Of a stretch of 51,919 nt of DNA, positions 1 through 51,919 are shown one piece after another. Under the pieces are notes generated by a model, which saw only the letters and a program-made list of their open reading frames with translations, ran no database searches and was not told where the DNA came from. The stretch spans positions 1 to 51,919 of the forward strand of contig DZBP01000003.1 in NCBI GenBank assembly GCA_022729915.1, in the 5' to 3' direction. Each line of letters opens with the position of its first letter. Position 1 is the stretch's first letter. The translations under genes were made by a program, and so were the position numbers. Origin of the DNA: Draconibacterium orientale. GTDB lineage: Bacteria > Bacteroidota > Bacteroidia > Bacteroidales > JAIFNL01.

Positions 1-789
1 CGTGCAGCACAATATCATTACAGCAACGCAAAGCAATTGATGCAAAAAGACGACCAAGCTTCAAACCGCAAAGCTTACGAATCATTGATGAAAGTAAAAG
101 GGTATTATGCAACTTACGAAGATGTAGATGAATTATTGATTGAAGCAAAACAACTTGGAACTAGTCACGTATTAATTTCAATAAGAAACGATTCGCAATA
201 CAATTTTGACCGCACTTACTTGGCTGAATTATTGAATTTTGGAATAGGAGATTTGAACTCAACTTGGAAAAATTACTATACAAACTACAACGAAAACATT
301 AACTATGACTACGATGTAATCATAAATTTAACAAACTCTAATTTTTCGGAGGCAATACGCGAACGCTCAGAATACGTTGATAAAAAACAAATTAAAGACG
401 GCTGGGAATACGAACTCGATGCAAAAGGAAATGTTAAAAAAGATTCTTTGGGCAATGATATTAAAAAAGAAAAATTTAAAACTATTGAATGCAAAGTAAT
501 TAAAGAAGTGCAAAAAAAATCGCTCACCATAATTGCTTCTATTCAATACATTAACAAATACAATAATCAGGTTGTTGGAACCTCAAGAGTAGAAGCTGTA
601 AATAATTTTATTCACGAAAGTGCAACTGCATTAGGAAATATGGACGCTTTGAGCGACATTTCAAAAGAAGCGATTAAAAAAACAGCAGTTCCGTTTCCTA
701 CTAACGAGGATATGGTTAATAAAGTGCAAGTAAGTTTACGCGAAAATATTAAAAATTCGATTAAAAATAATTCAAATTACATTAATTAG
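1..789 (+). CDS. hypothetical protein, 5'-truncated by the window edge
   Basis: Frame 1 is open from nt 1 (RAAQYHYSNAKQL precedes the listed start at 37) to TAG 787-789. No recognisable catalytic motif. Asn/Lys-rich composition typical of Bacteroidota hypotheticals. Confidence 0.5.
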   Translation, partial: RAAQYHYSNAKQLMQKDDQASNRKAYESLMKVKGYYATYEDVDELLIEAKQLGTSHVLISIRNDSQYNFDRTYLAELLNFGIGDLNSTWKNYYTNYNENINYDYDVIINLTNSNFSEAIRERSEYVDKKQIKDGWEYELDAKGNVKKDSLGNDIKKEKFKTIECKVIKEVQKKSLTIIASIQYINKYNNQVVGTSRVEAVNNFIHESATALGNMDALSDISKEAIKKTAVPFPTNEDMVNKVQVSLRENIKNSIKNNSNYIN

Positions 790-946
790 TGTTTGAAAGA
801 AAACTCCTTCTTTTTGAAAAAAAGCCCCAAACCCCTAAAGTGGCTTATTGTAACGATTAGTAAATCAACGTGTTTCAAAAAGTCCCCTTTAGGGGATTTA
901 GGGGCAAAAGCTAGAAGTGTATAGTTTTCTTTCAAACACTAATTAA
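782..946. repeat. 165-bp palindromic (MITE-like) element with perfect 24-bp terminal inverted repeats
   Basis: 782-805 TTAATTAGTGTTTGAAAGAAAACT is the exact reverse complement of 923-946. Internal GC-rich blocks 824-840 (GCCCCAAACCCCTAAAG) and 884-905 (CCCCTTTAGGGGATTTAGGGGC) are also mutually complementary. The left arm contains the stop codon of the upstream CDS. Confidence 0.8.
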
Positions 947-1042
947 CTAATTGGATAAGAGATTCATATTTTTCAAAATAAAATTTAGACTCTTTTATAG
1001 TTAATAAAAAATAAAGCCATCAACAAAAAATAAATTTACAAG

Positions 1043-1079
1043 GATTTCTAAGAGCTAAATTCTTCTTAGAAATCTTTTT
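1043..1079 (+). terminator. rho-independent terminator-like hairpin 36 nt upstream of the hflX start
   Basis: Stem GATTTCTAAGA (1043-1053) pairs with TCTTAGAAATC (1064-1074), with a 10-nt loop, followed by TTTTT (1075-1079). Confidence 0.45.
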
Positions 1080-1115
1080 CATAAAACAATACAAACATCA
1101 GCAATATCTCATTTT

Positions 1116-2312
1116 ATGCAAAACAAAAACAACAGCACAGCCAAAGTAGCCGAAAGAGCAGTATTAATAGGCTTGAAAACAAAAGATGTTACTGAAAATG
1201 AAGTAAATGAATATTTAGATGAATTAGCTTTTTTAATAGAAACAGCAGGTGCCATTCCAGAAAAGAGATTCACTCAAAAACTGGACATTCCTAATACCCG
1301 CACCTTTGTAGGAACAGGGAAATTAGATGAAATAAAACAATACATCGAAGAAAACAACATTGACTTGGCTTGCTTTGACGATGAGCTTTCGCCCTCGCAA
1401 CTTCGCAATATTGAGAGAGAATTTAATATCAAAATACTCGACAGAACCAATTTAATTTTAGATATTTTTGCGCTTCGTGCACAAACTGCAATAGCCAAAA
1501 CGCAAGTTGAACTTGCTCAATATCAATATCTTTTACCTCGACTTACTCGAATGTGGACTCACTTAGAGCGTCAAAAAGGAGGAATTGGAATGCGTGGACC
1601 CGGTGAAACTGAAATTGAAACCGACCGCCGTATTATTCGCGATAAGATTACTCGTCTAAAAGAACAACTCGAAAAAATCGACAAGCAAAAGCAGCTTCAA
1701 CGCAAAAACCGCGAGCAAATGATTCGCGTGGCTCTAGTTGGCTATACAAACGTAGGCAAATCGACCATTATGAATTTGATAAGTAAATCCGATGTTTTTG
1801 CTGAAAATAAGCTTTTTGCTACACTCGACACGACTGTGCGTAAAGTGGTGATTGAAAATTTGCCTTTTCTGCTTTCTGATACCGTAGGATTTATTAGAAA
1901 ATTACCTCACAATTTAGTAGAATCGTTCAAATCGACACTCGACGAAGTGCGAGAAGCGGATATTTTATTACATATTGTAGATATTTCGCACTCAAGCTTT
2001 GAAGATCAAATAAATACAGTAACTACCACTTTGCAGGAAATTGACAAAACAGAGAAGCCTACTTATTTGATTTTTAATAAAATAGATTCTTTTTCGTACA
2101 TTAAAAAAGATGAAGATGATTTAACGCCCAAAACACGCGAAAATTTTAGTCTCGACGATTTGAAAGAAACTTGGATGGCAAAATCAAACAATCATTGTGT
2201 ATTTATTTCGGCAAAAGAACGAACGAACTACGATAGTTTTAAAATGATGCTCTACGAAAAAGTAAAAGAAATACACGAGAAGCGTTATCCTCACAACCAA
2301 TTTTTATATTAA
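1116..2312 (+). CDS. hflX: GTPase HflX
   Basis: 398 aa. HflX-type N-terminal domain followed by the G-domain: G1 GYTNVGKST, G2 region TLDTT, G3 DTVGF, then LPHNLVESFKSTLDE, typical of HflX. Confidence 0.93.
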   Translation: MQNKNNSTAKVAERAVLIGLKTKDVTENEVNEYLDELAFLIETAGAIPEKRFTQKLDIPNTRTFVGTGKLDEIKQYIEENNIDLACFDDELSPSQLRNIEREFNIKILDRTNLILDIFALRAQTAIAKTQVELAQYQYLLPRLTRMWTHLERQKGGIGMRGPGETEIETDRRIIRDKITRLKEQLEKIDKQKQLQRKNREQMIRVALVGYTNVGKSTIMNLISKSDVFAENKLFATLDTTVRKVVIENLPFLLSDTVGFIRKLPHNLVESFKSTLDEVREADILLHIVDISHSSFEDQINTVTTTLQEIDKTEKPTYLIFNKIDSFSYIKKDEDDLTPKTRENFSLDDLKETWMAKSNNHCVFISAKERTNYDSFKMMLYEKVKEIHEKRYPHNQFLY

Positions 2313-2411
2313 GAAAAAACAATCTCAACAACTGTATTTTAGTAACCTGACATTAATTTACTTTTTCAAGGTTTCGGGAATACTTTTTTTAACAGGAGTT
2401 AATCAGCAACA

Positions 2412-3938
2412 ATGGCAGATTTTAAGACAAAATATCAAATAAGTAAAAAAGTACAGCAAATAAATGAAGACATGGGGCGAGTTCCGCCGCAAGCAGTTGA
2501 ATTAGAAGAAGCTGTACTGGGAGCAATGATGCTTGAGAAAGGAGCAGAAATTCCGGTTATGGAAATTTTGCCCGTTGATGCATTTTATAAAGAAGCACAT
2601 CAACGCATTTACAAAGCCATTATTAAACTTTCGCAAAGCTATCAAGCGGTTGATATTTTGACAGTTACCGAAGAACTTCGCAAAAACAGCGAACTCGAAA
2701 TGGTAGGTGGCGCATTTTATGTAACTCAGCTTACCAGTAGAATTGCTTCGGCAGCAAATATTGAATTTCACGCTCGAATTATAGCTCAAAAATACATACA
2801 ACGTGAACTGATTCGAGTTTCATCTGAAATACAAAACAGAGCCTTCGATGTTTCGGTTGATGTGGACGATTTGCTCGATTTTTCGGAGCGCGAACTCTTT
2901 GAAATAGCTTCGGGAAACATTAAAAATGAAACAGTTCAGATAGATGCTGTTATCAAGCAATCCATCAAACTGATTGAAGAAGCCGGCAAGCGAAGCGACG
3001 GACTAAGCGGCGTGCCTTCGGGTTTTAGCAGTTTAGATAGAGTTACATCGGGTTGGCAACGAAGCGACATGGTGGTTATTGCTGCTCGTCCCTCGATGGG
3101 TAAAACGGCTTTTGTTCTTTCCATGATGCGCAATATGGCGGTGGAATATAAAAATGCTGTGGCTTTGTTTTCTCTTGAAATGTCAAATATTCAGATAGTT
3201 AATCGTTTAATTGTAGGCGAAACAGGTTTGGCACACGACAAGATAAAAACTGGAAAATTAGAAGATTACGAATGGAAACAACTCGAATATAAAATCAAAG
3301 ACCTTTCGGAAGCACCCATTTTTATTGATGATACGCCAGCTATAAGTCTTTTTGAGCTTAGAGCAAAATGCAGACGTTTGAAAACCCAGCACGACATACA
3401 GTTGGTTATTATCGACTATTTGCAACTCATGTCGGGTCCTCCCGAAACACGTGGAAATCGTGAACAAGAAGTAAGTACTATTTCGCGTGGTATCAAAGCA
3501 TTAGCTAAAGAATTGAACGTTCCCATTTTGGCACTTTCGCAGCTCAACCGCTCCGTTGAAATGCGTGGAGGCGACAAACGTCCACAAATTTCCGATTTGC
3601 GCGAATCTGGAGCAATAGAGCAAGATGCTGATATTGTGATATTTATTCATAGACCTGAACGTTTTGGAATTTTACAAGACGAAGAAGGAAATTCGACTAA
3701 GGGAAAAGCAGAAATAATAATAGCAAAACACAGAAATGGTGAAGTAACTGACGTGCAACTTAAATTTATTGCCGAACAAGCTAAATTTACTGATTTGGAT
3801 TATTCAGAAATTCAGCCACTTACAAACGATGATATTCCTACAAATGTTACTTTTGGGTCTAAAATGAATGATGAACCGTCTCATGTTCAACAACATAACT
3901 ACGACCCATTTAGCGACAATTCGATAGCTCCTTTCTAA
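2412..3938 (+). CDS. dnaB: replicative DNA helicase DnaB
   Basis: 508 aa. N-terminal PPQAVELEEAVLGAMM, Walker A AARPSMGKTAF, Walker B VIIDYLQLM, LSQLNR and ESGAIEQDAD motifs. No intein-sized insertion. Confidence 0.95.
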   Translation: MADFKTKYQISKKVQQINEDMGRVPPQAVELEEAVLGAMMLEKGAEIPVMEILPVDAFYKEAHQRIYKAIIKLSQSYQAVDILTVTEELRKNSELEMVGGAFYVTQLTSRIASAANIEFHARIIAQKYIQRELIRVSSEIQNRAFDVSVDVDDLLDFSERELFEIASGNIKNETVQIDAVIKQSIKLIEEAGKRSDGLSGVPSGFSSLDRVTSGWQRSDMVVIAARPSMGKTAFVLSMMRNMAVEYKNAVALFSLEMSNIQIVNRLIVGETGLAHDKIKTGKLEDYEWKQLEYKIKDLSEAPIFIDDTPAISLFELRAKCRRLKTQHDIQLVIIDYLQLMSGPPETRGNREQEVSTISRGIKALAKELNVPILALSQLNRSVEMRGGDKRPQISDLRESGAIEQDADIVIFIHRPERFGILQDEEGNSTKGKAEIIIAKHRNGEVTDVQLKFIAEQAKFTDLDYSEIQPLTNDDIPTNVTFGSKMNDEPSHVQQHNYDPFSDNSIAPF

Positions 3939-3945
3939 TGTTTGA

Positions 3946-4602
3946 TTAATTTGAGAAGCAATGCGCAAGAATATTTGCTCCCATTTTGAGCGCTTTCAAG
4001 CGTACTGCTTCTGAATCTTTGTGAACTGAAGCATCTTCCCAACCATCGCCTAAGTCCGTTTCGTAACTATAAAAACAAACTAACCTGCCATTGTGAATAA
4101 TTCCAAAACCTTGAGGCGCATTGTTATCATGCTCATGTATTTTAGGTAAACCTGTTGGAAATGGATAAACTTCGCTATAAATTGGGTGAGAAAATGGTAA
4201 TTCTACGAAATCATATTCCGGAAAAACTTTCTTCATCTCTCTACGAATAAATTTATCCAAACCATAATTATCATCTACATGCAAAAAACCACCTGCCAAC
4301 AAATAATTACGCAAATTTTGTGCATCGTGTTCTGTAAAAAACACATTTCCATGCCCTGTCATGTGCAAAAATGGATAGTTAAAAATATCCAAACTGCCGA
4401 CTTCAACTGTTCTATTTTCGAGAGCGATGTTGGTTTTAATGTTTTCATTACAAAAACGAATTAAATTGGGCAAAGACGTTGGGTTTGCATACCAATCGCC
4501 TCCGCCACTATATTTTAACAAAGCTATTTTTACATTTCCCTCTTGTGCAAAAAGGTAGTTCGTGAGGAAAAATAGTAGAAAAACCAGAAAACTTTTTTTC
4601 AT
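3946..4602 (-). CDS. DUF4159 domain-containing secreted protein
   Basis: 218 aa with a signal peptide (FLTNYLFAQ). LKYSGGGDWYANPTSLPNL, HMTGHGNV, LPKIHEHDNNAPQGFGI and DLGDGWED match my recollection of the Bacteroidota DUF4159 family. Confidence 0.65.
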   Translation of the reverse strand: MKKSFLVFLLFFLTNYLFAQEGNVKIALLKYSGGGDWYANPTSLPNLIRFCNENIKTNIALENRTVEVGSLDIFNYPFLHMTGHGNVFFTEHDAQNLRNYLLAGGFLHVDDNYGLDKFIRREMKKVFPEYDFVELPFSHPIYSEVYPFPTGLPKIHEHDNNAPQGFGIIHNGRLVCFYSYETDLGDGWEDASVHKDSEAVRLKALKMGANILAHCFSN

Positions 4603-4639
4603 ATTTTATTTTTAATAGTTTTAAGTTTCACTAAAAAAA

Positions 4640-5341
4640 TTACAAATTTAAAATCGAAACCGTATCACACGCAACTATTCCAGCCGTTTCGGTTCGCAAG
4701 CGACTTGTGCCCAAACTAATTTCTTTAAAACCATTTTCAAGGGCAAAACTTACCTCTTTGGGTGAAAAATCACCTTCGGGTCCTATCAAAATAAGCGATT
4801 TTCCTTTCAATGAAATTACGTTTTTAAGCAAAGGCAAATCTTGTTTATTGCAATGCGCAATGTATTTTTCGCCATCAAATTTACTGGTAACCAACAAATT
4901 AAATTCTTGCAAGGAGTTTAATTTTGGAAAGAAAGCTTTGACCGATTGTTTTGCTGCTGAAATAATAACACGCTCAAGTCGGTCATTTTTTACTATTTTT
5001 CGTTCTGAATGTTCGCACAAAAGAGGCGTTATTTCTGAAATTCCGATTTCGGTCGATTTTTCAAGAAACCATTCCAAACGTTCAATATTTTTAGTGGGAG
5101 CTATCGCAATGTGCAAAAAATAAGGCATTTTATGGTAATTTTCATGCTTTTCAATCACACTAAATTGACACGATTTTGAGTTGTCGCTTATTAATTTTGC
5201 CAAATAAAAACCTCCTTCACCATCGATGAGATGAACCAAATCGCAAATTTTGAGTCTTAATACTTTAATTGCGTGTTTCGATTCCTCTTCTGAGAGTTTT
5301 ATTGTTTGTGAATTACTTTTTTCAATATTAAAAATATGCAC
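4640..5341 (-). CDS. rsmE: 16S rRNA (uracil1498-N3)-methyltransferase RsmE
   Basis: 233 aa. PUA-like N-terminus (HAIKVLRLK) and a SPOUT C-terminus with IGPEGDFSPKEV and LGTSRLRTETAG, the RsmE signature. Confidence 0.85.
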   Translation of the reverse strand: MHIFNIEKSNSQTIKLSEEESKHAIKVLRLKICDLVHLIDGEGGFYLAKLISDNSKSCQFSVIEKHENYHKMPYFLHIAIAPTKNIERLEWFLEKSTEIGISEITPLLCEHSERKIVKNDRLERVIISAAKQSVKAFFPKLNSLQEFNLLVTSKFDGEKYIAHCNKQDLPLLKNVISLKGKSLILIGPEGDFSPKEVSFALENGFKEISLGTSRLRTETAGIVACDTVSILNL

Positions 5342-5403
5342 TTTGATTAAATTTTCAAATTGTTAAATTATCCGTAAATTATTGCTAAAAAAATTACACC
5401 AGA

Positions 5404-6426
5404 TTAATTTTCAGGATTTTCTCGCATAAATCGGTCAACAATCTCAACCATTTTGCGCGAACCTACAAAAAACGGAACTCGTTGGTGAAGGCTATCAGGT
5501 TTTATGTCGAGAATTCTATTTCCTAGTCCATCTACTGCCATTCCTCCGGCTTGTTCGGCAATGAAAGCCATTGGATTACATTCATATAGCAAACGAAGTT
5601 TTCCGGTTGGGTAGCTCAAAGTAGAAGGATAAAGAAAAATTCCGCCTTGTAATAAATTCCGATGAAAATCAGCAACCAATGAGCCAATATAACGAGAAGA
5701 ATATGGTCTTGAAGTTTGAATATCAGGCTCTTGGCAATATTTGATGTATTTTTTTACTCCAACCGGAAATTTTATATAGTTGCCTTCATTTATCGAATAA
5801 ATTTTTCCTGATGAAGGAGTTTTTATTTCAGGGTGAGAAAGGCAAAATTCGCCTATTGAAGGGTCGAGCGTGAAGCCATTTACACCTTTTCCGGTAGAAT
5901 AAACCATCATGGTAGAAGAACCGTAAATAATGTATCCTGCGGCTACTTGGCGAGTGCCTTCTTGCAAAAAGTCAATCTCTTCAGCTTTGTGCCCTTGTGG
6001 AGTTTGGCGACGATAAATTGAAAAAATTGTTCCTATCGACACATTTACATCAATATTTGATGAACCATCGAGAGGGTCCATCGTTACAATGTACTTCCCA
6101 TCTCTAGCTAGTTCGGAATCGAACGAAACGATGTTGTCATTTTCTTCTGAAGCTATTCCACAACATTCACCTGAGGCTTTCAGCGCGCTTATAAAGTGCT
6201 CATCTGCAAATACATCTAGCTTTTTAACTTCTTCGCCTTGTACATTTACCGAACCTTGAGATCCTAAAATATCTACAAGTCCGGCTTTATTTACTTCGCG
6301 GTGAACTATTTTTGCTGCAATTCCAATATGACTCAATAAGTTAGATAATTCTCCTTTTGCATAAGGAAAATCTAATTGCATTTTTATTATAAACTCATTG
6401 AGTGTTACTACTTTAAACTTATTCAT
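5404..6426 (-). CDS. fbp: class 1 fructose-1,6-bisphosphatase
   Basis: 340 aa. [50 protein letters not shown] are canonical FBPase class I motifs. Confidence 0.93.
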
Positions 6427-6675
6427 TACTTAGTTTTTTTGGTTATAATCGTAAATATTTACTTGGTATATTGTAATTAAATATTTTTGTAAGTACTTGT
6501 TTTTCAAGTTAAAATTTAAATTATCTATCGTGTAGATTGTCAATAAATTATCCGTCTTTTTTGACAAAGCAACACAAGACAAAACTAGTTAAAAAAATCA
6601 AAAGAGAATAATTTTTTTTAATATATTTGATTTTTTTTTAAGAATAGAATTGTAAAAAAGAATTAAATGAATTAA

Positions 6676-6713
6676 AATGAAAAAACCAGATTTTTATTTC
6701 AAAAATCTGGTTT
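6676..6713 (-). terminator. rho-independent terminator downstream of the PorP/SprF gene
   Basis: 13-bp perfect stem AAACCAGATTTTT (6683-6695) / AAAAATCTGGTTT (6701-6713) with a 5-nt loop. On the minus strand it is followed by a T-rich tract (TTTTTCATTTTAATT). It lies 21 nt past the stop at 6734. Confidence 0.5.
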
Positions 6714-6733
6714 CTATATTTTTTTACTGAAAA

Positions 6734-7753
6734 TTAAAATCCTGGGCAAGGTATCGGTGTGTATTTTTTAAATTTGCTTCGTTTGCCTAATTTAAAATTG
6801 TAAATAAGAGCTATTTCGTGTGAGCCTGCACTTGATTTCATAAGCGAGTTTACAGTAATATCGTAACTATATTGAAGTGAAAGGCTATAAAAATTATATC
6901 CAAGCATCAGAATCACAGCGTCATTGTTTCTGTATCCTTGTTCTGGGTTGTTTAGAACAGGTATTCCTCTGTACCACAATCCTGTAAGCAAATCGTTTTT
7001 TTGCCAATAAGCACCAAGGTCGAGCTGTTTAAATTTTCCTTGCATTTTGTAAAGAAAAGAAAAAGTTAAGCTTTCATTTTTACGTTTCGAACCGTGCCGA
7101 GGGTCTTTTAAGTAAATTTTGTAACCTCCATAAGCCTGTATTAACATATCAACTTTAGCTTCATCGTCAAAAAAGGATTGATTGGGTTTAAATAAGTGAT
7201 CTACGGTAACTCCTCCCCAATAATTTTTACTAAAAACCAAAAAAGAAGCGACTGCATCAAAGTAACCAATTCCTTCTTCTGGCTCAACTTCTGTAGTTGT
7301 TTCTGCTGGATTGTTAATGTTTTTTAATTGGTCGGCAAAAGTAAGTTCGTAAAAATCAATTCCACGCTTTGAGTATTTAAATCCAATTCCAGGGCGAACG
7401 CTAATGTTGCGAGTCGCTTTTAAATTGTAGGAATATGAAACACCGAAATCAGTTAAACTTAAATTTCCGGCACCCGCTTCGTCGCGCAAAACACTCAGCC
7501 CTACTCCACTATTGCGGTTTTCAAAAAAGTGATCTACCGTAAAAGCGGAAGTAACAAACGAATTGCTGATTCCGGGCCACTGATTTCGATAATTCATCAC
7601 GGCTTTGGTTTCGTAATGCAAACCTGCAAAAGAAGGTCCCAAAATAGTGGGTGATGAATAGTATTGCGAAAATTGAATAACTTGTGAATTGGCTGAATTT
7701 GAAAACAAGTATAAAATTGCAATGAATACAGCTATGTAGATATTTTTTTTCAT
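6734..7753 (-). CDS. PorP/SprF family type IX secretion system membrane protein
   Basis: 339 aa with a signal peptide. IQFSQYYSSPTILGPSFAG, YRNQWPGI and GVGLSVLRDEAGAGNLSLTDFGVSYSYN follow the PorP/SprF consensus (FSQY..NPA.AG, YR.QW.G, GiGl..D.aG). Beta-barrel-like alternating C-terminus. Confidence 0.75.
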   Translation of the reverse strand: MKKNIYIAVFIAILYLFSNSANSQVIQFSQYYSSPTILGPSFAGLHYETKAVMNYRNQWPGISNSFVTSAFTVDHFFENRNSGVGLSVLRDEAGAGNLSLTDFGVSYSYNLKATRNISVRPGIGFKYSKRGIDFYELTFADQLKNINNPAETTTEVEPEEGIGYFDAVASFLVFSKNYWGGVTVDHLFKPNQSFFDDEAKVDMLIQAYGGYKIYLKDPRHGSKRKNESLTFSFLYKMQGKFKQLDLGAYWQKNDLLTGLWYRGIPVLNNPEQGYRNNDAVILMLGYNFYSLSLQYSYDITVNSLMKSSAGSHEIALIYNFKLGKRSKFKKYTPIPCPGF

Positions 7754-8247
7754 TTTAGTTGCTTTTTAGTAGAGCAAAAGTGTAATTTTGACTTTTATAA
7801 TTAAAATAACACTTTAAAATGTTAATAAATAATGTAAAAAACTAGAAAAAACTAAGCATTTTTAGTTTAAAAATTTACTAAAATTAAGTGCTAGAATTAA
7901 TTTTAGTACATTTCTATCAAACACATAAGTTTTTTTATTTTAAATAAACAAATATTACGCCAAATTTTCTTTAACAAAGTGGAATGATTTTTTTTTGTTT
8001 TTTTCTTTTGTTACTCAAAGTAGTTTCTTTTAGATTTAATAAAAAAAACAATAACAATAGGTTAATAATCAAAATTGTATGATTATACTTGAAAAAAAAT
8101 GCACTTTATATTCTTCAAAAATTTTTGTAAAGATAAAGAAAAAGTGATTTATTTTCAAAAAAAAGTGCATTATCTTTTATAATTTCATCCAAATTAATAA
8201 AAAAAACCTTTCAACTTTAAATAAATATCAATCTAAATAATTAAATA

Positions 8248-9522
8248 TCAGTTGTTTATTCTCAAAACGGGATATTTTTTTAGAGAAAAATATAAAACAA
8301 ACATTGATGCTATCATCATTAAAATTCCGATTCCGAAAACACCAGTAAAACTTAGTGTTTCGTAAACTAACATTCCCAAAACTGGCGCAAATGCACCTCT
8401 AACTCCAGTCAGTGTTAAATGAACGGCTTGATAATTAGCCGTTTCTTCTTTTTTACAAAAATAAGCAGAGCCAATGTACCAAAGCAACGCCATAGTTGCA
8501 GCAAATATTCCATAAAAAATGTAAGAAAATATCAATAAATAGTATATTTTTAATCCAAAAACAGTAATATAATAAGGAAAATATTCAGTTAGCAACATAA
8601 AAAGTAAAAAGAACATAAGGCTTGCAAATGAATAAATTCCAAATTTTCGTGGGTCGAGTTTCCCTATGATTTTGCCAAAATAGGGTAAAATTACGATTGC
8701 AATGGTATTGTACGAATTTTTGTAAAATGCTACACTTGAATAATTTAAATCTAATACTTCGTCAAAAAAAATATTAATTGCAGCCATAGTACCAATCCAA
8801 ACAAAGCCGTAAATCATAAAAGCTATCTGAAAATGTGTAAATGCTGCATTTTCTTTTAAAATTCGGAACATGATTTTAAATGATACTTTTACCGAATCTA
8901 TAAATTTTGTTCGTATCCAAGAATTTTCAGGTTCTTGATAATCAATTAATGTCAAAACAAAAACGGAAATTATGCCTAAACTACCAATTATTGGGTAAAT
9001 ATATCGAAAAGCAAACATATCGAAGTCTAAAAGTAACCCAAACAAAAAAGTTGCAATTAGAATTATTACCTTATTTAATGTGGAAGCATAGCTATATAAT
9101 CTGCCAAAATTTTCGTGTGAATAGGAGGTTTTCAAAAATAAACTTATAGTAGGCAAAATAAATGGGTCAGCAAGATAATACATAAAAAAAACACTTAAAA
9201 ATAGTAAATGATAGTGCGAATTTGCTATTTCTGAAGCATTGTCGGGGAAAAAAAACATCAGAAATAGCGGAAGGCGTGTAAAAAAAGCCATATATCGCAA
9301 CATTCGCTTTTTATTGCGACTTCGTTTTATCATTTCGTTGATGAAATTTGCAAAAAGTAGTAAAATTACTGTAAATTGAACCAAAGTTGCAATTTCGTAG
9401 TTTGATGCTCGCATACTTTTGAGCAAAACAAACTCATTTAGAGCCAACACACCTACAATTATTCCATCAAAAAAAGAATAAATCAGATGCAAATAAAATG
9501 TTTTTTTTTCTGATGCTGTCAT
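8248..9522 (-). CDS. polytopic membrane transporter, probably MFS-type
   Basis: 424 aa with about 12 hydrophobic helices in a 6+6 layout around a central basic loop (RSRNKKRMLRY after helix 2). No ATPase motif. The family assignment is tentative. Confidence 0.45.
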   Translation of the reverse strand: MTASEKKTFYLHLIYSFFDGIIVGVLALNEFVLLKSMRASNYEIATLVQFTVILLLFANFINEMIKRSRNKKRMLRYMAFFTRLPLFLMFFFPDNASEIANSHYHLLFLSVFFMYYLADPFILPTISLFLKTSYSHENFGRLYSYASTLNKVIILIATFLFGLLLDFDMFAFRYIYPIIGSLGIISVFVLTLIDYQEPENSWIRTKFIDSVKVSFKIMFRILKENAAFTHFQIAFMIYGFVWIGTMAAINIFFDEVLDLNYSSVAFYKNSYNTIAIVILPYFGKIIGKLDPRKFGIYSFASLMFFLLFMLLTEYFPYYITVFGLKIYYLLIFSYIFYGIFAATMALLWYIGSAYFCKKEETANYQAVHLTLTGVRGAFAPVLGMLVYETLSFTGVFGIGILMMIASMFVLYFSLKKYPVLRINN

Positions 9523-10084
9523 TAAATATATTGAATCTAAATTATTTGCGCTTTTTTTAATTCTGCAAAATGCTCATTTTTTTTGGGGGAATACAAAATT
9601 AATTGTTCTCTAAAAAATAGCATTTGTGCGTAATAAATTTGCAGCAAAAGTGCACATTTCTGATGAATTACACTAATTTTTACAGTTTTTAGTCAAAATC
9701 AAATAATAACTATTTTATTTCAATTTATTAATGTAAATGACACATTTTAAGCAAATTAGAATGTTTTATTTATCAAATTTAATATTAAAATAATAAATTA
9801 GTTTACTAGAATAAAAGTTTAAAAGTTTTATTTAACTCATTTTAATTGCTTTATATCGAAAATAAATAGTACATGCAAAATATTTTTTATATAATATTTT
9901 AAAACGTAAAGAATTTTAGCTATTTTTGTAAGATAGTTTTATGCACTAGACCAAATTAAATATACAATTTAATTTGATTAACTACTTATTTTATAATTCT
10001 CTAAAAGGGTTTAAATACCCAATATTGATTTGATAACACATTAAAATTCAGTAAATTAATTGAATTTTAACACATATAAAAATT

Positions 10085-10669
10085 ATGAACAACAAAATAG
10101 CAATATTCGTTTGGATAAGCTTCATTTTCGCAATAACTGTTAGCTCGTGCAAAGAGAAAGCAACGCCTCAAAAAGCAGAAATTATAAGCAAGTTGCAAGC
10201 TTCGTCGAAACTTTCGACGGTAGAATATGTAGTAACAAAAGTAATTTCAGCAGAAAAAAAGCGTCTTTTAGCCGATAAATATTTTTTTGCTGAAACCAAA
10301 GCATTTATAAAAGCTGGCATCGATTTGAGCAAAATAGAGGAAGAAGATGTGATTATTCAAGGCGAAAAAATAAGCATTACGCTTCCGGCTGTTGAAATTC
10401 TTGAGTTTTCGTATCCTCCTAATGCCTTTAATGTGGTAGAAGAATACACCAGCTCTAATGGTCCGCTCGATTTTAATACCATTTCGCTTTCGGAAAGAGA
10501 TGCTCTTTACAGAGCCGGCGAAGTTGATATTAGAAACAGTATCAAGAGTTTAGGCATAACAGAAACGGCTGAAAAAAATACTCGTTTTTTCTTCACAGGA
10601 CTGTTAAAAAATTCTGGTTTCAACGAAATTTATATAAAGTTCAAAAACCATGAAATAGCTGAAAAATAA
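10085..10669 (+). CDS. DUF4230-like lipoprotein
   Basis: 194 aa with lipobox TVSSC. KLSTVEYVVTKVI, FIKAGIDLSKIEEEDV and ISITLPAVEILEFSYP match the DUF4230 pattern as I recall it. Confidence 0.55.
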   Translation: MNNKIAIFVWISFIFAITVSSCKEKATPQKAEIISKLQASSKLSTVEYVVTKVISAEKKRLLADKYFFAETKAFIKAGIDLSKIEEEDVIIQGEKISITLPAVEILEFSYPPNAFNVVEEYTSSNGPLDFNTISLSERDALYRAGEVDIRNSIKSLGITETAEKNTRFFFTGLLKNSGFNEIYIKFKNHEIAEK

Positions 10670-10774
10670 TAAACATAACTTTATTTTTTTTATAGCTGAA
10701 ATACAATTACTTTTAAAAGTTTCAATTGTTTATAATTTTTACAAAAAGATAATAAAAAAATACGATATAAATTT

Positions 10775-11824
10775 ATGCTTAAAGTATTCAGAAATATAGC
10801 CATCGTTTTGATTCTTTTATCCGCAACTTATTATGGATTAGCTAATTTTACTAACTTCTTGCCGGGTAAATTCAATTTGTTCAAAGGGAAATTGAGCATG
10901 AAAGAAACTCCAGTTTTAATAGAACAAATAAAAGAAATAAACCAACTGGTAAGTGCCGAATTTTACGGCGAAGTTTATGCCGATTTGTTTGCAGCTTACA
11001 ATGATTTGATTGAAGAACATGGAACTAATTTGTTCAAAATAAGCAATAAATACAAATATTTAGAAGATTATGCTAAAAAAAGAGACAAAATTGAAATTGT
11101 CAATTTAGATATTACAAAGTACAAAACTGAAATTGATACATTGAAAAAACTGGTTTTTAAAAGCGATTCGTTACAAAAAATATACAAAATAGATTTAGAT
11201 TCGCTTGAAAAAACACTCAAAGAATTGCCCAAAGGTAAAAAAGAAAGCAACGAAAGAGAGCGTTTTGATTATGTAAAGAATGAGATTGATAGTATGGAAA
11301 AACACTACAAACAGACTTCTGACGACCTTTCAAAATACACAAAAAGACTTAAAGATGCTGAAAAAGACCTCATTTCATCTGAAAAAGACTTGATTTCGGC
11401 AAAAGAAGACGTTTCCGATTTTATCAACAAACATAATTTAGTTTACATCGGAAGAGGTCATATTTCTGCCGGTTACAATATCGATTTAAGTGAAATAGAT
11501 ACAAGTTCTACAAAAAAAATAACATTCTACCTGCCTAAAGCTGAATTGATTGACACTGTTATCAATCCATGGTATTACAAAACCGAAAAAGATTCGCTTA
11601 TGGGTTACGAAATTTACATAAACAAAAAAGACCGTTTTTATACAAACGATGATGTGATGCTTGTAAAACAAAAATGTAGGAAAAACTTAGCAGTTAGTGC
11701 ATTAAACAAAGGAATTTTGGAAATGGCTACAAAAAACGGAACAGCAACCTTAGAAAGTTTTTTCTTACTTTTAGGATTTGAAGAAGTTTTTGTAAAAGAA
11801 AAAAATATTATTTCGGCAAATTAA
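10775..11824 (+). CDS. DUF4230-like membrane-anchored protein with a coiled-coil insertion
   Basis: 349 aa with an N-terminal TM helix. QLVSAEFYGEVYADL and ISAGYNIDLSEID ... ITFYLPKAELIDTVINP form a split DUF4230-like core. A ~150-aa Lys/Glu-rich coiled coil interrupts it and includes the tandem EKDLISS/EKDLISA. Confidence 0.45.
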   Translation: MLKVFRNIAIVLILLSATYYGLANFTNFLPGKFNLFKGKLSMKETPVLIEQIKEINQLVSAEFYGEVYADLFAAYNDLIEEHGTNLFKISNKYKYLEDYAKKRDKIEIVNLDITKYKTEIDTLKKLVFKSDSLQKIYKIDLDSLEKTLKELPKGKKESNERERFDYVKNEIDSMEKHYKQTSDDLSKYTKRLKDAEKDLISSEKDLISAKEDVSDFINKHNLVYIGRGHISAGYNIDLSEIDTSSTKKITFYLPKAELIDTVINPWYYKTEKDSLMGYEIYINKKDRFYTNDDVMLVKQKCRKNLAVSALNKGILEMATKNGTATLESFFLLLGFEEVFVKEKNIISAN

Positions 11825-11941
11825 TCTTAAGTGCTATTTTAAATGGTGTTGGTGTTTTTTGTAATCAAATGATTTTTAGGTATTTGGTGGATTCAATTAC
11901 AAAATTTATTTTACTATTTGTTTTTATTTGGTCTTAAAAAA

Positions 11942-12721
11942 ATGATGAAATATCTCTTTTTTTTAGTTGTATTTTTTAGCTTAGGTAAGCAGTTGTTCTC
12001 TCAAACAGATTCTGTAAGTTTAGAACAAAAAGACAGTATTCCTTTGACTGAAAAAGAGTTGCTTGCTGCAAACAAAGCTTTTGTAGCAAACATTTTAAAA
12101 GATTATACGAATGCCGTTGGTGGTGAAAAAAAACTAAAAAAATTTAAAAATGTAGTTATAAAAACGAATATTGTAATAGAAGATGTAACATACAACATTG
12201 TAAAATACTATGAGTATCCCAACAAAATGACTAAAATTATGAGTTCGATGGGAAATCGAATTGAAAAAATAATTTTCGATGGAAATAAAGGCAGACGTTG
12301 GGGTGTACAAGGCTACAAAATTTACGAAAAAGAAGAATTAGATGAACTAGAATACGAAGCTTCTATTTTTCTTCCTTTACTTTTTGATAAATACAAGTTT
12401 GAACTTACCTACGACACAACCGAATACATTAATGGAAACGAGGCTCATCGAGTTTCAGCAGTTTCGCCAAACAAAAAATTACACCAATTTCATTTTAGTG
12501 TTCTTAGCGGACATTTAGTGCGTTGGACATTATCGTTTCAAAATGAAAATGCCGAAGAAGAATTACTTATTATCGATTACAACGATTTTCAAATGACCGA
12601 CGAATATGAGTTTCCACACGAAATTATTTATACTCGCGGTGATTTAAAAATGAAATTCAAAGTAACACTTGTTACCGTTAATGAAAAATTAGAGAATGAT
12701 ATTTTCATGCTAATAAATTGA
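11942..12721 (+). CDS. hypothetical secreted protein (possible LolA-like fold)
   Basis: The ATG at 11942 gives MMKYLFFLVVFFSLGKQLFSQ, a signal peptide; the listed TTG start at 11918 is less likely. YTNAVGGEKKLKKFKNVV resembles lipoprotein-sorting-like proteins, but the function is unsupported. Confidence 0.5.
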   Translation: MMKYLFFLVVFFSLGKQLFSQTDSVSLEQKDSIPLTEKELLAANKAFVANILKDYTNAVGGEKKLKKFKNVVIKTNIVIEDVTYNIVKYYEYPNKMTKIMSSMGNRIEKIIFDGNKGRRWGVQGYKIYEKEELDELEYEASIFLPLLFDKYKFELTYDTTEYINGNEAHRVSAVSPNKKLHQFHFSVLSGHLVRWTLSFQNENAEEELLIIDYNDFQMTDEYEFPHEIIYTRGDLKMKFKVTLVTVNEKLENDIFMLIN

Positions 12722-12732
12722 TTGATAATAAA

Positions 12733-13170
12733 TTAACATTCGTCGTTTGCTTTTTTAATACTATAAACACCTTTTCCAATGGCTAACAAAATAACAGGAT
12801 TTTCGGGGTGATAGAGTTTCATTTCGGTAACAACCAAACGACTGCCTTGCCTTAATATTCTACTTTCACCAATCACATCTTGGGCTTTTCCGGGTCGTAA
12901 ATAATCAATACGCATATCAACGGTAGCAATTTTGTCGTCAAAACTTTCTAAAACGGTCATCGCCACAATTCCACCAATTACATCTATTAAAGTAGCACTA
13001 ATGCCTCCATGCAAACGATTAGCTCGAGGGTCGCCAATAAATTCATCGCGAAATGGCAAAATGGCTTTGGCAAAATCTTTTTCAACTTCTAATAATTTCA
13101 TTCCTAAAAATTTATTAAAAGGAATCATTTCTTCAAAAATAAGTTTAAATGCATCGAAATTCTCTTCCAT
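12733..13170 (-). CDS. PaaI-family hotdog-fold thioesterase
   Basis: HGGISATLIDVIGG plus the ATVDMRIDYLRPG pattern is typical of PaaI/YbdB thioesterases. The start is moved to MEENFDAF (13170) because the longer ORF would run through the upstream terminator hairpin. Confidence 0.7.
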   Translation of the reverse strand: MEENFDAFKLIFEEMIPFNKFLGMKLLEVEKDFAKAILPFRDEFIGDPRANRLHGGISATLIDVIGGIVAMTVLESFDDKIATVDMRIDYLRPGKAQDVIGESRILRQGSRLVVTEMKLYHPENPVILLAIGKGVYSIKKANDEC

Positions 13171-13194
13171 ATAATTCAAAAATAACTTGTAAAA

Positions 13195-13239
13195 CAAAAA
13201 AAGAAAATGTGAAAATTTCATTTTCATTTTCACATTTTC
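13195..13239 (-). terminator. rho-independent terminator after the acyl-CoA ligase gene
   Basis: 14-bp perfect stem GAAAATGTGAAAAT (13203-13216) / ATTTTCACATTTTC (13226-13239). On the minus strand it is followed by CTTTTTTTGTTTT. It lies 13 nt past the stop at 13252. Confidence 0.55.
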
Positions 13240-13251
13240 CAATAACTAAAA

Positions 13252-15024
13252 TTATTTGTAACCATAAATTCTATCAAACTTATCGCGGTATTTTTCCTTA
13301 ATTACTTTGCGTTTTAATTTCAAAGTAGGCGAAAGCTCCCCTGTTTCGGGCGACCAAGAATCAGGAACTAAAGCAAACTTTTTCACTTTAAATGTTTTAT
13401 TACACAAAGCGTTAATTCGTTCTACTTCTTCAGAAAAACGAGCTAAAACTTTCTCATTTTCAATTAATTGAATATTGTTCAATTCTGGTAAGTCGTGTAA
13501 TTTACCCCAATTTCGCAAATAATCAAAATTTGGAACTATCATAGCAGCAGTAAATTTTTCGTCAGCACCAACTACTATTATTTGCTCAATAAAAGGTGAT
13601 TCTTTGAAACGGTTTTCAACAACTTGTGGGGCAACATATTTACCGGTAGAAAGTTTAAAAATCTCCTTTTTGCGGTCGGTTATTTTCAAAATATTACGGT
13701 CTTGCAATTCGCCAATATCGCCTGTATGAAACCAACCTTCTTCGTCGATAACCTCGTTAGTGCGCTCAATATCTTTATAATAACCCAGCATCAAATTAGG
13801 ACCTTTGAATAAAATTTCGCCATCTTCGGCAATTTTCACTTGCGAAGTTTCGATAAGAGGACCTACTGTACCAAAACGAACATCGGGATAAGCCCAGCGA
13901 TTTACTGCAATAACAGGCGAAGTTTCAGTTAATCCATAGCCTTCTACAATTCTAATTCCTGCTGCCCAAAACACGCGAGCCAAACGAACTTGCAAAGCAG
14001 CACCACCCGAAAGTACGACTGTAATCTCATTACCTAAAGCTTCACGCCATTTTTTGAAAATTAACTTATCTGCAATTTTAAATTGCAATTTGTACCAAGC
14101 ACTTTTTCCGGTAAATTCATATTCTTCGGCTAAATTTACTGCCCAGAAAAATAACGAACGTTTTATTCCAGTCAATTCTCGTCCTTTTGCTAAAATTTTA
14201 TCATACACTTTTTCGAAAACTCGAGGCACTGCTGTAAAATGATTGGGTTTAACTTCTTTGAGATTATCCGACATGGTATCAATACTTTCGGCATAATAAA
14301 CTGAAACACCTAAATACTGAACTAAATAATTCACCATTCGCTCAAGTACGTGGCACAATGGCAGAAAACTCAACGATTTATTTTCCTTTCCAATAGGCAG
14401 TAAAGTACCACAAGCCAACACGTTTGACATAAAATTTTTGTGCGAAAGCATTACACCTTTGGGTAAACCAGTTGTGCCAGAAGTGTAAATAATTGAGCAC
14501 AAGTCGTCTTCATTTATACTTGCTTTTATTTCAGGAAGCAGGTTTTTGTATTTGTCTTGATGTTTTTTTCCTAATTCAACTAATTCGTTAAAAAGGATAG
14601 CACCATCAATTTTATCAAATGAATACACTTTTTCAATAGTTGCCACATCGTCAGCAAAAGGTTTAATCCGTTCATACAATGCAGGTGTACCTAAAAATAC
14701 CAATCGAGATTCAGAGTGCGCGAAAATATGTTTAAAAGTTTCCTCACTTACTGTCGGATAAATAGGAACATGAACTGCACCAAGCTGATTCATAGCCATA
14801 TCTATAAAATTCCACTCGGGGCGATTGTTGGAAACACTAGCAATTTTATCGCCTTTTTTTATCCCCAATTCCATGAAGCCGTAAGTGGTAAAGTTCACGT
14901 TATCAATGTAATCCTGAGTAGAGAAAGTATCCCACTTTCCATTTCTTTTTACGGCAAGATTAACATCTTTCGGGGAATTTTCTTTTATAAAATCTAAAAT
15001 ATCAAAAGTTCTTTTTATCTCCAT
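13252..15024 (-). CDS. long-chain fatty acid--CoA ligase (AMP-dependent synthetase, FadD-like)
   Basis: 590 aa. AMP-binding motifs IIYTSGTTGLPKGVMLSH, EGYGLTETSP, HTGDIGE and ITDRKKEIFKLSTGKYVAP. Confidence 0.9.
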   Translation of the reverse strand: MEIKRTFDILDFIKENSPKDVNLAVKRNGKWDTFSTQDYIDNVNFTTYGFMELGIKKGDKIASVSNNRPEWNFIDMAMNQLGAVHVPIYPTVSEETFKHIFAHSESRLVFLGTPALYERIKPFADDVATIEKVYSFDKIDGAILFNELVELGKKHQDKYKNLLPEIKASINEDDLCSIIYTSGTTGLPKGVMLSHKNFMSNVLACGTLLPIGKENKSLSFLPLCHVLERMVNYLVQYLGVSVYYAESIDTMSDNLKEVKPNHFTAVPRVFEKVYDKILAKGRELTGIKRSLFFWAVNLAEEYEFTGKSAWYKLQFKIADKLIFKKWREALGNEITVVLSGGAALQVRLARVFWAAGIRIVEGYGLTETSPVIAVNRWAYPDVRFGTVGPLIETSQVKIAEDGEILFKGPNLMLGYYKDIERTNEVIDEEGWFHTGDIGELQDRNILKITDRKKEIFKLSTGKYVAPQVVENRFKESPFIEQIIVVGADEKFTAAMIVPNFDYLRNWGKLHDLPELNNIQLIENEKVLARFSEEVERINALCNKTFKVKKFALVPDSWSPETGELSPTLKLKRKVIKEKYRDKFDRIYGYK

Positions 15025-15349
15025 GGTAAAAAATTTAAAAACGGTTTGGTTTTAGTTAATTGTAATTTTTGGTTCAATGCCTTAAAATTAATAAATCGGA
15101 GAAAGAACAATTTAGATGCGAAAATGTTTAAGAAAGCAAAAATTCTTTTGCATAAAAACCTTTAAAAATGGTTTATATCTCAACTTGTCTAGTAACAATG
15201 CAAAAAAATCCTTTTTTAATCAAATATTTCGCTTCTAATGTACCTAAACTACAAATCATACTTTATTTTAAGGCATTGCCTTATTTTGCTATAAAAAAGA
15301 ATGAAAAAAATACTCTTTTTCTTTAAATAAATTGTATGTTTAAATTTTT

Positions 15350-16324
15350 TTATTGTGTTATTTTAAATTTTTTGAATGCTGCATTTAAACGTGGCACAAT
15401 ATCAAAAGCATCGCCAACAATTCCGTAATCAGCTGATTCAAAGAATGGTGCCTCTGTATCTTTGTTTATGGCTACCAATACTTTTGAGCCGTTTACGCCT
15501 GCTAAATGTTGAATTGCACCTGAAATACCAATGGCAATATATAAATTGGGTGCAACTACTTTTCCTGTTTGCCCAACATGCTCATGGTGAGGACGCCAAC
15601 CTAAATCGGCTACCGGACGAGAGCAGCAAGTTCCTGCTCCTAGTATTTGTGCCATTTCCTCAACCATTCCCCAATTTTCGGGACCTTTTAATCCTCTACC
15701 AGCAGAAATCAAAATTTCGGCATCGCTAATAGACATTTTACCGTCCGATTTAATTAATTGTTTTGGTGCAACGGCTAAATCAGCGGGGCTTGCATCAAAA
15801 TTATGCTTTTCGATGCTGCAATCTTTTGGATTTTCAATAATTTTAAACGCATTTTGAGTCAATGTTAAAACTTTGATTGCCGAATTAATTTTAAAATCGA
15901 CAAATGCTTTGCCCGAAAATGCTTTTTTACGAACTACAAACGGTTCTACACTTGAAGGAACTTCAACTACATTAGGAGCTAAACCAGCTCTAAGTCTTAC
16001 ACTTACACGAGGTGCTAGCGACTCGCCCGAGGCATTGTTGGCAAAAACCACAACCTGAGCATTTTGTCCAGTAGCTACTTCTGCAATTAGTTTGGTATAG
16101 CTCTGATTTGTAAAGCTTTGTAAACCTTCGCCATTTGCAACTATCACTTTTGATGCGCCAAATTTGCTAAGTTCTAAAAGTTTTTCGTCAGTAACATTTC
16201 CAACGGTTAAGCACACTACTTGAGTGCCAATTTTTTCTGCAATAGCGTACGCATAAGAAACTAACTCTAAACTTAGTTTTTTAAATTCGCCATTCCAATT
16301 TTCTGTATATGCTAAAACTGCCAT
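15350..16324 (-). CDS. etfA: electron transfer flavoprotein subunit alpha
   Basis: 324 aa. C-terminal FAD-binding signature PNLYIAIGISGAIQHLAG and ADYGIVGD. It lies directly downstream of etfB. Confidence 0.9.
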   Translation of the reverse strand: MAVLAYTENWNGEFKKLSLELVSYAYAIAEKIGTQVVCLTVGNVTDEKLLELSKFGASKVIVANGEGLQSFTNQSYTKLIAEVATGQNAQVVVFANNASGESLAPRVSVRLRAGLAPNVVEVPSSVEPFVVRKKAFSGKAFVDFKINSAIKVLTLTQNAFKIIENPKDCSIEKHNFDASPADLAVAPKQLIKSDGKMSISDAEILISAGRGLKGPENWGMVEEMAQILGAGTCCSRPVADLGWRPHHEHVGQTGKVVAPNLYIAIGISGAIQHLAGVNGSKVLVAINKDTEAPFFESADYGIVGDAFDIVPRLNAAFKKFKITQ

Positions 16325-16493
16325 TTTAATCGGATTTAATCTAATAATTTGAATAGTATGTTGTAAACCAAAATGAATTGGTTATTAAGCTTTTCCAAGT
16401 GTATTTGTATATTGTTTATATGCAAATTATTTGTAAAAAACAATAAGCACTGGCGCTTAATTTTGCTTAAAAAATAAAAAAAGACCCTGAGTA

Positions 16494-17237
16494 TTAGATA
16501 ATTTTAGCTTCTTCATGAAGCAAACGAACTAAATCTTCAGCATTTTCAGTAGGTATAAGCTTACATTTACCTTTTGGCTGTGGCAAATAGTATTTTTGTG
16601 CATCAGTATAAACCTCATTGTTAGAAGGTTGAACGACTTGCAAATCCTTTTTGCGAGCCATCATAATTCCACGCATATTCGGAATTCGGGGTTCGATGGC
16701 AAATCCTTTTCCCGACGAAATAACCATTGGTTTTACACCTTCTATTACTTCTTTGCCTAAGTCACTTTCGCGTTCTATCAGCATTTTGTCGCCTTGTAGA
16801 TTAAAAAAAGAGGCACTATTGATTGATGGCAAATCTAAAAGCTCAGCTACCATGCCTGCGACTTGTCCACCATTGTAATCAATTGATTCTTTGCCAGTTA
16901 AAATTAAATCAAAGTCTCCTTTTTTAAAAACTTCGGCAATTTGGTTGGCTACAAAAAAGGCGTCAGTAGGCTCAGCATCTACTCGAATAGCATCATCTGC
17001 GCCCATTGCCAAAGCTTTTCTGATTGTATTTTCACTTTCTCTATTTCCAACGGTAACAGTAGTAATTTTCAAATTGTTACCTGCATCACGCAAATCGAGT
17101 AAACGAGTAAGCGCAAATTCTTCATGCGGTCCTACAATATACTGAATATCAGTTTTATTAAAAACAGTGTCGTTTTCAATAAATTTAATTTTTGAGGTAG
17201 TATCAGGCACATGACCTATACAAATAAGTATTTTCAT
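16494..17237 (-). CDS. etfB: electron transfer flavoprotein subunit beta
   Basis: The start at MKILICIGHVPDTTSKIKF (ATG at 17237) is the typical EtfB N-terminus. VGPHEEFALTRLL, DLILTGKESIDYNGGQV. Confidence 0.9.
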   Translation of the reverse strand: MKILICIGHVPDTTSKIKFIENDTVFNKTDIQYIVGPHEEFALTRLLDLRDAGNNLKITTVTVGNRESENTIRKALAMGADDAIRVDAEPTDAFFVANQIAEVFKKGDFDLILTGKESIDYNGGQVAGMVAELLDLPSINSASFFNLQGDKMLIERESDLGKEVIEGVKPMVISSGKGFAIEPRIPNMRGIMMARKKDLQVVQPSNNEVYTDAQKYYLPQPKGKCKLIPTENAEDLVRLLHEEAKII

Positions 17238-17464
17238 ATAATTATAAGTTAAAAAAATTACATTAAACACTTTGATTTTGTATCATTGTGTTTAGTCAAA
17301 TAAGGTTTATCAGAAAATTTATTCAATTTGAAGAAAATCAAACTAGTTTATTAAAATTTCCTATGCAAACATAATATTTTTTTTTTACAAATCCAAATTT
17401 ATTTGCATATATTCATAAGTATTTATGTGCAAATTGAAATTTTTTTTTTATGTATTTGATTTTC

Positions 17465-17511
17465 AAAAATATAAAAAACAAAAAAAGCTATACAAACGTT
17501 TGTATAGCTTT
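17465..17511 (-). terminator. rho-independent terminator after the metal permease gene
   Basis: Perfect 28-nt palindrome AAAGCTATACAAACGTTTGTATAGCTTT (17484-17511). On the minus strand it is followed by TTTTGTTTTTTATATTTTT. It lies 24 nt past the stop at 17535. Confidence 0.6.
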
Positions 17512-17534
17512 ATCAAGTACAAAAAAAAGAAAAA

Positions 17535-18806
17535 TTATTCTTTCAAACCCATAAATTTATAGCCAACTTTTTCTATTTCTGTTTTAATTGTTTCTAAGTT
17601 CACATTTTTTCCGCTTATAGTGGCAGTTTCAGTAGTTAAATCTACTTCAACACTCTCTATATCTGCTATTTGAGAAATAGCATTTACTACATTTTGCTTG
17701 CAATGATTGCAATTCATTCCTTTTATTATTACAGATATTTTTTCCATACCTTTAATGTTTGTAATATGTTGATTTTTAGTTGCATTTAAATTAAATCTTG
17801 ATTTATATTTTTGAAAATAAGCATTTACTATGAACAAAAATAATAAAACTGACGAAAGAGTTTTGAACCAAAACGGTAATATCTCATGCGAATGTGAATG
17901 CAAGGCATGAATTGCGCCCATTGCAAACCAATGTGTTGGTAAAAATTCATTTATAATAGTTCCGAAAAAAAGAGCCGAAAAAATAATCGAAAAAAGATAC
18001 GAAAAAAGAGCTTTTTTTCCCATCGAATTTTTAATAACCGTAATAGTTGCAGCATTAGTGGCAGGACCAGCCATTAAAAAAACAAGTGCAGCACCAGGTG
18101 AAAGTCCTTTCATAAGCAAAACGGCAGCAATTGGAACCGAAGAAGTTGCACACACATACAAAGGAATTGAGGCAATTAAAACGACAAACATGCTTACAAA
18201 TTTATTATTCAAGTAGTTAGTGAAAAAGCTTTCAGGAACTGCAACTGAAATGAATGCAGCTATTAGCAATCCAATAACCAGCCAGTTAGCAATGTCTTGA
18301 AGAAAATCGACAAAGGCATATTTGAAAATTTTATCGAAAAGGGTTTTGTATGTTATATCTTGTGTAATTGTTTGGTTTTTAATGGCTTCAGTATTTTTAT
18401 CGAAAGCATTCGTGAAAATACCTCCAATTACGCCTGAAATTAAAGCAATTAATGGTCGCAGAATTGCAAAAGGTAATCCTAATAGAGAGTAAGTTACTAA
18501 TATTGAATCTACTCCGGTTTGGGGAGTAGAAATAAGAAACGAATTGGTAGCACCTTTTGAAGCTCCATTTTTATAAAACGAAATTCCGGTTGGAATCACG
18601 CCACACGAGCAAAGTGGAAGTGGCACACCCAACAATGATGCATTGAATACAGATTTAAAATTATTCTGCCCTAAATATTTACTTACCATTCTTTTGGGTA
18701 TCAGAGCATTTAAAATTCCAGCAACTAAAAAACCCAAAAGTAAGTAAGGCGACATTTCATTTAAAATGGAAAAAAAATCAGATAAAAATTGACTTATATA
18801 GTTCAT
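17535..18806 (-). CDS. permease (ArsP/DUF318-type, SO_0444-like Cu/Zn efflux family) fused to a C-terminal HMA metal-binding domain
   Basis: 423 aa and polytopic. GVPLPLCSCGVIPTG is the cysteine-rich signature of this permease family. The C-terminal ~70 aa carry the heavy-metal-associated motif GMNCNHCKQNV. Confidence 0.7.
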   Translation of the reverse strand: MNYISQFLSDFFSILNEMSPYLLLGFLVAGILNALIPKRMVSKYLGQNNFKSVFNASLLGVPLPLCSCGVIPTGISFYKNGASKGATNSFLISTPQTGVDSILVTYSLLGLPFAILRPLIALISGVIGGIFTNAFDKNTEAIKNQTITQDITYKTLFDKIFKYAFVDFLQDIANWLVIGLLIAAFISVAVPESFFTNYLNNKFVSMFVVLIASIPLYVCATSSVPIAAVLLMKGLSPGAALVFLMAGPATNAATITVIKNSMGKKALFSYLFSIIFSALFFGTIINEFLPTHWFAMGAIHALHSHSHEILPFWFKTLSSVLLFLFIVNAYFQKYKSRFNLNATKNQHITNIKGMEKISVIIKGMNCNHCKQNVVNAISQIADIESVEVDLTTETATISGKNVNLETIKTEIEKVGYKFMGLKE

Positions 18807-19103
18807 TTTGAGTATTTTTTATATTTCAATGCACTTTGTTTTGATTTCATAAAAGTAAAAAAAAAATTCATCCCAATATGTCTTTTTTTAATTTAAAATA
18901 AATTTTTGTTTTTAACCACTTTAAATTCATTTTATTTATTTTTGGCAATTCAAATTTCATAACTATTTACAAGAAATAGCTTATCAAAAAATATTCTTTT
19001 TTGAAAAAAAACATAAAATAGTTCAAATAAATACTTTTTTAGAATAATCAACAAGGATAAACCGTTTATTGATTATCTGAAATAACTAAAAATAATAATA
19101 TTG

Positions 19104-22100
19104 ATGAAAAAATATCTGATTTACTTACTATTGGTGTTCTTTAGCACGTATTCTTTTTCGCAAAACAGCACAACTATTCAATTGAAGAATGTAAAAAAGA
19201 CCAAACAAACTATCGAACAAAATACAGATAACCTGACGTTTAAGAGTTCGATAAGTGAGCTAAGTTTTGTAACAGAAAAAGCGACTAAAAGTCAAAAAAA
19301 TGATTTTGTTAGCCTCAATGTGGAAGGTTTTAGTAAAACTTATGGCAAGGGTTTGCCTCAATTGCCAGTAATTAGTAAGCTAATAGAGATTCCGCAAGGC
19401 TGTGAAATAGAGATTACTATTTTGAGTTACGAAGAAGAACTAGTGAATTTAAATAAAAATGGAATCTTTGAGAAGATAATGCCACAACAACTTTCGGTTC
19501 GTAAAACGGAAAAAGAAATTCCTTTTTATTTTGACAAAGAAGCTTATTCGCAAAATTCATTTGGAAAAATGCAAATTGCAAGTTTTGAACGCATTGGCTT
19601 TATGCGTGCAATAGAGCTTGGACGAATTGAAATTCGACCATTTGAATACAATCCGGAAAAAAATAGCTTAAAAGTATATAACAATCTGGAGATACAGATT
19701 AGTTTTAAAAAGATTGAATCGAGTAAAGCGAATAACCAAGCTTACCAATCGCCATTTTTTACAAATTTAGCTGAAAAATTTGTGATTAATCCTAAAAATG
19801 AGAGTACTAAAGGACTTATTACAGCTACTCCGCCTGTATTTGTAATTGTAGCCGATAGAATGTTTGAAGCTACGCTAGCTGATTTTATTGTTTGGAAACA
19901 ACAAAAAGGTTTTCAAGTAATTACAGCCTATACCGACCAAATAGGTAAAACCACAACGGCTATAAAAGAATACCTTAAAACTTTATATACAAACCCTGAA
20001 GCCGGATATGCTGCTCCTACTTTTGCGCTTTTAGTGGGCGATGTAGAGCAAATTCCTTCATGGCAAAGTAGTTACGATGGCGTTAACCACGTAACAGATT
20101 TGCGCTATTTTGAGTACACAGGTGATAATTTGCCGGAAGTTTTTTACGGTCGATTTTCAGCTCAAACGGTTTCGCAGCTTGAAAATCAGATAGAAAAAAC
20201 AATAAAGTACGAAAAATACTTAATGCCCGATGCAAGTTATTTAGGAAAGAGTTTACTTGTTTCGGGAGTTGATGCTGACTTTGCTCCAAAATATGGAAAT
20301 GGTGCTATTAATTATGCTCATACCTATTACGTAAACAACGAACACAATGTAGAAGCTTATACTTATTTATACAACGATGCTGCTAATAGCACCGTAATGT
20401 CATCAAATAATAGTTCTGCATCAAATTCTGTTATTGGGAAAATAAACCAAGGTGTAGCACTAGCAAATTACACAGCACATTGTAGCACAAATGGTTGGGC
20501 TGACCCTCGATTTAACAACAACGATGTGGCTGGACTTACCAATATAGACAAATACGGTGTTTGGATAGGAAACTGTTGCCAATCAGTAACTTTTGAACAA
20601 GCCGAAGCCTTTGGTGAAGCAGTTTTGAGAGCAAAAAATAAAGGTGCAGTTGGTTATATTGGAGGTTCTAACTATACTTATTGGGACGAAGATTTTTATT
20701 GGGGTGTAGGCGTAGCAGCTATTTCGGCAAATCCAACTTATGAGGAAAGTGGGCGAGGAGCCTACGATGCACTTTTTCATGATAAGGCAAACGAAGTAAA
20801 CAAGCCTGAAAGCTGGTATATAACTCAGGCTCAAGTAAATGTAGCCGGAAATTTGGCAGTTCAAGCATCGAGTTCCGATTTGAAACAGTATTACTGGGAA
20901 ATTTATCACGTAATGGGCGACCCTTCGCTTATGCCTTATTTGAGTGAAGCAGAAGTTATTACTACTAGTTTTTCGCCCAATGTAGTGATACTCGGAAGCA
21001 ATAGTTTTGCGGTATCCACACAAGCTCATGCTTACATAGCACTCTCACAAAATGGCAAGCTAATAGCCAGCGCAATGGCTGATGCACTCGGAAATGCAAC
21101 CTTAAATTTTCAGGCAAATGAATTAGCCGTTGGTAAAGCAAACGTTGTTGTTACGGCACAAAATAAGCAGCCATTTCTGGACGAAATCCTTGTTTCCCCA
21201 GCCAATGAGCCTTATGTAGTACAAAATATATTCGAAACTTTGCCAAAACCCGACTTTGGAAATACGGTTACACTCAAAAGCAATTTTAAAAATTTAGCCG
21301 GAAAATCAACTTCGTATCATGCTAAAAACATTATTGCTACAATAGAATCTACAAATCAGTATGTTACAATTATTGATAATACCGAAAGCATTGCTACAAT
21401 CAATGCTGGTGATAGTGTTACTGTAGCAAATGCCTTTTCGTTTCAACTAGCTGATAATGTGCCTAATGGCGAAGTACTAACGTTCAAACTATCCATTTCG
21501 GGCGAAGAGGCTAAGTATTTGTGGCAAAGCGATTTTAAGATTTTAGCCAATGCTCCAAGTATAAAAATAGGCGATTTGAAAATTACGAACGACAACAATG
21601 CCAACAGTATTATAGACCCCAATGAAACGGCTAATATTGTAATTACAATACAAAATACAGGAAATGCAGAAGCAAATTTCACTGGTATTTTGGCTCATCA
21701 AATCAATGGAAATACCGATTTAATTATTTCTAACCCAACCATAGTGCAAACAATTGCTGCTAAAACGAGCAAAGATTTTGTTTACAATGTAAGTGCAAAC
21801 AGTGCTACACTTGTAGGCACTGCTGTAAACTTAAATTTTACTGTAAATGCAGGGGCTAACAACCAATACAGTGCAAGCGAAGCGAAAAAAATTACAATTG
21901 GCGAAATACCAATCTATTTAATGAATAATACTGAAACAATAACTGCGTGCAACGGGTTGTTTTATGATTCGGGCAATTCTGAAAATAATTACTCTGACAA
22001 TGAGGATTTAGTGAAAACCTTTGTTTCGCCTAATTCTAATGCAATGTTGTCGGTTGATTTTAAATCGTTTAGCTTAGAAAAAAACTACGATTACCTTTAT

Positions 22101-23198
22101 ATATACGAAGGACCAAATACTGATTATCCGCAAATAGCCGGTAGTCCGTTTACTGGCACCGATGGACCCAGAAAAATAAGCACCTCTAATGCGTTTACAT
22201 TTCGCTTCAAAAGCGATTCGTATGAAAATGAGGCGGGTTGGAAAGCAAGCATTGAGTGTACAACTCCAAGTGTAGCCCCTGGTTGTGCATCAAATCCTTT
22301 GCCTGCAAACAATTCAACGGCTATTTATCCTTCACTTTTAAGCTGGTCGGCTCAAAATGCGACTGAATTTAAAGTTTACTTTGGAACCAACAGCAACCCA
22401 CTGACTAATACGCCGATAGTAGCTAAAAATAAATCGTTAGCCATAACTGTTTTACCGCACACAACTTATTATTGGACTGTGGTACCTCAAAATAGTATAG
22501 GAAATGCGGGCACTTGCGAAGTGTGGAAGTTTACAACCGGCGATATTGAATACATTATGACCAATGGGAAATTCTACAATGCCTGTGGAGGTTATTTTTA
22601 CGACAGTGGCGGAAAATCAGGTAATTATAAAGCCAATGAGTATTATATTATGACCTTTTATCCTGAAGAAACCAATAGTATTTTGAAAATGAATTTTGAA
22701 GAATATAATATTGAACCTGACGGAAATAGTTGTTATGATTATATGCTAATTTACGATGGAACAACCATTTATGACCGAATAATTGGCGAGTATTGTGGCG
22801 AGTCGGTACCTACAAGTTTAACTGAAATAAAAGCAACCAATCCCAAAGGTGCACTTACTATCGCATTTGTTTCGGACGAATCGGAACAAAGAGCAGGTTG
22901 GAAAACAAAACTATCGTGCATAAATACTACCGGATTTGATGAGCTTGAGAATGCCAAAATACAACTTTATCCAAACCCCAATGCTGGCTCTTTTACCATC
23001 GAGTATCCTTTTGCAGAAAATGAAAATGCTCAATTAGAGATTGTTAGTATTAATGGCAAAATAGTTTTCAAACAAAATTATTCTCAACTAAGTGATAAAA
23101 TAACCTTAGATTTGACGAATTTAGCTAACGGAATCTATCAAGTGCGCTTGATAACAGAAAAACATACTATAAATGAGAAGATTGTGATTCAGAAATAA
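19104..23198 (+). CDS. C25 (gingipain-like) cysteine peptidase with two CUB-like domains, an FN3-like domain and a T9SS type-A C-terminal sorting domain
   Basis: The ATG at 19104 gives MKKYLIYLLLVFFSTYSFSQ, a signal peptide. C25 core: FVIVADRMFEATLADFIVWKQQKGF, putative catalytic His in ANYTAHCSTNGW and Cys in VWIGNCCQSV. CUB-like domains: CNGLFYDSGNSENNYSDNED...YDYLYIYEG and CGGYFYDSGGKSGNYKAN...CYDYMLIYDG...EYCG. C-terminal domain: QLYPNPNAGSFTIEY...NGIYQVRLI. Confidence 0.85.
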   Translation: MKKYLIYLLLVFFSTYSFSQNSTTIQLKNVKKTKQTIEQNTDNLTFKSSISELSFVTEKATKSQKNDFVSLNVEGFSKTYGKGLPQLPVISKLIEIPQGCEIEITILSYEEELVNLNKNGIFEKIMPQQLSVRKTEKEIPFYFDKEAYSQNSFGKMQIASFERIGFMRAIELGRIEIRPFEYNPEKNSLKVYNNLEIQISFKKIESSKANNQAYQSPFFTNLAEKFVINPKNESTKGLITATPPVFVIVADRMFEATLADFIVWKQQKGFQVITAYTDQIGKTTTAIKEYLKTLYTNPEAGYAAPTFALLVGDVEQIPSWQSSYDGVNHVTDLRYFEYTGDNLPEVFYGRFSAQTVSQLENQIEKTIKYEKYLMPDASYLGKSLLVSGVDADFAPKYGNGAINYAHTYYVNNEHNVEAYTYLYNDAANSTVMSSNNSSASNSVIGKINQGVALANYTAHCSTNGWADPRFNNNDVAGLTNIDKYGVWIGNCCQSVTFEQAEAFGEAVLRAKNKGAVGYIGGSNYTYWDEDFYWGVGVAAISANPTYEESGRGAYDALFHDKANEVNKPESWYITQAQVNVAGNLAVQASSSDLKQYYWEIYHVMGDPSLMPYLSEAEVITTSFSPNVVILGSNSFAVSTQAHAYIALSQNGKLIASAMADALGNATLNFQANELAVGKANVVVTAQNKQPFLDEILVSPANEPYVVQNIFETLPKPDFGNTVTLKSNFKNLAGKSTSYHAKNIIATIESTNQYVTIIDNTESIATINAGDSVTVANAFSFQLADNVPNGEVLTFKLSISGEEAKYLWQSDFKILANAPSIKIGDLKITNDNNANSIIDPNETANIVITIQNTGNAEANFTGILAHQINGNTDLIISNPTIVQTIAAKTSKDFVYNVSANSATLVGTAVNLNFTVNAGANNQYSASEAKKITIGEIPIYLMNNTETITACNGLFYDSGNSENNYSDNEDLVKTFVSPNSNAMLSVDFKSFSLEKNYDYLYIYEGPNTDYPQIAGSPFTGTDGPRKISTSNAFTFRFKSDSYENEAGWKASIECTTPSVAPGCASNPLPANNSTAIYPSLLSWSAQNATEFKVYFGTNSNPLTNTPIVAKNKSLAITVLPHTTYYWTVVPQNSIGNAGTCEVWKFTTGDIEYIMTNGKFYNACGGYFYDSGGKSGNYKANEYYIMTFYPEETNSILKMNFEEYNIEPDGNSCYDYMLIYDGTTIYDRIIGEYCGESVPTSLTEIKATNPKGALTIAFVSDESEQRAGWKTKLSCINTTGFDELENAKIQLYPNPNAGSFTIEYPFAENENAQLEIVSINGKIVFKQNYSQLSDKITLDLTNLANGIYQVRLITEKHTINEKIVIQK

Positions 23199-23219
23199 TT
23201 AATAGTCAGCCAATTAACT

Positions 23220-23263
23220 GTGAATTGATAATTTAAATTTGCAAATTATCAATTCACTTTTTT
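23220..23263 (+). terminator. rho-independent terminator between the convergent C25 peptidase and ComEC genes
   Basis: 15-bp perfect stem GTGAATTGATAATTT (23220-23234) / AAATTATCAATTCAC (23243-23257), an 8-nt loop, then TTTTTT (23258-23263). Confidence 0.65.
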
Positions 23264-23265
23264 AT

Positions 23266-25362
23266 TTAAAAAGAATAAACAAATGCACCTTCGAGAGAAA
23301 CAAAATGCAAATCGATACCTAATTGACTAGCTTCTTCTTGCCATTTTTTTATTTTAGTAAAAGAATTTGATGAATCAATAATAATATTTTTTACATCATA
23401 AAATTCTAAGACTTCCGAAATCGTAATTTTTGCATTCTTTGAAAGCACTATAAAATCTAGCTTTAACTGTTTATTTGTATAAAAATCGGTTGAATTATTA
23501 TACCCTAAAATACCTATTTTCTTATTTTTGAACATTATAAAATTCTCATCAAAAAAACACGATTTGTAAGTATTTCTGAATTCATTTAGGTTTAAAATAC
23601 TTTTAATTTGTGGTTTGAGAAGATTGGCTTGTGTCCAAAAATTTTTAGCAGCAAAATTGATACTCAATTCATTTTTTTGAAGAGAAGTATCGCAAATAAC
23701 AATATTTTCGGTATTTGTTGCAAAATTAAGCATAGTGGATTTACTAATATTGAAAACAACAAATGTACTTTTTTGAGCTTTTTTATAATTCGAGTAAAAA
23801 TTTGAAGATGACAGAATAAACAAAAAAACAATTGTCAGTTTAAGCAAATATTTTCGTTTTGATACAAAAAATAAAAACGCAAAAAGTATGAAAAAGTAAA
23901 ATAAAAACATTTCTACTAAATTCAATTGCATGCCTTGAATAGTGCTAAATGGCAATTTTGTAATAAAATTGACACTATAATTGAGCAAATAAACCGAATA
24001 ATACAGAACTGAACCTAAAAGTTTACTTACCAATGCAATTTTTGCAGTAAGTAAAAGCACAATAGCCAAATAAGTTATAAAAAAAGATAAGGGAATAACT
24101 ACAATATTGGTAAAAATAAAATATACCGGAAATTGATTAAAATAAAATATGCTAATTGGTAGCGTACCAAGCTGTGCAGCAATTGAAACACTGACCAATT
24201 CCCAAATATAATTTCCAACTTTTGAAGGCACATATAAACTCTTGTAAATAGCTGGTTGAAAGGAAACTATTGAAAATACAGCTAAATAAGAAAGTTGAAA
24301 ACCAATATCGAGAAAATTGATAGGAGAATATAACATTAGCAATGAAGCTGAAGCCCACAAAGAATTGTAAATGCTGCCCGAACGATTAATATAATCGCCA
24401 ATTGCAACAAAAGTAAACATCAATGTTGCACGAAGCACTGAAGGCGAAAGTCCACTAATCAAAGCAAAAGCCCAAAGAGAAAATACAATAACAATTACTT
24501 TTATAAGTCTAATTTTTGCAGTTGAGCCGAACGGTCTGAATATCAGCATTAAAAATCCTAAAATAATACCAACATGCAAACCCGAAACTGATAAAATATG
24601 CATTGCACCCGAATCTGTAAATGCCTGTTTTGTTTCAATATCCAAGTAGTTTTTATAGCCTAAAGTAAGGGCAGAAAGTACAGCCAGCTCATCTCCTTCT
24701 ATGCCATTTCTTTTGTAAATTTCAAGTAAAGTATTTCTGAAATTATTTGCTGTATAAAAAATTGAAAAACCTTTAAATTTTTCGAGGAATTGAAATTTAT
24801 CAGGTTCTAAAAAAGCTTGATAAAAGATTCCTTTTTTTGCCAAATAATTTGGAAAATCAAATTCATTTGGATTTCCTTTAGGTTTAATCTCTTGAAATTT
24901 AGACGATAACACAATTTTATCGCCATATTGAAGCGCAGCTACTTTTGAATCTTTTCTAAAATAAACTAAAACTAAATAATTTTCTTTTTCTGAAGGATTA
25001 TTTATATTTTGCTCTACTTTTAGTGTGGTTTTATAAAAATTTTCGCTTTCTTGAAGATTATCGTCAATGATTGCAATATATTGATTTTCAGCGGAAATAT
25101 CGATTTTTGCTTGTTTTATTTCGCGTGCTTTCGAAAGAAAAACGCCACTAAAGAAAAAGAAAAAAAGTAAAACATAACCAAAGAAAAAGCTAAAAATATA
25201 TTTTTTTGAAAGTGATGAAAAATGAAAAAAAACTAATAGTAAAAGGGAAGAAATAAGCAAAAATAAGCTCAAAAAAGTTGAAATCTCAATATACAAATTG
25301 AAAATAATTCCCCAAATAAATGGTAAAGCTATTCGTACAAATGGTATTTTGTTAAAATTCAT
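23266..25362 (-). CDS. ComEC/Rec2 family competence protein (C-terminal beta-lactamase-like domain appears degenerate)
   Basis: 698 aa and polytopic. Competence-domain signature DSGAMHILSVSGLHVGI and LSPSVLRATLMF. No HxHxDH motif in the C-terminal ~190 aa. Confidence 0.85.
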   Translation of the reverse strand: MNFNKIPFVRIALPFIWGIIFNLYIEISTFLSLFLLISSLLLLVFFHFSSLSKKYIFSFFFGYVLLFFFFFSGVFLSKAREIKQAKIDISAENQYIAIIDDNLQESENFYKTTLKVEQNINNPSEKENYLVLVYFRKDSKVAALQYGDKIVLSSKFQEIKPKGNPNEFDFPNYLAKKGIFYQAFLEPDKFQFLEKFKGFSIFYTANNFRNTLLEIYKRNGIEGDELAVLSALTLGYKNYLDIETKQAFTDSGAMHILSVSGLHVGIILGFLMLIFRPFGSTAKIRLIKVIVIVFSLWAFALISGLSPSVLRATLMFTFVAIGDYINRSGSIYNSLWASASLLMLYSPINFLDIGFQLSYLAVFSIVSFQPAIYKSLYVPSKVGNYIWELVSVSIAAQLGTLPISIFYFNQFPVYFIFTNIVVIPLSFFITYLAIVLLLTAKIALVSKLLGSVLYYSVYLLNYSVNFITKLPFSTIQGMQLNLVEMFLFYFFILFAFLFFVSKRKYLLKLTIVFLFILSSSNFYSNYKKAQKSTFVVFNISKSTMLNFATNTENIVICDTSLQKNELSINFAAKNFWTQANLLKPQIKSILNLNEFRNTYKSCFFDENFIMFKNKKIGILGYNNSTDFYTNKQLKLDFIVLSKNAKITISEVLEFYDVKNIIIDSSNSFTKIKKWQEEASQLGIDLHFVSLEGAFVYSF

Positions 25363-25374
25363 ATCGCAAAAAAA

Positions 25375-28300
25375 CTATTTTTCTTGCCAACGCAATCGTA
25401 AATCTTCAAAATAATTGAGCACTCTACGAATAAAATCGAGCAATAAAGTATTGTAAGCTATAAAAATCATAAACCAAATGGCAGCTACATTAAACCACAA
25501 TGTATCAATTACTTTATTTCCAATCAATTTTACGGGCGAATAAAAATGAGCACGACCGATTTTTGAAGTTGGATACATAAAAATTGGATCCTTTTTCTGT
25601 ATTAATTCGTCATTAATTTCATAGATTTTAGTCAAATCGTAAGCATTTAATAAATAATCGGCTAAACGTTTGTTGTGATTATTTTGCTTCAATTTAAGCA
25701 AACCGTCAGTACTTAGTGTGTCAATCATTGTTTGGATAACACGGTCTTTTTCAGCATTAGCTTGCTCTGAAATTTTTGAGTATTGAAATTTCATGTACTG
25801 CAAATAATCTTTGGTTTCCTGCGCAATATCTTCATTAAATTGCTTAGAATTCAGCATTTTAAGTGAACCAAAAGGTATGTCGTTTCCAAATTCCCACAAC
25901 TTGCGGATTTCATTTTTTAATACCCTGAAATTTTTTTCTATTTTTTCGGTATTTGCCGAACCGCCTTTTAGTTTCAGATTTTCATCAAGACGCGATTCTA
26001 AATTTGGAATTAGATATGCATTCCTGAAAGATGCATCACTATGAGCTTTTTCGTATTTGTAGAAATATTTCTCGTATTTGTTGTTTTTAAATTCCTCTAC
26101 CGCTAAAGCCTCAAAAGCCCATCGTGATGCAACCATATCGCCTATCACAGGCACATGCACTCTATCTGTAAAATTAGGATTTAAATCATCAAACGAAACA
26201 ATTACACCACTGAGCAAAATTTGGGGAACTAAAATAAACGGAATCAGTATGTAAATGTTAACCACAGAGTTAAGCCCCGATGAGATATTTAAACCAACTA
26301 TATTAGCAAATGCGGAAGTAGAAAAAAGCACAAGCCAAAATTGCCACCACATTCCTTTGAGTACGAAAAAATAATTTCCAACTAAAACAAAGCTAAGTGT
26401 TTGAACAGCTGAGAGTAAAAAAAGGTACAAAATTTTTGAATTGATATAACTAAAACGGCTTAAATGCAAAAATTCTTCTCGTTTCAATATTTTCCTATCT
26501 CGTATAATCTCTTCAGCACTAACAATTAAGCCTAAAAATAAAGCTACAATAACGCTCATTAATAAATATGATGGAAAGTTTTTATTTTCACTAAAAGCGT
26601 AACCATCAGCATTATAAAATTTTGTAAGATATGATAATACAAAAGCAAGTAAAGGTGCTTCTAAAAAAGTGATAAGTAAATATTGCTTATTTGTGAATTT
26701 TGAAATCAAATTGCGTAAGCTAAAAATCCAAAACTGATTATCCAAATCAGGTATTTTAAAGTGATTTTTGGGTATTTTTGACTCAGCTTTTTTTATTTCA
26801 AGTTTTGCTTCAATATTTTCCTTGTATTTATTGTACCATTGTTCGGGAGAAATTTTTCGTTCGGGCAAATATTTTCCGTACTCATCTACCACACGAGCCT
26901 CAATAATATTTAGTATTTGCTCCGGATTTATGTTACCACAAGTAGGGCAAATATTTTCTTCGGGGTTTAAATGTTCGCTCATTCGTTTGAAGTACGAAAT
27001 AGCGTCAATTGGGTTACCATTGTAAATAATTCTACCTCCTTTGTCTAAAATCCAAAGTTTGTCAAAAAGCTTAAATATATCTGAAGAAGGCTGATGAATA
27101 TTTACAATTACCAATTTACCTTTTTGAACCTGTTCTTTCAACAAAAACATAACTGTTTCTGAATCAGAAGAAGACAAACCAGAAGTAGGTTCATCTACAA
27201 ATAAAATAGAGGGTTCGCGTATAAGTTCAAGTGCAATATTTAGCCGTTTGCGCTGACCTCCACTTATGTATTTTTTTAAAGGACTCCCAATGGTTAAATG
27301 TTTAATTTCAAATAAGCCCAAATCAATTAAAATTCTGTTTATCAGACCGATAATCTTTTTTTCGGGAAAATTTCCAAAGCACAATTTAGCACTGTAATAC
27401 AAATTTTCAAAAACGGTCAATTCTTCTATAAGTAAATCATCTTGAGGAACATATCCTATAATTCCTTCAATTTTTTTTGACTGAGTATGTATATTGAATC
27501 CATTAATAGTTAAAGTTCCATTTTTGGGTATAATGCTTCCATTGAGCAAATTGAACAAAGTGGACTTCCCTACTCCACTTCCGCCCATGATTCCTATTAA
27601 ATTACCTGATTCTTCTGAAAAACTAAAATTCTTAATACCATTTCGGCTTCCTTTAAAATTAAACTCTAAATTCTCGCCATTAAAAACTAATCTAGTACTA
27701 TTTTTTGATGACAAAAAAGAAGCTACAATGTCGCTAAAATAAATTGGAATAATATCACCACCTTTAATAATAGCACCTGGTTCCAAGAAAAAAATGCTTT
27801 CTGGCACAATACGTCGATTGTTCAATTCTAAACGCATGTGCCCTGAATATTTGAACGCAAAGCTCTTAATGCTAGCCACATAAAGAACCCAAATACTTCC
27901 AACTAATTTTGGACGATAAATTTTCCGATATTTTAGAAAACTTTCAGGTTCGTTTTTTGCAAACCAAGCACCGCCTTTTTCTTGCGAATCGTCTTCGTTA
28001 TTGATTAGTAAAATATTACTTTTATTCTTTATTTTTTGTATCTCGTTGGAATATAAATGCTTTAAATTACTAAATTCTTCGTCGGAAATATTAAAAGTTT
28101 GGCTTACAGTTTCTACAAAATCAATTTCTGATTCTGTTATATGGTCGTCTTCGTCGATAAATTCGAGTAATTTTATTAGCACATGAAATTTTTCTCTTCG
28201 ATTCAAACTTTTATTTACCTCGTTGCAGATTCGAAGAGTACGCACCGAACTTGAAGCTTTTACTGATACGTCGGAGGTAGGTGCAGAAGGAACAGTGCTA

Positions 28301-28479
28301 TGAAAATCAACAACATAACTCTCAAACAATTTAACATATTCCTGATATTTTGCATACGACAAAACAGGTTTAAGAACAGAATCGACTATGCTTCTGGCTT
28401 TTTTGGATACACCATTTTCATCAACATTTGAAATGATGGCAAATAGCTGAATTATAGCTTTTAATATCGATTCACTCAT
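25375..28479 (-). CDS. multidomain ABC transporter ATP-binding/permease protein (TerB-like N-domain, beta-rich domain, ABCG-like NBD, ABC-2 permease); paralogue of 45565..48789
   Basis: 1034 aa. Walker A GGSGVGKST, signature ISGGQRKRLNIA, Walker B ILFVDEPTSGL and IHQPSS (ABCG hallmark). CPTCGNINPE linker, ~6 TM helices, a ~230-aa hydrophilic region and a final TM. It aligns with the second copy along its whole length. Confidence 0.85.
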   Translation of the reverse strand: MSESILKAIIQLFAIISNVDENGVSKKARSIVDSVLKPVLSYAKYQEYVKLFESYVVDFHSTVPSAPTSDVSVKASSSVRTLRICNEVNKSLNRREKFHVLIKLLEFIDEDDHITESEIDFVETVSQTFNISDEEFSNLKHLYSNEIQKIKNKSNILLINNEDDSQEKGGAWFAKNEPESFLKYRKIYRPKLVGSIWVLYVASIKSFAFKYSGHMRLELNNRRIVPESIFFLEPGAIIKGGDIIPIYFSDIVASFLSSKNSTRLVFNGENLEFNFKGSRNGIKNFSFSEESGNLIGIMGGSGVGKSTLFNLLNGSIIPKNGTLTINGFNIHTQSKKIEGIIGYVPQDDLLIEELTVFENLYYSAKLCFGNFPEKKIIGLINRILIDLGLFEIKHLTIGSPLKKYISGGQRKRLNIALELIREPSILFVDEPTSGLSSSDSETVMFLLKEQVQKGKLVIVNIHQPSSDIFKLFDKLWILDKGGRIIYNGNPIDAISYFKRMSEHLNPEENICPTCGNINPEQILNIIEARVVDEYGKYLPERKISPEQWYNKYKENIEAKLEIKKAESKIPKNHFKIPDLDNQFWIFSLRNLISKFTNKQYLLITFLEAPLLAFVLSYLTKFYNADGYAFSENKNFPSYLLMSVIVALFLGLIVSAEEIIRDRKILKREEFLHLSRFSYINSKILYLFLLSAVQTLSFVLVGNYFFVLKGMWWQFWLVLFSTSAFANIVGLNISSGLNSVVNIYILIPFILVPQILLSGVIVSFDDLNPNFTDRVHVPVIGDMVASRWAFEALAVEEFKNNKYEKYFYKYEKAHSDASFRNAYLIPNLESRLDENLKLKGGSANTEKIEKNFRVLKNEIRKLWEFGNDIPFGSLKMLNSKQFNEDIAQETKDYLQYMKFQYSKISEQANAEKDRVIQTMIDTLSTDGLLKLKQNNHNKRLADYLLNAYDLTKIYEINDELIQKKDPIFMYPTSKIGRAHFYSPVKLIGNKVIDTLWFNVAAIWFMIFIAYNTLLLDFIRRVLNYFEDLRLRWQEK

Positions 28480-28785
28480 AAAATTAAATTGTTACAGCAA
28501 CTTTTTTCAGACTACTAAATTATGAAATATTTCGCGCAAAAAAAATAGAAAACAAATTATACATTTAAAACTGCAAAAAAAAGTTAAATTTATTCGCATT
28601 TATGTAACAAAAATTGAACACATAAAAAATAAACAATATCCTGAAAATACAAAAAATAAGCTTAATAAAAACACAGAAATGATTAAAAACAGCAAATTTA
28701 TTGCCCAAAATACTAAATAAAAAGGGAGAGAAAAAAATTAAAACCCTATTAAATTTAACGTTTTTTAACCATCTCTACTATGAAT

Positions 28786-29739
28786 TTAAACGAAAAAGTC
28801 AGTAAAATAAATATCAGAAATAGTACCGGCAACAACATTTTCAAAAGCCTGTTTTTCAGTTTTTATACCCGGAATTACTACATGGCATGCCGGGTGCGAA
28901 ATACAAAATTTCAAACTCAATTGCGCCTTTGAATAATGCTTGTGCTTTTCAAAAAATGAATCATACTTTGATAAAGTTTCAAGGTAATTTTGAAGTTTTT
29001 CGGGCGAAAGATTCAGTTGCCTATGATCAGTGCTAGAAAAAAGAGTATTTTTGGAAAATTTGCCAGATAGCAAGCCAAAAAGCAAGGGTATTCGCACAAT
29101 GACGCCTGTGCCATATTTCAACGCTTTGGGGAAAAGCACTTTTTCGGCTTCTCTTTCTAACAAATTGTAACGTACTTGTATTACGTCAATTAAATCAGAA
29201 TGTCTATCTAAAATATGAGCTTGTTCGGTTTCTTTAAACGATTGGACGCTCCAGCCAACATGTTTAATTTTACCAGTTTTTTTTAATATTTCGAGCGCTT
29301 CCCAAGGTTCATCTTTTTCGAGTAAATCAGTAGTTGGACTGTGCAATTGCAATATATCTAAACTTTCAGTATTTAAGCGTTTTAGACTCTGTTCGGCTGC
29401 GAAAATAAGATGTTTTTTTGAATAATCGGGATTTGCAGGAGTCGAATCAAAACTCTTCTCTAAAAAAGGATAAAAATTATTTCCTGCTTTTGTTGCAATA
29501 ACAGGCTTTTGTGTTGAATTTCTTTCTTTCAAAACCTCAGCAATCAAACGTTCGGAATGCCCAAAACCATAAACATCGGCGGTGTCGATGAACGAAATTC
29601 CCTTATCAAGAGCCGAATGAATTGCTTTTTTTGAAGTGCTATCGTCGGTTTTACCCCAATCTCTACCACTTATTCCCCAAGCACCAAAGCCAATAACAGA
29701 AATTTCTGGACCGTTTTTCCCTAATTTTATTGTCTGCAT
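28786..29739 (-). CDS. aldo/keto reductase
   Basis: 317 aa. GFGAWGISG, FIDTADVYGFGHSERL, LDILQLHSP and VRIPLLFGLLSG are the AKR-family pattern. Confidence 0.9.
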   Translation of the reverse strand: MQTIKLGKNGPEISVIGFGAWGISGRDWGKTDDSTSKKAIHSALDKGISFIDTADVYGFGHSERLIAEVLKERNSTQKPVIATKAGNNFYPFLEKSFDSTPANPDYSKKHLIFAAEQSLKRLNTESLDILQLHSPTTDLLEKDEPWEALEILKKTGKIKHVGWSVQSFKETEQAHILDRHSDLIDVIQVRYNLLEREAEKVLFPKALKYGTGVIVRIPLLFGLLSGKFSKNTLFSSTDHRQLNLSPEKLQNYLETLSKYDSFFEKHKHYSKAQLSLKFCISHPACHVVIPGIKTEKQAFENVVAGTISDIYFTDFFV

Positions 29740-30058
29740 AACTTAAACCAATTAATTGTTTATTAAATATATAATTCACTAAAAACTACTATTTTTATAA
29801 AAAAATCTCCTTATTAAAACCCTAAATATAATTTATTTTTCTTAAAAATACTAAAAAAAGTATGTTTATAGTAAGTTTCTTATATATTTGTGAAATTAGA
29901 TTTTAGTTTAATTTGATTCATTAAAATTAAAACATTTTTGCTAATAAAAAAATAAATTCTTTTAAAGCAATACTAATATAATATATTTTAAAATTAATTC
30001 ATCAGTATTTTAGCAGAATAATTTCAATAAAAATACTATATTTTGATATTAAAAAAAA

Positions 30059-31108
30059 ATGAAAATTACAAAAAAACTTTTCAGTGATAAAAATAACAAC
30101 GTTTTCCTTTTTAAGTTAGAAAACAACAATGGAATCGAAATAAAAATCTCTAATTATGGAGGAATAATTACCTCATGGTTAGTGCCAGATAATAATGGAA
30201 ATAAAATAGATATTGTATTAGGTTTCAATACTTTTGAAGAATATACAAGCCAAAAATACATTAACTCTTGTCCTTACTTTGGTGCAATAGTTGGACGATT
30301 TGCTAACAGAATTGCAAAAGGCAGTTTTACAATAGACGGGAAAGAATATAAATTAGCTATCAACAACGGTGAAAATCACTTGCATGGAGGAATTGAAGGG
30401 TTTGATAAGAAAATATGGGAAGCTAAAACCTTTGAAAATCTCAACGAAATATGCTTATCATTAAGCTATTTGAGTGTTGATGGGGAAGAAAATTATCCAG
30501 GAAATTTACAGGCAAAAGTTGATTATACACTTAACAATAAAAACGAATTGAGTGTAAAATATTTTTCCGAAACAGATAAAAAAACCACATTAAATTTAAC
30601 CCAACATTCTTATTTCAACTTAAAAGGCGAAGGAAATGGTGATGTTTTGGAGCATATAATAAGTATAAATGCTGATAAATTCGCAGAGCCTGCTAGCAAT
30701 TTAATTCCAACGGGGAAAATGCCCGATTTAAAGGGAAACAATCTCGATTTGCGCACAAAAAAAGCCATAAAAGAAAACATTAAAAAAGTTGGAGGAAATG
30801 GATACGACCACAATTATATTTTAAACAAAACAAAAAACGAGTTAAGTTTTGCGGCAAAAGTAGTAGAACCAGAAAGTAATAGAATATTAGAAGTTTATAC
30901 TACCAAACCCGGAATACAATTTTATACCGGAAATTTTCTCGACGATTCGATAACCGGAAAATCGGGAAAAACTTATTTTCCTCATGCAGGATTTTGTTTA
31001 GAAACACAATTTTTTCCAGATAGCCCTAATAAGCCTGAGTTTCCATCAGCTTTTTTGGAAGTAGGTGAAAAATACGAACACGAAACAGTTTTCAAGCTTG
31101 TTTTTTAG
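30059..31108 (+). CDS. galM: aldose 1-epimerase (galactose mutarotase)
   Basis: 349 aa. GRFANRIAKGSF, NHLHGGIEGFDKKIW, NLTQHSYFNL and FCLETQFFPDSPN are the mutarotase motifs. Confidence 0.9.
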   Translation: MKITKKLFSDKNNNVFLFKLENNNGIEIKISNYGGIITSWLVPDNNGNKIDIVLGFNTFEEYTSQKYINSCPYFGAIVGRFANRIAKGSFTIDGKEYKLAINNGENHLHGGIEGFDKKIWEAKTFENLNEICLSLSYLSVDGEENYPGNLQAKVDYTLNNKNELSVKYFSETDKKTTLNLTQHSYFNLKGEGNGDVLEHIISINADKFAEPASNLIPTGKMPDLKGNNLDLRTKKAIKENIKKVGGNGYDHNYILNKTKNELSFAAKVVEPESNRILEVYTTKPGIQFYTGNFLDDSITGKSGKTYFPHAGFCLETQFFPDSPNKPEFPSAFLEVGEKYEHETVFKLVF

Positions 31109-31177
31109 GTATTTAAAACAACAAAAACAATTAATTCTATAAATAAGAAATTTCGTTTAATTGAGGAATTTAAAACA

Positions 31178-34100
31178 TTGGAAATAAAAGAATTAATATC
31201 AAAATTCGCACAAAATAAAAGTTTAGAAAATTTACTAAACGATATAAATGATAAAGAACCGAAAATTTATCATTTAAACGGCTTATACGCTTCATCTGCA
31301 AGCTTTTACTTTCTGGCTTTTTTAAAAAAGAAAACCAGTACCAATTTTATTATTTTAGGCGACCGAGAAGAAGCATCGTATTTTTATAACGATTTGTTAA
31401 ACATTTCGGGTAATGAGGATTTTCTTTTTTTTCCATCTTCCTTTAAGCGTTCTGTTCAATTTAACAAAATAGATAGTGCGGCAATCATTCAGCGCACCGA
31501 TGTTTTTAACAAAATAGCTTCATCGAGCCGAAAAATAACCATTGTAACTTATACCGAAGCTCTTGCAGAAAAAGTAATTACTGAAAACGAACTTGCTGAA
31601 AATACACTCCAACTTGGCATTGGCGATAAATTGAGTATTGAATTTGTAAACGAAGTACTTATTGAGTACAACTTTAAGCTAGTTGATTTCGTTTTTGAGC
31701 CCGGACAATATTCAATTAGGGGAAGTATTATAGATATTTTTTCGTTTTCTAACGACAATCCGTTTAGAATTGACTTTTTTGGAAATGAAATTGAAAGTAT
31801 TCGGACTTTCGATATCGTTTCACAGCTTTCAAAAGCTAAATTTGAACGAATTGCTATCATTCCGGACATTCAGAACAAAAATAAAGGAAAAGAAAGAATT
31901 AGCATTTTCAATTTCCTACCCAAAGGCTCAATTATTTGGACTAAAGATGCTAAATATACTCAAGAGAAACTAACTGCGGTTTACCAAAATATAGCTGAAA
32001 AAAAAGAAGTTTTTGATGAAAACGACGAAGAACAAACAAATATAAAATTAGAACATTTAATAGATGGTACTATTTTTAGAACAGAAATACAACAATTTAG
32101 ATTAATTGAATTTGGACACGAAAAACTTTTCCACTCAAACTTCAATTATCAGTTTAATATTTCAATACAACCTGCTTTTAGTAAGAATTTTGGGCTTTTA
32201 GCAATGAATTTGCAACAACAAGAAGCTGAGTATTACAAAATTTTCATTTTCTCAGAAAGTACTAAACAAATAGAACGTTTAAATGTAGTATTGGATTCTG
32301 AGCAAATAAATGCAAAAGTTCATTTTGAACCTATCGTAAGTTCTATTCATGGTGGTTTTCTTGATAATGATTTGCGATTATGTTGCTACACCGACCATCA
32401 AATTTTTGAGCGTTATTATAAATTCAAAACCAGCGATAACTCGCTAGTTAAAGGTAAAGAAGTGCTCACATTGAGCGAGTTACAAGACTTACACCCAGGC
32501 GATTACGTTGTACATACCGACCATGGAATCGGACGCTTTGGCGGTTTGCAAACCATCGAAACCAATGGAAAGAAACAAGAAGCTATTCGATTGATTTACA
32601 AAGACAACGACATACTTCTTGTGAACATACACTCGCTGCATAGAATTTCGAAATACAAAGGAAAAGATGCAGAACCACCTCATGTTTACAAACTTGGCTC
32701 TGGCACTTGGCAAAAATTAAAAGCAAAAACTAAATCAAAAGTAAAAGATATTGCCAAAGAACTTATTGCACTTTATGCCAAACGCCGCAAGGAAAAGGGT
32801 TTTGCTTTTGCCGAAGATTCTTATTTACAGCAAGCTTTAGAAGCATCTTTTATTTATGAAGACACTCCCGACCAATTGCAGGCAAGCATAGATGTTAAAG
32901 CAGACATGGAAAAAACAGAGCCAATGGATAGGCTTGTTTGTGGCGATGTGGGTTTTGGAAAAACAGAAATAGCAATTAGAGCAGCATTTAAGGCAGTAGC
33001 TGATAATAAGCAAGTTGCAGTTCTAGTTCCAACTACAATATTAGCTTTGCAGCATTACAAAACATTTAGCAAACGATTAAAAGAATTTCCAGCTACTGTG
33101 GACTATATCAGCAGGTTACGCAGCAATAAACAAGTTAGCGAAACACTCAAAAATCTTCAAGAAGGTAAAGTTGATATTCTTATCGGAACACATAAAATAC
33201 TCGGCAAAGAAGTAAAATTCAAAGACTTAGGATTGTTGATAGTTGATGAAGAGCAAAAATTTGGTGTAGCAATGAAAGAAAAGCTCAAAGAAATCAAATT
33301 AAATGTTGATACTCTTACACTTACAGCCACTCCAATTCCACGAACCTTGCAATTTTCGCTTATGGGAGCACGAGATTTATCCATCATCAAAACGCCTCCG
33401 CCAAATCGCTATCCAATTCTTACTGAATTACATACATTTGGTGAAGAAATAATAAGAGAAGCAATTAATTACGAAATAGAACGAAATGGACAAGTTTTTT
33501 TCATAAACAACAGAGTTCAAAACATTTATGAGGTTGAAGCTCTGATAAATAGGCTTTGCCCAAATGCTCGCACGGTTGTGGCTCATGGTCAAATGGAAGG
33601 AAGTAAGCTAGAAAAAATAATGCTGGATTTTGTAAATGAAGAATATGGTGTTTTAATTGCTACAACCATCATAGAATCAGGACTTGACATTCCAAATGCT
33701 AACACAATAATAATCAACAATGCCCAGAATTTTGGGTTAAGCGATTTGCACCAGTTACGCGGACGTGTAGGGCGTTCAAATAAAAAAGCATTTTGCTATT
33801 TGCTTGCACCGCCGCTTACTACGCTGAGTAGTGAAGCTCGACGTCGTTTGCAAGCCATCAATAATTTTTCGGAACTTGGAAGTGGATTCAATATTGCCTT
33901 GCAAGATTTAGATATTAGAGGAGCCGGAAATATGCTTGGTGCCGAGCAAAGTGGCTATATTGCAGACATTGGCTTTGAAACATATCACAAAATTCTTGAT
34001 GAAGCGCTTCTTGAACTTAGAGAAAATGAGTTCAAAGAACTTTTTGAAAAAAATGAAAATCCTTCTGAAAATGAGAAAATATTCGCTAAAAATATTCGTT

Positions 34101-34549
34101 TTCTAAACGATTGCCAAATTGAAACCGATTTTGAACTATTTTTTCCAGAAACTTACATTGAAAATACGGCTGAAAGAATAAAACTCTACCGAAATTTGGA
34201 TAATATTGAAAAAGAAAACCAATTACAAGACTTTGAAAAGCAACTACTTGACCGATTTGGCAAGCTTCCTCACCAAACTGAAGGATTGCTTGAAGTAGTT
34301 CGCTTACGTTGGCTTGCCATAGAACTTGGAATTGAAAAAATAGTAATAAAAAACAATAAATTTATTTGCTATTTCATTTCAAATAAAAATTCAGCTTATT
34401 ATCAATCACCCGTTTTCAGTCGTGTTTTGAGTTTTGTTCAGCAAAAACATTCAATTTGTAAAATGGAAGAAAAAAATAATAAGCTAATGATTACCATTAA
34501 ATATATTAAAGACATTTTTAAAGCTAAAGAATTATTAGGTAAGATATAA
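31178..34549 (+). CDS. mfd: transcription-repair coupling factor Mfd
   Basis: 1123 aa from a TTG start as listed. UvrB-homology N-terminus, the CarD-like HPGDYVVHTDHGIGRF, helicase motifs GDVGFGKTE, DEEQKFG, TATPIPRT and QLRGRVGRS, and a TRCF C-terminal domain. Confidence 0.95.
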   Translation: MEIKELISKFAQNKSLENLLNDINDKEPKIYHLNGLYASSASFYFLAFLKKKTSTNFIILGDREEASYFYNDLLNISGNEDFLFFPSSFKRSVQFNKIDSAAIIQRTDVFNKIASSSRKITIVTYTEALAEKVITENELAENTLQLGIGDKLSIEFVNEVLIEYNFKLVDFVFEPGQYSIRGSIIDIFSFSNDNPFRIDFFGNEIESIRTFDIVSQLSKAKFERIAIIPDIQNKNKGKERISIFNFLPKGSIIWTKDAKYTQEKLTAVYQNIAEKKEVFDENDEEQTNIKLEHLIDGTIFRTEIQQFRLIEFGHEKLFHSNFNYQFNISIQPAFSKNFGLLAMNLQQQEAEYYKIFIFSESTKQIERLNVVLDSEQINAKVHFEPIVSSIHGGFLDNDLRLCCYTDHQIFERYYKFKTSDNSLVKGKEVLTLSELQDLHPGDYVVHTDHGIGRFGGLQTIETNGKKQEAIRLIYKDNDILLVNIHSLHRISKYKGKDAEPPHVYKLGSGTWQKLKAKTKSKVKDIAKELIALYAKRRKEKGFAFAEDSYLQQALEASFIYEDTPDQLQASIDVKADMEKTEPMDRLVCGDVGFGKTEIAIRAAFKAVADNKQVAVLVPTTILALQHYKTFSKRLKEFPATVDYISRLRSNKQVSETLKNLQEGKVDILIGTHKILGKEVKFKDLGLLIVDEEQKFGVAMKEKLKEIKLNVDTLTLTATPIPRTLQFSLMGARDLSIIKTPPPNRYPILTELHTFGEEIIREAINYEIERNGQVFFINNRVQNIYEVEALINRLCPNARTVVAHGQMEGSKLEKIMLDFVNEEYGVLIATTIIESGLDIPNANTIIINNAQNFGLSDLHQLRGRVGRSNKKAFCYLLAPPLTTLSSEARRRLQAINNFSELGSGFNIALQDLDIRGAGNMLGAEQSGYIADIGFETYHKILDEALLELRENEFKELFEKNENPSENEKIFAKNIRFLNDCQIETDFELFFPETYIENTAERIKLYRNLDNIEKENQLQDFEKQLLDRFGKLPHQTEGLLEVVRLRWLAIELGIEKIVIKNNKFICYFISNKNSAYYQSPVFSRVLSFVQQKHSICKMEEKNNKLMITIKYIKDIFKAKELLGKI

Positions 34550-34592
34550 AAAATAAACTTGTAAATTAATAACAAACAATTACTATAATTTT

Positions 34593-35933
34593 ATGACAAT
34601 GAAAACAAAAAAACTTTTAAAGCTAACTATACTTTTTATCGCAATAACTGGATTGCTATCTTTTAGCCCTAAAAGCGAAATAAGTAAACCAAAACCTACA
34701 GCAAAATACATTTTCCTTTTCATTGGCGATGGAATGGGCATCAATCACATTATGATAACCAATGAGTATCTGAAAATGCGTGGAAAAGCACCTTTAAGCT
34801 TTACCAAATTCCCATATTTTGCACTTACTTCTACAAATTGTATTGATACAATGCGTATAACCGACTCTGCGGCTGCTGGAACTGCTATTGCCACAGGATA
34901 TAAAACAAAACCTGGTGTCTTAGGAATGCTTCCTACAACGGGTGAAAAATTTATTTCCATAGCCGAAATAGCAAAACAAAATAATTTTAAAGTAGGTATT
35001 TTAAGTTCGGTTGGAATGAACCATGCAACTCCTGCAGCATTTTACGCAAAGCAAAAAAGTAGAACAATGTACAAAGAAATAGCTGAAGACATGGCACTTA
35101 GCCAGTTCGATTTCTTTGCTGGAGGTGGACTTTATGCACAAGACGAAGCAGAACTTGCTTACTTGCTAAACAACTTGAAATCTAATAATTACGAATTGAT
35201 TTTCAAAGAAACTAAATTCAATAAAAACAATCATAGCAATAAAAAAATATATTATTCTGTTCATGCTGATAAAATACCTGCTTATGCAATTCCATATCGA
35301 ATAGACCAAAAAGAAGAAGATGTGGTACTTGCTGATTATGTGAATTTTGGCATTAACTATTTAGAAAACCCAAACGGCTTTTTTATGATGGCTGAAGGTG
35401 GAAAAATAGATTGGTCTTCGCACGATAACGATGGGGCAACAACAATTCAAGAAGTTATTGACTTTGATTTAGCAGTACAAGAAGCATTAGAATTTTACAA
35501 AAAACACCCCGACGAAACACTTATCATCATTACTGCCGACCACGAAACCGGAGGACTTTCGCATGGCTCACGTGAAATGGCATACAAAACAGACTTCTTG
35601 AATATAGACAACCAAAAAATGTCGGAAGAAGTTTTTACCGAAGAACTTAATGAAAATTTAAATGAAACAAAACAAAAATTAGTAGCTAAAAATTTCAGCT
35701 TAATACTTAAAGAGGATTATTTTGTAAATGTAGAAAATAAAAAATTATCAAGCCAAGTAACTGACTCGCTCAACAAAAGTGCAGGAATTTGGTGGACAAC
35801 AGGCGCACATACCGGAACACTAATAATGACTTACGCATTAGGTGTTGGAAGTGAGCAATTTAACGGAATTATTGATAATACCGATATTATTAAATTTATA
35901 AAAAAATCAGCTAAAATTAATGTGAAGCAATAA
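34593..35933 (+). CDS. phoA: alkaline phosphatase (PhoA family)
   Basis: 446 aa with a signal peptide. FIGDGMG, active-site TDSAAAGTA and ITADHETGG. The symbol reflects the family only. Confidence 0.85.
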   Translation: MTMKTKKLLKLTILFIAITGLLSFSPKSEISKPKPTAKYIFLFIGDGMGINHIMITNEYLKMRGKAPLSFTKFPYFALTSTNCIDTMRITDSAAAGTAIATGYKTKPGVLGMLPTTGEKFISIAEIAKQNNFKVGILSSVGMNHATPAAFYAKQKSRTMYKEIAEDMALSQFDFFAGGGLYAQDEAELAYLLNNLKSNNYELIFKETKFNKNNHSNKKIYYSVHADKIPAYAIPYRIDQKEEDVVLADYVNFGINYLENPNGFFMMAEGGKIDWSSHDNDGATTIQEVIDFDLAVQEALEFYKKHPDETLIIITADHETGGLSHGSREMAYKTDFLNIDNQKMSEEVFTEELNENLNETKQKLVAKNFSLILKEDYFVNVENKKLSSQVTDSLNKSAGIWWTTGAHTGTLIMTYALGVGSEQFNGIIDNTDIIKFIKKSAKINVKQ

Positions 35934-35947
35934 CTTTCTTTAAAAAA

Positions 35948-35996
35948 AAATAAATCAATAATTTTAAAAAAAACTAATTATTGATTTATTTTTTTA
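35948..35996 (+). terminator. A/T-rich rho-independent terminator after the alkaline phosphatase gene
   Basis: 16-bp stem AAATAAATCAATAATT (35948-35963) / AATTATTGATTTATTT (35976-35991) followed by TTTTT. The stem is almost entirely A/T, so its stability is modest. Confidence 0.4.
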
Positions 35997-36186
35997 TAGA
36001 ATAAATAATAACTTTGCTACCAAAATAACAAATTTTTAAGCACCAGTGCTTTTTTATTGGATTATTGGAGCAAATCTTTTTGTAATCAAATAAATTTTAA
36101 AGCATTTGGCAAAATGAGTATATAATTTTTTTTGTCTTAGTGTTAAAATAAAAATTAATACGTTTTTTATTCAAAAAAATAAAAGC

Positions 36187-37008
36187 ATGGAACGTCAAAA
36201 AAATCATAACGAAAACTATACTAAGCCATATATAATAGTTGCAAATTCAACTGTTTTATTTCTGCTTGCTTATGTTTTTATATATAGTTTTCCGATGATG
36301 GCAACTGAATATGTAGCAAATAAACATGGTATAAACATTCGGTTTAATAATTATGCTATCGAATATTTAACACCCAATGATTCACCGCTTTGGACTAAAA
36401 ATAATATTATTAGTATTTTTGCAATAGGTCCGGCTATCACGTTCTTTATGAGTTTCCTTTTTTGGTATATTTCTTACGAACTGAGAAGCACAAAAGGCTT
36501 ATTTAAGCTTTTTTTTACTTGGGCTTATATTCTTTCTTTTAATTTAACTTTTGGAGGATTAATAGCAGGAATTGCAACCCTAGATGGTTTGCTCTTTGTT
36601 TTCAATTGGTCAGGATTATCACCAGGTTTGGCTCTTATTTTGGGAATAATATCCGGTTTTGTTCTTTTTTTTATCGGCAAAGCTTCGAAAGTTTCATTTT
36701 TACGAACGGCATACAACCGCGATTGGATTTTGATGCCCAAAGCTCAAATTATTTTTAAACTTAGAGTAATATATTTGCCCTATTTTATTGGAAGTCTGCT
36801 ACTTTTTGCTACTGGTTTTCCATCGTATTCGCTGTTTTACGTTTTGCAAATCGCAACTTTGATTATTTTATTTTTGCCAACTATGAGTTATTATAGTCCA
36901 GACGAAATAAGGCTTTCTAAAGTAAAAACAAAGCAATTTTTAGCAATTGGATTTATTATTTTATTGGTAATTCATTTTACAATCTTAACACTTTATGTAA
37001 AACTTTAA
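36187..37008 (+). CDS. hypothetical polytopic membrane protein
   Basis: 273 aa with about 7 hydrophobic helices and no recognisable motif. Confidence 0.5.
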   Translation: MERQKNHNENYTKPYIIVANSTVLFLLAYVFIYSFPMMATEYVANKHGINIRFNNYAIEYLTPNDSPLWTKNNIISIFAIGPAITFFMSFLFWYISYELRSTKGLFKLFFTWAYILSFNLTFGGLIAGIATLDGLLFVFNWSGLSPGLALILGIISGFVLFFIGKASKVSFLRTAYNRDWILMPKAQIIFKLRVIYLPYFIGSLLLFATGFPSYSLFYVLQIATLIILFLPTMSYYSPDEIRLSKVKTKQFLAIGFIILLVIHFTILTLYVKL

Positions 37009-37028
37009 TAATCTGACAATTAATACTA

Positions 37029-37634
37029 ATGAATAATAATCCACACAACTATGCACGAGTCATATTTAATTTAATAGCGCCTATTTATTCTTTTTTGGAT
37101 AAATATGTGCGAAAAGCCTTTCGTAAATCATTTGCAAATGTAGTTCAATTAATTGATATACAAGGGAAAAGCGTATTAGATATTGGCACTGGACCCGGTA
37201 CATGGGCTGCTTTGTTCTATGAAAATGGTGCAAAAAATGTACATGGAATCGATATTGCAGAAAACATGATTTACCAAGCAAAAAAAAGGTATTCGCCTAA
37301 CATAAGTTTCTCTTTATCTGATGGAAATAATTTTACAGAATTTCCTGACAATTCGTTTGATATAGTTACGACATCTCTTGTTTTGCACGGAATGAAACAA
37401 AATTATAGAGAAAAAATAGTAGATGAAATGCAACGAATTTCAAAAAAATATGTTATTATAAATGACTTTTACGGCAAAACGCCTTGGATTATTCAATTTT
37501 TGGAATTTTTAGAAAAAAGTGATTATAAACACTTTAAAAGAAATTTCGCCATCGAACTAGCCGAAAAATTTACAAACATTATGCGTATTGATGCATCAGC
37601 CGGAATTTCAGTTTATTTGGCTGAAAAAAAATAA
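37029..37634 (+). CDS. class I SAM-dependent methyltransferase
   Basis: 201 aa. Motif I VLDIGTGPGTW, an acidic post-I residue (GIDIAENM), and FDIVTTSLVLHG (motif II/III). Confidence 0.85.
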   Translation: MNNNPHNYARVIFNLIAPIYSFLDKYVRKAFRKSFANVVQLIDIQGKSVLDIGTGPGTWAALFYENGAKNVHGIDIAENMIYQAKKRYSPNISFSLSDGNNFTEFPDNSFDIVTTSLVLHGMKQNYREKIVDEMQRISKKYVIINDFYGKTPWIIQFLEFLEKSDYKHFKRNFAIELAEKFTNIMRIDASAGISVYLAEKK

Positions 37635-37886
37635 ATTTTGAAAATTTTAAAGAATAATTAATTTTACAATCTCAAAACTAGTATTTTTGAAGAAAATTTC
37701 TTTATATAAATATTTGTTTTTCAAACAATTATTTTTAATTTTATTTATAAAAAAATTGAATCTATAAAATAAAGTAGTTTAAAAGTGAACAATAAACGTT
37801 TTTTTTAACTACTTAAAGAACCAAAAATATAAACTTATAGAAACACATAAAACTTCTATAAATTTACTAAACAAATTTTTTTGACC

Positions 37887-39869
37887 ATGAAAAAAATAGC
37901 TTTATTATTGATATTAATGGGATTGATAACCATACAATTAAGTGCTCAAAACAAAAGTAACCAGTTTTCAAAAGCAGATAAACTTTTTGAAACAGGCGAC
38001 TATTTTAAAGCTATAGATATTTATAAAAAAGCATACAGCAAAACTAAGAAGAAGCCTGCAAAAGCAGAGATTTCGTTCAAAATAGCTGAATGCTACAGAC
38101 TTATGAATATGACTAAAGAAGCTCCATCTTGGTACAAAAAAGCAATAACTGGTAAATATCCTGATACTCATGCAGTTTTGCATTACGCTAATCTTTTAAA
38201 AACTAATGGTGAATTAGACAAAGCGAAAGAACAATTTCAGTTATATAAGGAGCTTGTGCCCGACGACCCACGAGGCGCATTGGGCTTAGAATCAATTGAA
38301 ACGATTAAAAAATGGACTGCTAATCCAAGTGCTTACATTGTTACAGAATTAAAATCATTCAATTCAAAGCAAAGCGATTTTTGTGCAGTTTACTCAAAAA
38401 GTAGTTACTCCGAAATTTATTTTACTTCCACGCGCGAAGGTTCATTAGGCAACAAAATCAATAATGCTTCAGGTGAAAAATTCAGCAGTATTTTTGTGGT
38501 TAACCAAGATAGAAAAGGCAAATGGTCAGAGCCAGTTTTGCTTGATGAAGGAATTATTAACACAAATTTTGACGAAGGAACTCCAAACTTAAATAAAAAT
38601 AAAGTAGCAATGTATTTTACGCGTTGTACCAAAGAAAAAGGCGTAAATTCAGGTTGTAAAATCTATTTTTCCGAAAAAAAATCGCAAGCATGGCAAACGC
38701 CAACCGAGCTTAAACTGCTATCAGACAGTAGTATTACGGTAGGTCATCCAGCTATTTCGGAAGACGAACTTACCTTATATTTTGTTGCCGAAATGCAAGG
38801 CGGCATAGGCGGAAAAGATATTTGGAAAGTAACACGCACTCGTAAAACTGATAAATGGGGCAAACCTGAAAATTTAGGCGGACAAATAAATACAATAGGA
38901 AATGAAATGTTTCCGTATATGCGCAATGACTCAACCTTGTATTTTTCATCAGACGGATTGTTAGGAATAGGAGGTTTAGACATTTTTAAAGCCACTCTAA
39001 GCAAAGGACTTTGGCATGTAGAAAACATGAAGTCGCCTATAAATTCAGAAGCCGATGACTTTGGTATTTCATTTAAAGATGAAGCAAATGATGCCGGTTT
39101 ATTTTCTTCAACACGCAACGAAAAAATGGGAGATAATATCTACACATTCTCGTTGCCTGAAATAAAAGTAGTTCTTGCCGGACTTGTAAAAGATGCAGAA
39201 ACAGGTTTAACACTTGAAGGTGCAAAAGTAAGCTTAATTGGTTCTGATGGAACAGTAATGGATAGGGTTTCAGCACAAAATGGGTCGTTTAGATTCGATT
39301 TAAATACCGAAACAGATTACTTACTTACCGCTGAATTAGCCAATTACTTGAAAGGGAAAGCAGAAGAAACGACTAGTGGAATAGAGAAAACAACTACTCT
39401 AAACATAGAAATTTTGATGCCTCCAATCAAAAAAGTATTTGAATTGCCCAACATCGAATACGCTTATGCAAAGGCTGATTTAAGTCCTATTTCGATGGTT
39501 TCGCTTGATAATTTAGTTGATTTACTAAACGATAACCCAAATATTACCATTGAGTTAGGTGCAAATACCGACTTTAGAGGGACAACCGAAGGCAACGAAA
39601 CACTCTCGCAAGCACGTGCTCAATCCGTTGTAGATTATTTAATTAGCAAAGGAATTTCTCAAAAAAGACTGTCTGCTAAAGGTTATGGCGAATCGCACCC
39701 CAAAACGGTAGATAAAAAAATAGCTTCTATTCATACTTTCTTGAAAGAAAATGATTTACTCGACGAAACATTTATCAACAATTTGCAAACAACCACACAA
39801 AAAGAAATTGCACATCAATTGAACAGGCGTACAGAATTTAGAATACTTTCAACAGATTATAAAGAATAA
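37887..39869 (+). CDS. OmpA family protein with TPR, TolB-like beta-propeller repeats and a CarboxypepD_reg-like domain
   Basis: The ATG at 37887 gives MKKIALLLILMGLITIQLSAQ, a signal peptide. TPR-like N-terminus, repeated WSEP/WGKPENLG..INT propeller motifs, and GLVKDAETGLTLEGAKVSL. OmpA C-terminus: NTDFRGTTEGNETLSQARAQSVVDYL...GYGESHP...NRRTEFRI. Confidence 0.85.
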   Translation: MKKIALLLILMGLITIQLSAQNKSNQFSKADKLFETGDYFKAIDIYKKAYSKTKKKPAKAEISFKIAECYRLMNMTKEAPSWYKKAITGKYPDTHAVLHYANLLKTNGELDKAKEQFQLYKELVPDDPRGALGLESIETIKKWTANPSAYIVTELKSFNSKQSDFCAVYSKSSYSEIYFTSTREGSLGNKINNASGEKFSSIFVVNQDRKGKWSEPVLLDEGIINTNFDEGTPNLNKNKVAMYFTRCTKEKGVNSGCKIYFSEKKSQAWQTPTELKLLSDSSITVGHPAISEDELTLYFVAEMQGGIGGKDIWKVTRTRKTDKWGKPENLGGQINTIGNEMFPYMRNDSTLYFSSDGLLGIGGLDIFKATLSKGLWHVENMKSPINSEADDFGISFKDEANDAGLFSSTRNEKMGDNIYTFSLPEIKVVLAGLVKDAETGLTLEGAKVSLIGSDGTVMDRVSAQNGSFRFDLNTETDYLLTAELANYLKGKAEETTSGIEKTTTLNIEILMPPIKKVFELPNIEYAYAKADLSPISMVSLDNLVDLLNDNPNITIELGANTDFRGTTEGNETLSQARAQSVVDYLISKGISQKRLSAKGYGESHPKTVDKKIASIHTFLKENDLLDETFINNLQTTTQKEIAHQLNRRTEFRILSTDYKE

Positions 39870-39887
39870 TTGAAATTTCAAAAAAAC

Positions 39888-39929
39888 AAAAAGCTAAAAA
39901 AAGATATTCTTTTCTATTTTTAGCTTTTT
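39888..39929. terminator. bidirectional terminator hairpin between the convergent ompA-family and aminotransferase genes
   Basis: 13-bp perfect stem AAAAAGCTAAAAA (39888-39900) / TTTTTAGCTTTTT (39917-39929). The A/T runs give U-tracts in both orientations. Confidence 0.55.
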
Positions 39930-39935
39930 GTCCTT

Positions 39936-41033
39936 TTATAATTTACTAAAAAACAATTCAAACTCATCAGGATTTAACGAAACGCAAATTCTTGAAAATT
40001 GTTGGTATTTTTGTTTGTCTGTATGGAAAAAACTTAAATTAACAGCGCCTATATTATGCTGAAAAAGAAACTCTTGCGACTTATTAACTACAGCAAAAAT
40101 ACCCAAAGGCAATTTTTTCTGATAAAAGATTTCAGGCAAAAGCATTTTTTCATGTAAAAATTTTATATTCTTATTTATTCCATGTTTTGTTATTTCTAAA
40201 AAGTCATTTACAGCTTTTTTTCCATCATCAGAACTGAGTAATTCAAAAATAAGCCGCTGAGCAAAGGCATTTACTCCATTTGTAGCATATAAAAGTTGAA
40301 TTCGAAACTCTTGATTGAATTCTTTATTCGTTGAATGTAAAAAACCAATTCGTTGTCCACTCAATCCCAAACATTTACTAAAACTTTCGAGAAGAATTAC
40401 GTTCTCAAAATCGAGCATTTGTTTGTAAAAAGCTAAATCTGAATTAAAAACTCTCCGATATGGGCTGTCGACAATTATAGTAACTCCATTTTTATTTAAC
40501 GCTTCAACTACTTGAAATATAACACTATCTGATTCTGAATTGCCTAAAGGATTGCTTGGCTCACAAATAACAACTGCTTTGTTTTGAAATTTGTCTGCAT
40601 TTTGAAGTAAATAATCAAAATTGGAATAAGTAGAAAAAGTTTTTTTGTTTATTTTCAAGATGTTAGCATAAGCTCCCCAAAAAAACTCTGGTAATAAAAC
40701 TTCACTTGCATTTAAAATAGAAAAAGCCAAATTGAGAGACAAAACACTACCAATAGTAATAAAAATATTTTTATTGTCGGCTTCATTTTCAAAATAAAAC
40801 TGGTTAATTGCTTTTCTTAAATACGAATGCCCCTCACTTGGTGGATAATTTTGAATTTCAGTAGAATTGAAATCAATTCGTTTTATAACCTGCGATAAAT
40901 CAATTGTAGTTACTGCATTAATTCCTCTGTGAGCAGCCAAAACTTTAGTATTTGTATCAATTGACTTTTGTTTCAATCTTATTCCAATATCTACTATTGA
41001 AGAAAAACGGGCACCACTTTTAATTATTTCCAT
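39936..41033 (-). CDS. class I/II pyridoxal-phosphate-dependent aminotransferase
   Basis: 365 aa. PSNPLGN, and SFSKCLGLSGQRIGF containing the PLP lysine. Fold-type I architecture. Confidence 0.85.
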   Translation of the reverse strand: MEIIKSGARFSSIVDIGIRLKQKSIDTNTKVLAAHRGINAVTTIDLSQVIKRIDFNSTEIQNYPPSEGHSYLRKAINQFYFENEADNKNIFITIGSVLSLNLAFSILNASEVLLPEFFWGAYANILKINKKTFSTYSNFDYLLQNADKFQNKAVVICEPSNPLGNSESDSVIFQVVEALNKNGVTIIVDSPYRRVFNSDLAFYKQMLDFENVILLESFSKCLGLSGQRIGFLHSTNKEFNQEFRIQLLYATNGVNAFAQRLIFELLSSDDGKKAVNDFLEITKHGINKNIKFLHEKMLLPEIFYQKKLPLGIFAVVNKSQEFLFQHNIGAVNLSFFHTDKQKYQQFSRICVSLNPDEFELFFSKL

Positions 41034-41689
41034 AATAAATTTATATTTCTTAAGAATAATACAATGAGAAATCTAAACACCAAACAATTGATTTGTAAAT
41101 ATTTAGAACCTCTAAAGTAGAAAGCCTAAAAACTACAAATCATAAGATGCTACAAATGAATGAAATTATTCACCCCTTTTTATAGTAGCAACAGCAAGTT
41201 TAACTATAAAATTTAAAACAAAATAAAAAAAACACTTATTTTTTTTTTGCAAAGAAGAAAAAGAAATTTTAAACTTGCAAAAGTTCAAAAAACAACTAAC
41301 TCAAAAAATTTCAAAAAAAAATAAAAAAAATAAAAAAGCATTAATGAAACTAAATAATTAAACAACAATACTTTACATAATATTCCAACAAATAACTTTA
41401 AAAAAAATATTTTCAAATAAAGATAAAAATTTGTAGAAGAATTTTTTTTTTTTGTAAATTTGGGCTTTGAATTTGAAACAAAAAATATGCATATAAAAAC
41501 AATCATTTTATAAAAAAAACAACACATTTTTAATTGATTATCAGTTATTAAGAAAAAAAAATACAATTTAAATTTTGAAAATTAAGATTTAATATTTATT
41601 TTTATAACATTAAAATTTTGTTAAATCAAAAAATAAGTGTACTTTCATCATAATTTTAAGAAACTCAAGTTATATATTTTTATATATAA

Positions 41690-44320
41690 ATGGCAAAAAA
41701 ATATAAATACTATTCCGATATTAAGAGCTCATTTTGGGTGTCGAGCTATGTAAAACGCCAGACTTTACTTGGCTTTACATTAGGTTTAATATTTCCATTA
41801 ATATCGTGGACATTGGAAGTTTTAACTAAAAATTATGACTTATCACTAAAAAGTATCTTTCTATTTCATATTGAAAACCAACAAAATTTTTTAATTGACT
41901 TAATTCCGTTTGTAATAGCAGGTATCGTATATATGCTGTCAGTATCGTCGGAGAGAGTTAATAAAGAATTGAAATTTGAAGTAGAGGAATTAAATGGCAA
42001 GATTCAGAAAAATGCAAATTTTGCTAATTTAATAGGTAAAAAAGATTTTTCGCGAAAGTTTGACGAAATTGACGAAGACGATGAGTTAGGCAAAGCGCTC
42101 TTGCGAATGAAAAATAACCTTGAGCTTACCGAAAACAAAGAAAACGAGCAAAACTGGATTGCAAAAGGAAAAGAGCATATCTCTAATATATTGCGTTTGC
42201 ACAATAATATTGACACACTCGCATACGAAACTACTGTAAATCTGATAGATTACACAAAAGCGGTGCAGGGTGCATTTTATATATATGACGATGATACCGA
42301 CAGAATTATAAATATTGCAACTTATGCATACAATCGAAAAAAATACATAAGCCAAGAATTTAGAATAGGTCAAGGTCTTATAGGTCAGTGTGCCTATGAA
42401 ATGGATTTTATTTACAGAAAAGAAATACCTAAAAACTATGTAACTATTACTTCGGGTATTTTGGGAGATAAAAAACCACAAACTATATTAATTGTACCTT
42501 TAATTAGCAATGAAAAACTACAAGGTATCGTTGAATTTGCTTCGCTTGAGGAAGATATTCCAGAGTTAACAATTAAGTTTGTTAGGGAATTAGCTACTAT
42601 CATAGCTCAAACGGTTTTTAACTTAAAAGTAAATGCAAAAACCGAAAAGCTTTTGAAAGAAGCGAGAATAATGACCGAAGAATTAAAAGAAAACGAAGAA
42701 GAATTGAGGCAAAATGCAGAAGAAATGCGTGCAACTCAAGAAGAGCTTCAAAAAACAAATATTAATCTTGAAAAGCAAATAAAAGAAGTAGAAAACTCAC
42801 AAAAACGTTTGCATTCATTGTTAGAAAATGCTTCAGAAGTAATTTCTATTTATGATGAAAATGGGCTAGTAAAATACGAAAGTCCTTCGGTAAAAAACAT
42901 TTTGGGTTATGCACCCGAAGAAATTATTGGGAAAAGTGCTTTTGAAACAGTTCATACTTCTGAAAACAATATCACAAAACGTATATTCTTTGAGCTTTTG
43001 GAAAATCCGGAAGCTCCTCGAACATTTGAGTATCAATACACAAAAAACGACGAAGAAACTCTTTGGCTTGAATCAACTGGGCGTAACTTTTTGAACAACT
43101 CGGCTATTGCTGGTATTATTTTCAATACTCGCGATATTACGGTTCGGAAAATAGCTGAAAAAGCTCAGCGTATGAGCGGTCAAATGCAAGCACTTTCGGA
43201 AAATAGTATTGACATGATTATTCGTATTAATCTTGAAGGACGTTTTTTCTATGTGAACCCGCAAGTAGAAGAATATACTGGGGTGAAAAAATCCAATTTA
43301 ATAAGACGTACTTTAGAAGAAGTAGGCATAGAAGCAACAATATCGAGGGTTTTTAAAACAACAATTGAAAAAATAGCCTTTAAACCAGAAAAACTAGAAA
43401 CCGAATTTGAATTTGAATCAAATTTAGGACATAGGTTTATGCAACTTAACGCAATACCGGAATTTAGCGAAGATGGCGATTTAGAAACAGTATTGCTTGT
43501 TGCACATGATATTACGGAGCAAAAGAAAATAGAAGCCGAGATTATTGATAAAAATAAAAAAATAAACGACAGTATAAATTATGCGCAACGAATTCAAAAA
43601 GCAATATTGCCAGACAATAAGCTTATACATGAATATTTGCCAAATTCATTTATACTTTACAAACCAAGAGATGTAGTAAGTGGCGATTTTCCATGGTTCT
43701 TTAAAAAAGGCGATGATATTTATATAGCCGCAGTAGATTGTACTGGACATGGAGTACCGGGAGCGTTATTATCTTTTATTGGCTATTTCTTGCTCAACAA
43801 TATTGTAGATCACGACAGAGAATTTACAGCCGGAGAGGTTTTAGACAAATTGCACGAAGAAGTTCGCACAACATTGAAGCAAGACCAAGAGGGAGCAAAT
43901 GCACGAGATGGTATGGATATTGCGCTGTGTAAAATAAATAGAACACGCAATGAGCTACAATATTCAGGAGCGCATCGCCCACTGTATCTGTTAAGAGAAG
44001 GTGAATTAATTCAATATAGAGGAAGCCCCAAAGCAATAGGAGGTATTCCAAACAACAAAAAAGATGAAAAACCATTTATAAATCATGTTATAAAATATCA
44101 AAAATCGGATAAAATATTCTTTTTTTCAGATGGCTTGCCCGACCAAATAGGCGGCGACAAAGGAAGAAAATACCAAGTAGTAAGAATACGCGATGAGATA
44201 TTGAGCAATTTAGAATTTTCTATGCCACAGTATATGAAGCATTTTTCTAAAGATTTCAGGAAATGGCAAGGAAATTACAAACAAATTGACGATGTTTTAA
44301 TGATTGGAGTTGAATTTTAA
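41690..44320 (+). CDS. membrane-anchored GAF/PAS/PAS sensor fused to a PP2C (SpoIIE-family) protein phosphatase; SiaA-like
   Basis: 876 aa. Two N-terminal TM helices, a GAF-like region (~42150-42625; IGQGLIGQCA, ILIVPLISNEKLQGIVEF) and the coiled coil EELKENEEELRQNAEEMRATQEELQ. Two PAS-like modules lie at ~42800-43150 and ~43190-43525. PP2C motifs: SGDFPWF, AAVDCTGHGVPGALLS, FFFSDGLPDQ. Confidence 0.9.
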   Translation: MAKKYKYYSDIKSSFWVSSYVKRQTLLGFTLGLIFPLISWTLEVLTKNYDLSLKSIFLFHIENQQNFLIDLIPFVIAGIVYMLSVSSERVNKELKFEVEELNGKIQKNANFANLIGKKDFSRKFDEIDEDDELGKALLRMKNNLELTENKENEQNWIAKGKEHISNILRLHNNIDTLAYETTVNLIDYTKAVQGAFYIYDDDTDRIINIATYAYNRKKYISQEFRIGQGLIGQCAYEMDFIYRKEIPKNYVTITSGILGDKKPQTILIVPLISNEKLQGIVEFASLEEDIPELTIKFVRELATIIAQTVFNLKVNAKTEKLLKEARIMTEELKENEEELRQNAEEMRATQEELQKTNINLEKQIKEVENSQKRLHSLLENASEVISIYDENGLVKYESPSVKNILGYAPEEIIGKSAFETVHTSENNITKRIFFELLENPEAPRTFEYQYTKNDEETLWLESTGRNFLNNSAIAGIIFNTRDITVRKIAEKAQRMSGQMQALSENSIDMIIRINLEGRFFYVNPQVEEYTGVKKSNLIRRTLEEVGIEATISRVFKTTIEKIAFKPEKLETEFEFESNLGHRFMQLNAIPEFSEDGDLETVLLVAHDITEQKKIEAEIIDKNKKINDSINYAQRIQKAILPDNKLIHEYLPNSFILYKPRDVVSGDFPWFFKKGDDIYIAAVDCTGHGVPGALLSFIGYFLLNNIVDHDREFTAGEVLDKLHEEVRTTLKQDQEGANARDGMDIALCKINRTRNELQYSGAHRPLYLLREGELIQYRGSPKAIGGIPNNKKDEKPFINHVIKYQKSDKIFFFSDGLPDQIGGDKGRKYQVVRIRDEILSNLEFSMPQYMKHFSKDFRKWQGNYKQIDDVLMIGVEF

Positions 44321-44446
44321 AAAAAATATTTATATCTTTGGAATAGATTTTAAGAAAAAAATTGGTAAATTCAATTTTATTTAAGAAATTTGAAAATTAT
44401 TTTAATAAGCACATTATGATTTTACTCATAACCCAAAAACTAAATT

Positions 44447-45022
44447 ATGGCAGAGATTGTTAATAGGCACAACTTCCTTGATTTTGTATATGATTTTTAT
44501 CTAAAGATGAAATCGAAGGACGTAAATTTAGTTTACGAAGGGGAAATAACTCATCAAATAACTAAAGCATTTACGTCGCTTACAGAGTCAAAAATGCTTC
44601 GAGAGGAAGAACCCAACACTGTACAAAAAAAGGTTTTCCATGTAATGGTAGAATGCTTGCAAAATATAAGCAAACATGCCAGCCAACCAGAAACTGCCAC
44701 CGATGAAAAAGAAGGCAAAGGCATTTTCATGATTAGTAAAGGAGAATCGGAATATTTGGTAACAACAGGCAATACAATTCCTACGGAGAAAATTGATGGA
44801 TTGCGTTATATGCTTGAAAATATCAACAATTTAGACAAAGAAGGTTTGAAAAAACTTTACAAGCAGCAAATACGGGAAGGCAGACTTTCCGAAAAAGGCG
44901 GTGCTGGTCTAGGTTTTATAGATATTGCAAAGAAAACAGGACGCCCATTAGAGTATCATTTCCTTACAGTAGACAAAGATGAATCATTTTTTGTATTAAC
45001 ATCAAGTATTTCACGAAAATAA
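44447..45022 (+). CDS. SiaB-like protein kinase (GHKL / anti-sigma-factor-kinase fold)
   Basis: 191 aa. N-box-like MVECLQNISKHA and the G-box GGAGLGFIDIAKKTG. The size and the position between a PP2C gene and a DUF1987 gene match SiaB. Confidence 0.75.
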   Translation: MAEIVNRHNFLDFVYDFYLKMKSKDVNLVYEGEITHQITKAFTSLTESKMLREEEPNTVQKKVFHVMVECLQNISKHASQPETATDEKEGKGIFMISKGESEYLVTTGNTIPTEKIDGLRYMLENINNLDKEGLKKLYKQQIREGRLSEKGGAGLGFIDIAKKTGRPLEYHFLTVDKDESFFVLTSSISRK

Positions 45023-45037
45023 AAAACAAACATAATT

Positions 45038-45421
45038 ATGCAAGTAATAAAAATAAAAGGCTCAGACGATACGCCCACTATAATACTAGATGCTGAAAAT
45101 AATATAATGGAAATATCTGGAAGGTCTTTGCCTGAAGATGTGGCTTCATTCTACGAACCTGTTTTAGAATGGCTTGATGAATATGCCCAGAGTCCGAATG
45201 AAAAGACAATACTGGATTTTAAACTTGTGTATTTTAATACTGCTTCATCAAAATTGTTGCTCGATATACTACTTAAACTCGAAGACTTATCTGACGAAGG
45301 TAATGAGGTATTGGTAAGATGGCATTATCCTGATGACGACGAAGATATGGAAGAAGCAGGTGAAGAATACGCAGACATTGTAGATGTTCCGTTTGAACAA
45401 ATCAGCTATAGTTTAGATTAG
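45038..45421 (+). CDS. DUF1987 (SiaC-like) regulatory phosphoprotein
   Basis: 127 aa. DDTPTIILDAENNIMEISGRSLPEDVASFYEPVLEWL and YFNTASSKLLLDILLKL match the DUF1987 consensus as I recall it. Thr68 sits in FNT68ASSK (codon 45239-45241). Acidic tail DDDEDMEEAGEE. Starts 15 nt after the kinase gene. Confidence 0.8.
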   Translation: MQVIKIKGSDDTPTIILDAENNIMEISGRSLPEDVASFYEPVLEWLDEYAQSPNEKTILDFKLVYFNTASSKLLLDILLKLEDLSDEGNEVLVRWHYPDDDEDMEEAGEEYADIVDVPFEQISYSLD

Positions 45422-45564
45422 ATTGTTGTTGTTGTTTTGAAAAACAATAATTGAAAGATACATTATTTAAAATAGACTATAAGCCACTGCTTAATTAATA
45501 GTGATTATCAACAATTCAGGCATCAGCCAGTTTTAAATTAACTCCTTTATCTGAAACATAAAAA

Positions 45565-48500
45565 ATGAGTGAAGAGATACTAAAAGCCTTGATGCAATTA
45601 TTTGCTATAATTGTAAAACAAGATGAAGGAGTTGAACAAAATGAAATTAAGTATGTCAAGACATTCTTAACCCAGCAATTAGGGGACGAGGCTGTTTCGG
45701 AATACTTATACCTGTTTTACGAAAAAGCTGGCTTAGATACTGAGGGTAAACTATTAGAAACAGAATCGGAAGAAGATAGAAAACCTAAGCGTACTTCGGT
45801 AAAAGACTCGGTGCGTATTTTGGGTTTGTGCAAAAAAATAAATAAAAATCTTAACCAAAAACAAAAAGTTGTCGTATTAACTCGCTTATTTGAGTTAATC
45901 AATACCGAACGGAAATTTTCGGAACAACGCATGGCTATTATCAACACAGTAGCCGAAGTATTTAATATTACAAAAGAAGAATTTATAAGTATCGAAACTT
46001 TTGTAATTGAAAACGAAGCAAGCAAGGTAGATTTTACAAATATTTTAATAGTAAGTCAAGAAAACATTGAAAGTGAGCACTGTAAAAAAGTTCATACAGA
46101 ATCTCTCAACGGAAATATTTTCATTTTGCATATAAAAGCAGTTGAACTATTTTTCCTAAAATACACTGGAACCGAAGCTGTAAACTTAAATGGACAAATA
46201 ATAAATAACAAAAGCATTTACTTATTTGCCAACGGTAGTACTATTAGAATACCAAAAGGTAAACCTATTTATTATAGCGACATAGTTGCAAAGTTTTTGT
46301 CCGATTCCATTATTGCAAAACTTTCATTCTCTGTAGAAAATATTTCGTTCCAATTTCCTAATGGAGACTTGGGTTTAAGAAGTATTTCTTTTTCTGAAAC
46401 GCATGGAAAACTCATTGGAATAATGGGTGCAAGCGGCGCAGGAAAAACTACAATGCTCAACTCTTTGTCTGGCATTTCTACCCCAACATCGGGAAGAGTT
46501 TTGATAAACGGGATAGATCTTCACCACAACAAAGAAGAAATTGAAGGCTTAATAGGTTACATTCCTCAAGATGACCTTTTGATTGAAGAGCTTACTGTTT
46601 TTGAAAATTTGTACTTCAATGCCAAGCAATGCTTCAACAAAAAGCCAGAAGCCGAAATAATTCAACTTGTAAATACGGTTTTGAAAAATTTAGGTCTTTT
46701 TGAAAGAAAAGATTTAAAAGTAGGTTCGCCACTGAATAAATTAATAAGCGGTGGGCAGCGTAAACGCTTAAATATTGCACTTGAGCTTATAAGAGAACCC
46801 GCCATTTTGTTTGTAGATGAACCCACATCGGGTTTGTCGTCGCGCGATTCGGAGAATGTTATGGACTTACTTAGGGAGCTAACCCTCAAAGGTAAGTTGA
46901 TTTTTGTGGTTATCCACCAGCCTTCTTCTGAAATTTATAAGATGTTCGACAAGATGATGATTCTTGATACGGGCGGCTATATGGTTTACTACGGAAATCC
47001 GGTAGAAGCCATTTTGTACTTCAAAGAAATTGATAACCAAATAAATAACGTATCGGGCGAGTGCCCTGTTTGTGGTAACGTAAATCCTGAGTCTATTTTT
47101 GATATCGTAGAAGCTAAGGTAGTAGATGAGTTTGGTAATTACACTGATAACCGCAAAGTTAGCCCAAAACACTGGGAAGACCATTTCCATGAAAAAATAA
47201 AACTAGAACCCGTAGAAATTATTAAAGACAAGCCGGTAAGTACCTTGGATATTCCAACGTGGTTTAAGCAGCTCAAAATATATTTGAAACGTGATTGGTT
47301 GTCGAAAATAAGCAACAAACAGTACATTGCTATCAATTTGATAGAATCGCCACTGCTTGGATTTATCCTTTCGTACATTATTCGGTACATTGCCGACCCC
47401 AATTCGGTGGTTTATGTGTTTAGAGAAAACGTAAATATACCTCCGTATATTTTTATGAGTGTGGTAGTTGCACTTTTTATAGGATTAACAGTAAGTGCAG
47501 AAGAAATTTTTAAGGATAGAAAAATATTGAAACGAGAAGCGTTTCTAAATTTAAGTCGTTCGAGTTATTTAATCTCGAAGGTGATTATACTTTTTGGGCT
47601 TTCGGCAATACAATCGTTGTTGTTTGTGTTGGTAGGAAATACAATACTTGGCATAGAGGAAATGTATTTTGAATACTGGTTGATTTTGTTTTCTATTTCG
47701 GCAGGAGCCAATATGATGGGCTTGAACATTTCATCAACATTTAACTCAGCTATAACGATTTATATTTTAATTCCGCTGTTGATAATTCCTCAATTAGCTT
47801 TGGGTGGAGCTATGTTTAGTTTTGAAAAACTGAACAAAACCATTAGCAGCATCGAAAAGGTGCCTATTGTAGCAGAAGTAATGACTGCGCGCTGGGGTTA
47901 TGAAGCTTTGATGGTGAAACAATACAAAGACAATAAATTTGAAACACTTTTTTATGATATTGAGAAAAAAATAAGTATAGCCGATTTTAAATTGGCACAT
48001 TATATCCCTTATTTAGAGACAATCTTAGACGAAGTAATTCGAGATTTGGATTCAACAAACGATTCGACACGCCAAGTAGTGAGTAGAAAACTCAACTTGC
48101 TACAAAAAGAATTTACGCGCGAAGCAAAAAAGATAAATACCCTTGAGCTGCAATATATAGAGAAGAAAAGCGACCGTGTGGAATTGAAATTCAAATACAT
48201 AGACAAACTAACAATGGAAAATGTTTCGGATACCGTTTTGGAAGAAGCACGTACCTACATAAAAAAAGAATTGGATTCGTATTATAATTTCTTCTACAAA
48301 GAAGGCTCTGAGAAAAAAGAAAGAATAATAGACTATTTGAAAGAAAACAAACCAGGATATTATGATAGCAGAAGAAAAAAATATCACAACGAATCGCTTC
48401 AAGAAATAGTAAAAAAGATTTATGAGAAAAATCCGATTATAGAATACGATGGAAAACTAATCCAACAAATAGATCCTATTTACTTAGACCCTGAACCAAA

Positions 48501-48789
48501 CCATTTGTTTGATTTCAGAACCCAATTTTTTGCTCCAAGAAAACATTTTATTGGAAAATATTACGATACTTTCTGGTTCAATACAATACTCATTTGGATA
48601 ATAACGTTAGTATTCTATGTTACTCTTTACTTTAACTTATTGAAAAAAACCTTAGATAAAATAGAAGGAATTAAAATACAAGAGAAACTAAAAAAATATA
48701 ATTTCTTAAAGAAAATAAAAATACGAAGGTTGAAAACGGAGAAAACAAAAAAAGTAAAGCCAGAAATTAAGAAATTAGATTTAGATTAA
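45565..48789 (+). CDS. multidomain ABC transporter ATP-binding/permease protein (TerB-like N-domain, beta-rich domain, ABCG-like NBD, ABC-2 permease, helical domain, terminal TM, Lys-rich tail)
   Basis: 1074 aa. TerB-like LMQLFAIIVKQDEGVEQNEIKYVKTFL and VLTRLFELINTERKFSEQRMAIINTVAEVF. Walker A GASGAGKTT, ISGGQRKRLNIA, ILFVDEPTSGL, IHQPSS and CPVCGNVNPE (47062-47091). ~6 TM helices, then a ~230-aa hydrophilic domain, a last TM (FWFNTILIWIITLVFYVTLYF) and a KKxK-rich tail. Confidence 0.85.
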   Translation: MSEEILKALMQLFAIIVKQDEGVEQNEIKYVKTFLTQQLGDEAVSEYLYLFYEKAGLDTEGKLLETESEEDRKPKRTSVKDSVRILGLCKKINKNLNQKQKVVVLTRLFELINTERKFSEQRMAIINTVAEVFNITKEEFISIETFVIENEASKVDFTNILIVSQENIESEHCKKVHTESLNGNIFILHIKAVELFFLKYTGTEAVNLNGQIINNKSIYLFANGSTIRIPKGKPIYYSDIVAKFLSDSIIAKLSFSVENISFQFPNGDLGLRSISFSETHGKLIGIMGASGAGKTTMLNSLSGISTPTSGRVLINGIDLHHNKEEIEGLIGYIPQDDLLIEELTVFENLYFNAKQCFNKKPEAEIIQLVNTVLKNLGLFERKDLKVGSPLNKLISGGQRKRLNIALELIREPAILFVDEPTSGLSSRDSENVMDLLRELTLKGKLIFVVIHQPSSEIYKMFDKMMILDTGGYMVYYGNPVEAILYFKEIDNQINNVSGECPVCGNVNPESIFDIVEAKVVDEFGNYTDNRKVSPKHWEDHFHEKIKLEPVEIIKDKPVSTLDIPTWFKQLKIYLKRDWLSKISNKQYIAINLIESPLLGFILSYIIRYIADPNSVVYVFRENVNIPPYIFMSVVVALFIGLTVSAEEIFKDRKILKREAFLNLSRSSYLISKVIILFGLSAIQSLLFVLVGNTILGIEEMYFEYWLILFSISAGANMMGLNISSTFNSAITIYILIPLLIIPQLALGGAMFSFEKLNKTISSIEKVPIVAEVMTARWGYEALMVKQYKDNKFETLFYDIEKKISIADFKLAHYIPYLETILDEVIRDLDSTNDSTRQVVSRKLNLLQKEFTREAKKINTLELQYIEKKSDRVELKFKYIDKLTMENVSDTVLEEARTYIKKELDSYYNFFYKEGSEKKERIIDYLKENKPGYYDSRRKKYHNESLQEIVKKIYEKNPIIEYDGKLIQQIDPIYLDPEPNHLFDFRTQFFAPRKHFIGKYYDTFWFNTILIWIITLVFYVTLYFNLLKKTLDKIEGIKIQEKLKKYNFLKKIKIRRLKTEKTKKVKPEIKKLDLD

Positions 48790-48995
48790 ATATCTAAAAA
48801 TCAAATAATAATACAATTTATATAGAATAATTTTAAAAAAAATTATTTATTGCTTTTGATATGTCTTTTTTTATATTAATTTTGTTACTTATTTTAATGA
48901 ATTTAGGAAAAAATGAATCATTAAAAAAACATAAAATAAAATAAGAATAGATGACAACATAAAAAGAACATACCTTAATACAAATTAAGTTAAAT

Positions 48996-49928
48996 ATGAT
49001 TAAAGATTTATTTAAAGTGCCAATATATGTTGTACTGATAGTATCAACAATATTATTTGTTTTCGTAGCTTCATGTACTGACCCCGAAGACAAAGCTGTG
49101 AAAGAAGATTTAGAAAATATGAGCAACGAAGACGGTTCTGTTATAGACTCAGAAGGTAATATGGGAGAAATAATAGGAAACTTATCGTCGCCAGTAGAAA
49201 TGGCTGCCTTAATAAAAGATAATGGCGTGCCTTTCTCGTTAAAATATTTATCCAATCCGGATAATATAGACCAATACAGCACAAAATTTGATCAAGCCTT
49301 GGGCTTGGGTATTTTGGGTGCTGACTTAGGCTATTTGAATATTTACGACCGAACAACTTATGTACTAAGGTATATTTCAGCCATCAGTAAATTATCGGAA
49401 GAACTGAGTGTAAGTCAGTTTTTTGACTTTGAAACACTCAAACGTTTGGCAACAAATAATGAAAACTTAGACTCTCTGATTTACATTTCGACCTCGAGTT
49501 TTAACCGTATGGATACCTACTTGAGAGAAATGAATAGAGCAGACCAAAGTATATTGATAGTAACGGGAGTTTGGTTAGAAGCAATGTATCAAACCACTCA
49601 AGTAGTGAAACAAAAACCCAATGAAAAATTAACTGAAAGAATAGGCGAACAAAAACTAATTCTTTCGGAAATAATCAATACAATAAAAAGATACCAATCG
49701 AAGAAGGCATTTAAAGAATTACTTGATGATTTGACGGAAATAAATTCAATATACGAAAAAGTTAAAATCGAATATCAAGTAGGTGAACCTGAAACAGTTG
49801 AAATTGACGGAAGATTGATAATACAACAAAATGAAACAAGTATTGTAAACATCACTCAAGATCAACTAAACCAGATAATCTCAATTATCGAAAGAATAAG
49901 AAATAAAAGAATACAATTAAATAATTAG
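48996..49928 (+). CDS. hypothetical lipoprotein (helical, unknown function)
   Basis: 310 aa. N-terminal hydrophobic segment with lipobox FVASC. No recognisable motif. The antisense 149-aa ORF 48833..49282 is judged spurious. Confidence 0.55.
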   Translation: MIKDLFKVPIYVVLIVSTILFVFVASCTDPEDKAVKEDLENMSNEDGSVIDSEGNMGEIIGNLSSPVEMAALIKDNGVPFSLKYLSNPDNIDQYSTKFDQALGLGILGADLGYLNIYDRTTYVLRYISAISKLSEELSVSQFFDFETLKRLATNNENLDSLIYISTSSFNRMDTYLREMNRADQSILIVTGVWLEAMYQTTQVVKQKPNEKLTERIGEQKLILSEIINTIKRYQSKKAFKELLDDLTEINSIYEKVKIEYQVGEPETVEIDGRLIIQQNETSIVNITQDQLNQIISIIERIRNKRIQLNN

Positions 49929-49934
49929 GAAAAT

Positions 49935-50378
49935 ATGAAGAAATTACTCATTCCTTTTATCTTTTTGCTAGTATTGACAACGTTTAGCATAGATTCAAAA
50001 GCACAATGTAACGACCAGCTTGTAAACGATTGCGCGTTGAATGTGGGCGACAATGCTACCTATATCAAAGATTTTAAAGCAAAGCTAAAAGGCGCTCGCA
50101 AGGGAAGTGCACCTATTGCTACCTTTTCTATTGTTCTAAACAAAGGAACACACTATCGGTTTACCGTTTGTAATGCTTTGGAATATGAAGGCGAAGCTGT
50201 TCTTCAACTCTATGATGCAAACAACACTATGATAGGTAGTACTTTTGACTTAGCAAAAGGAAAAGATTACAAAGCTTTTGACTTTATGGCAAGAAAAACG
50301 GCAACGTATAAGGTGTATATCTCGTTCAAAGGGGGCTTAGAGGGTTGCGCTGTAGGTATTGTGTCGATGGTGCGTTAA
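49935..50378 (+). CDS. hypothetical small secreted protein (beta-rich, 5 Cys)
   Basis: 147 aa with signal peptide MKKLLIPFIFLLVLTTFSIDSKA. It starts 6 nt after the previous stop. No known motif. Confidence 0.55.
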   Translation: MKKLLIPFIFLLVLTTFSIDSKAQCNDQLVNDCALNVGDNATYIKDFKAKLKGARKGSAPIATFSIVLNKGTHYRFTVCNALEYEGEAVLQLYDANNTMIGSTFDLAKGKDYKAFDFMARKTATYKVYISFKGGLEGCAVGIVSMVR

Positions 50379-50401
50379 AAAAAAAAAACGACTTAAAGTG
50401 T

Positions 50402-51697
50402 ATGATAAGAAAAGGTCTATTAATACTATTTGCTTTAATTACCGGGTTTAGCTCTATTTGGGCTAGCGATTATGGCGATACCATTCGGTATAAAAACAAT
50501 GTGGTTAAAGAGATTTGTCATTTCTCGCACGGGCTTGTTGTGGGCGAACGTAAACAGTTTGACAAAAAAGGGGAATTAATAGAAACTCATCATTTCAAAG
50601 GAAACATAGGTGAGATTAGGTCTTATTATAATGATAGTTTAGTAGCTTCGGTTATTAGCAAAGTTACGCAGTCGATAGTAGATGGTAATTATACTTTGAC
50701 TATTGATGCAGGTACAGAAATTTATGGTTTTTATAAGGGTACCCGAAATAAAAAATACAGTATTACGGTAGACAAAACTTTTTCTATTGATTATAAGGAG
50801 TCATACGAACATTACAATATCTTTTTTGACGATGTCATTTTGCTCTATAAGCGTAGAGATATGAAGGGGCTGGAAGGCAGCATGATTACTTACTATGCAA
50901 CCGATGGGGTTAAAATTATTTCGACCTTGAAAATTGGCGGCGGAGATAATGGTAATTACTATCAGCTTATAAACCCTGAAAACAAAACGGTTTTGGCGCA
51001 CGGATACATTAAAAAAATTAGAAGTAGCGATTATTATGTAGGTAAATGGGAGTTTAACTACAGCGATGGTATTTTGGAGAAAATAGAGCATTTTTATGAT
51101 GGTGAAAATTCGGTTAAACATATTAAATACGGTACTCGAATAGATACTGCTATTTATTATTACCAAGTGAGCGGTAAAGTGAAAGCCATTGTGGTGTATC
51201 CGAGACCTGAAGATTTTAACCACCGAACGGATACTCTTATTACTTACTACATTGACCAGCAGGTGAGAACCCGATACGATGAAAAGAAAAAGGCTTCGAT
51301 TTTAAAAACCGGACTTAGACAAGATGAACTTTTTGAGTACTCTGGCTTGTATGAGGAATTTTGGGCAAACGGCGAACTGAAAATGAGAGGCTTTTTGTGT
51401 AAACCTCCAAGAGAACAAATTAATACCGAAGATATTCTAAACGAACATTTAAAATGCGTGGATCAACCAACTCAAAATTCGGTGCTTTTTCAGAACGAAA
51501 AATTGGTGAAGCAAATAAGTATGTGGTATTACTTTAGTGAAAAAGGTGATTTGATAGATATGAAGGAATATAGACTTTGCGGGCAGCTTAGAGAAAAGAA
51601 TCAGCCTAGTAAAAAGGATATAGAGAAGGAAAATACGAAATACAAATTGCAAAAAAAGAGTTATGAATTTCAATATTTGATTAAAGATAATGAATAA
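50402..51697 (+). CDS. secreted protein with MORN-variant (YwqK-like) repeats
   Basis: The ATG at 50402 gives MIRKGLLILFALITGFSSIWA, a signal peptide. Repeated G-x-W/Y-x-x-Y/F-x-x-G segments (GERKQFDKKGELIETHHFKGN, VGKWEFNYSDGILEKIEHFYDG, GLYEEFWANGELKMRGF) resemble MORN_2/YwqK repeats. Confidence 0.5.
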   Translation: MIRKGLLILFALITGFSSIWASDYGDTIRYKNNVVKEICHFSHGLVVGERKQFDKKGELIETHHFKGNIGEIRSYYNDSLVASVISKVTQSIVDGNYTLTIDAGTEIYGFYKGTRNKKYSITVDKTFSIDYKESYEHYNIFFDDVILLYKRRDMKGLEGSMITYYATDGVKIISTLKIGGGDNGNYYQLINPENKTVLAHGYIKKIRSSDYYVGKWEFNYSDGILEKIEHFYDGENSVKHIKYGTRIDTAIYYYQVSGKVKAIVVYPRPEDFNHRTDTLITYYIDQQVRTRYDEKKKASILKTGLRQDELFEYSGLYEEFWANGELKMRGFLCKPPREQINTEDILNEHLKCVDQPTQNSVLFQNEKLVKQISMWYYFSEKGDLIDMKEYRLCGQLREKNQPSKKDIEKENTKYKLQKKSYEFQYLIKDNE

Positions 51698-51763
51698 GCA
51701 ACAAGCACAAAAGCTGAAACTTACTGCGCTTTAGTGTAGTTTGCAATTGCAGGAATAAAAAGA

Positions 51764-51794
51764 GAACCAAAGGAAACTTTGGTTCTTTTTTTTT
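51764..51794 (+). terminator. rho-independent terminator ending the 48996-51697 gene string
   Basis: Stem GAACCAAAG (51764-51772) / CTTTGGTTC (51777-51785), a GAAA tetraloop, then T9 (51786-51794). Confidence 0.7.
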
Positions 51795-51829
51795 GCTGTA
51801 AACGATTTCCGACTTGTGTGATATACTAA

Positions 51830-51919
51830 TTTGAAAATTTGAAAATGGGTTAATTTGAAAATGGATTAATTTGAAAATGGGTTAATTTGAAAATGGGTTA
51901 ATTTGAAAATGGGTTAATT
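51830..51919. repeat. 16-bp tandem repeat array (TTTGAAAATGGGTTAA), at least 5 copies, truncated by the window end
   Basis: Full units lie at 51838-51853, 51854-51869 (one G>A variant, GGATTAA), 51870-51885, 51886-51901 and 51902-51917. A half unit TTTGAAAA sits at 51830-51837. The array runs off the window. Confidence 0.9.

Follow-up and report, generated by a model that had tools for sequence, protein, structure and literature searches.

What does a SiaABC-type phospho-switch control where no diguanylate cyclase is encoded beside it? To our knowledge, the only role described for the SiaABC switch is control of a c-di-GMP cyclase in Pseudomonas. The question is raised by a 51,919-nucleotide stretch of the Draconibacterium orientale genome (the window), in which an earlier note described three co-directional genes, separated by 126 nt (876-aa to 191-aa gene) and 15 nt (191-aa to 127-aa gene), as a SiaA/SiaB/SiaC-like triad without a cyclase. 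The ORF listing gives the same spacing and direction, and the triad itself stands; its boundary was drawn too small, as an exporter gene and two genes for envelope proteins follow, and the cluster likely comprises six genes, extending to position 50378 rather than ending at the SiaC gene (Table 1). From these sequences we suggest, with moderate confidence, that the triad is a genuine SiaABC-type threonine phospho-switch heading this six-gene cluster, and that the phospho-state of SiaC would gate the neighbouring ABC exporter post-translationally.

Table 1. Genes of the proposed cluster, with coordinates in the window.
Feature	Length (aa)	Coordinates	Strand	Description
Membrane-anchored sensor phosphatase	876	41690..44320	+	2 TM (predicted), GAF, E/Q-rich coiled coil, PAS, PAS, SiaA-type PP2C
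SiaB-family serine/threonine protein kinase	191	44447..45022	+	GHKL-like, Pfam DUF6272
SiaC-family switch protein	127	45038..45421	+	DUF1987, STAS-like, predicted phospho-acceptor Thr68
ABCG-like half-transporter	1074	45565..48789	+	candidate output
Conserved lipoprotein p310	310	48996..49928	+	helical bundle and small C-terminal beta-sheet (AF2)
Conserved small secreted protein p147	147	49935..50378	+	signal peptide, conserved cysteines

The three proteins of the triad fall into the families that the earlier note had proposed for them. The sensor, read there as TM-GAF-PAS-PAS-PP2C, has two hydrophobic segments predicted to span the membrane (residues 26-45 and 65-87) and the Pfam domains GAF_2 (179-308), PAS (373-483), PAS_4 (504-612) and SpoIIE/PP2C (674-875); its closest solved structure is the SiaA PP2C domain (6k4e, E 6e-35), and the PP2C metal-binding motifs SGDF, DCTGHGVPG, RDGMD, SDG and DD are conserved in an alignment of 66 sequences. 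The second protein, read as a SiaB-type GHKL kinase, matches Pfam DUF6272 (E 5e-44), the NCBIfam model SiaB_fam_kinase (NF038262; 177.8 bits, cutoff 85) and SiaB in PDB 6kko_A (E 4e-14), with kinase boxes E..QN and GGAGLGFIDIA conserved among relatives. The third, read as a DUF1987 protein, matches PF09345 (SiaC; E 2e-41, 140.7 bits, cutoff 24.5) and gives a gap-free alignment with P. aeruginosa SiaC (6kko_C, 6k4f; E 5e-16), which sets YFNT68ASSK opposite LYLNTSSIK. The threonine that had been placed at exactly residue 68 thus aligns with the published SiaC phosphosite T68 (10.1101/674879), and its conservation, on which the earlier reading was staked, is complete: T68 and YFNTASSK are invariant in 80/80 sequences.

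The triad shares with P. aeruginosa SiaABCD (PA0172-PA0169) the identical order of PP2C phosphatase, SiaB kinase and DUF1987 protein, and the position of the phospho-threonine, T68, where helix alpha2 begins. It differs in having no SiaD/GGDEF gene, SiaC being followed instead by an ABCG-like exporter and two envelope proteins, and in a sensor with GAF and two PAS domains in place of the SiaA input region; this divergence of the sensor, already remarked upon, is reflected in the NCBIfam SiaA model, which covers only residues 611-874, the PP2C part. Scores against the NCBIfam equivalog models are below cutoff for the sensor (166.9 bits against 700), the kinase (85.2 against 225, NF038264) and the switch protein (90.4 against 150), indicating family members rather than orthologues of SiaA, SiaB and SiaC.

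Searches for a cyclase were uniformly negative, as the earlier note had it for the window. A six-frame motif scan of the window found no GG[DE]EF and no EAL, its ORFs of at least 150 aa gave zero GGDEF or EAL matches in Pfam, and a GGDEF HMM run over the window and loci L001-L089 reached a best E of 1.1. In 86 related loci, likewise, the 7-10 kb around the SiaC gene lack a GGDEF, and the genes listed near SiaC in two rearranged loci, L090 and L091, include none, so that a cyclase gene beside the triad, which would have spoken for an output merely lost or relocated here, is found in none of 80 species-level relatives, Fulvivirga or L090/L091. A degraded SiaABCD operon can be rejected, as all catalytic motifs are conserved and the cyclase is missing from every related locus. 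As far as a 52-kb window of the genome can show, SiaC probably acts on a target other than a cyclase.

The gene that follows SiaC is the most conspicuous candidate. The triad occurs in identical order in 80 species-level loci, and the gene for a TerB-ABC exporter lies directly 3' of SiaC in 77/78 of those with room downstream (median gap 41 nt), corresponding to at least 77 Bacteroidota species; chance adjacency is rejected on this count. All six genes retain order and strand in 69/69 loci with room, whereas their flanks carry different genes. The link of SiaC to the transporter is also kept in Fulvivirga maritima, which belongs to a different order (Cytophagales; CP089980.1, a single 6.4-Mb contig), with NBD and TMD on separate genes. 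L090/L091 carry three different PP2C sensors (with 7TM, PAS and Reg_prop/Y_Y_Y inputs), three SiaB paralogues and one SiaC, and the orthologous transporter directly follows this lone SiaC, with p310 and p147 homologues after it. The input side varies while the link from SiaC to exporter persists. The intergenic gaps of 126, 143 and 206 nt in the window exceed those in relatives, which we count against our reading. Scans for promoters, terminators and the Bacteroidetes -7 motif TAnnTTTG gave counts close to chance, and therefore carry no information on operon structure; the terminator scan placed none on the + strand within the intergenic gaps of the cluster, and an Rfam scan of 40900-51919 gave zero matches.

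A first alternative is that the target of SiaC is encoded elsewhere, as a distant diguanylate cyclase, a sigma/anti-sigma pair or a metabolic enzyme, with linkage to the exporter reflecting shared transcription or physiological role. Only 52 kb of the genome are in view, and the SiaC family, which counts 4822 representatives at 50% identity, has varied partners, among them fusions to cytidylate-kinase-like and zinc-ribbon domains and a CheR-SiaB-SiaC-aminotransferase context. Yet adjacency to the exporter is kept in nearly every species examined, in another order and in a further lineage with rearranged loci; no locus examined has a GGDEF within 7-10 kb, and the cluster contains no conserved sigma factor or other plausible target. 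We regard a remote target as unlikely. When SiaC was compared with every cluster domain by mirror-tree and partial correlation (57 species and the window), the partial correlations were small and the transporter was not singled out; the analysis is uninformative, as even the known partner SiaB reached a partial correlation of just 0.06. No SiaC-TerB or SiaC-ABC fusion was present among ten multi-domain SiaC-family proteins scanned as a Rosetta-stone check, which weighs against our reading.

A second alternative makes the transporter the input, reporting its activity to the PP2C sensor while SiaC acts on a target elsewhere. ABC transporters are known to signal their activity to a membrane sensor in flux sensing of the BceAB-BceS type, and the two TM segments of the sensor are only ~20 residues apart, leaving almost no periplasmic loop, as in intramembrane-sensing kinases; transporter and sensor are, moreover, always co-encoded. 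In L090/L091, however, the sensors have been replaced and the transporter still directly follows SiaC, most relatives have a separate input module of CheR, CheB and GAF domains, and in the only characterised system the target of SiaC is the product of the gene after siaC. We consider this arrangement quite improbable. It is very hard to credit that the kinase carries the output, a SiaB-like protein sequestering an effector that is freed when unphosphorylated SiaC binds the kinase: SpoIIAB and RsbW are anti-sigma kinases that set a precedent, the SiaABC papers assign SiaB the part of an anti-sigma-like kinase in a partner switch, and SiaB-SiaC fusions are common, but in P. aeruginosa SiaC itself binds the effector, L090/L091 have one SiaC adjoining the transporter for three kinases, and SiaC, one of the cluster's slowest-evolving parts, is better conserved than SiaB (median identity 74% vs 66%; mean distance 0.29 vs 0.40).

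The favoured reading, in which SiaC gates the exporter, can be given a mechanism by analogy with P. aeruginosa and from the conserved catalytic motifs. The GAF-PAS-PAS-PP2C protein would dephosphorylate SiaC-pT68 upon a cytoplasmic or membrane cue, for which the earlier note had proposed a small-molecule or redox signal read by GAF and PAS, and the SiaB-family kinase would put the phosphate back. Strict gene linkage suggests that one phospho-form of SiaC may then bind the cytoplasmic part of the transporter, gating its ATPase or export, with the N-terminal TerB and FHA-like module or the NBD as putative docking place, and that the lipoprotein and the small secreted protein may work alongside the exporter in the envelope. 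SiaC has been described as STAS-like, and the authors of that work suggested that DUF1987 proteins act by modulating adjacent proteins (PMC8457831). We put forward only tentatively the fuller scheme, in which the kinase/phosphatase pair switches a STAS-like SiaC that directly gates the exporter through its TerB/FHA-like module or NBD, and CheR/CheB form an extra input layer in most relatives. A CheR-CheR-CheB-GAF module lies directly upstream in most relatives; the window lacks such a module, and tblastn found no remnants of one.

The exporter consists of TerB (8-143), an FHA-like beta domain (~158-245), an NBD (271-480) and an ABC-2 membrane domain (~570-790), followed by a soluble extension of ~210 aa, an extra TM segment (1002-1027) and a Lys-rich tail. 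Pfam matches ABC_tran (E 1.6e-30), ABC2_membrane (E 2.2e-20) and TerB, the last at 30.2 bits (PF05099; cutoff 24.4) in a scan restricted to residues 1-260; the protein scores 258.8 bits against TIGR00955, under that model's cutoff. Walker A, signature, Walker B and H-loop are found at residues 288, 394, 414 and 450, and the NBD precedes the membrane domain, as in ABC-2/ABCG-like exporters. An AF2 model of residues 1-260 (pLDDT 89.9) matched the TerB-like PG1108 in Foldseek (2h5n, target TM-score ~0.6), and the top matches to its beta domain were nearly all FHA domains (probability ~1, target TM-score 0.45-0.57 over ~80 columns), with E of only 0.01-0.4 and none reaching 0.001. At the sequence level FHA membership is not supported: there is no Pfam FHA match even at E 10, a profile search against PDB finds the MEK1 FHA domain at E 1.1 only, and the canonical phosphothreonine-binding residues (Arg, Ser-x-x-His, Asn) were not found, with no GR and no SxxH motif. 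Alignment by hhalign to an approximate Rad53 reference sequence extends over no more than the 30 C-terminal columns and gives Glu204 as the equivalent of Asn107. The beta domain is therefore predicted to be FHA-like in fold alone. A paralogous TerB/FHA-like ABC transporter is encoded at 25375-28479 in the same window without SiaABC genes beside it, so that the TerB/FHA-like module also occurs in a transporter unlinked to SiaC, a point against our reading.

Control of an ABC transporter by a small partner or by phosphorylation has parallels. MlaB, a STAS protein of the MlaFEDB lipid transporter, controls the NBD MlaF by binding to it, and the conserved STAS phosphosite Thr52 lies at their interface (PMC7367683). 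Here, too, a small STAS-like protein is paired with an ABC transporter, as known from gene linkage; MlaB, however, has no known kinase or phosphatase, and its transporter is MlaE/MCE importer-like rather than ABC-2/ABCG-like. Rv1747 of M. tuberculosis (FHA-FHA-NBD-TMD, kinase PknF) is an FHA-bearing ABC exporter that is regulated by Ser/Thr phosphorylation and whose gene adjoins that of the controlling Ser/Thr kinase (PMC3138270). It resembles the present exporter in having N-terminal regulatory beta-sandwich domains and an NBD before an ABC-2-type membrane domain, but its FHA domains are canonical and bind phosphothreonine, whereas the beta domain here is FHA-like in fold and preceded by TerB; and its Hanks-type kinase phosphorylates the transporter itself, whereas the predicted substrate of the GHKL-like kinase here is a separate switch protein. 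In HsbR-HsbA-HsbD and BgrSTUWV, a PP2C phosphatase and a kinase likewise set the phospho-state of a small effector-binding antagonist; these systems differ in using canonical STAS proteins and HATPase_c anti-sigma kinases, and in having diguanylate cyclases or sigma factors as outputs.

Literature searches on DUF6272, on DUF1987 outside Pseudomonas and on TerB-ABC transporters in Bacteroidetes returned nothing relevant. The synteny is unusually strict, extending over at least 77 species, two orders and a further lineage with rearranged loci, and offers a candidate output for one of thousands of DUF1987 proteins. If SiaC does gate the exporter, the SiaC module would be a portable switch for non-cyclase effectors, and the cluster a natural phospho-regulated counterpart of MlaB-type ABC control, where phosphoregulation was proposed but not demonstrated; it would represent a widespread Bacteroidota pathway of post-translational control over an envelope export system. 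The same reading would give a first functional context to three families of Bacteroidota that are as yet uncharacterised: that of the ABCG transporter with its TerB/FHA-like module, that of the lipoprotein p310 and that of the secreted p147.

The two envelope proteins match no family in Pfam or NCBIfam. The p310 family counts 4008 members, all without a name, and its AF2 model (pLDDT 80) found no structural match in PDB by Foldseek (best E 0.4). The lipobox cysteine, Cys27, is invariant, and the gene is found in all 69 loci with room. p147 has an N-terminal hydrophobic segment and, judged from its sequence, is probably beta-rich; its gene follows that of p310 in 69/69 loci, the two being a median of 3 nt apart, and homologues are present in Fulvivirga and L091.

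ORF calling recovers the three genes of the triad exactly where the earlier note had put them, on the same strand and with spacers of 126 nt (PP2C-SiaB) and 15 nt (SiaB-SiaC), and Pfam, NCBIfam and PDB matches agree with the PP2C, kinase and DUF1987 families it had proposed. The sensor phosphatase has two N-terminal hydrophobic segments (residues 26-45 and 65-87) followed in Pfam by GAF_2 (179-308), PAS (373-483), PAS_4 (504-612) and SpoIIE/PP2C (674-875) domains; the nearest solved structure to its PP2C domain is the crystallised SiaA PP2C (6k4e, E 6e-35). The 191-aa protein scores above the cutoff of the NCBIfam 'SiaB family protein kinase' (177.8 bits vs 85), and also matches Pfam DUF6272 and SiaB in PDB 6kko. 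Pfam assigns the 127-aa protein to PF09345 ('SiaC family regulatory phosphoprotein', E 2e-41), and it aligns without gaps to Pseudomonas aeruginosa SiaC, placing Thr68 (YFNTASSK) opposite the threonine of LYLNTSSIK; T68 is the published phosphosite of P. aeruginosa SiaC (10.1101/674879). Together with this alignment, the lack of any variation in T68 and YFNTASSK across 80 sequences supports residue 68 as the predicted phospho-threonine. Conservation in related sequences extends to the N- and G-boxes of the kinase and the metal-binding motifs of the PP2C domain, and because of this conservation we take the triad to be real, intact and under selection.

Coordinates of the triad and the three genes that follow it in the window
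Feature	Length	Position	Strand	Basis or remark
PP2C sensor	876 aa	41690-44320	+	ORF calling, Pfam
SiaB-family kinase	191 aa	44447-45022	+	ORF calling, NCBIfam, Pfam, PDB match
SiaC-family protein	127 aa	45038-45421	+	ORF calling, Pfam, PDB alignment
Transporter	1074 aa	45565-48789	+	Pfam TerB, ABC ATPase, ABC-2 membrane domains
p310 lipoprotein	310 aa	48996-49928	+	invariant lipobox Cys27
p147 secreted protein	147 aa	49935-50378	+	no family match

Judged by sequence, the triad comprises SiaB and SiaC family members and is not an orthologue of P. aeruginosa SiaABCD, because equivalog cutoffs are not reached, the sensor architecture differs, and the diguanylate cyclase SiaD is absent. The NCBIfam SiaA model covers only residues 611-874 of the sensor, scoring 167 bits where the equivalog cutoff is 700, and the GAF and two PAS domains are present as the earlier note had read them in calling the sensor unlike SiaA. 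Its further claim, that no ORF in the window carries GGDEF or EAL, withstood three kinds of search. A six-frame motif scan of the window found no GG[DE]EF or EAL motif, the sole 'EVLVR' match lying within SiaC itself; Pfam found no GGDEF, EAL or HD-GYP domain among all 32 window ORFs of at least 150 aa; and a GGDEF HMM made from the PleD, WspR and DgcZ domains (mutual recovery at E <1e-20) gave a best E of 1.1 over the six-frame translation of the window and all ORFs of at least 50 aa of L001-L089, loci from other genomes that carry a SiaC relative. Three [GAS]G[DE]EF strings in those loci belong to unrelated proteins.

The triad itself stands, but not as a self-contained unit of three genes, since synteny adds the transporter, p310 and p147 downstream. 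Surveying one genome per GTDB species yielded at least 449 stretches encoding a relative of the window SiaC, and we analysed the best 80 (SiaC identity 68-100%) by ORF calling and BLASTP; most are labelled Bacteroidales, and the named labels include Tenuifilaceae, Salinivirgaceae, Williamwhitmania, Acetobacteroides and Perlabentimonas. SiaC is followed directly by the TerB-ABC gene in 77 of the 78 loci with at least 1.5 kb downstream (median gap 41 nt), the lone exception being L014, whose PP2C gene is also split. Wherever there is enough room (69/69 loci), all six genes occur in the same order and on the same strand, with median identities to the window of 56% (PP2C), 66% (SiaB), 74% (SiaC), 60% (ABC), 47% (p310) and 42% (p147), while the flanking genes vary between lineages. 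GCA_973680205.1 (L004) is 100% identical to the window across the cluster, and the MAG 'Bacteroidetes bacterium bin_9' (L009) is also close, its ABC protein being 92% identical. Neither p310 nor p147 has a family match in Pfam or NCBIfam, and a Foldseek search of p310 against the PDB was uninformative. Beyond p147 lies a 450-aa ORF (50345-51697, +) with a weak MORN-repeat signal, whose earliest possible start codon overlaps the stop codon of p147; we place it outside the conserved cluster because it is kept only in the closest relatives (L001-L004 and L009; 33% identical in L037).

The transporter has an intact nucleotide-binding domain (Walker A, signature, Walker B and H-loop), and its TerB domain, at 30.2 bits, clears the Pfam cutoff of 24.4 in a scan restricted to the N-terminus. 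AF2 modelling of residues 1-260 (alignment of 48 sequences; pLDDT 89.9, pTM 0.84) gave a helical domain (1-148) followed by a beta domain (about 158-245). In Foldseek searches of the PDB, which gave no match with E <0.001, the helical domain matched the TerB-like PG1108 and nearly all matches to the beta domain were FHA domains (MEK1, CEP170, Rad53 FHA1, EssC, DgcB). FHA membership of the beta domain fails at the sequence level: Pfam gave no FHA match up to E 10, the beta-domain profile reached the MEK1 FHA domain in the PDB only at E 1.1, hhalign aligned just the C-terminal third of the domain, and the canonical pThr-binding Arg, Ser-x-x-His and Asn were not found in it, Glu204 occupying the position of Rad53 Asn107. 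For this reason we term it, from the model, an FHA-like fold. A paralogous ABCG-like transporter with TerB and beta domains (1034 aa; 25375-28479, -), with 33% identity across the first 260 residues, adjoins ComEC and an aldo-keto reductase rather than SiaABC, p310 or p147; the module is thus not confined to transporters linked to SiaC.

If the system works as in P. aeruginosa, the PP2C phosphatase and SiaB-family kinase would set the T68 phospho-state of SiaC. One form of SiaC would bind the cytoplasmic region of the transporter and gate it. Given that family membership is established, that the catalytic and acceptor residues are conserved and that the genes are strictly linked, we lean towards the SiaC switch gating the adjacent ABC exporter. 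Besides linkage, this proposal draws on precedent: the STAS protein MlaB binds the nucleotide-binding domain MlaF with Thr52 at the interface, phosphoregulation being left open by the authors (PMC7367683); Rv1747 is an FHA-bearing ABC exporter under Ser/Thr phosphorylation control (PMC3138270); and a structural paper on SiaC put forward modulation of neighbouring proteins as a role for the DUF1987 family (PMC8457831). That SiaC acts on a remote target seems unlikely to us. Promoter, terminator and Rfam scans of the cluster region, a search for fusions of SiaC-family proteins, and mirror-tree analysis of SiaC against the cluster were uninformative. We found no report in the open-access literature of a DUF1987/SiaB system outside Pseudomonas or linked to a transporter; the cluster may represent a known switch with a new, candidate class of output, an exporter.

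Gating of the exporter by SiaC is also consistent with more distant loci, in which inputs vary while the SiaC-exporter link stays, our main argument for the exporter as output rather than co-sensor. Two other assemblies, L090 and L091 (SiaC at 60% identity), have a different input side: at 1-6938 they carry PP2C sensors of three kinds in tandem (7TM-, PAS- and Reg_prop/Y_Y_Y-type), three SiaB paralogues, also in tandem, and a single SiaC. That SiaC is directly followed by the orthologous TerB-ABC gene (53% identity), with p147 and p310 homologues retained on the opposite strand. This is an apparent many-inputs-to-one-switch arrangement. The link also reaches outside the Bacteroidales: in Fulvivirga maritima (CP089980.1; Cytophagales), genes for a GAF-PAS protein, CheR, CheB, a GAF protein, a HAMP-GAF-PAS-PP2C protein and DUF6272 precede SiaC, and a TerB+NBD gene, a separate ABC-2 membrane gene and p310 and p147 homologues follow it. 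This constancy counts against the transporter being a flux-sensing input, which we rate as rather improbable; that the kinase is the output-binding partner is very hard to credit. A more distant SiaC (L093, 48% identical) lies in a CheR-SiaB-SiaC-aminotransferase context, which bounds the ABC-linked clade.

Directly 5' of the PP2C gene, on the same strand, 61 of the 80 related loci carry a CheR/CheB module in the order CheR, optional HAMP-GAF-PAS (~790 aa), second CheR, CheB and TM-GAF (~257 aa); it occurs across L005-L088, about 4-9 kb upstream of SiaC (e.g. L005:1344-6749), and is inverted in L037. No classical MCP is visible in these loci, and the module suggests that methylation serves as an input layer to the phospho-switch. 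It is missing from the window lineage, where its place is taken by a 656-nt spacer (41034-41689) within a stretch of about 25% GC, with no remnant of the module genes by tblastn and no Rfam match. The sensor has a coiled coil between GAF and PAS (42680-42760, residues about 331-357; LKENEEELRQNAEEMRATQEELQKTN) that is strongly conserved among orthologues. Chemoreceptor methylation sites for CheR/CheB follow the pattern EEXXA(S/T), with which 'EEMRAT' in this coiled coil agrees; the sensor could be a CheR/CheB substrate in those relatives that have the genes.

Other members of the SiaC family (P0361, P0366-P0368, P0370, P0378, P0382 and others) include many proteins of ~250-270 aa with two SiaC-like stretches, as well as proteins in which SiaC is fused to double zinc ribbons or a cytidylate-kinase-like domain; this variety hints at further output classes. 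Elsewhere the window encodes two type IX secretion markers, a PorP/SprF protein (6734-7753, -) and a C25 (gingipain-like) peptidase of 1365 aa that combines CUB domains with a sorting domain of the Por_Secre_tail family (19101-23198, +), as well as two adjacent DUF4230 proteins (10085-10669 and 10775-11824, +) and a fusion of an ArsP-type permease with a heavy-metal-associated (HMA) domain (17535-18806, -).

Follow-up and report, generated by a model that had tools for sequence, protein, structure and literature searches.

Sigma factors and c-di-GMP enzymes are the known targets of partner switches of the RsbV/SpoIIAA and SiaC types. Two described systems are among the closest to the locus analyzed here. 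The first is SiaABCD of Pseudomonas aeruginosa (PA0172-PA0169), in which the output is the GGDEF diguanylate cyclase SiaD. In Pseudomonas, SiaC acts by attaching directly to the product of the neighbouring gene. It does so in its unphosphorylated form, using a helical stalk of the target as the binding site, and phosphorylation of T68 abolishes this binding (PMC8457831). The sole paper on DUF1987, the SiaC family, that we found in the literature searched expects members of the family to control neighbouring genes. The second system comprises Mycobacterium tuberculosis Rv1747 and other FHA-ABCG exporters related to it. Rv1747 is an ABC-2/ABCG-type half-transporter with regulatory domains placed directly N-terminal to the ATPase, and its gene lies next to those of a Ser/Thr phosphorylation system (PMC3138270). 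In the window, that is, the whole stretch of 51,919 nucleotides of Draconibacterium orientale DNA that was analyzed, genes of a Sia-type switch precede the gene of an ABCG-type transporter. All features described below lie on the forward strand. We propose, by analogy with SiaABCD and with a probability of about 0.55, that the switch regulates the transporter: the state of SiaC would be set by SiaA and SiaB, and one state would bind the cytoplasmic part of the transporter.

The three genes upstream of the transporter gene follow the same order as in SiaABCD: phosphatase, SiaB kinase and SiaC. The first of them (41690-44320) encodes a SiaA-like sensor phosphatase of 876 aa with the domains GAF, PAS, PAS and PP2C/SpoIIE (Pfam GAF_2, PAS, PAS_4 and SpoIIE). 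The NCBIfam SiaA model matches its PP2C part with E = 7e-49, which is under the equivalog cut-off, and unlike in SiaA the sensors are cytoplasmic GAF-PAS-PAS domains. The second gene (44447-45022) encodes a SiaB-family protein kinase of 191 aa (NF038262, 177.8 bits at a cut-off of 85; Pfam DUF6272). The third (45038-45421) encodes a SiaC-family phosphoprotein (DUF1987) of 127 aa (PF09345, 140.7 bits). Its phospho-acceptor T68 lies in the sequence YFNTASSK, and both T68 and the YFNTxSS motif are shared with Pseudomonas. T68 is kept in ~98% of 93 transporter-linked SiaC proteins. Thus, a PP2C phosphatase, a SiaB kinase and a SiaC protein with the acceptor Thr are encoded together. As in siaABCD, the putative output is encoded right after siaC. 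However, it is an ABCG-type transporter instead of SiaD, and the cluster genes that were scanned gave no GGDEF match. In contrast to SiaD, whose coiled-coil stalk bears motifs for binding SiaC, the transporter has no such stalk, and genes of envelope proteins follow it in the cluster.

The transporter gene begins 143 nt after the DUF1987 gene on the same strand, as was originally predicted. This spacer (45422-45564) is longer than usual, the median in other species being ~48 nt, and in the alignment its last ~45 nt are identical in two congeners (G001 and G002). The absence of a convincing terminator had also been predicted, and our scan of the spacer found no terminator-like hairpin. Folding of the spacer revealed no significant RNA structure (z = -0.35). 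The Bacteroidota -7 motif TAnnTTTG is missing from the spacer, which is weak evidence, since the scan for this motif is barely enriched across the window (110 sites versus 94 expected). A sigma-70 promoter scan gave sites no more numerous than in shuffled sequence, and its consensus is wrong for Bacteroidota. The spacer may contain a non-canonical promoter.

The open reading frame at 45565-48789 is real. Its N-terminus is kept in all relatives, and its product has the predicted length of 1074 aa. The protein had been called giant. It is indeed large, but a length of ~1020-1160 aa is normal within this large transporter family. Clustering at 50% identity divides the family into at least 652 groups, and a genome that carries it has 1-6 full-length copies. 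The full-length AF2 model has a pLDDT of 78; the model of the N-terminal head has a pLDDT of 85.9 and a pTM of 0.80.

The ABC ATPase occupies residues 253-490 (46321-47034). Pfam ABC_tran matches residues 271-422 (E = 1.6e-30), and ABC2_membrane follows at 569-762. The Walker A motif GASGAGKT, the signature ISGGQRKR, the ILFVDEPTSG stretch with the Walker B motif and catalytic Glu, and the H-loop VIHQPSS are all present, and these catalytic motifs do not vary among 52 homologues. The linker between the ATPase and the membrane domain (residues 491-565; 47035-47259) contains the invariant alignment columns C500-x-x-C503-G-N, with low pLDDT at 493-506. The membrane domain (residues 566-790; 47260-47934) was assigned using Pfam, AF2 and Foldseek and consists of a connecting helix, TM1-TM5 and re-entrant helices; in the predicted model, a loop and TM6 complete the ABCG fold. 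TIGR00955 matches with E = 1e-76, under its equivalog-level cut-off. In Foldseek, the core of the predicted model matches ABCG5/G8, ABCG2 and ABCG1 with E ~1e-23 and TMt 0.70-0.78 over 545-577 columns. The transporter shares with these eukaryotic proteins the fold, the reverse order with the ATPase before the membrane domain, the VIHQPS H-loop and the position of the largest extracytoplasmic loop, which follows the re-entrant TM5 region and precedes TM6. It differs from them in its bacterial origin, in a cytoplasmic head of 250 aa and in the last loop, expanded to ~210 aa with long helices; identity is 20-25%. Thus, the ABCG-type ATPase (IHQPSS) followed by an ABC-2 permease was recognized correctly in the original prediction, and the product is a half-transporter of the ABCG type (type V fold), expected to act as a dimeric exporter.

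The topology of the C-terminal part turned out to be different from that predicted, namely an extra hydrophilic domain of ~230 aa anchored by a seventh TM. The AF2 model has no more than five membrane helices, along with the re-entrant ones, ahead of residues 791-1001, so the helix at 1002-1020 (hydropathy peak at 1008-1026) is the canonical TM6. The hydrophilic region is therefore an insertion in the last extracytoplasmic loop before TM6 and not an appendage after a complete permease. The insertion (47935-48567) would then be periplasmic and the Lys-rich tail, which is present as predicted, cytoplasmic. The Pfam ABC2_membrane model ends before TM6 in ABCG2 as well, so its boundary was not used as evidence for topology. 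According to AF2, the insertion is formed by helices 793-827, 833-864 and 889-928 of ~35 residues each, and by strands at 958-1001 that make a small beta sheet. It is variable and evolves fast, being the least conserved region of the protein (25-34% identity), and has no family match. TM6 and the tail, with the stop codon, take up 48568-48789 (residues 1002-1074); in the tail, pLDDT is low and sequence conservation is absent.

The head of the transporter begins with a two-lobed helical TerB-like domain (residues 1-148; 45565-46008), with helices at 3-148 modeled at pLDDT ~85-95 and a disordered loop at ~56-78. The Pfam TerB model (PF05099) matches residues 8-143 marginally, with 25.7 bits at a cut-off of 24.4. 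The paralogue of the transporter in the window scores 19.8, under the cut-off, and PF05099 is among the precomputed annotations of most transporter homologues. In Foldseek the head matches the TerB-like structures 2h5n (TMt 0.52-0.56) and 2ou3 (prob 0.84). Thus, the predicted two-lobed TerB-like domain holds at the level of the fold. Along with the helical repeat, it shares the D-G...E pattern with the TerB/DjlA-N-like domains, and D20, G22 and E110 are invariant in an alignment of 52 homologues. Unlike those domains, it is fused to a transporter, its second lobe has no D-G pair, and no ter operon surrounds it.

Loci for tellurite resistance and stress responses contain TerB domains, and PADLOC reports the matches mads_3, mads_8 and AbiLi on the transporter. 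This would fit a reading in which the adjacency to the switch is accidental, or in which the transporter belongs to an anti-phage or Ter-type stress module unconnected with the switch. The PADLOC matches, however, cover the generic ABC ATPase only, and no neighbouring gene matches a defence model; on these grounds we rejected the defence-system reading.

The accidental part of this explanation is opposed by the gene neighbourhoods. The order SiaA, SiaB, SiaC, transporter, d310, d147 is found in 17/17 assessable orthologous loci of the same taxonomic order. Among named-species loci of Bacteroidales and Cytophagales, SiaC lies directly upstream of the transporter in 59/77, and the full triad in 48/66. 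In a separate transporter clade, a convergent SiaB-SiaC pair is present in 11/18 rows. SiaC was found in 21/41 genomes searched, and the transporter family is present in all 21 of them. Cultured carriers include Flexithrix dorotheae DSM 6795, Saccharicrinis sp. and Marinilabiliaceae bacterium JC017. Linkage is strongly clustered on the transporter tree, as 0/500 shuffles reach as few changes. In the SiaC tree, the convergent-linked proteins group together (96/98 support); the deeper order is unresolved, the protein being short and the paralogue branches long. A recent mobile island is opposed by the species-like tree and identities of 48-93%. Synteny across two orders excludes chance, and we consider the whole explanation by chance or defence hardly credible. 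The original prediction that the transporter is a partner of the DUF1987 triad stands firmly on this synteny.

The TerB-like domain is followed by a compact beta domain with a linking helix (residues 150-252; 46012-46320), which had been described as a degenerate FHA-like segment of ~90 aa. AF2 places beta strands at 160-228 with pLDDT ~90. Most of the top 50 Foldseek matches are FHA domains, which belong to over 10 different proteins, including 4jon, 5yyx/5yyz, Rad53 and 6hc1, with probabilities up to 1.0, TMt 0.45-0.59 and E values of 0.02-0.5 (none below 0.018). With hhalign, residues 192-231 align with the distal half only of canonical FHA (P = 2.5e-4, probability 43%). In BLASTP a canonical FHA-ABCG protein aligns with the transporter from residue 199 into the ATPase; the similarity to FHA-ABCG exporters thus extends beyond the ATPase to include the distal FHA half. 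Pfam FHA (PF00498) gave no match to the transporter even at E <= 10, and in a profile search against PDB sequences the FHA domain of Mek1 was the sole match (E = 0.57). The FHA signal therefore came solely from fold and profile-profile methods. Taken together, AF2, Foldseek, hhalign and BLASTP support a beta-sandwich of the FHA fold.

The original prediction went further and supposed that phosphothreonine-carrying SiaC docks on this domain. SiaB would phosphorylate SiaC at T68, and the FHA-like domain would bind the phosphorylated protein, as in Rv1747-like exporters. The domain is placed exactly like the canonical FHA domain in the FHA-ABCG transporters of congeners, and a phospho-Thr protein with conserved T68 is encoded next door. 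Canonical FHA domains bind phosphothreonine through GR, SxxH and the Asn of StNGT. The loss of GR and SxxH, already noted in the prediction, proved to be family-wide: the Arg of GR and the Ser and His of SxxH are absent, with none conserved at 150-200 in alignments of 52 and 41 homologues. Within 150-255 the invariant residues are L188, Y200, G202, L208, N209, G224, P234, Y236 and D239. In the BLASTP register, the near-invariant N209 pairs with the Asn of StNGT, which would favour docking; hhalign and the predicted strands instead assign N209 to the structural 'vNG' and leave the Asn of StN in a gap. Judging by sequence, the StNGT Asn is lost in the register that we favour (hhalign). In addition, in the characterized system phosphorylated T68 abolishes target binding instead of promoting it (PMC8457831). 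Phospho-dependent docking is thus unsupported, and we consider it improbable.

The locus differs from that of Rv1747 in several ways. Here, one degenerate FHA-like domain lacking GR and SxxH is preceded by a TerB-like domain, and the transporter has a large periplasmic loop insertion. The kinase is of the RsbW/SiaB type and acts on a separate small protein, whereas in Rv1747 a Hanks kinase acts on the linker of the transporter itself. No canonical FHA domain precedes the ATPase, and the adjacent kinase belongs to the SiaB family and not to the Hanks type. Genes of ABC transporters with three canonical FHA domains are present separately in G001, G002 and G007.

The distribution of the head bears on another explanation, in which the shared operon reflects only expression under the same condition, the target of SiaC is unlinked, and the head senses a ligand of its own. 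The head is equally present in two transporter clades (C and D) with no adjacent SiaC, and in three genomes (G007, G019 and G022) in which the search gave no SiaC gene; hence it did not evolve solely as a dock for SiaC. TerB-type domains may bind ligands or metals. The genome contains 12-13 SiaC, 8 SiaB and 27 PP2C paralogues, so the wiring may not follow adjacency, and with 2-21 SiaC paralogues per genome cross-talk is possible. Moreover, the subclade that has lost the triad shows no domain-specific divergence, with only three trivial head positions differing. In this subclade, in G007, G019 and G022, and in the unlinked clades, the identities of individual domains are proportional to overall divergence. 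Thus, nothing singles out the head over the ATPase or the tail as a docking site. No natural fusion of SiaC and the transporter was seen. Against mere co-regulation speaks the fact that two clade-specific arrangements both keep SiaB-SiaC beside transporters of this family, and that the position after siaC is that of siaD in Pseudomonas.

The downstream genes are also relevant to this question. The first (d310; 48996-49928) encodes a conserved lipoprotein with an invariant lipobox Cys27, recognized by lipobox and synteny. In 59/78 named loci its gene is located downstream of the transporter gene, and clade B has a d310-like gene upstream. It has no credible family match in Pfam or PDB; the sole match with E < 0.01 is a coiled-coil stretch that we took as chance. 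The next gene (d147; 49935-50378), conserved after d310 by synteny, encodes a small secreted Cys-containing protein with a signal peptide. The third (d450; 50402-51697) encodes a secreted repeat protein with a signal peptide counted from the Met at 50402; it was found only in G001, G002 and G038 of the same order and is absent from the wider cluster. Since all three products carry a lipobox or signal peptide, they cannot meet cytoplasmic SiaC. The transporter is the sole protein encoded in the cluster besides the triad that has cytoplasmic domains, and no other conserved cytoplasmic candidate is present. Co-regulation alone therefore seems to us possible but rather unlikely.

Because dozens of species of Bacteroidota have the transporter directly behind the triad, control of the pump by the switch is the most likely arrangement. 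Its place, that of SiaD in siaABCD, and its standing as the only protein of the cluster outside the triad with cytoplasmic domains make a mechanism through SiaC and the transporter the most likely one. The GAF-PAS-PAS-PP2C phosphatase and the SiaB-like kinase would set the phosphorylation of SiaC at T68. One state of SiaC would bind the cytoplasmic part of the transporter and alter its dimerization or ATPase activity. If SiaD is a guide, SiaC would most likely bind in its unphosphorylated form, and to the helical head. The data show the architecture, the folds and the conserved linkage of the genes; we infer the contact of SiaC with the transporter, the domain on which it docks, the regulatory polarity, the direction of export and the substrate. 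The ABCG fold and the envelope partners make a lipid or other envelope component plausible as the substrate. For the narrower claim, that the SiaC switch directly gates the exporter via the TerB/pseudo-FHA head by controlling assembly or ATPase, the chances appear even. In its boldest version, the degenerate FHA domain would have been re-tooled to read SiaC.

Overall, the observations of the original prediction held for the reading frame, the gap, the TerB-like and FHA-like folds, the ATPase and the tail, but not for the seventh-TM topology. Of its interpretation, the conserved linkage of triad and transporter and the folds stood, whereas docking through phospho-Thr on the FHA domain and the seventh TM did not.

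In the literature searched we found no published description of an architecture that joins such a transporter to a partner switch. The family shows that the canonical, Rv1747-like FHA-ABCG architecture can keep its fold while losing phosphopeptide binding. If the proposed regulation is true, this would be a second worked example of a DUF1987 protein regulating an adjacent gene, and the first partner switch with membrane transport as its output, widespread in environmental Bacteroidota. The logic of partner switching would then extend to transport, and a large uncharacterized family of Bacteroidota would gain a function.

An uninterrupted ORF at 45565-48789 (+) encodes a 1074-aa protein, hereafter the transporter. 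Its N-terminus, MSEEILKALMQLF, is near-invariant among relatives, so the start codon is correct. The gene begins 143 nt after a gene whose 127-aa product matches the SiaC (DUF1987) family PF09345 with 140.7 bits. The SiaC gene is preceded by a SiaB-family kinase gene (NF038262, 177.8 bits; cut-off 85). Also encoded upstream is a GAF-PAS-PAS-PP2C protein of 876 aa with a SiaA-like phosphatase part. Three genes follow the transporter gene on the same strand: d310 encodes a lipoprotein (lipobox FVASC), d147 a small secreted protein, and d450, with a probable start at 50402, a secreted repeat protein. The transporter is the only product of the cluster outside the SiaA-SiaB-SiaC triad that has cytoplasmic domains.

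In order to assess the linkage, we compared the coordinates of transporter and SiaC matches across 41 same-order genomes and annotated 20-kb neighbourhoods. The order SiaA>SiaB>SiaC>transporter>d310>d147 was found in 17/17 assessable orthologous loci from 17 other genomes. SiaC was found in 21 of the 41 genomes, and all 21 also contained the transporter family; in three genomes with the transporter family no SiaC gene was found. We also sampled 80 loci from named species of Bacteroidales and Cytophagales. In 59 of the 77 assessable ones SiaC was the immediate upstream neighbour in the same orientation (median gap about 48 nt), among them loci of Saccharicrinis, Marinilabiliaceae bacterium JC017, Flexithrix dorotheae, Marivirga, Chryseolinea and Ohtaekwangia. 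The full triad was present in 48/66, and d310 followed the transporter gene in 59/78. A maximum-likelihood tree of 122 transporters contained four clades. Clade A (93 rows) holds the window gene, and 75 of its rows have a codirectional SiaC gene as the immediate upstream neighbour; in clade B (18 rows) the convergent arrangement d310-like>transporter> <SiaC<SiaB occurs in 11. The two remaining clades have no SiaC link. The phospho-acceptor T68 is kept in about 98% of the 93 transporter-linked SiaC proteins. The genomic case for a link between the switch and the transporter is strong.

The gene families of the switch are greatly expanded in this genome. In the 83%-complete, 3.5-Mb genome studied here we counted 12-13 SiaC-family, 8 SiaB-like and 27 PP2C-type phosphatase genes (for example on contigs C171:7720-8690, C276:24381-27711 and C280), and relatives have 2-21 SiaC genes each. 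SiaC-family domains also occur within frames of 504-790 aa, both in this genome (C208:6020-6370 (-)) and in relatives (G001:C29, G039:C128, G016:C210, G038:C103). Judging by sequence, these are fusions of SiaC to other partners.

In the gap between the SiaC and transporter genes of the window we found neither a terminator-like hairpin nor significant RNA structure, and the Bacteroidota -7 motif TAnnTTTG is absent from it. The motif is present before SiaA (41455), SiaB (44333) and d310 (48877). As evidence for an operon these absences are weak. The last ~45 nt before the transporter ATG (45520-45564) are identical in both congeners, G001 and G002, and the remainder of the spacer has diverged; the conserved segment may be a leader or a translation-initiation element.

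The transporter core was assigned by Pfam (ABC_tran, residues 271-422; ABC2_membrane, residues 569-762) and by a full-length model (pLDDT 78, pTM 0.61). The model matches ABCG5/G8, ABCG2, ABCG1 and plant ABCG16/25 over nearly the whole target length (E ~1e-23, TMt 0.70-0.78), and every ATPase motif is invariant. By the defining tests the protein is an ABCG-type half-transporter. In the linker between ATPase and membrane part, a low-confidence loop of the model, the motif C500-x-x-C503-G-N-x-x-P-E (47062-47073) is invariant in 52 homologues. A connecting helix (566-583) leads in the model to TM1 (585-610), TM2 (625-660), TM3 (665-695), TM4 (701-725) and TM5 (729-746), followed by re-entrant helices (768-788), three long helices (793-827, 833-864, 889-928), a small sheet (958-1001) and the last membrane helix (1002-1020). 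The original prediction described an extra domain anchored by a seventh TM. Since the model places just five membrane helices before the hydrophilic region, and charge alternates between loops in the expected way (K and R abound in the 650-665 loop, K in the tail), we recast this region as a putative ~210-aa insertion in the last extracytoplasmic loop, with the canonical TM6 behind it. This would make the insertion periplasmic and the Lys-rich tail cytoplasmic. In ABCG2 the last extracytoplasmic loop is likewise the largest. The insertion is the least conserved region of the transporter (25-34% identity).

The N-terminal head contains TerB-like (1-148) and FHA-like (150-252) domains. Pfam recognises TerB at residues 8-143 (25.7 bits, cut-off 24.4). 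Residues 1-270 were modelled with AlphaFold2 using 52 homologues, and the result is confident (pLDDT 85.9, pTM 0.80). The part up to residue 148 forms eight helices and includes a disordered loop at about 56-78; the beta domain spans 160-228, and a further helix occupies 237-245. Directly after the disordered loop, the motif L-T-S-V-K-D-S-V (45790-45810, residues 76-82) is near-invariant in clade A; it is possible that it serves as a modification or contact site. Searching the PDB with Foldseek gave no matches with E < 0.01, and those obtained were mostly FHA domains: CEP170 (4jon; prob 1.00, TMt 0.49, rmsd 2.7 Å, 81 columns), Mek1 (5yyx, 5yyz; TMt 0.45-0.59), Rad53 FHA1, kanadaptin, KIF1A and Bdellovibrio DgcB. 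The helical part matched the TerB-like structures 2h5n and 2ou3. Against 17 canonical FHA domains of related genomes, a profile-profile comparison aligned residues 192-231 with the distal FHA half (P = 2.5e-4, probability 43%). In separate transporters of G001, G002 and another relative, G007, an ABCG-type ATPase is immediately preceded by two or three canonical FHA domains, and the BLASTP alignment with the one from G002 begins at residue 199 and runs unbroken across the ATPase (37% identity, E = 2e-51). On these four lines of evidence the beta domain is very probably a diverged FHA domain.

The congeners' transporter with three canonical FHA domains (962-976 aa; L133/L141/L157 at G001:C36:14220-15833, L134/L140/L152 on G002:C133) lies inside a ~10-kb cluster with several further FHA-domain genes; it was not found in the 83%-complete genome studied here.

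The FHA-like domain of the head is degenerate. Pfam gave no FHA match to the transporter even at E = 10, and no conserved Arg, Ser or His equivalent to the FHA GR and SxxH residues exists among the homologues. The StNGT Asn sits in a gap in the register consistent with the predicted strands; in the alternative BLASTP register N209 occupies its place, so that this equivalence is ambiguous. The original prediction suggested that SiaC might dock on the FHA-like domain in a phospho-dependent manner. Because the phosphothreonine-binding residues are missing, we consider such docking unlikely.

A search of 5.8 billion proteins gave at least 8000 matches. The best 120 have 1017-1188 aa and 59-69% identity and come from Bacteroidales, Marinilabiliales and similar MAGs; their sole annotation is as ABC proteins. 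With the head alone as query, an exhaustive search gave 652 clusters at 50% identity. Since every full-length match has 980-1160 aa with the head starting at residue 1, the head appears from sequence to be specific to this family; shorter matches look like contig-end fragments. Carrier genomes have about 1-6 full-length copies. Four are present in this genome, one of them at 25375-28479 (-) in the window. This second TerB/FHA-like/ABCG paralogue (within 23266-28479 (-); 1034 aa, 42-44% identity) belongs to a clade without SiaC linkage; a ComEC-like gene (Competence and DUF4131) begins 12 nt downstream of it. A 5.9-kb contig (CALPOI020000156.1) assigned to the bin 'Candidatus Planktophila lacus' (Actinomycetota) also carries a clade-A transporter, which has 55% identity to that of the window; the contig is probably Bacteroidota DNA that was mis-binned.

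The system is a variant that combines known kinds, a SiaABC triad and an FHA-ABCG-derived exporter. It has the triad of SiaABCD but no SiaD, and its transporter derives in architecture from FHA-ABCG exporters such as Rv1747 (PMC3138270, PMC5549992), to which it adds the TerB-like domain and the periplasmic loop insertion. By their defining tests it contains no canonical FHA domain and represents neither SiaABCD nor Rv1747-type regulation. In the literature searched, DUF1987 was mentioned in a single paper, and no link of TerB, FHA and ABC transporters in Bacteroidota was found.

Computed comparisons gave no pointer to a docking domain. Conservation of the head is equally high in clades without the link and in genomes without a detected SiaC gene, and no domain stands out by its divergence in the subclade from which the triad was lost. 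The triad and the transporter could be co-regulated without contact, which we regard as a lesser possibility. The Pseudomonas SiaC, when unphosphorylated, attaches to the helical stalk of SiaD via N67/T68/S69 and stabilises the active dimer, and phosphorylation of T68 by SiaB blocks this binding; the authors suggest that DUF1987 proteins in general modulate adjacent proteins (PMC8457831). Here the adjacent protein is the transporter. We favour direct gating of the transporter by SiaC, with a probability of roughly 55% on our analysis. SiaC would stabilise or block the head dimer, an economical model because a half-transporter must dimerise to work.
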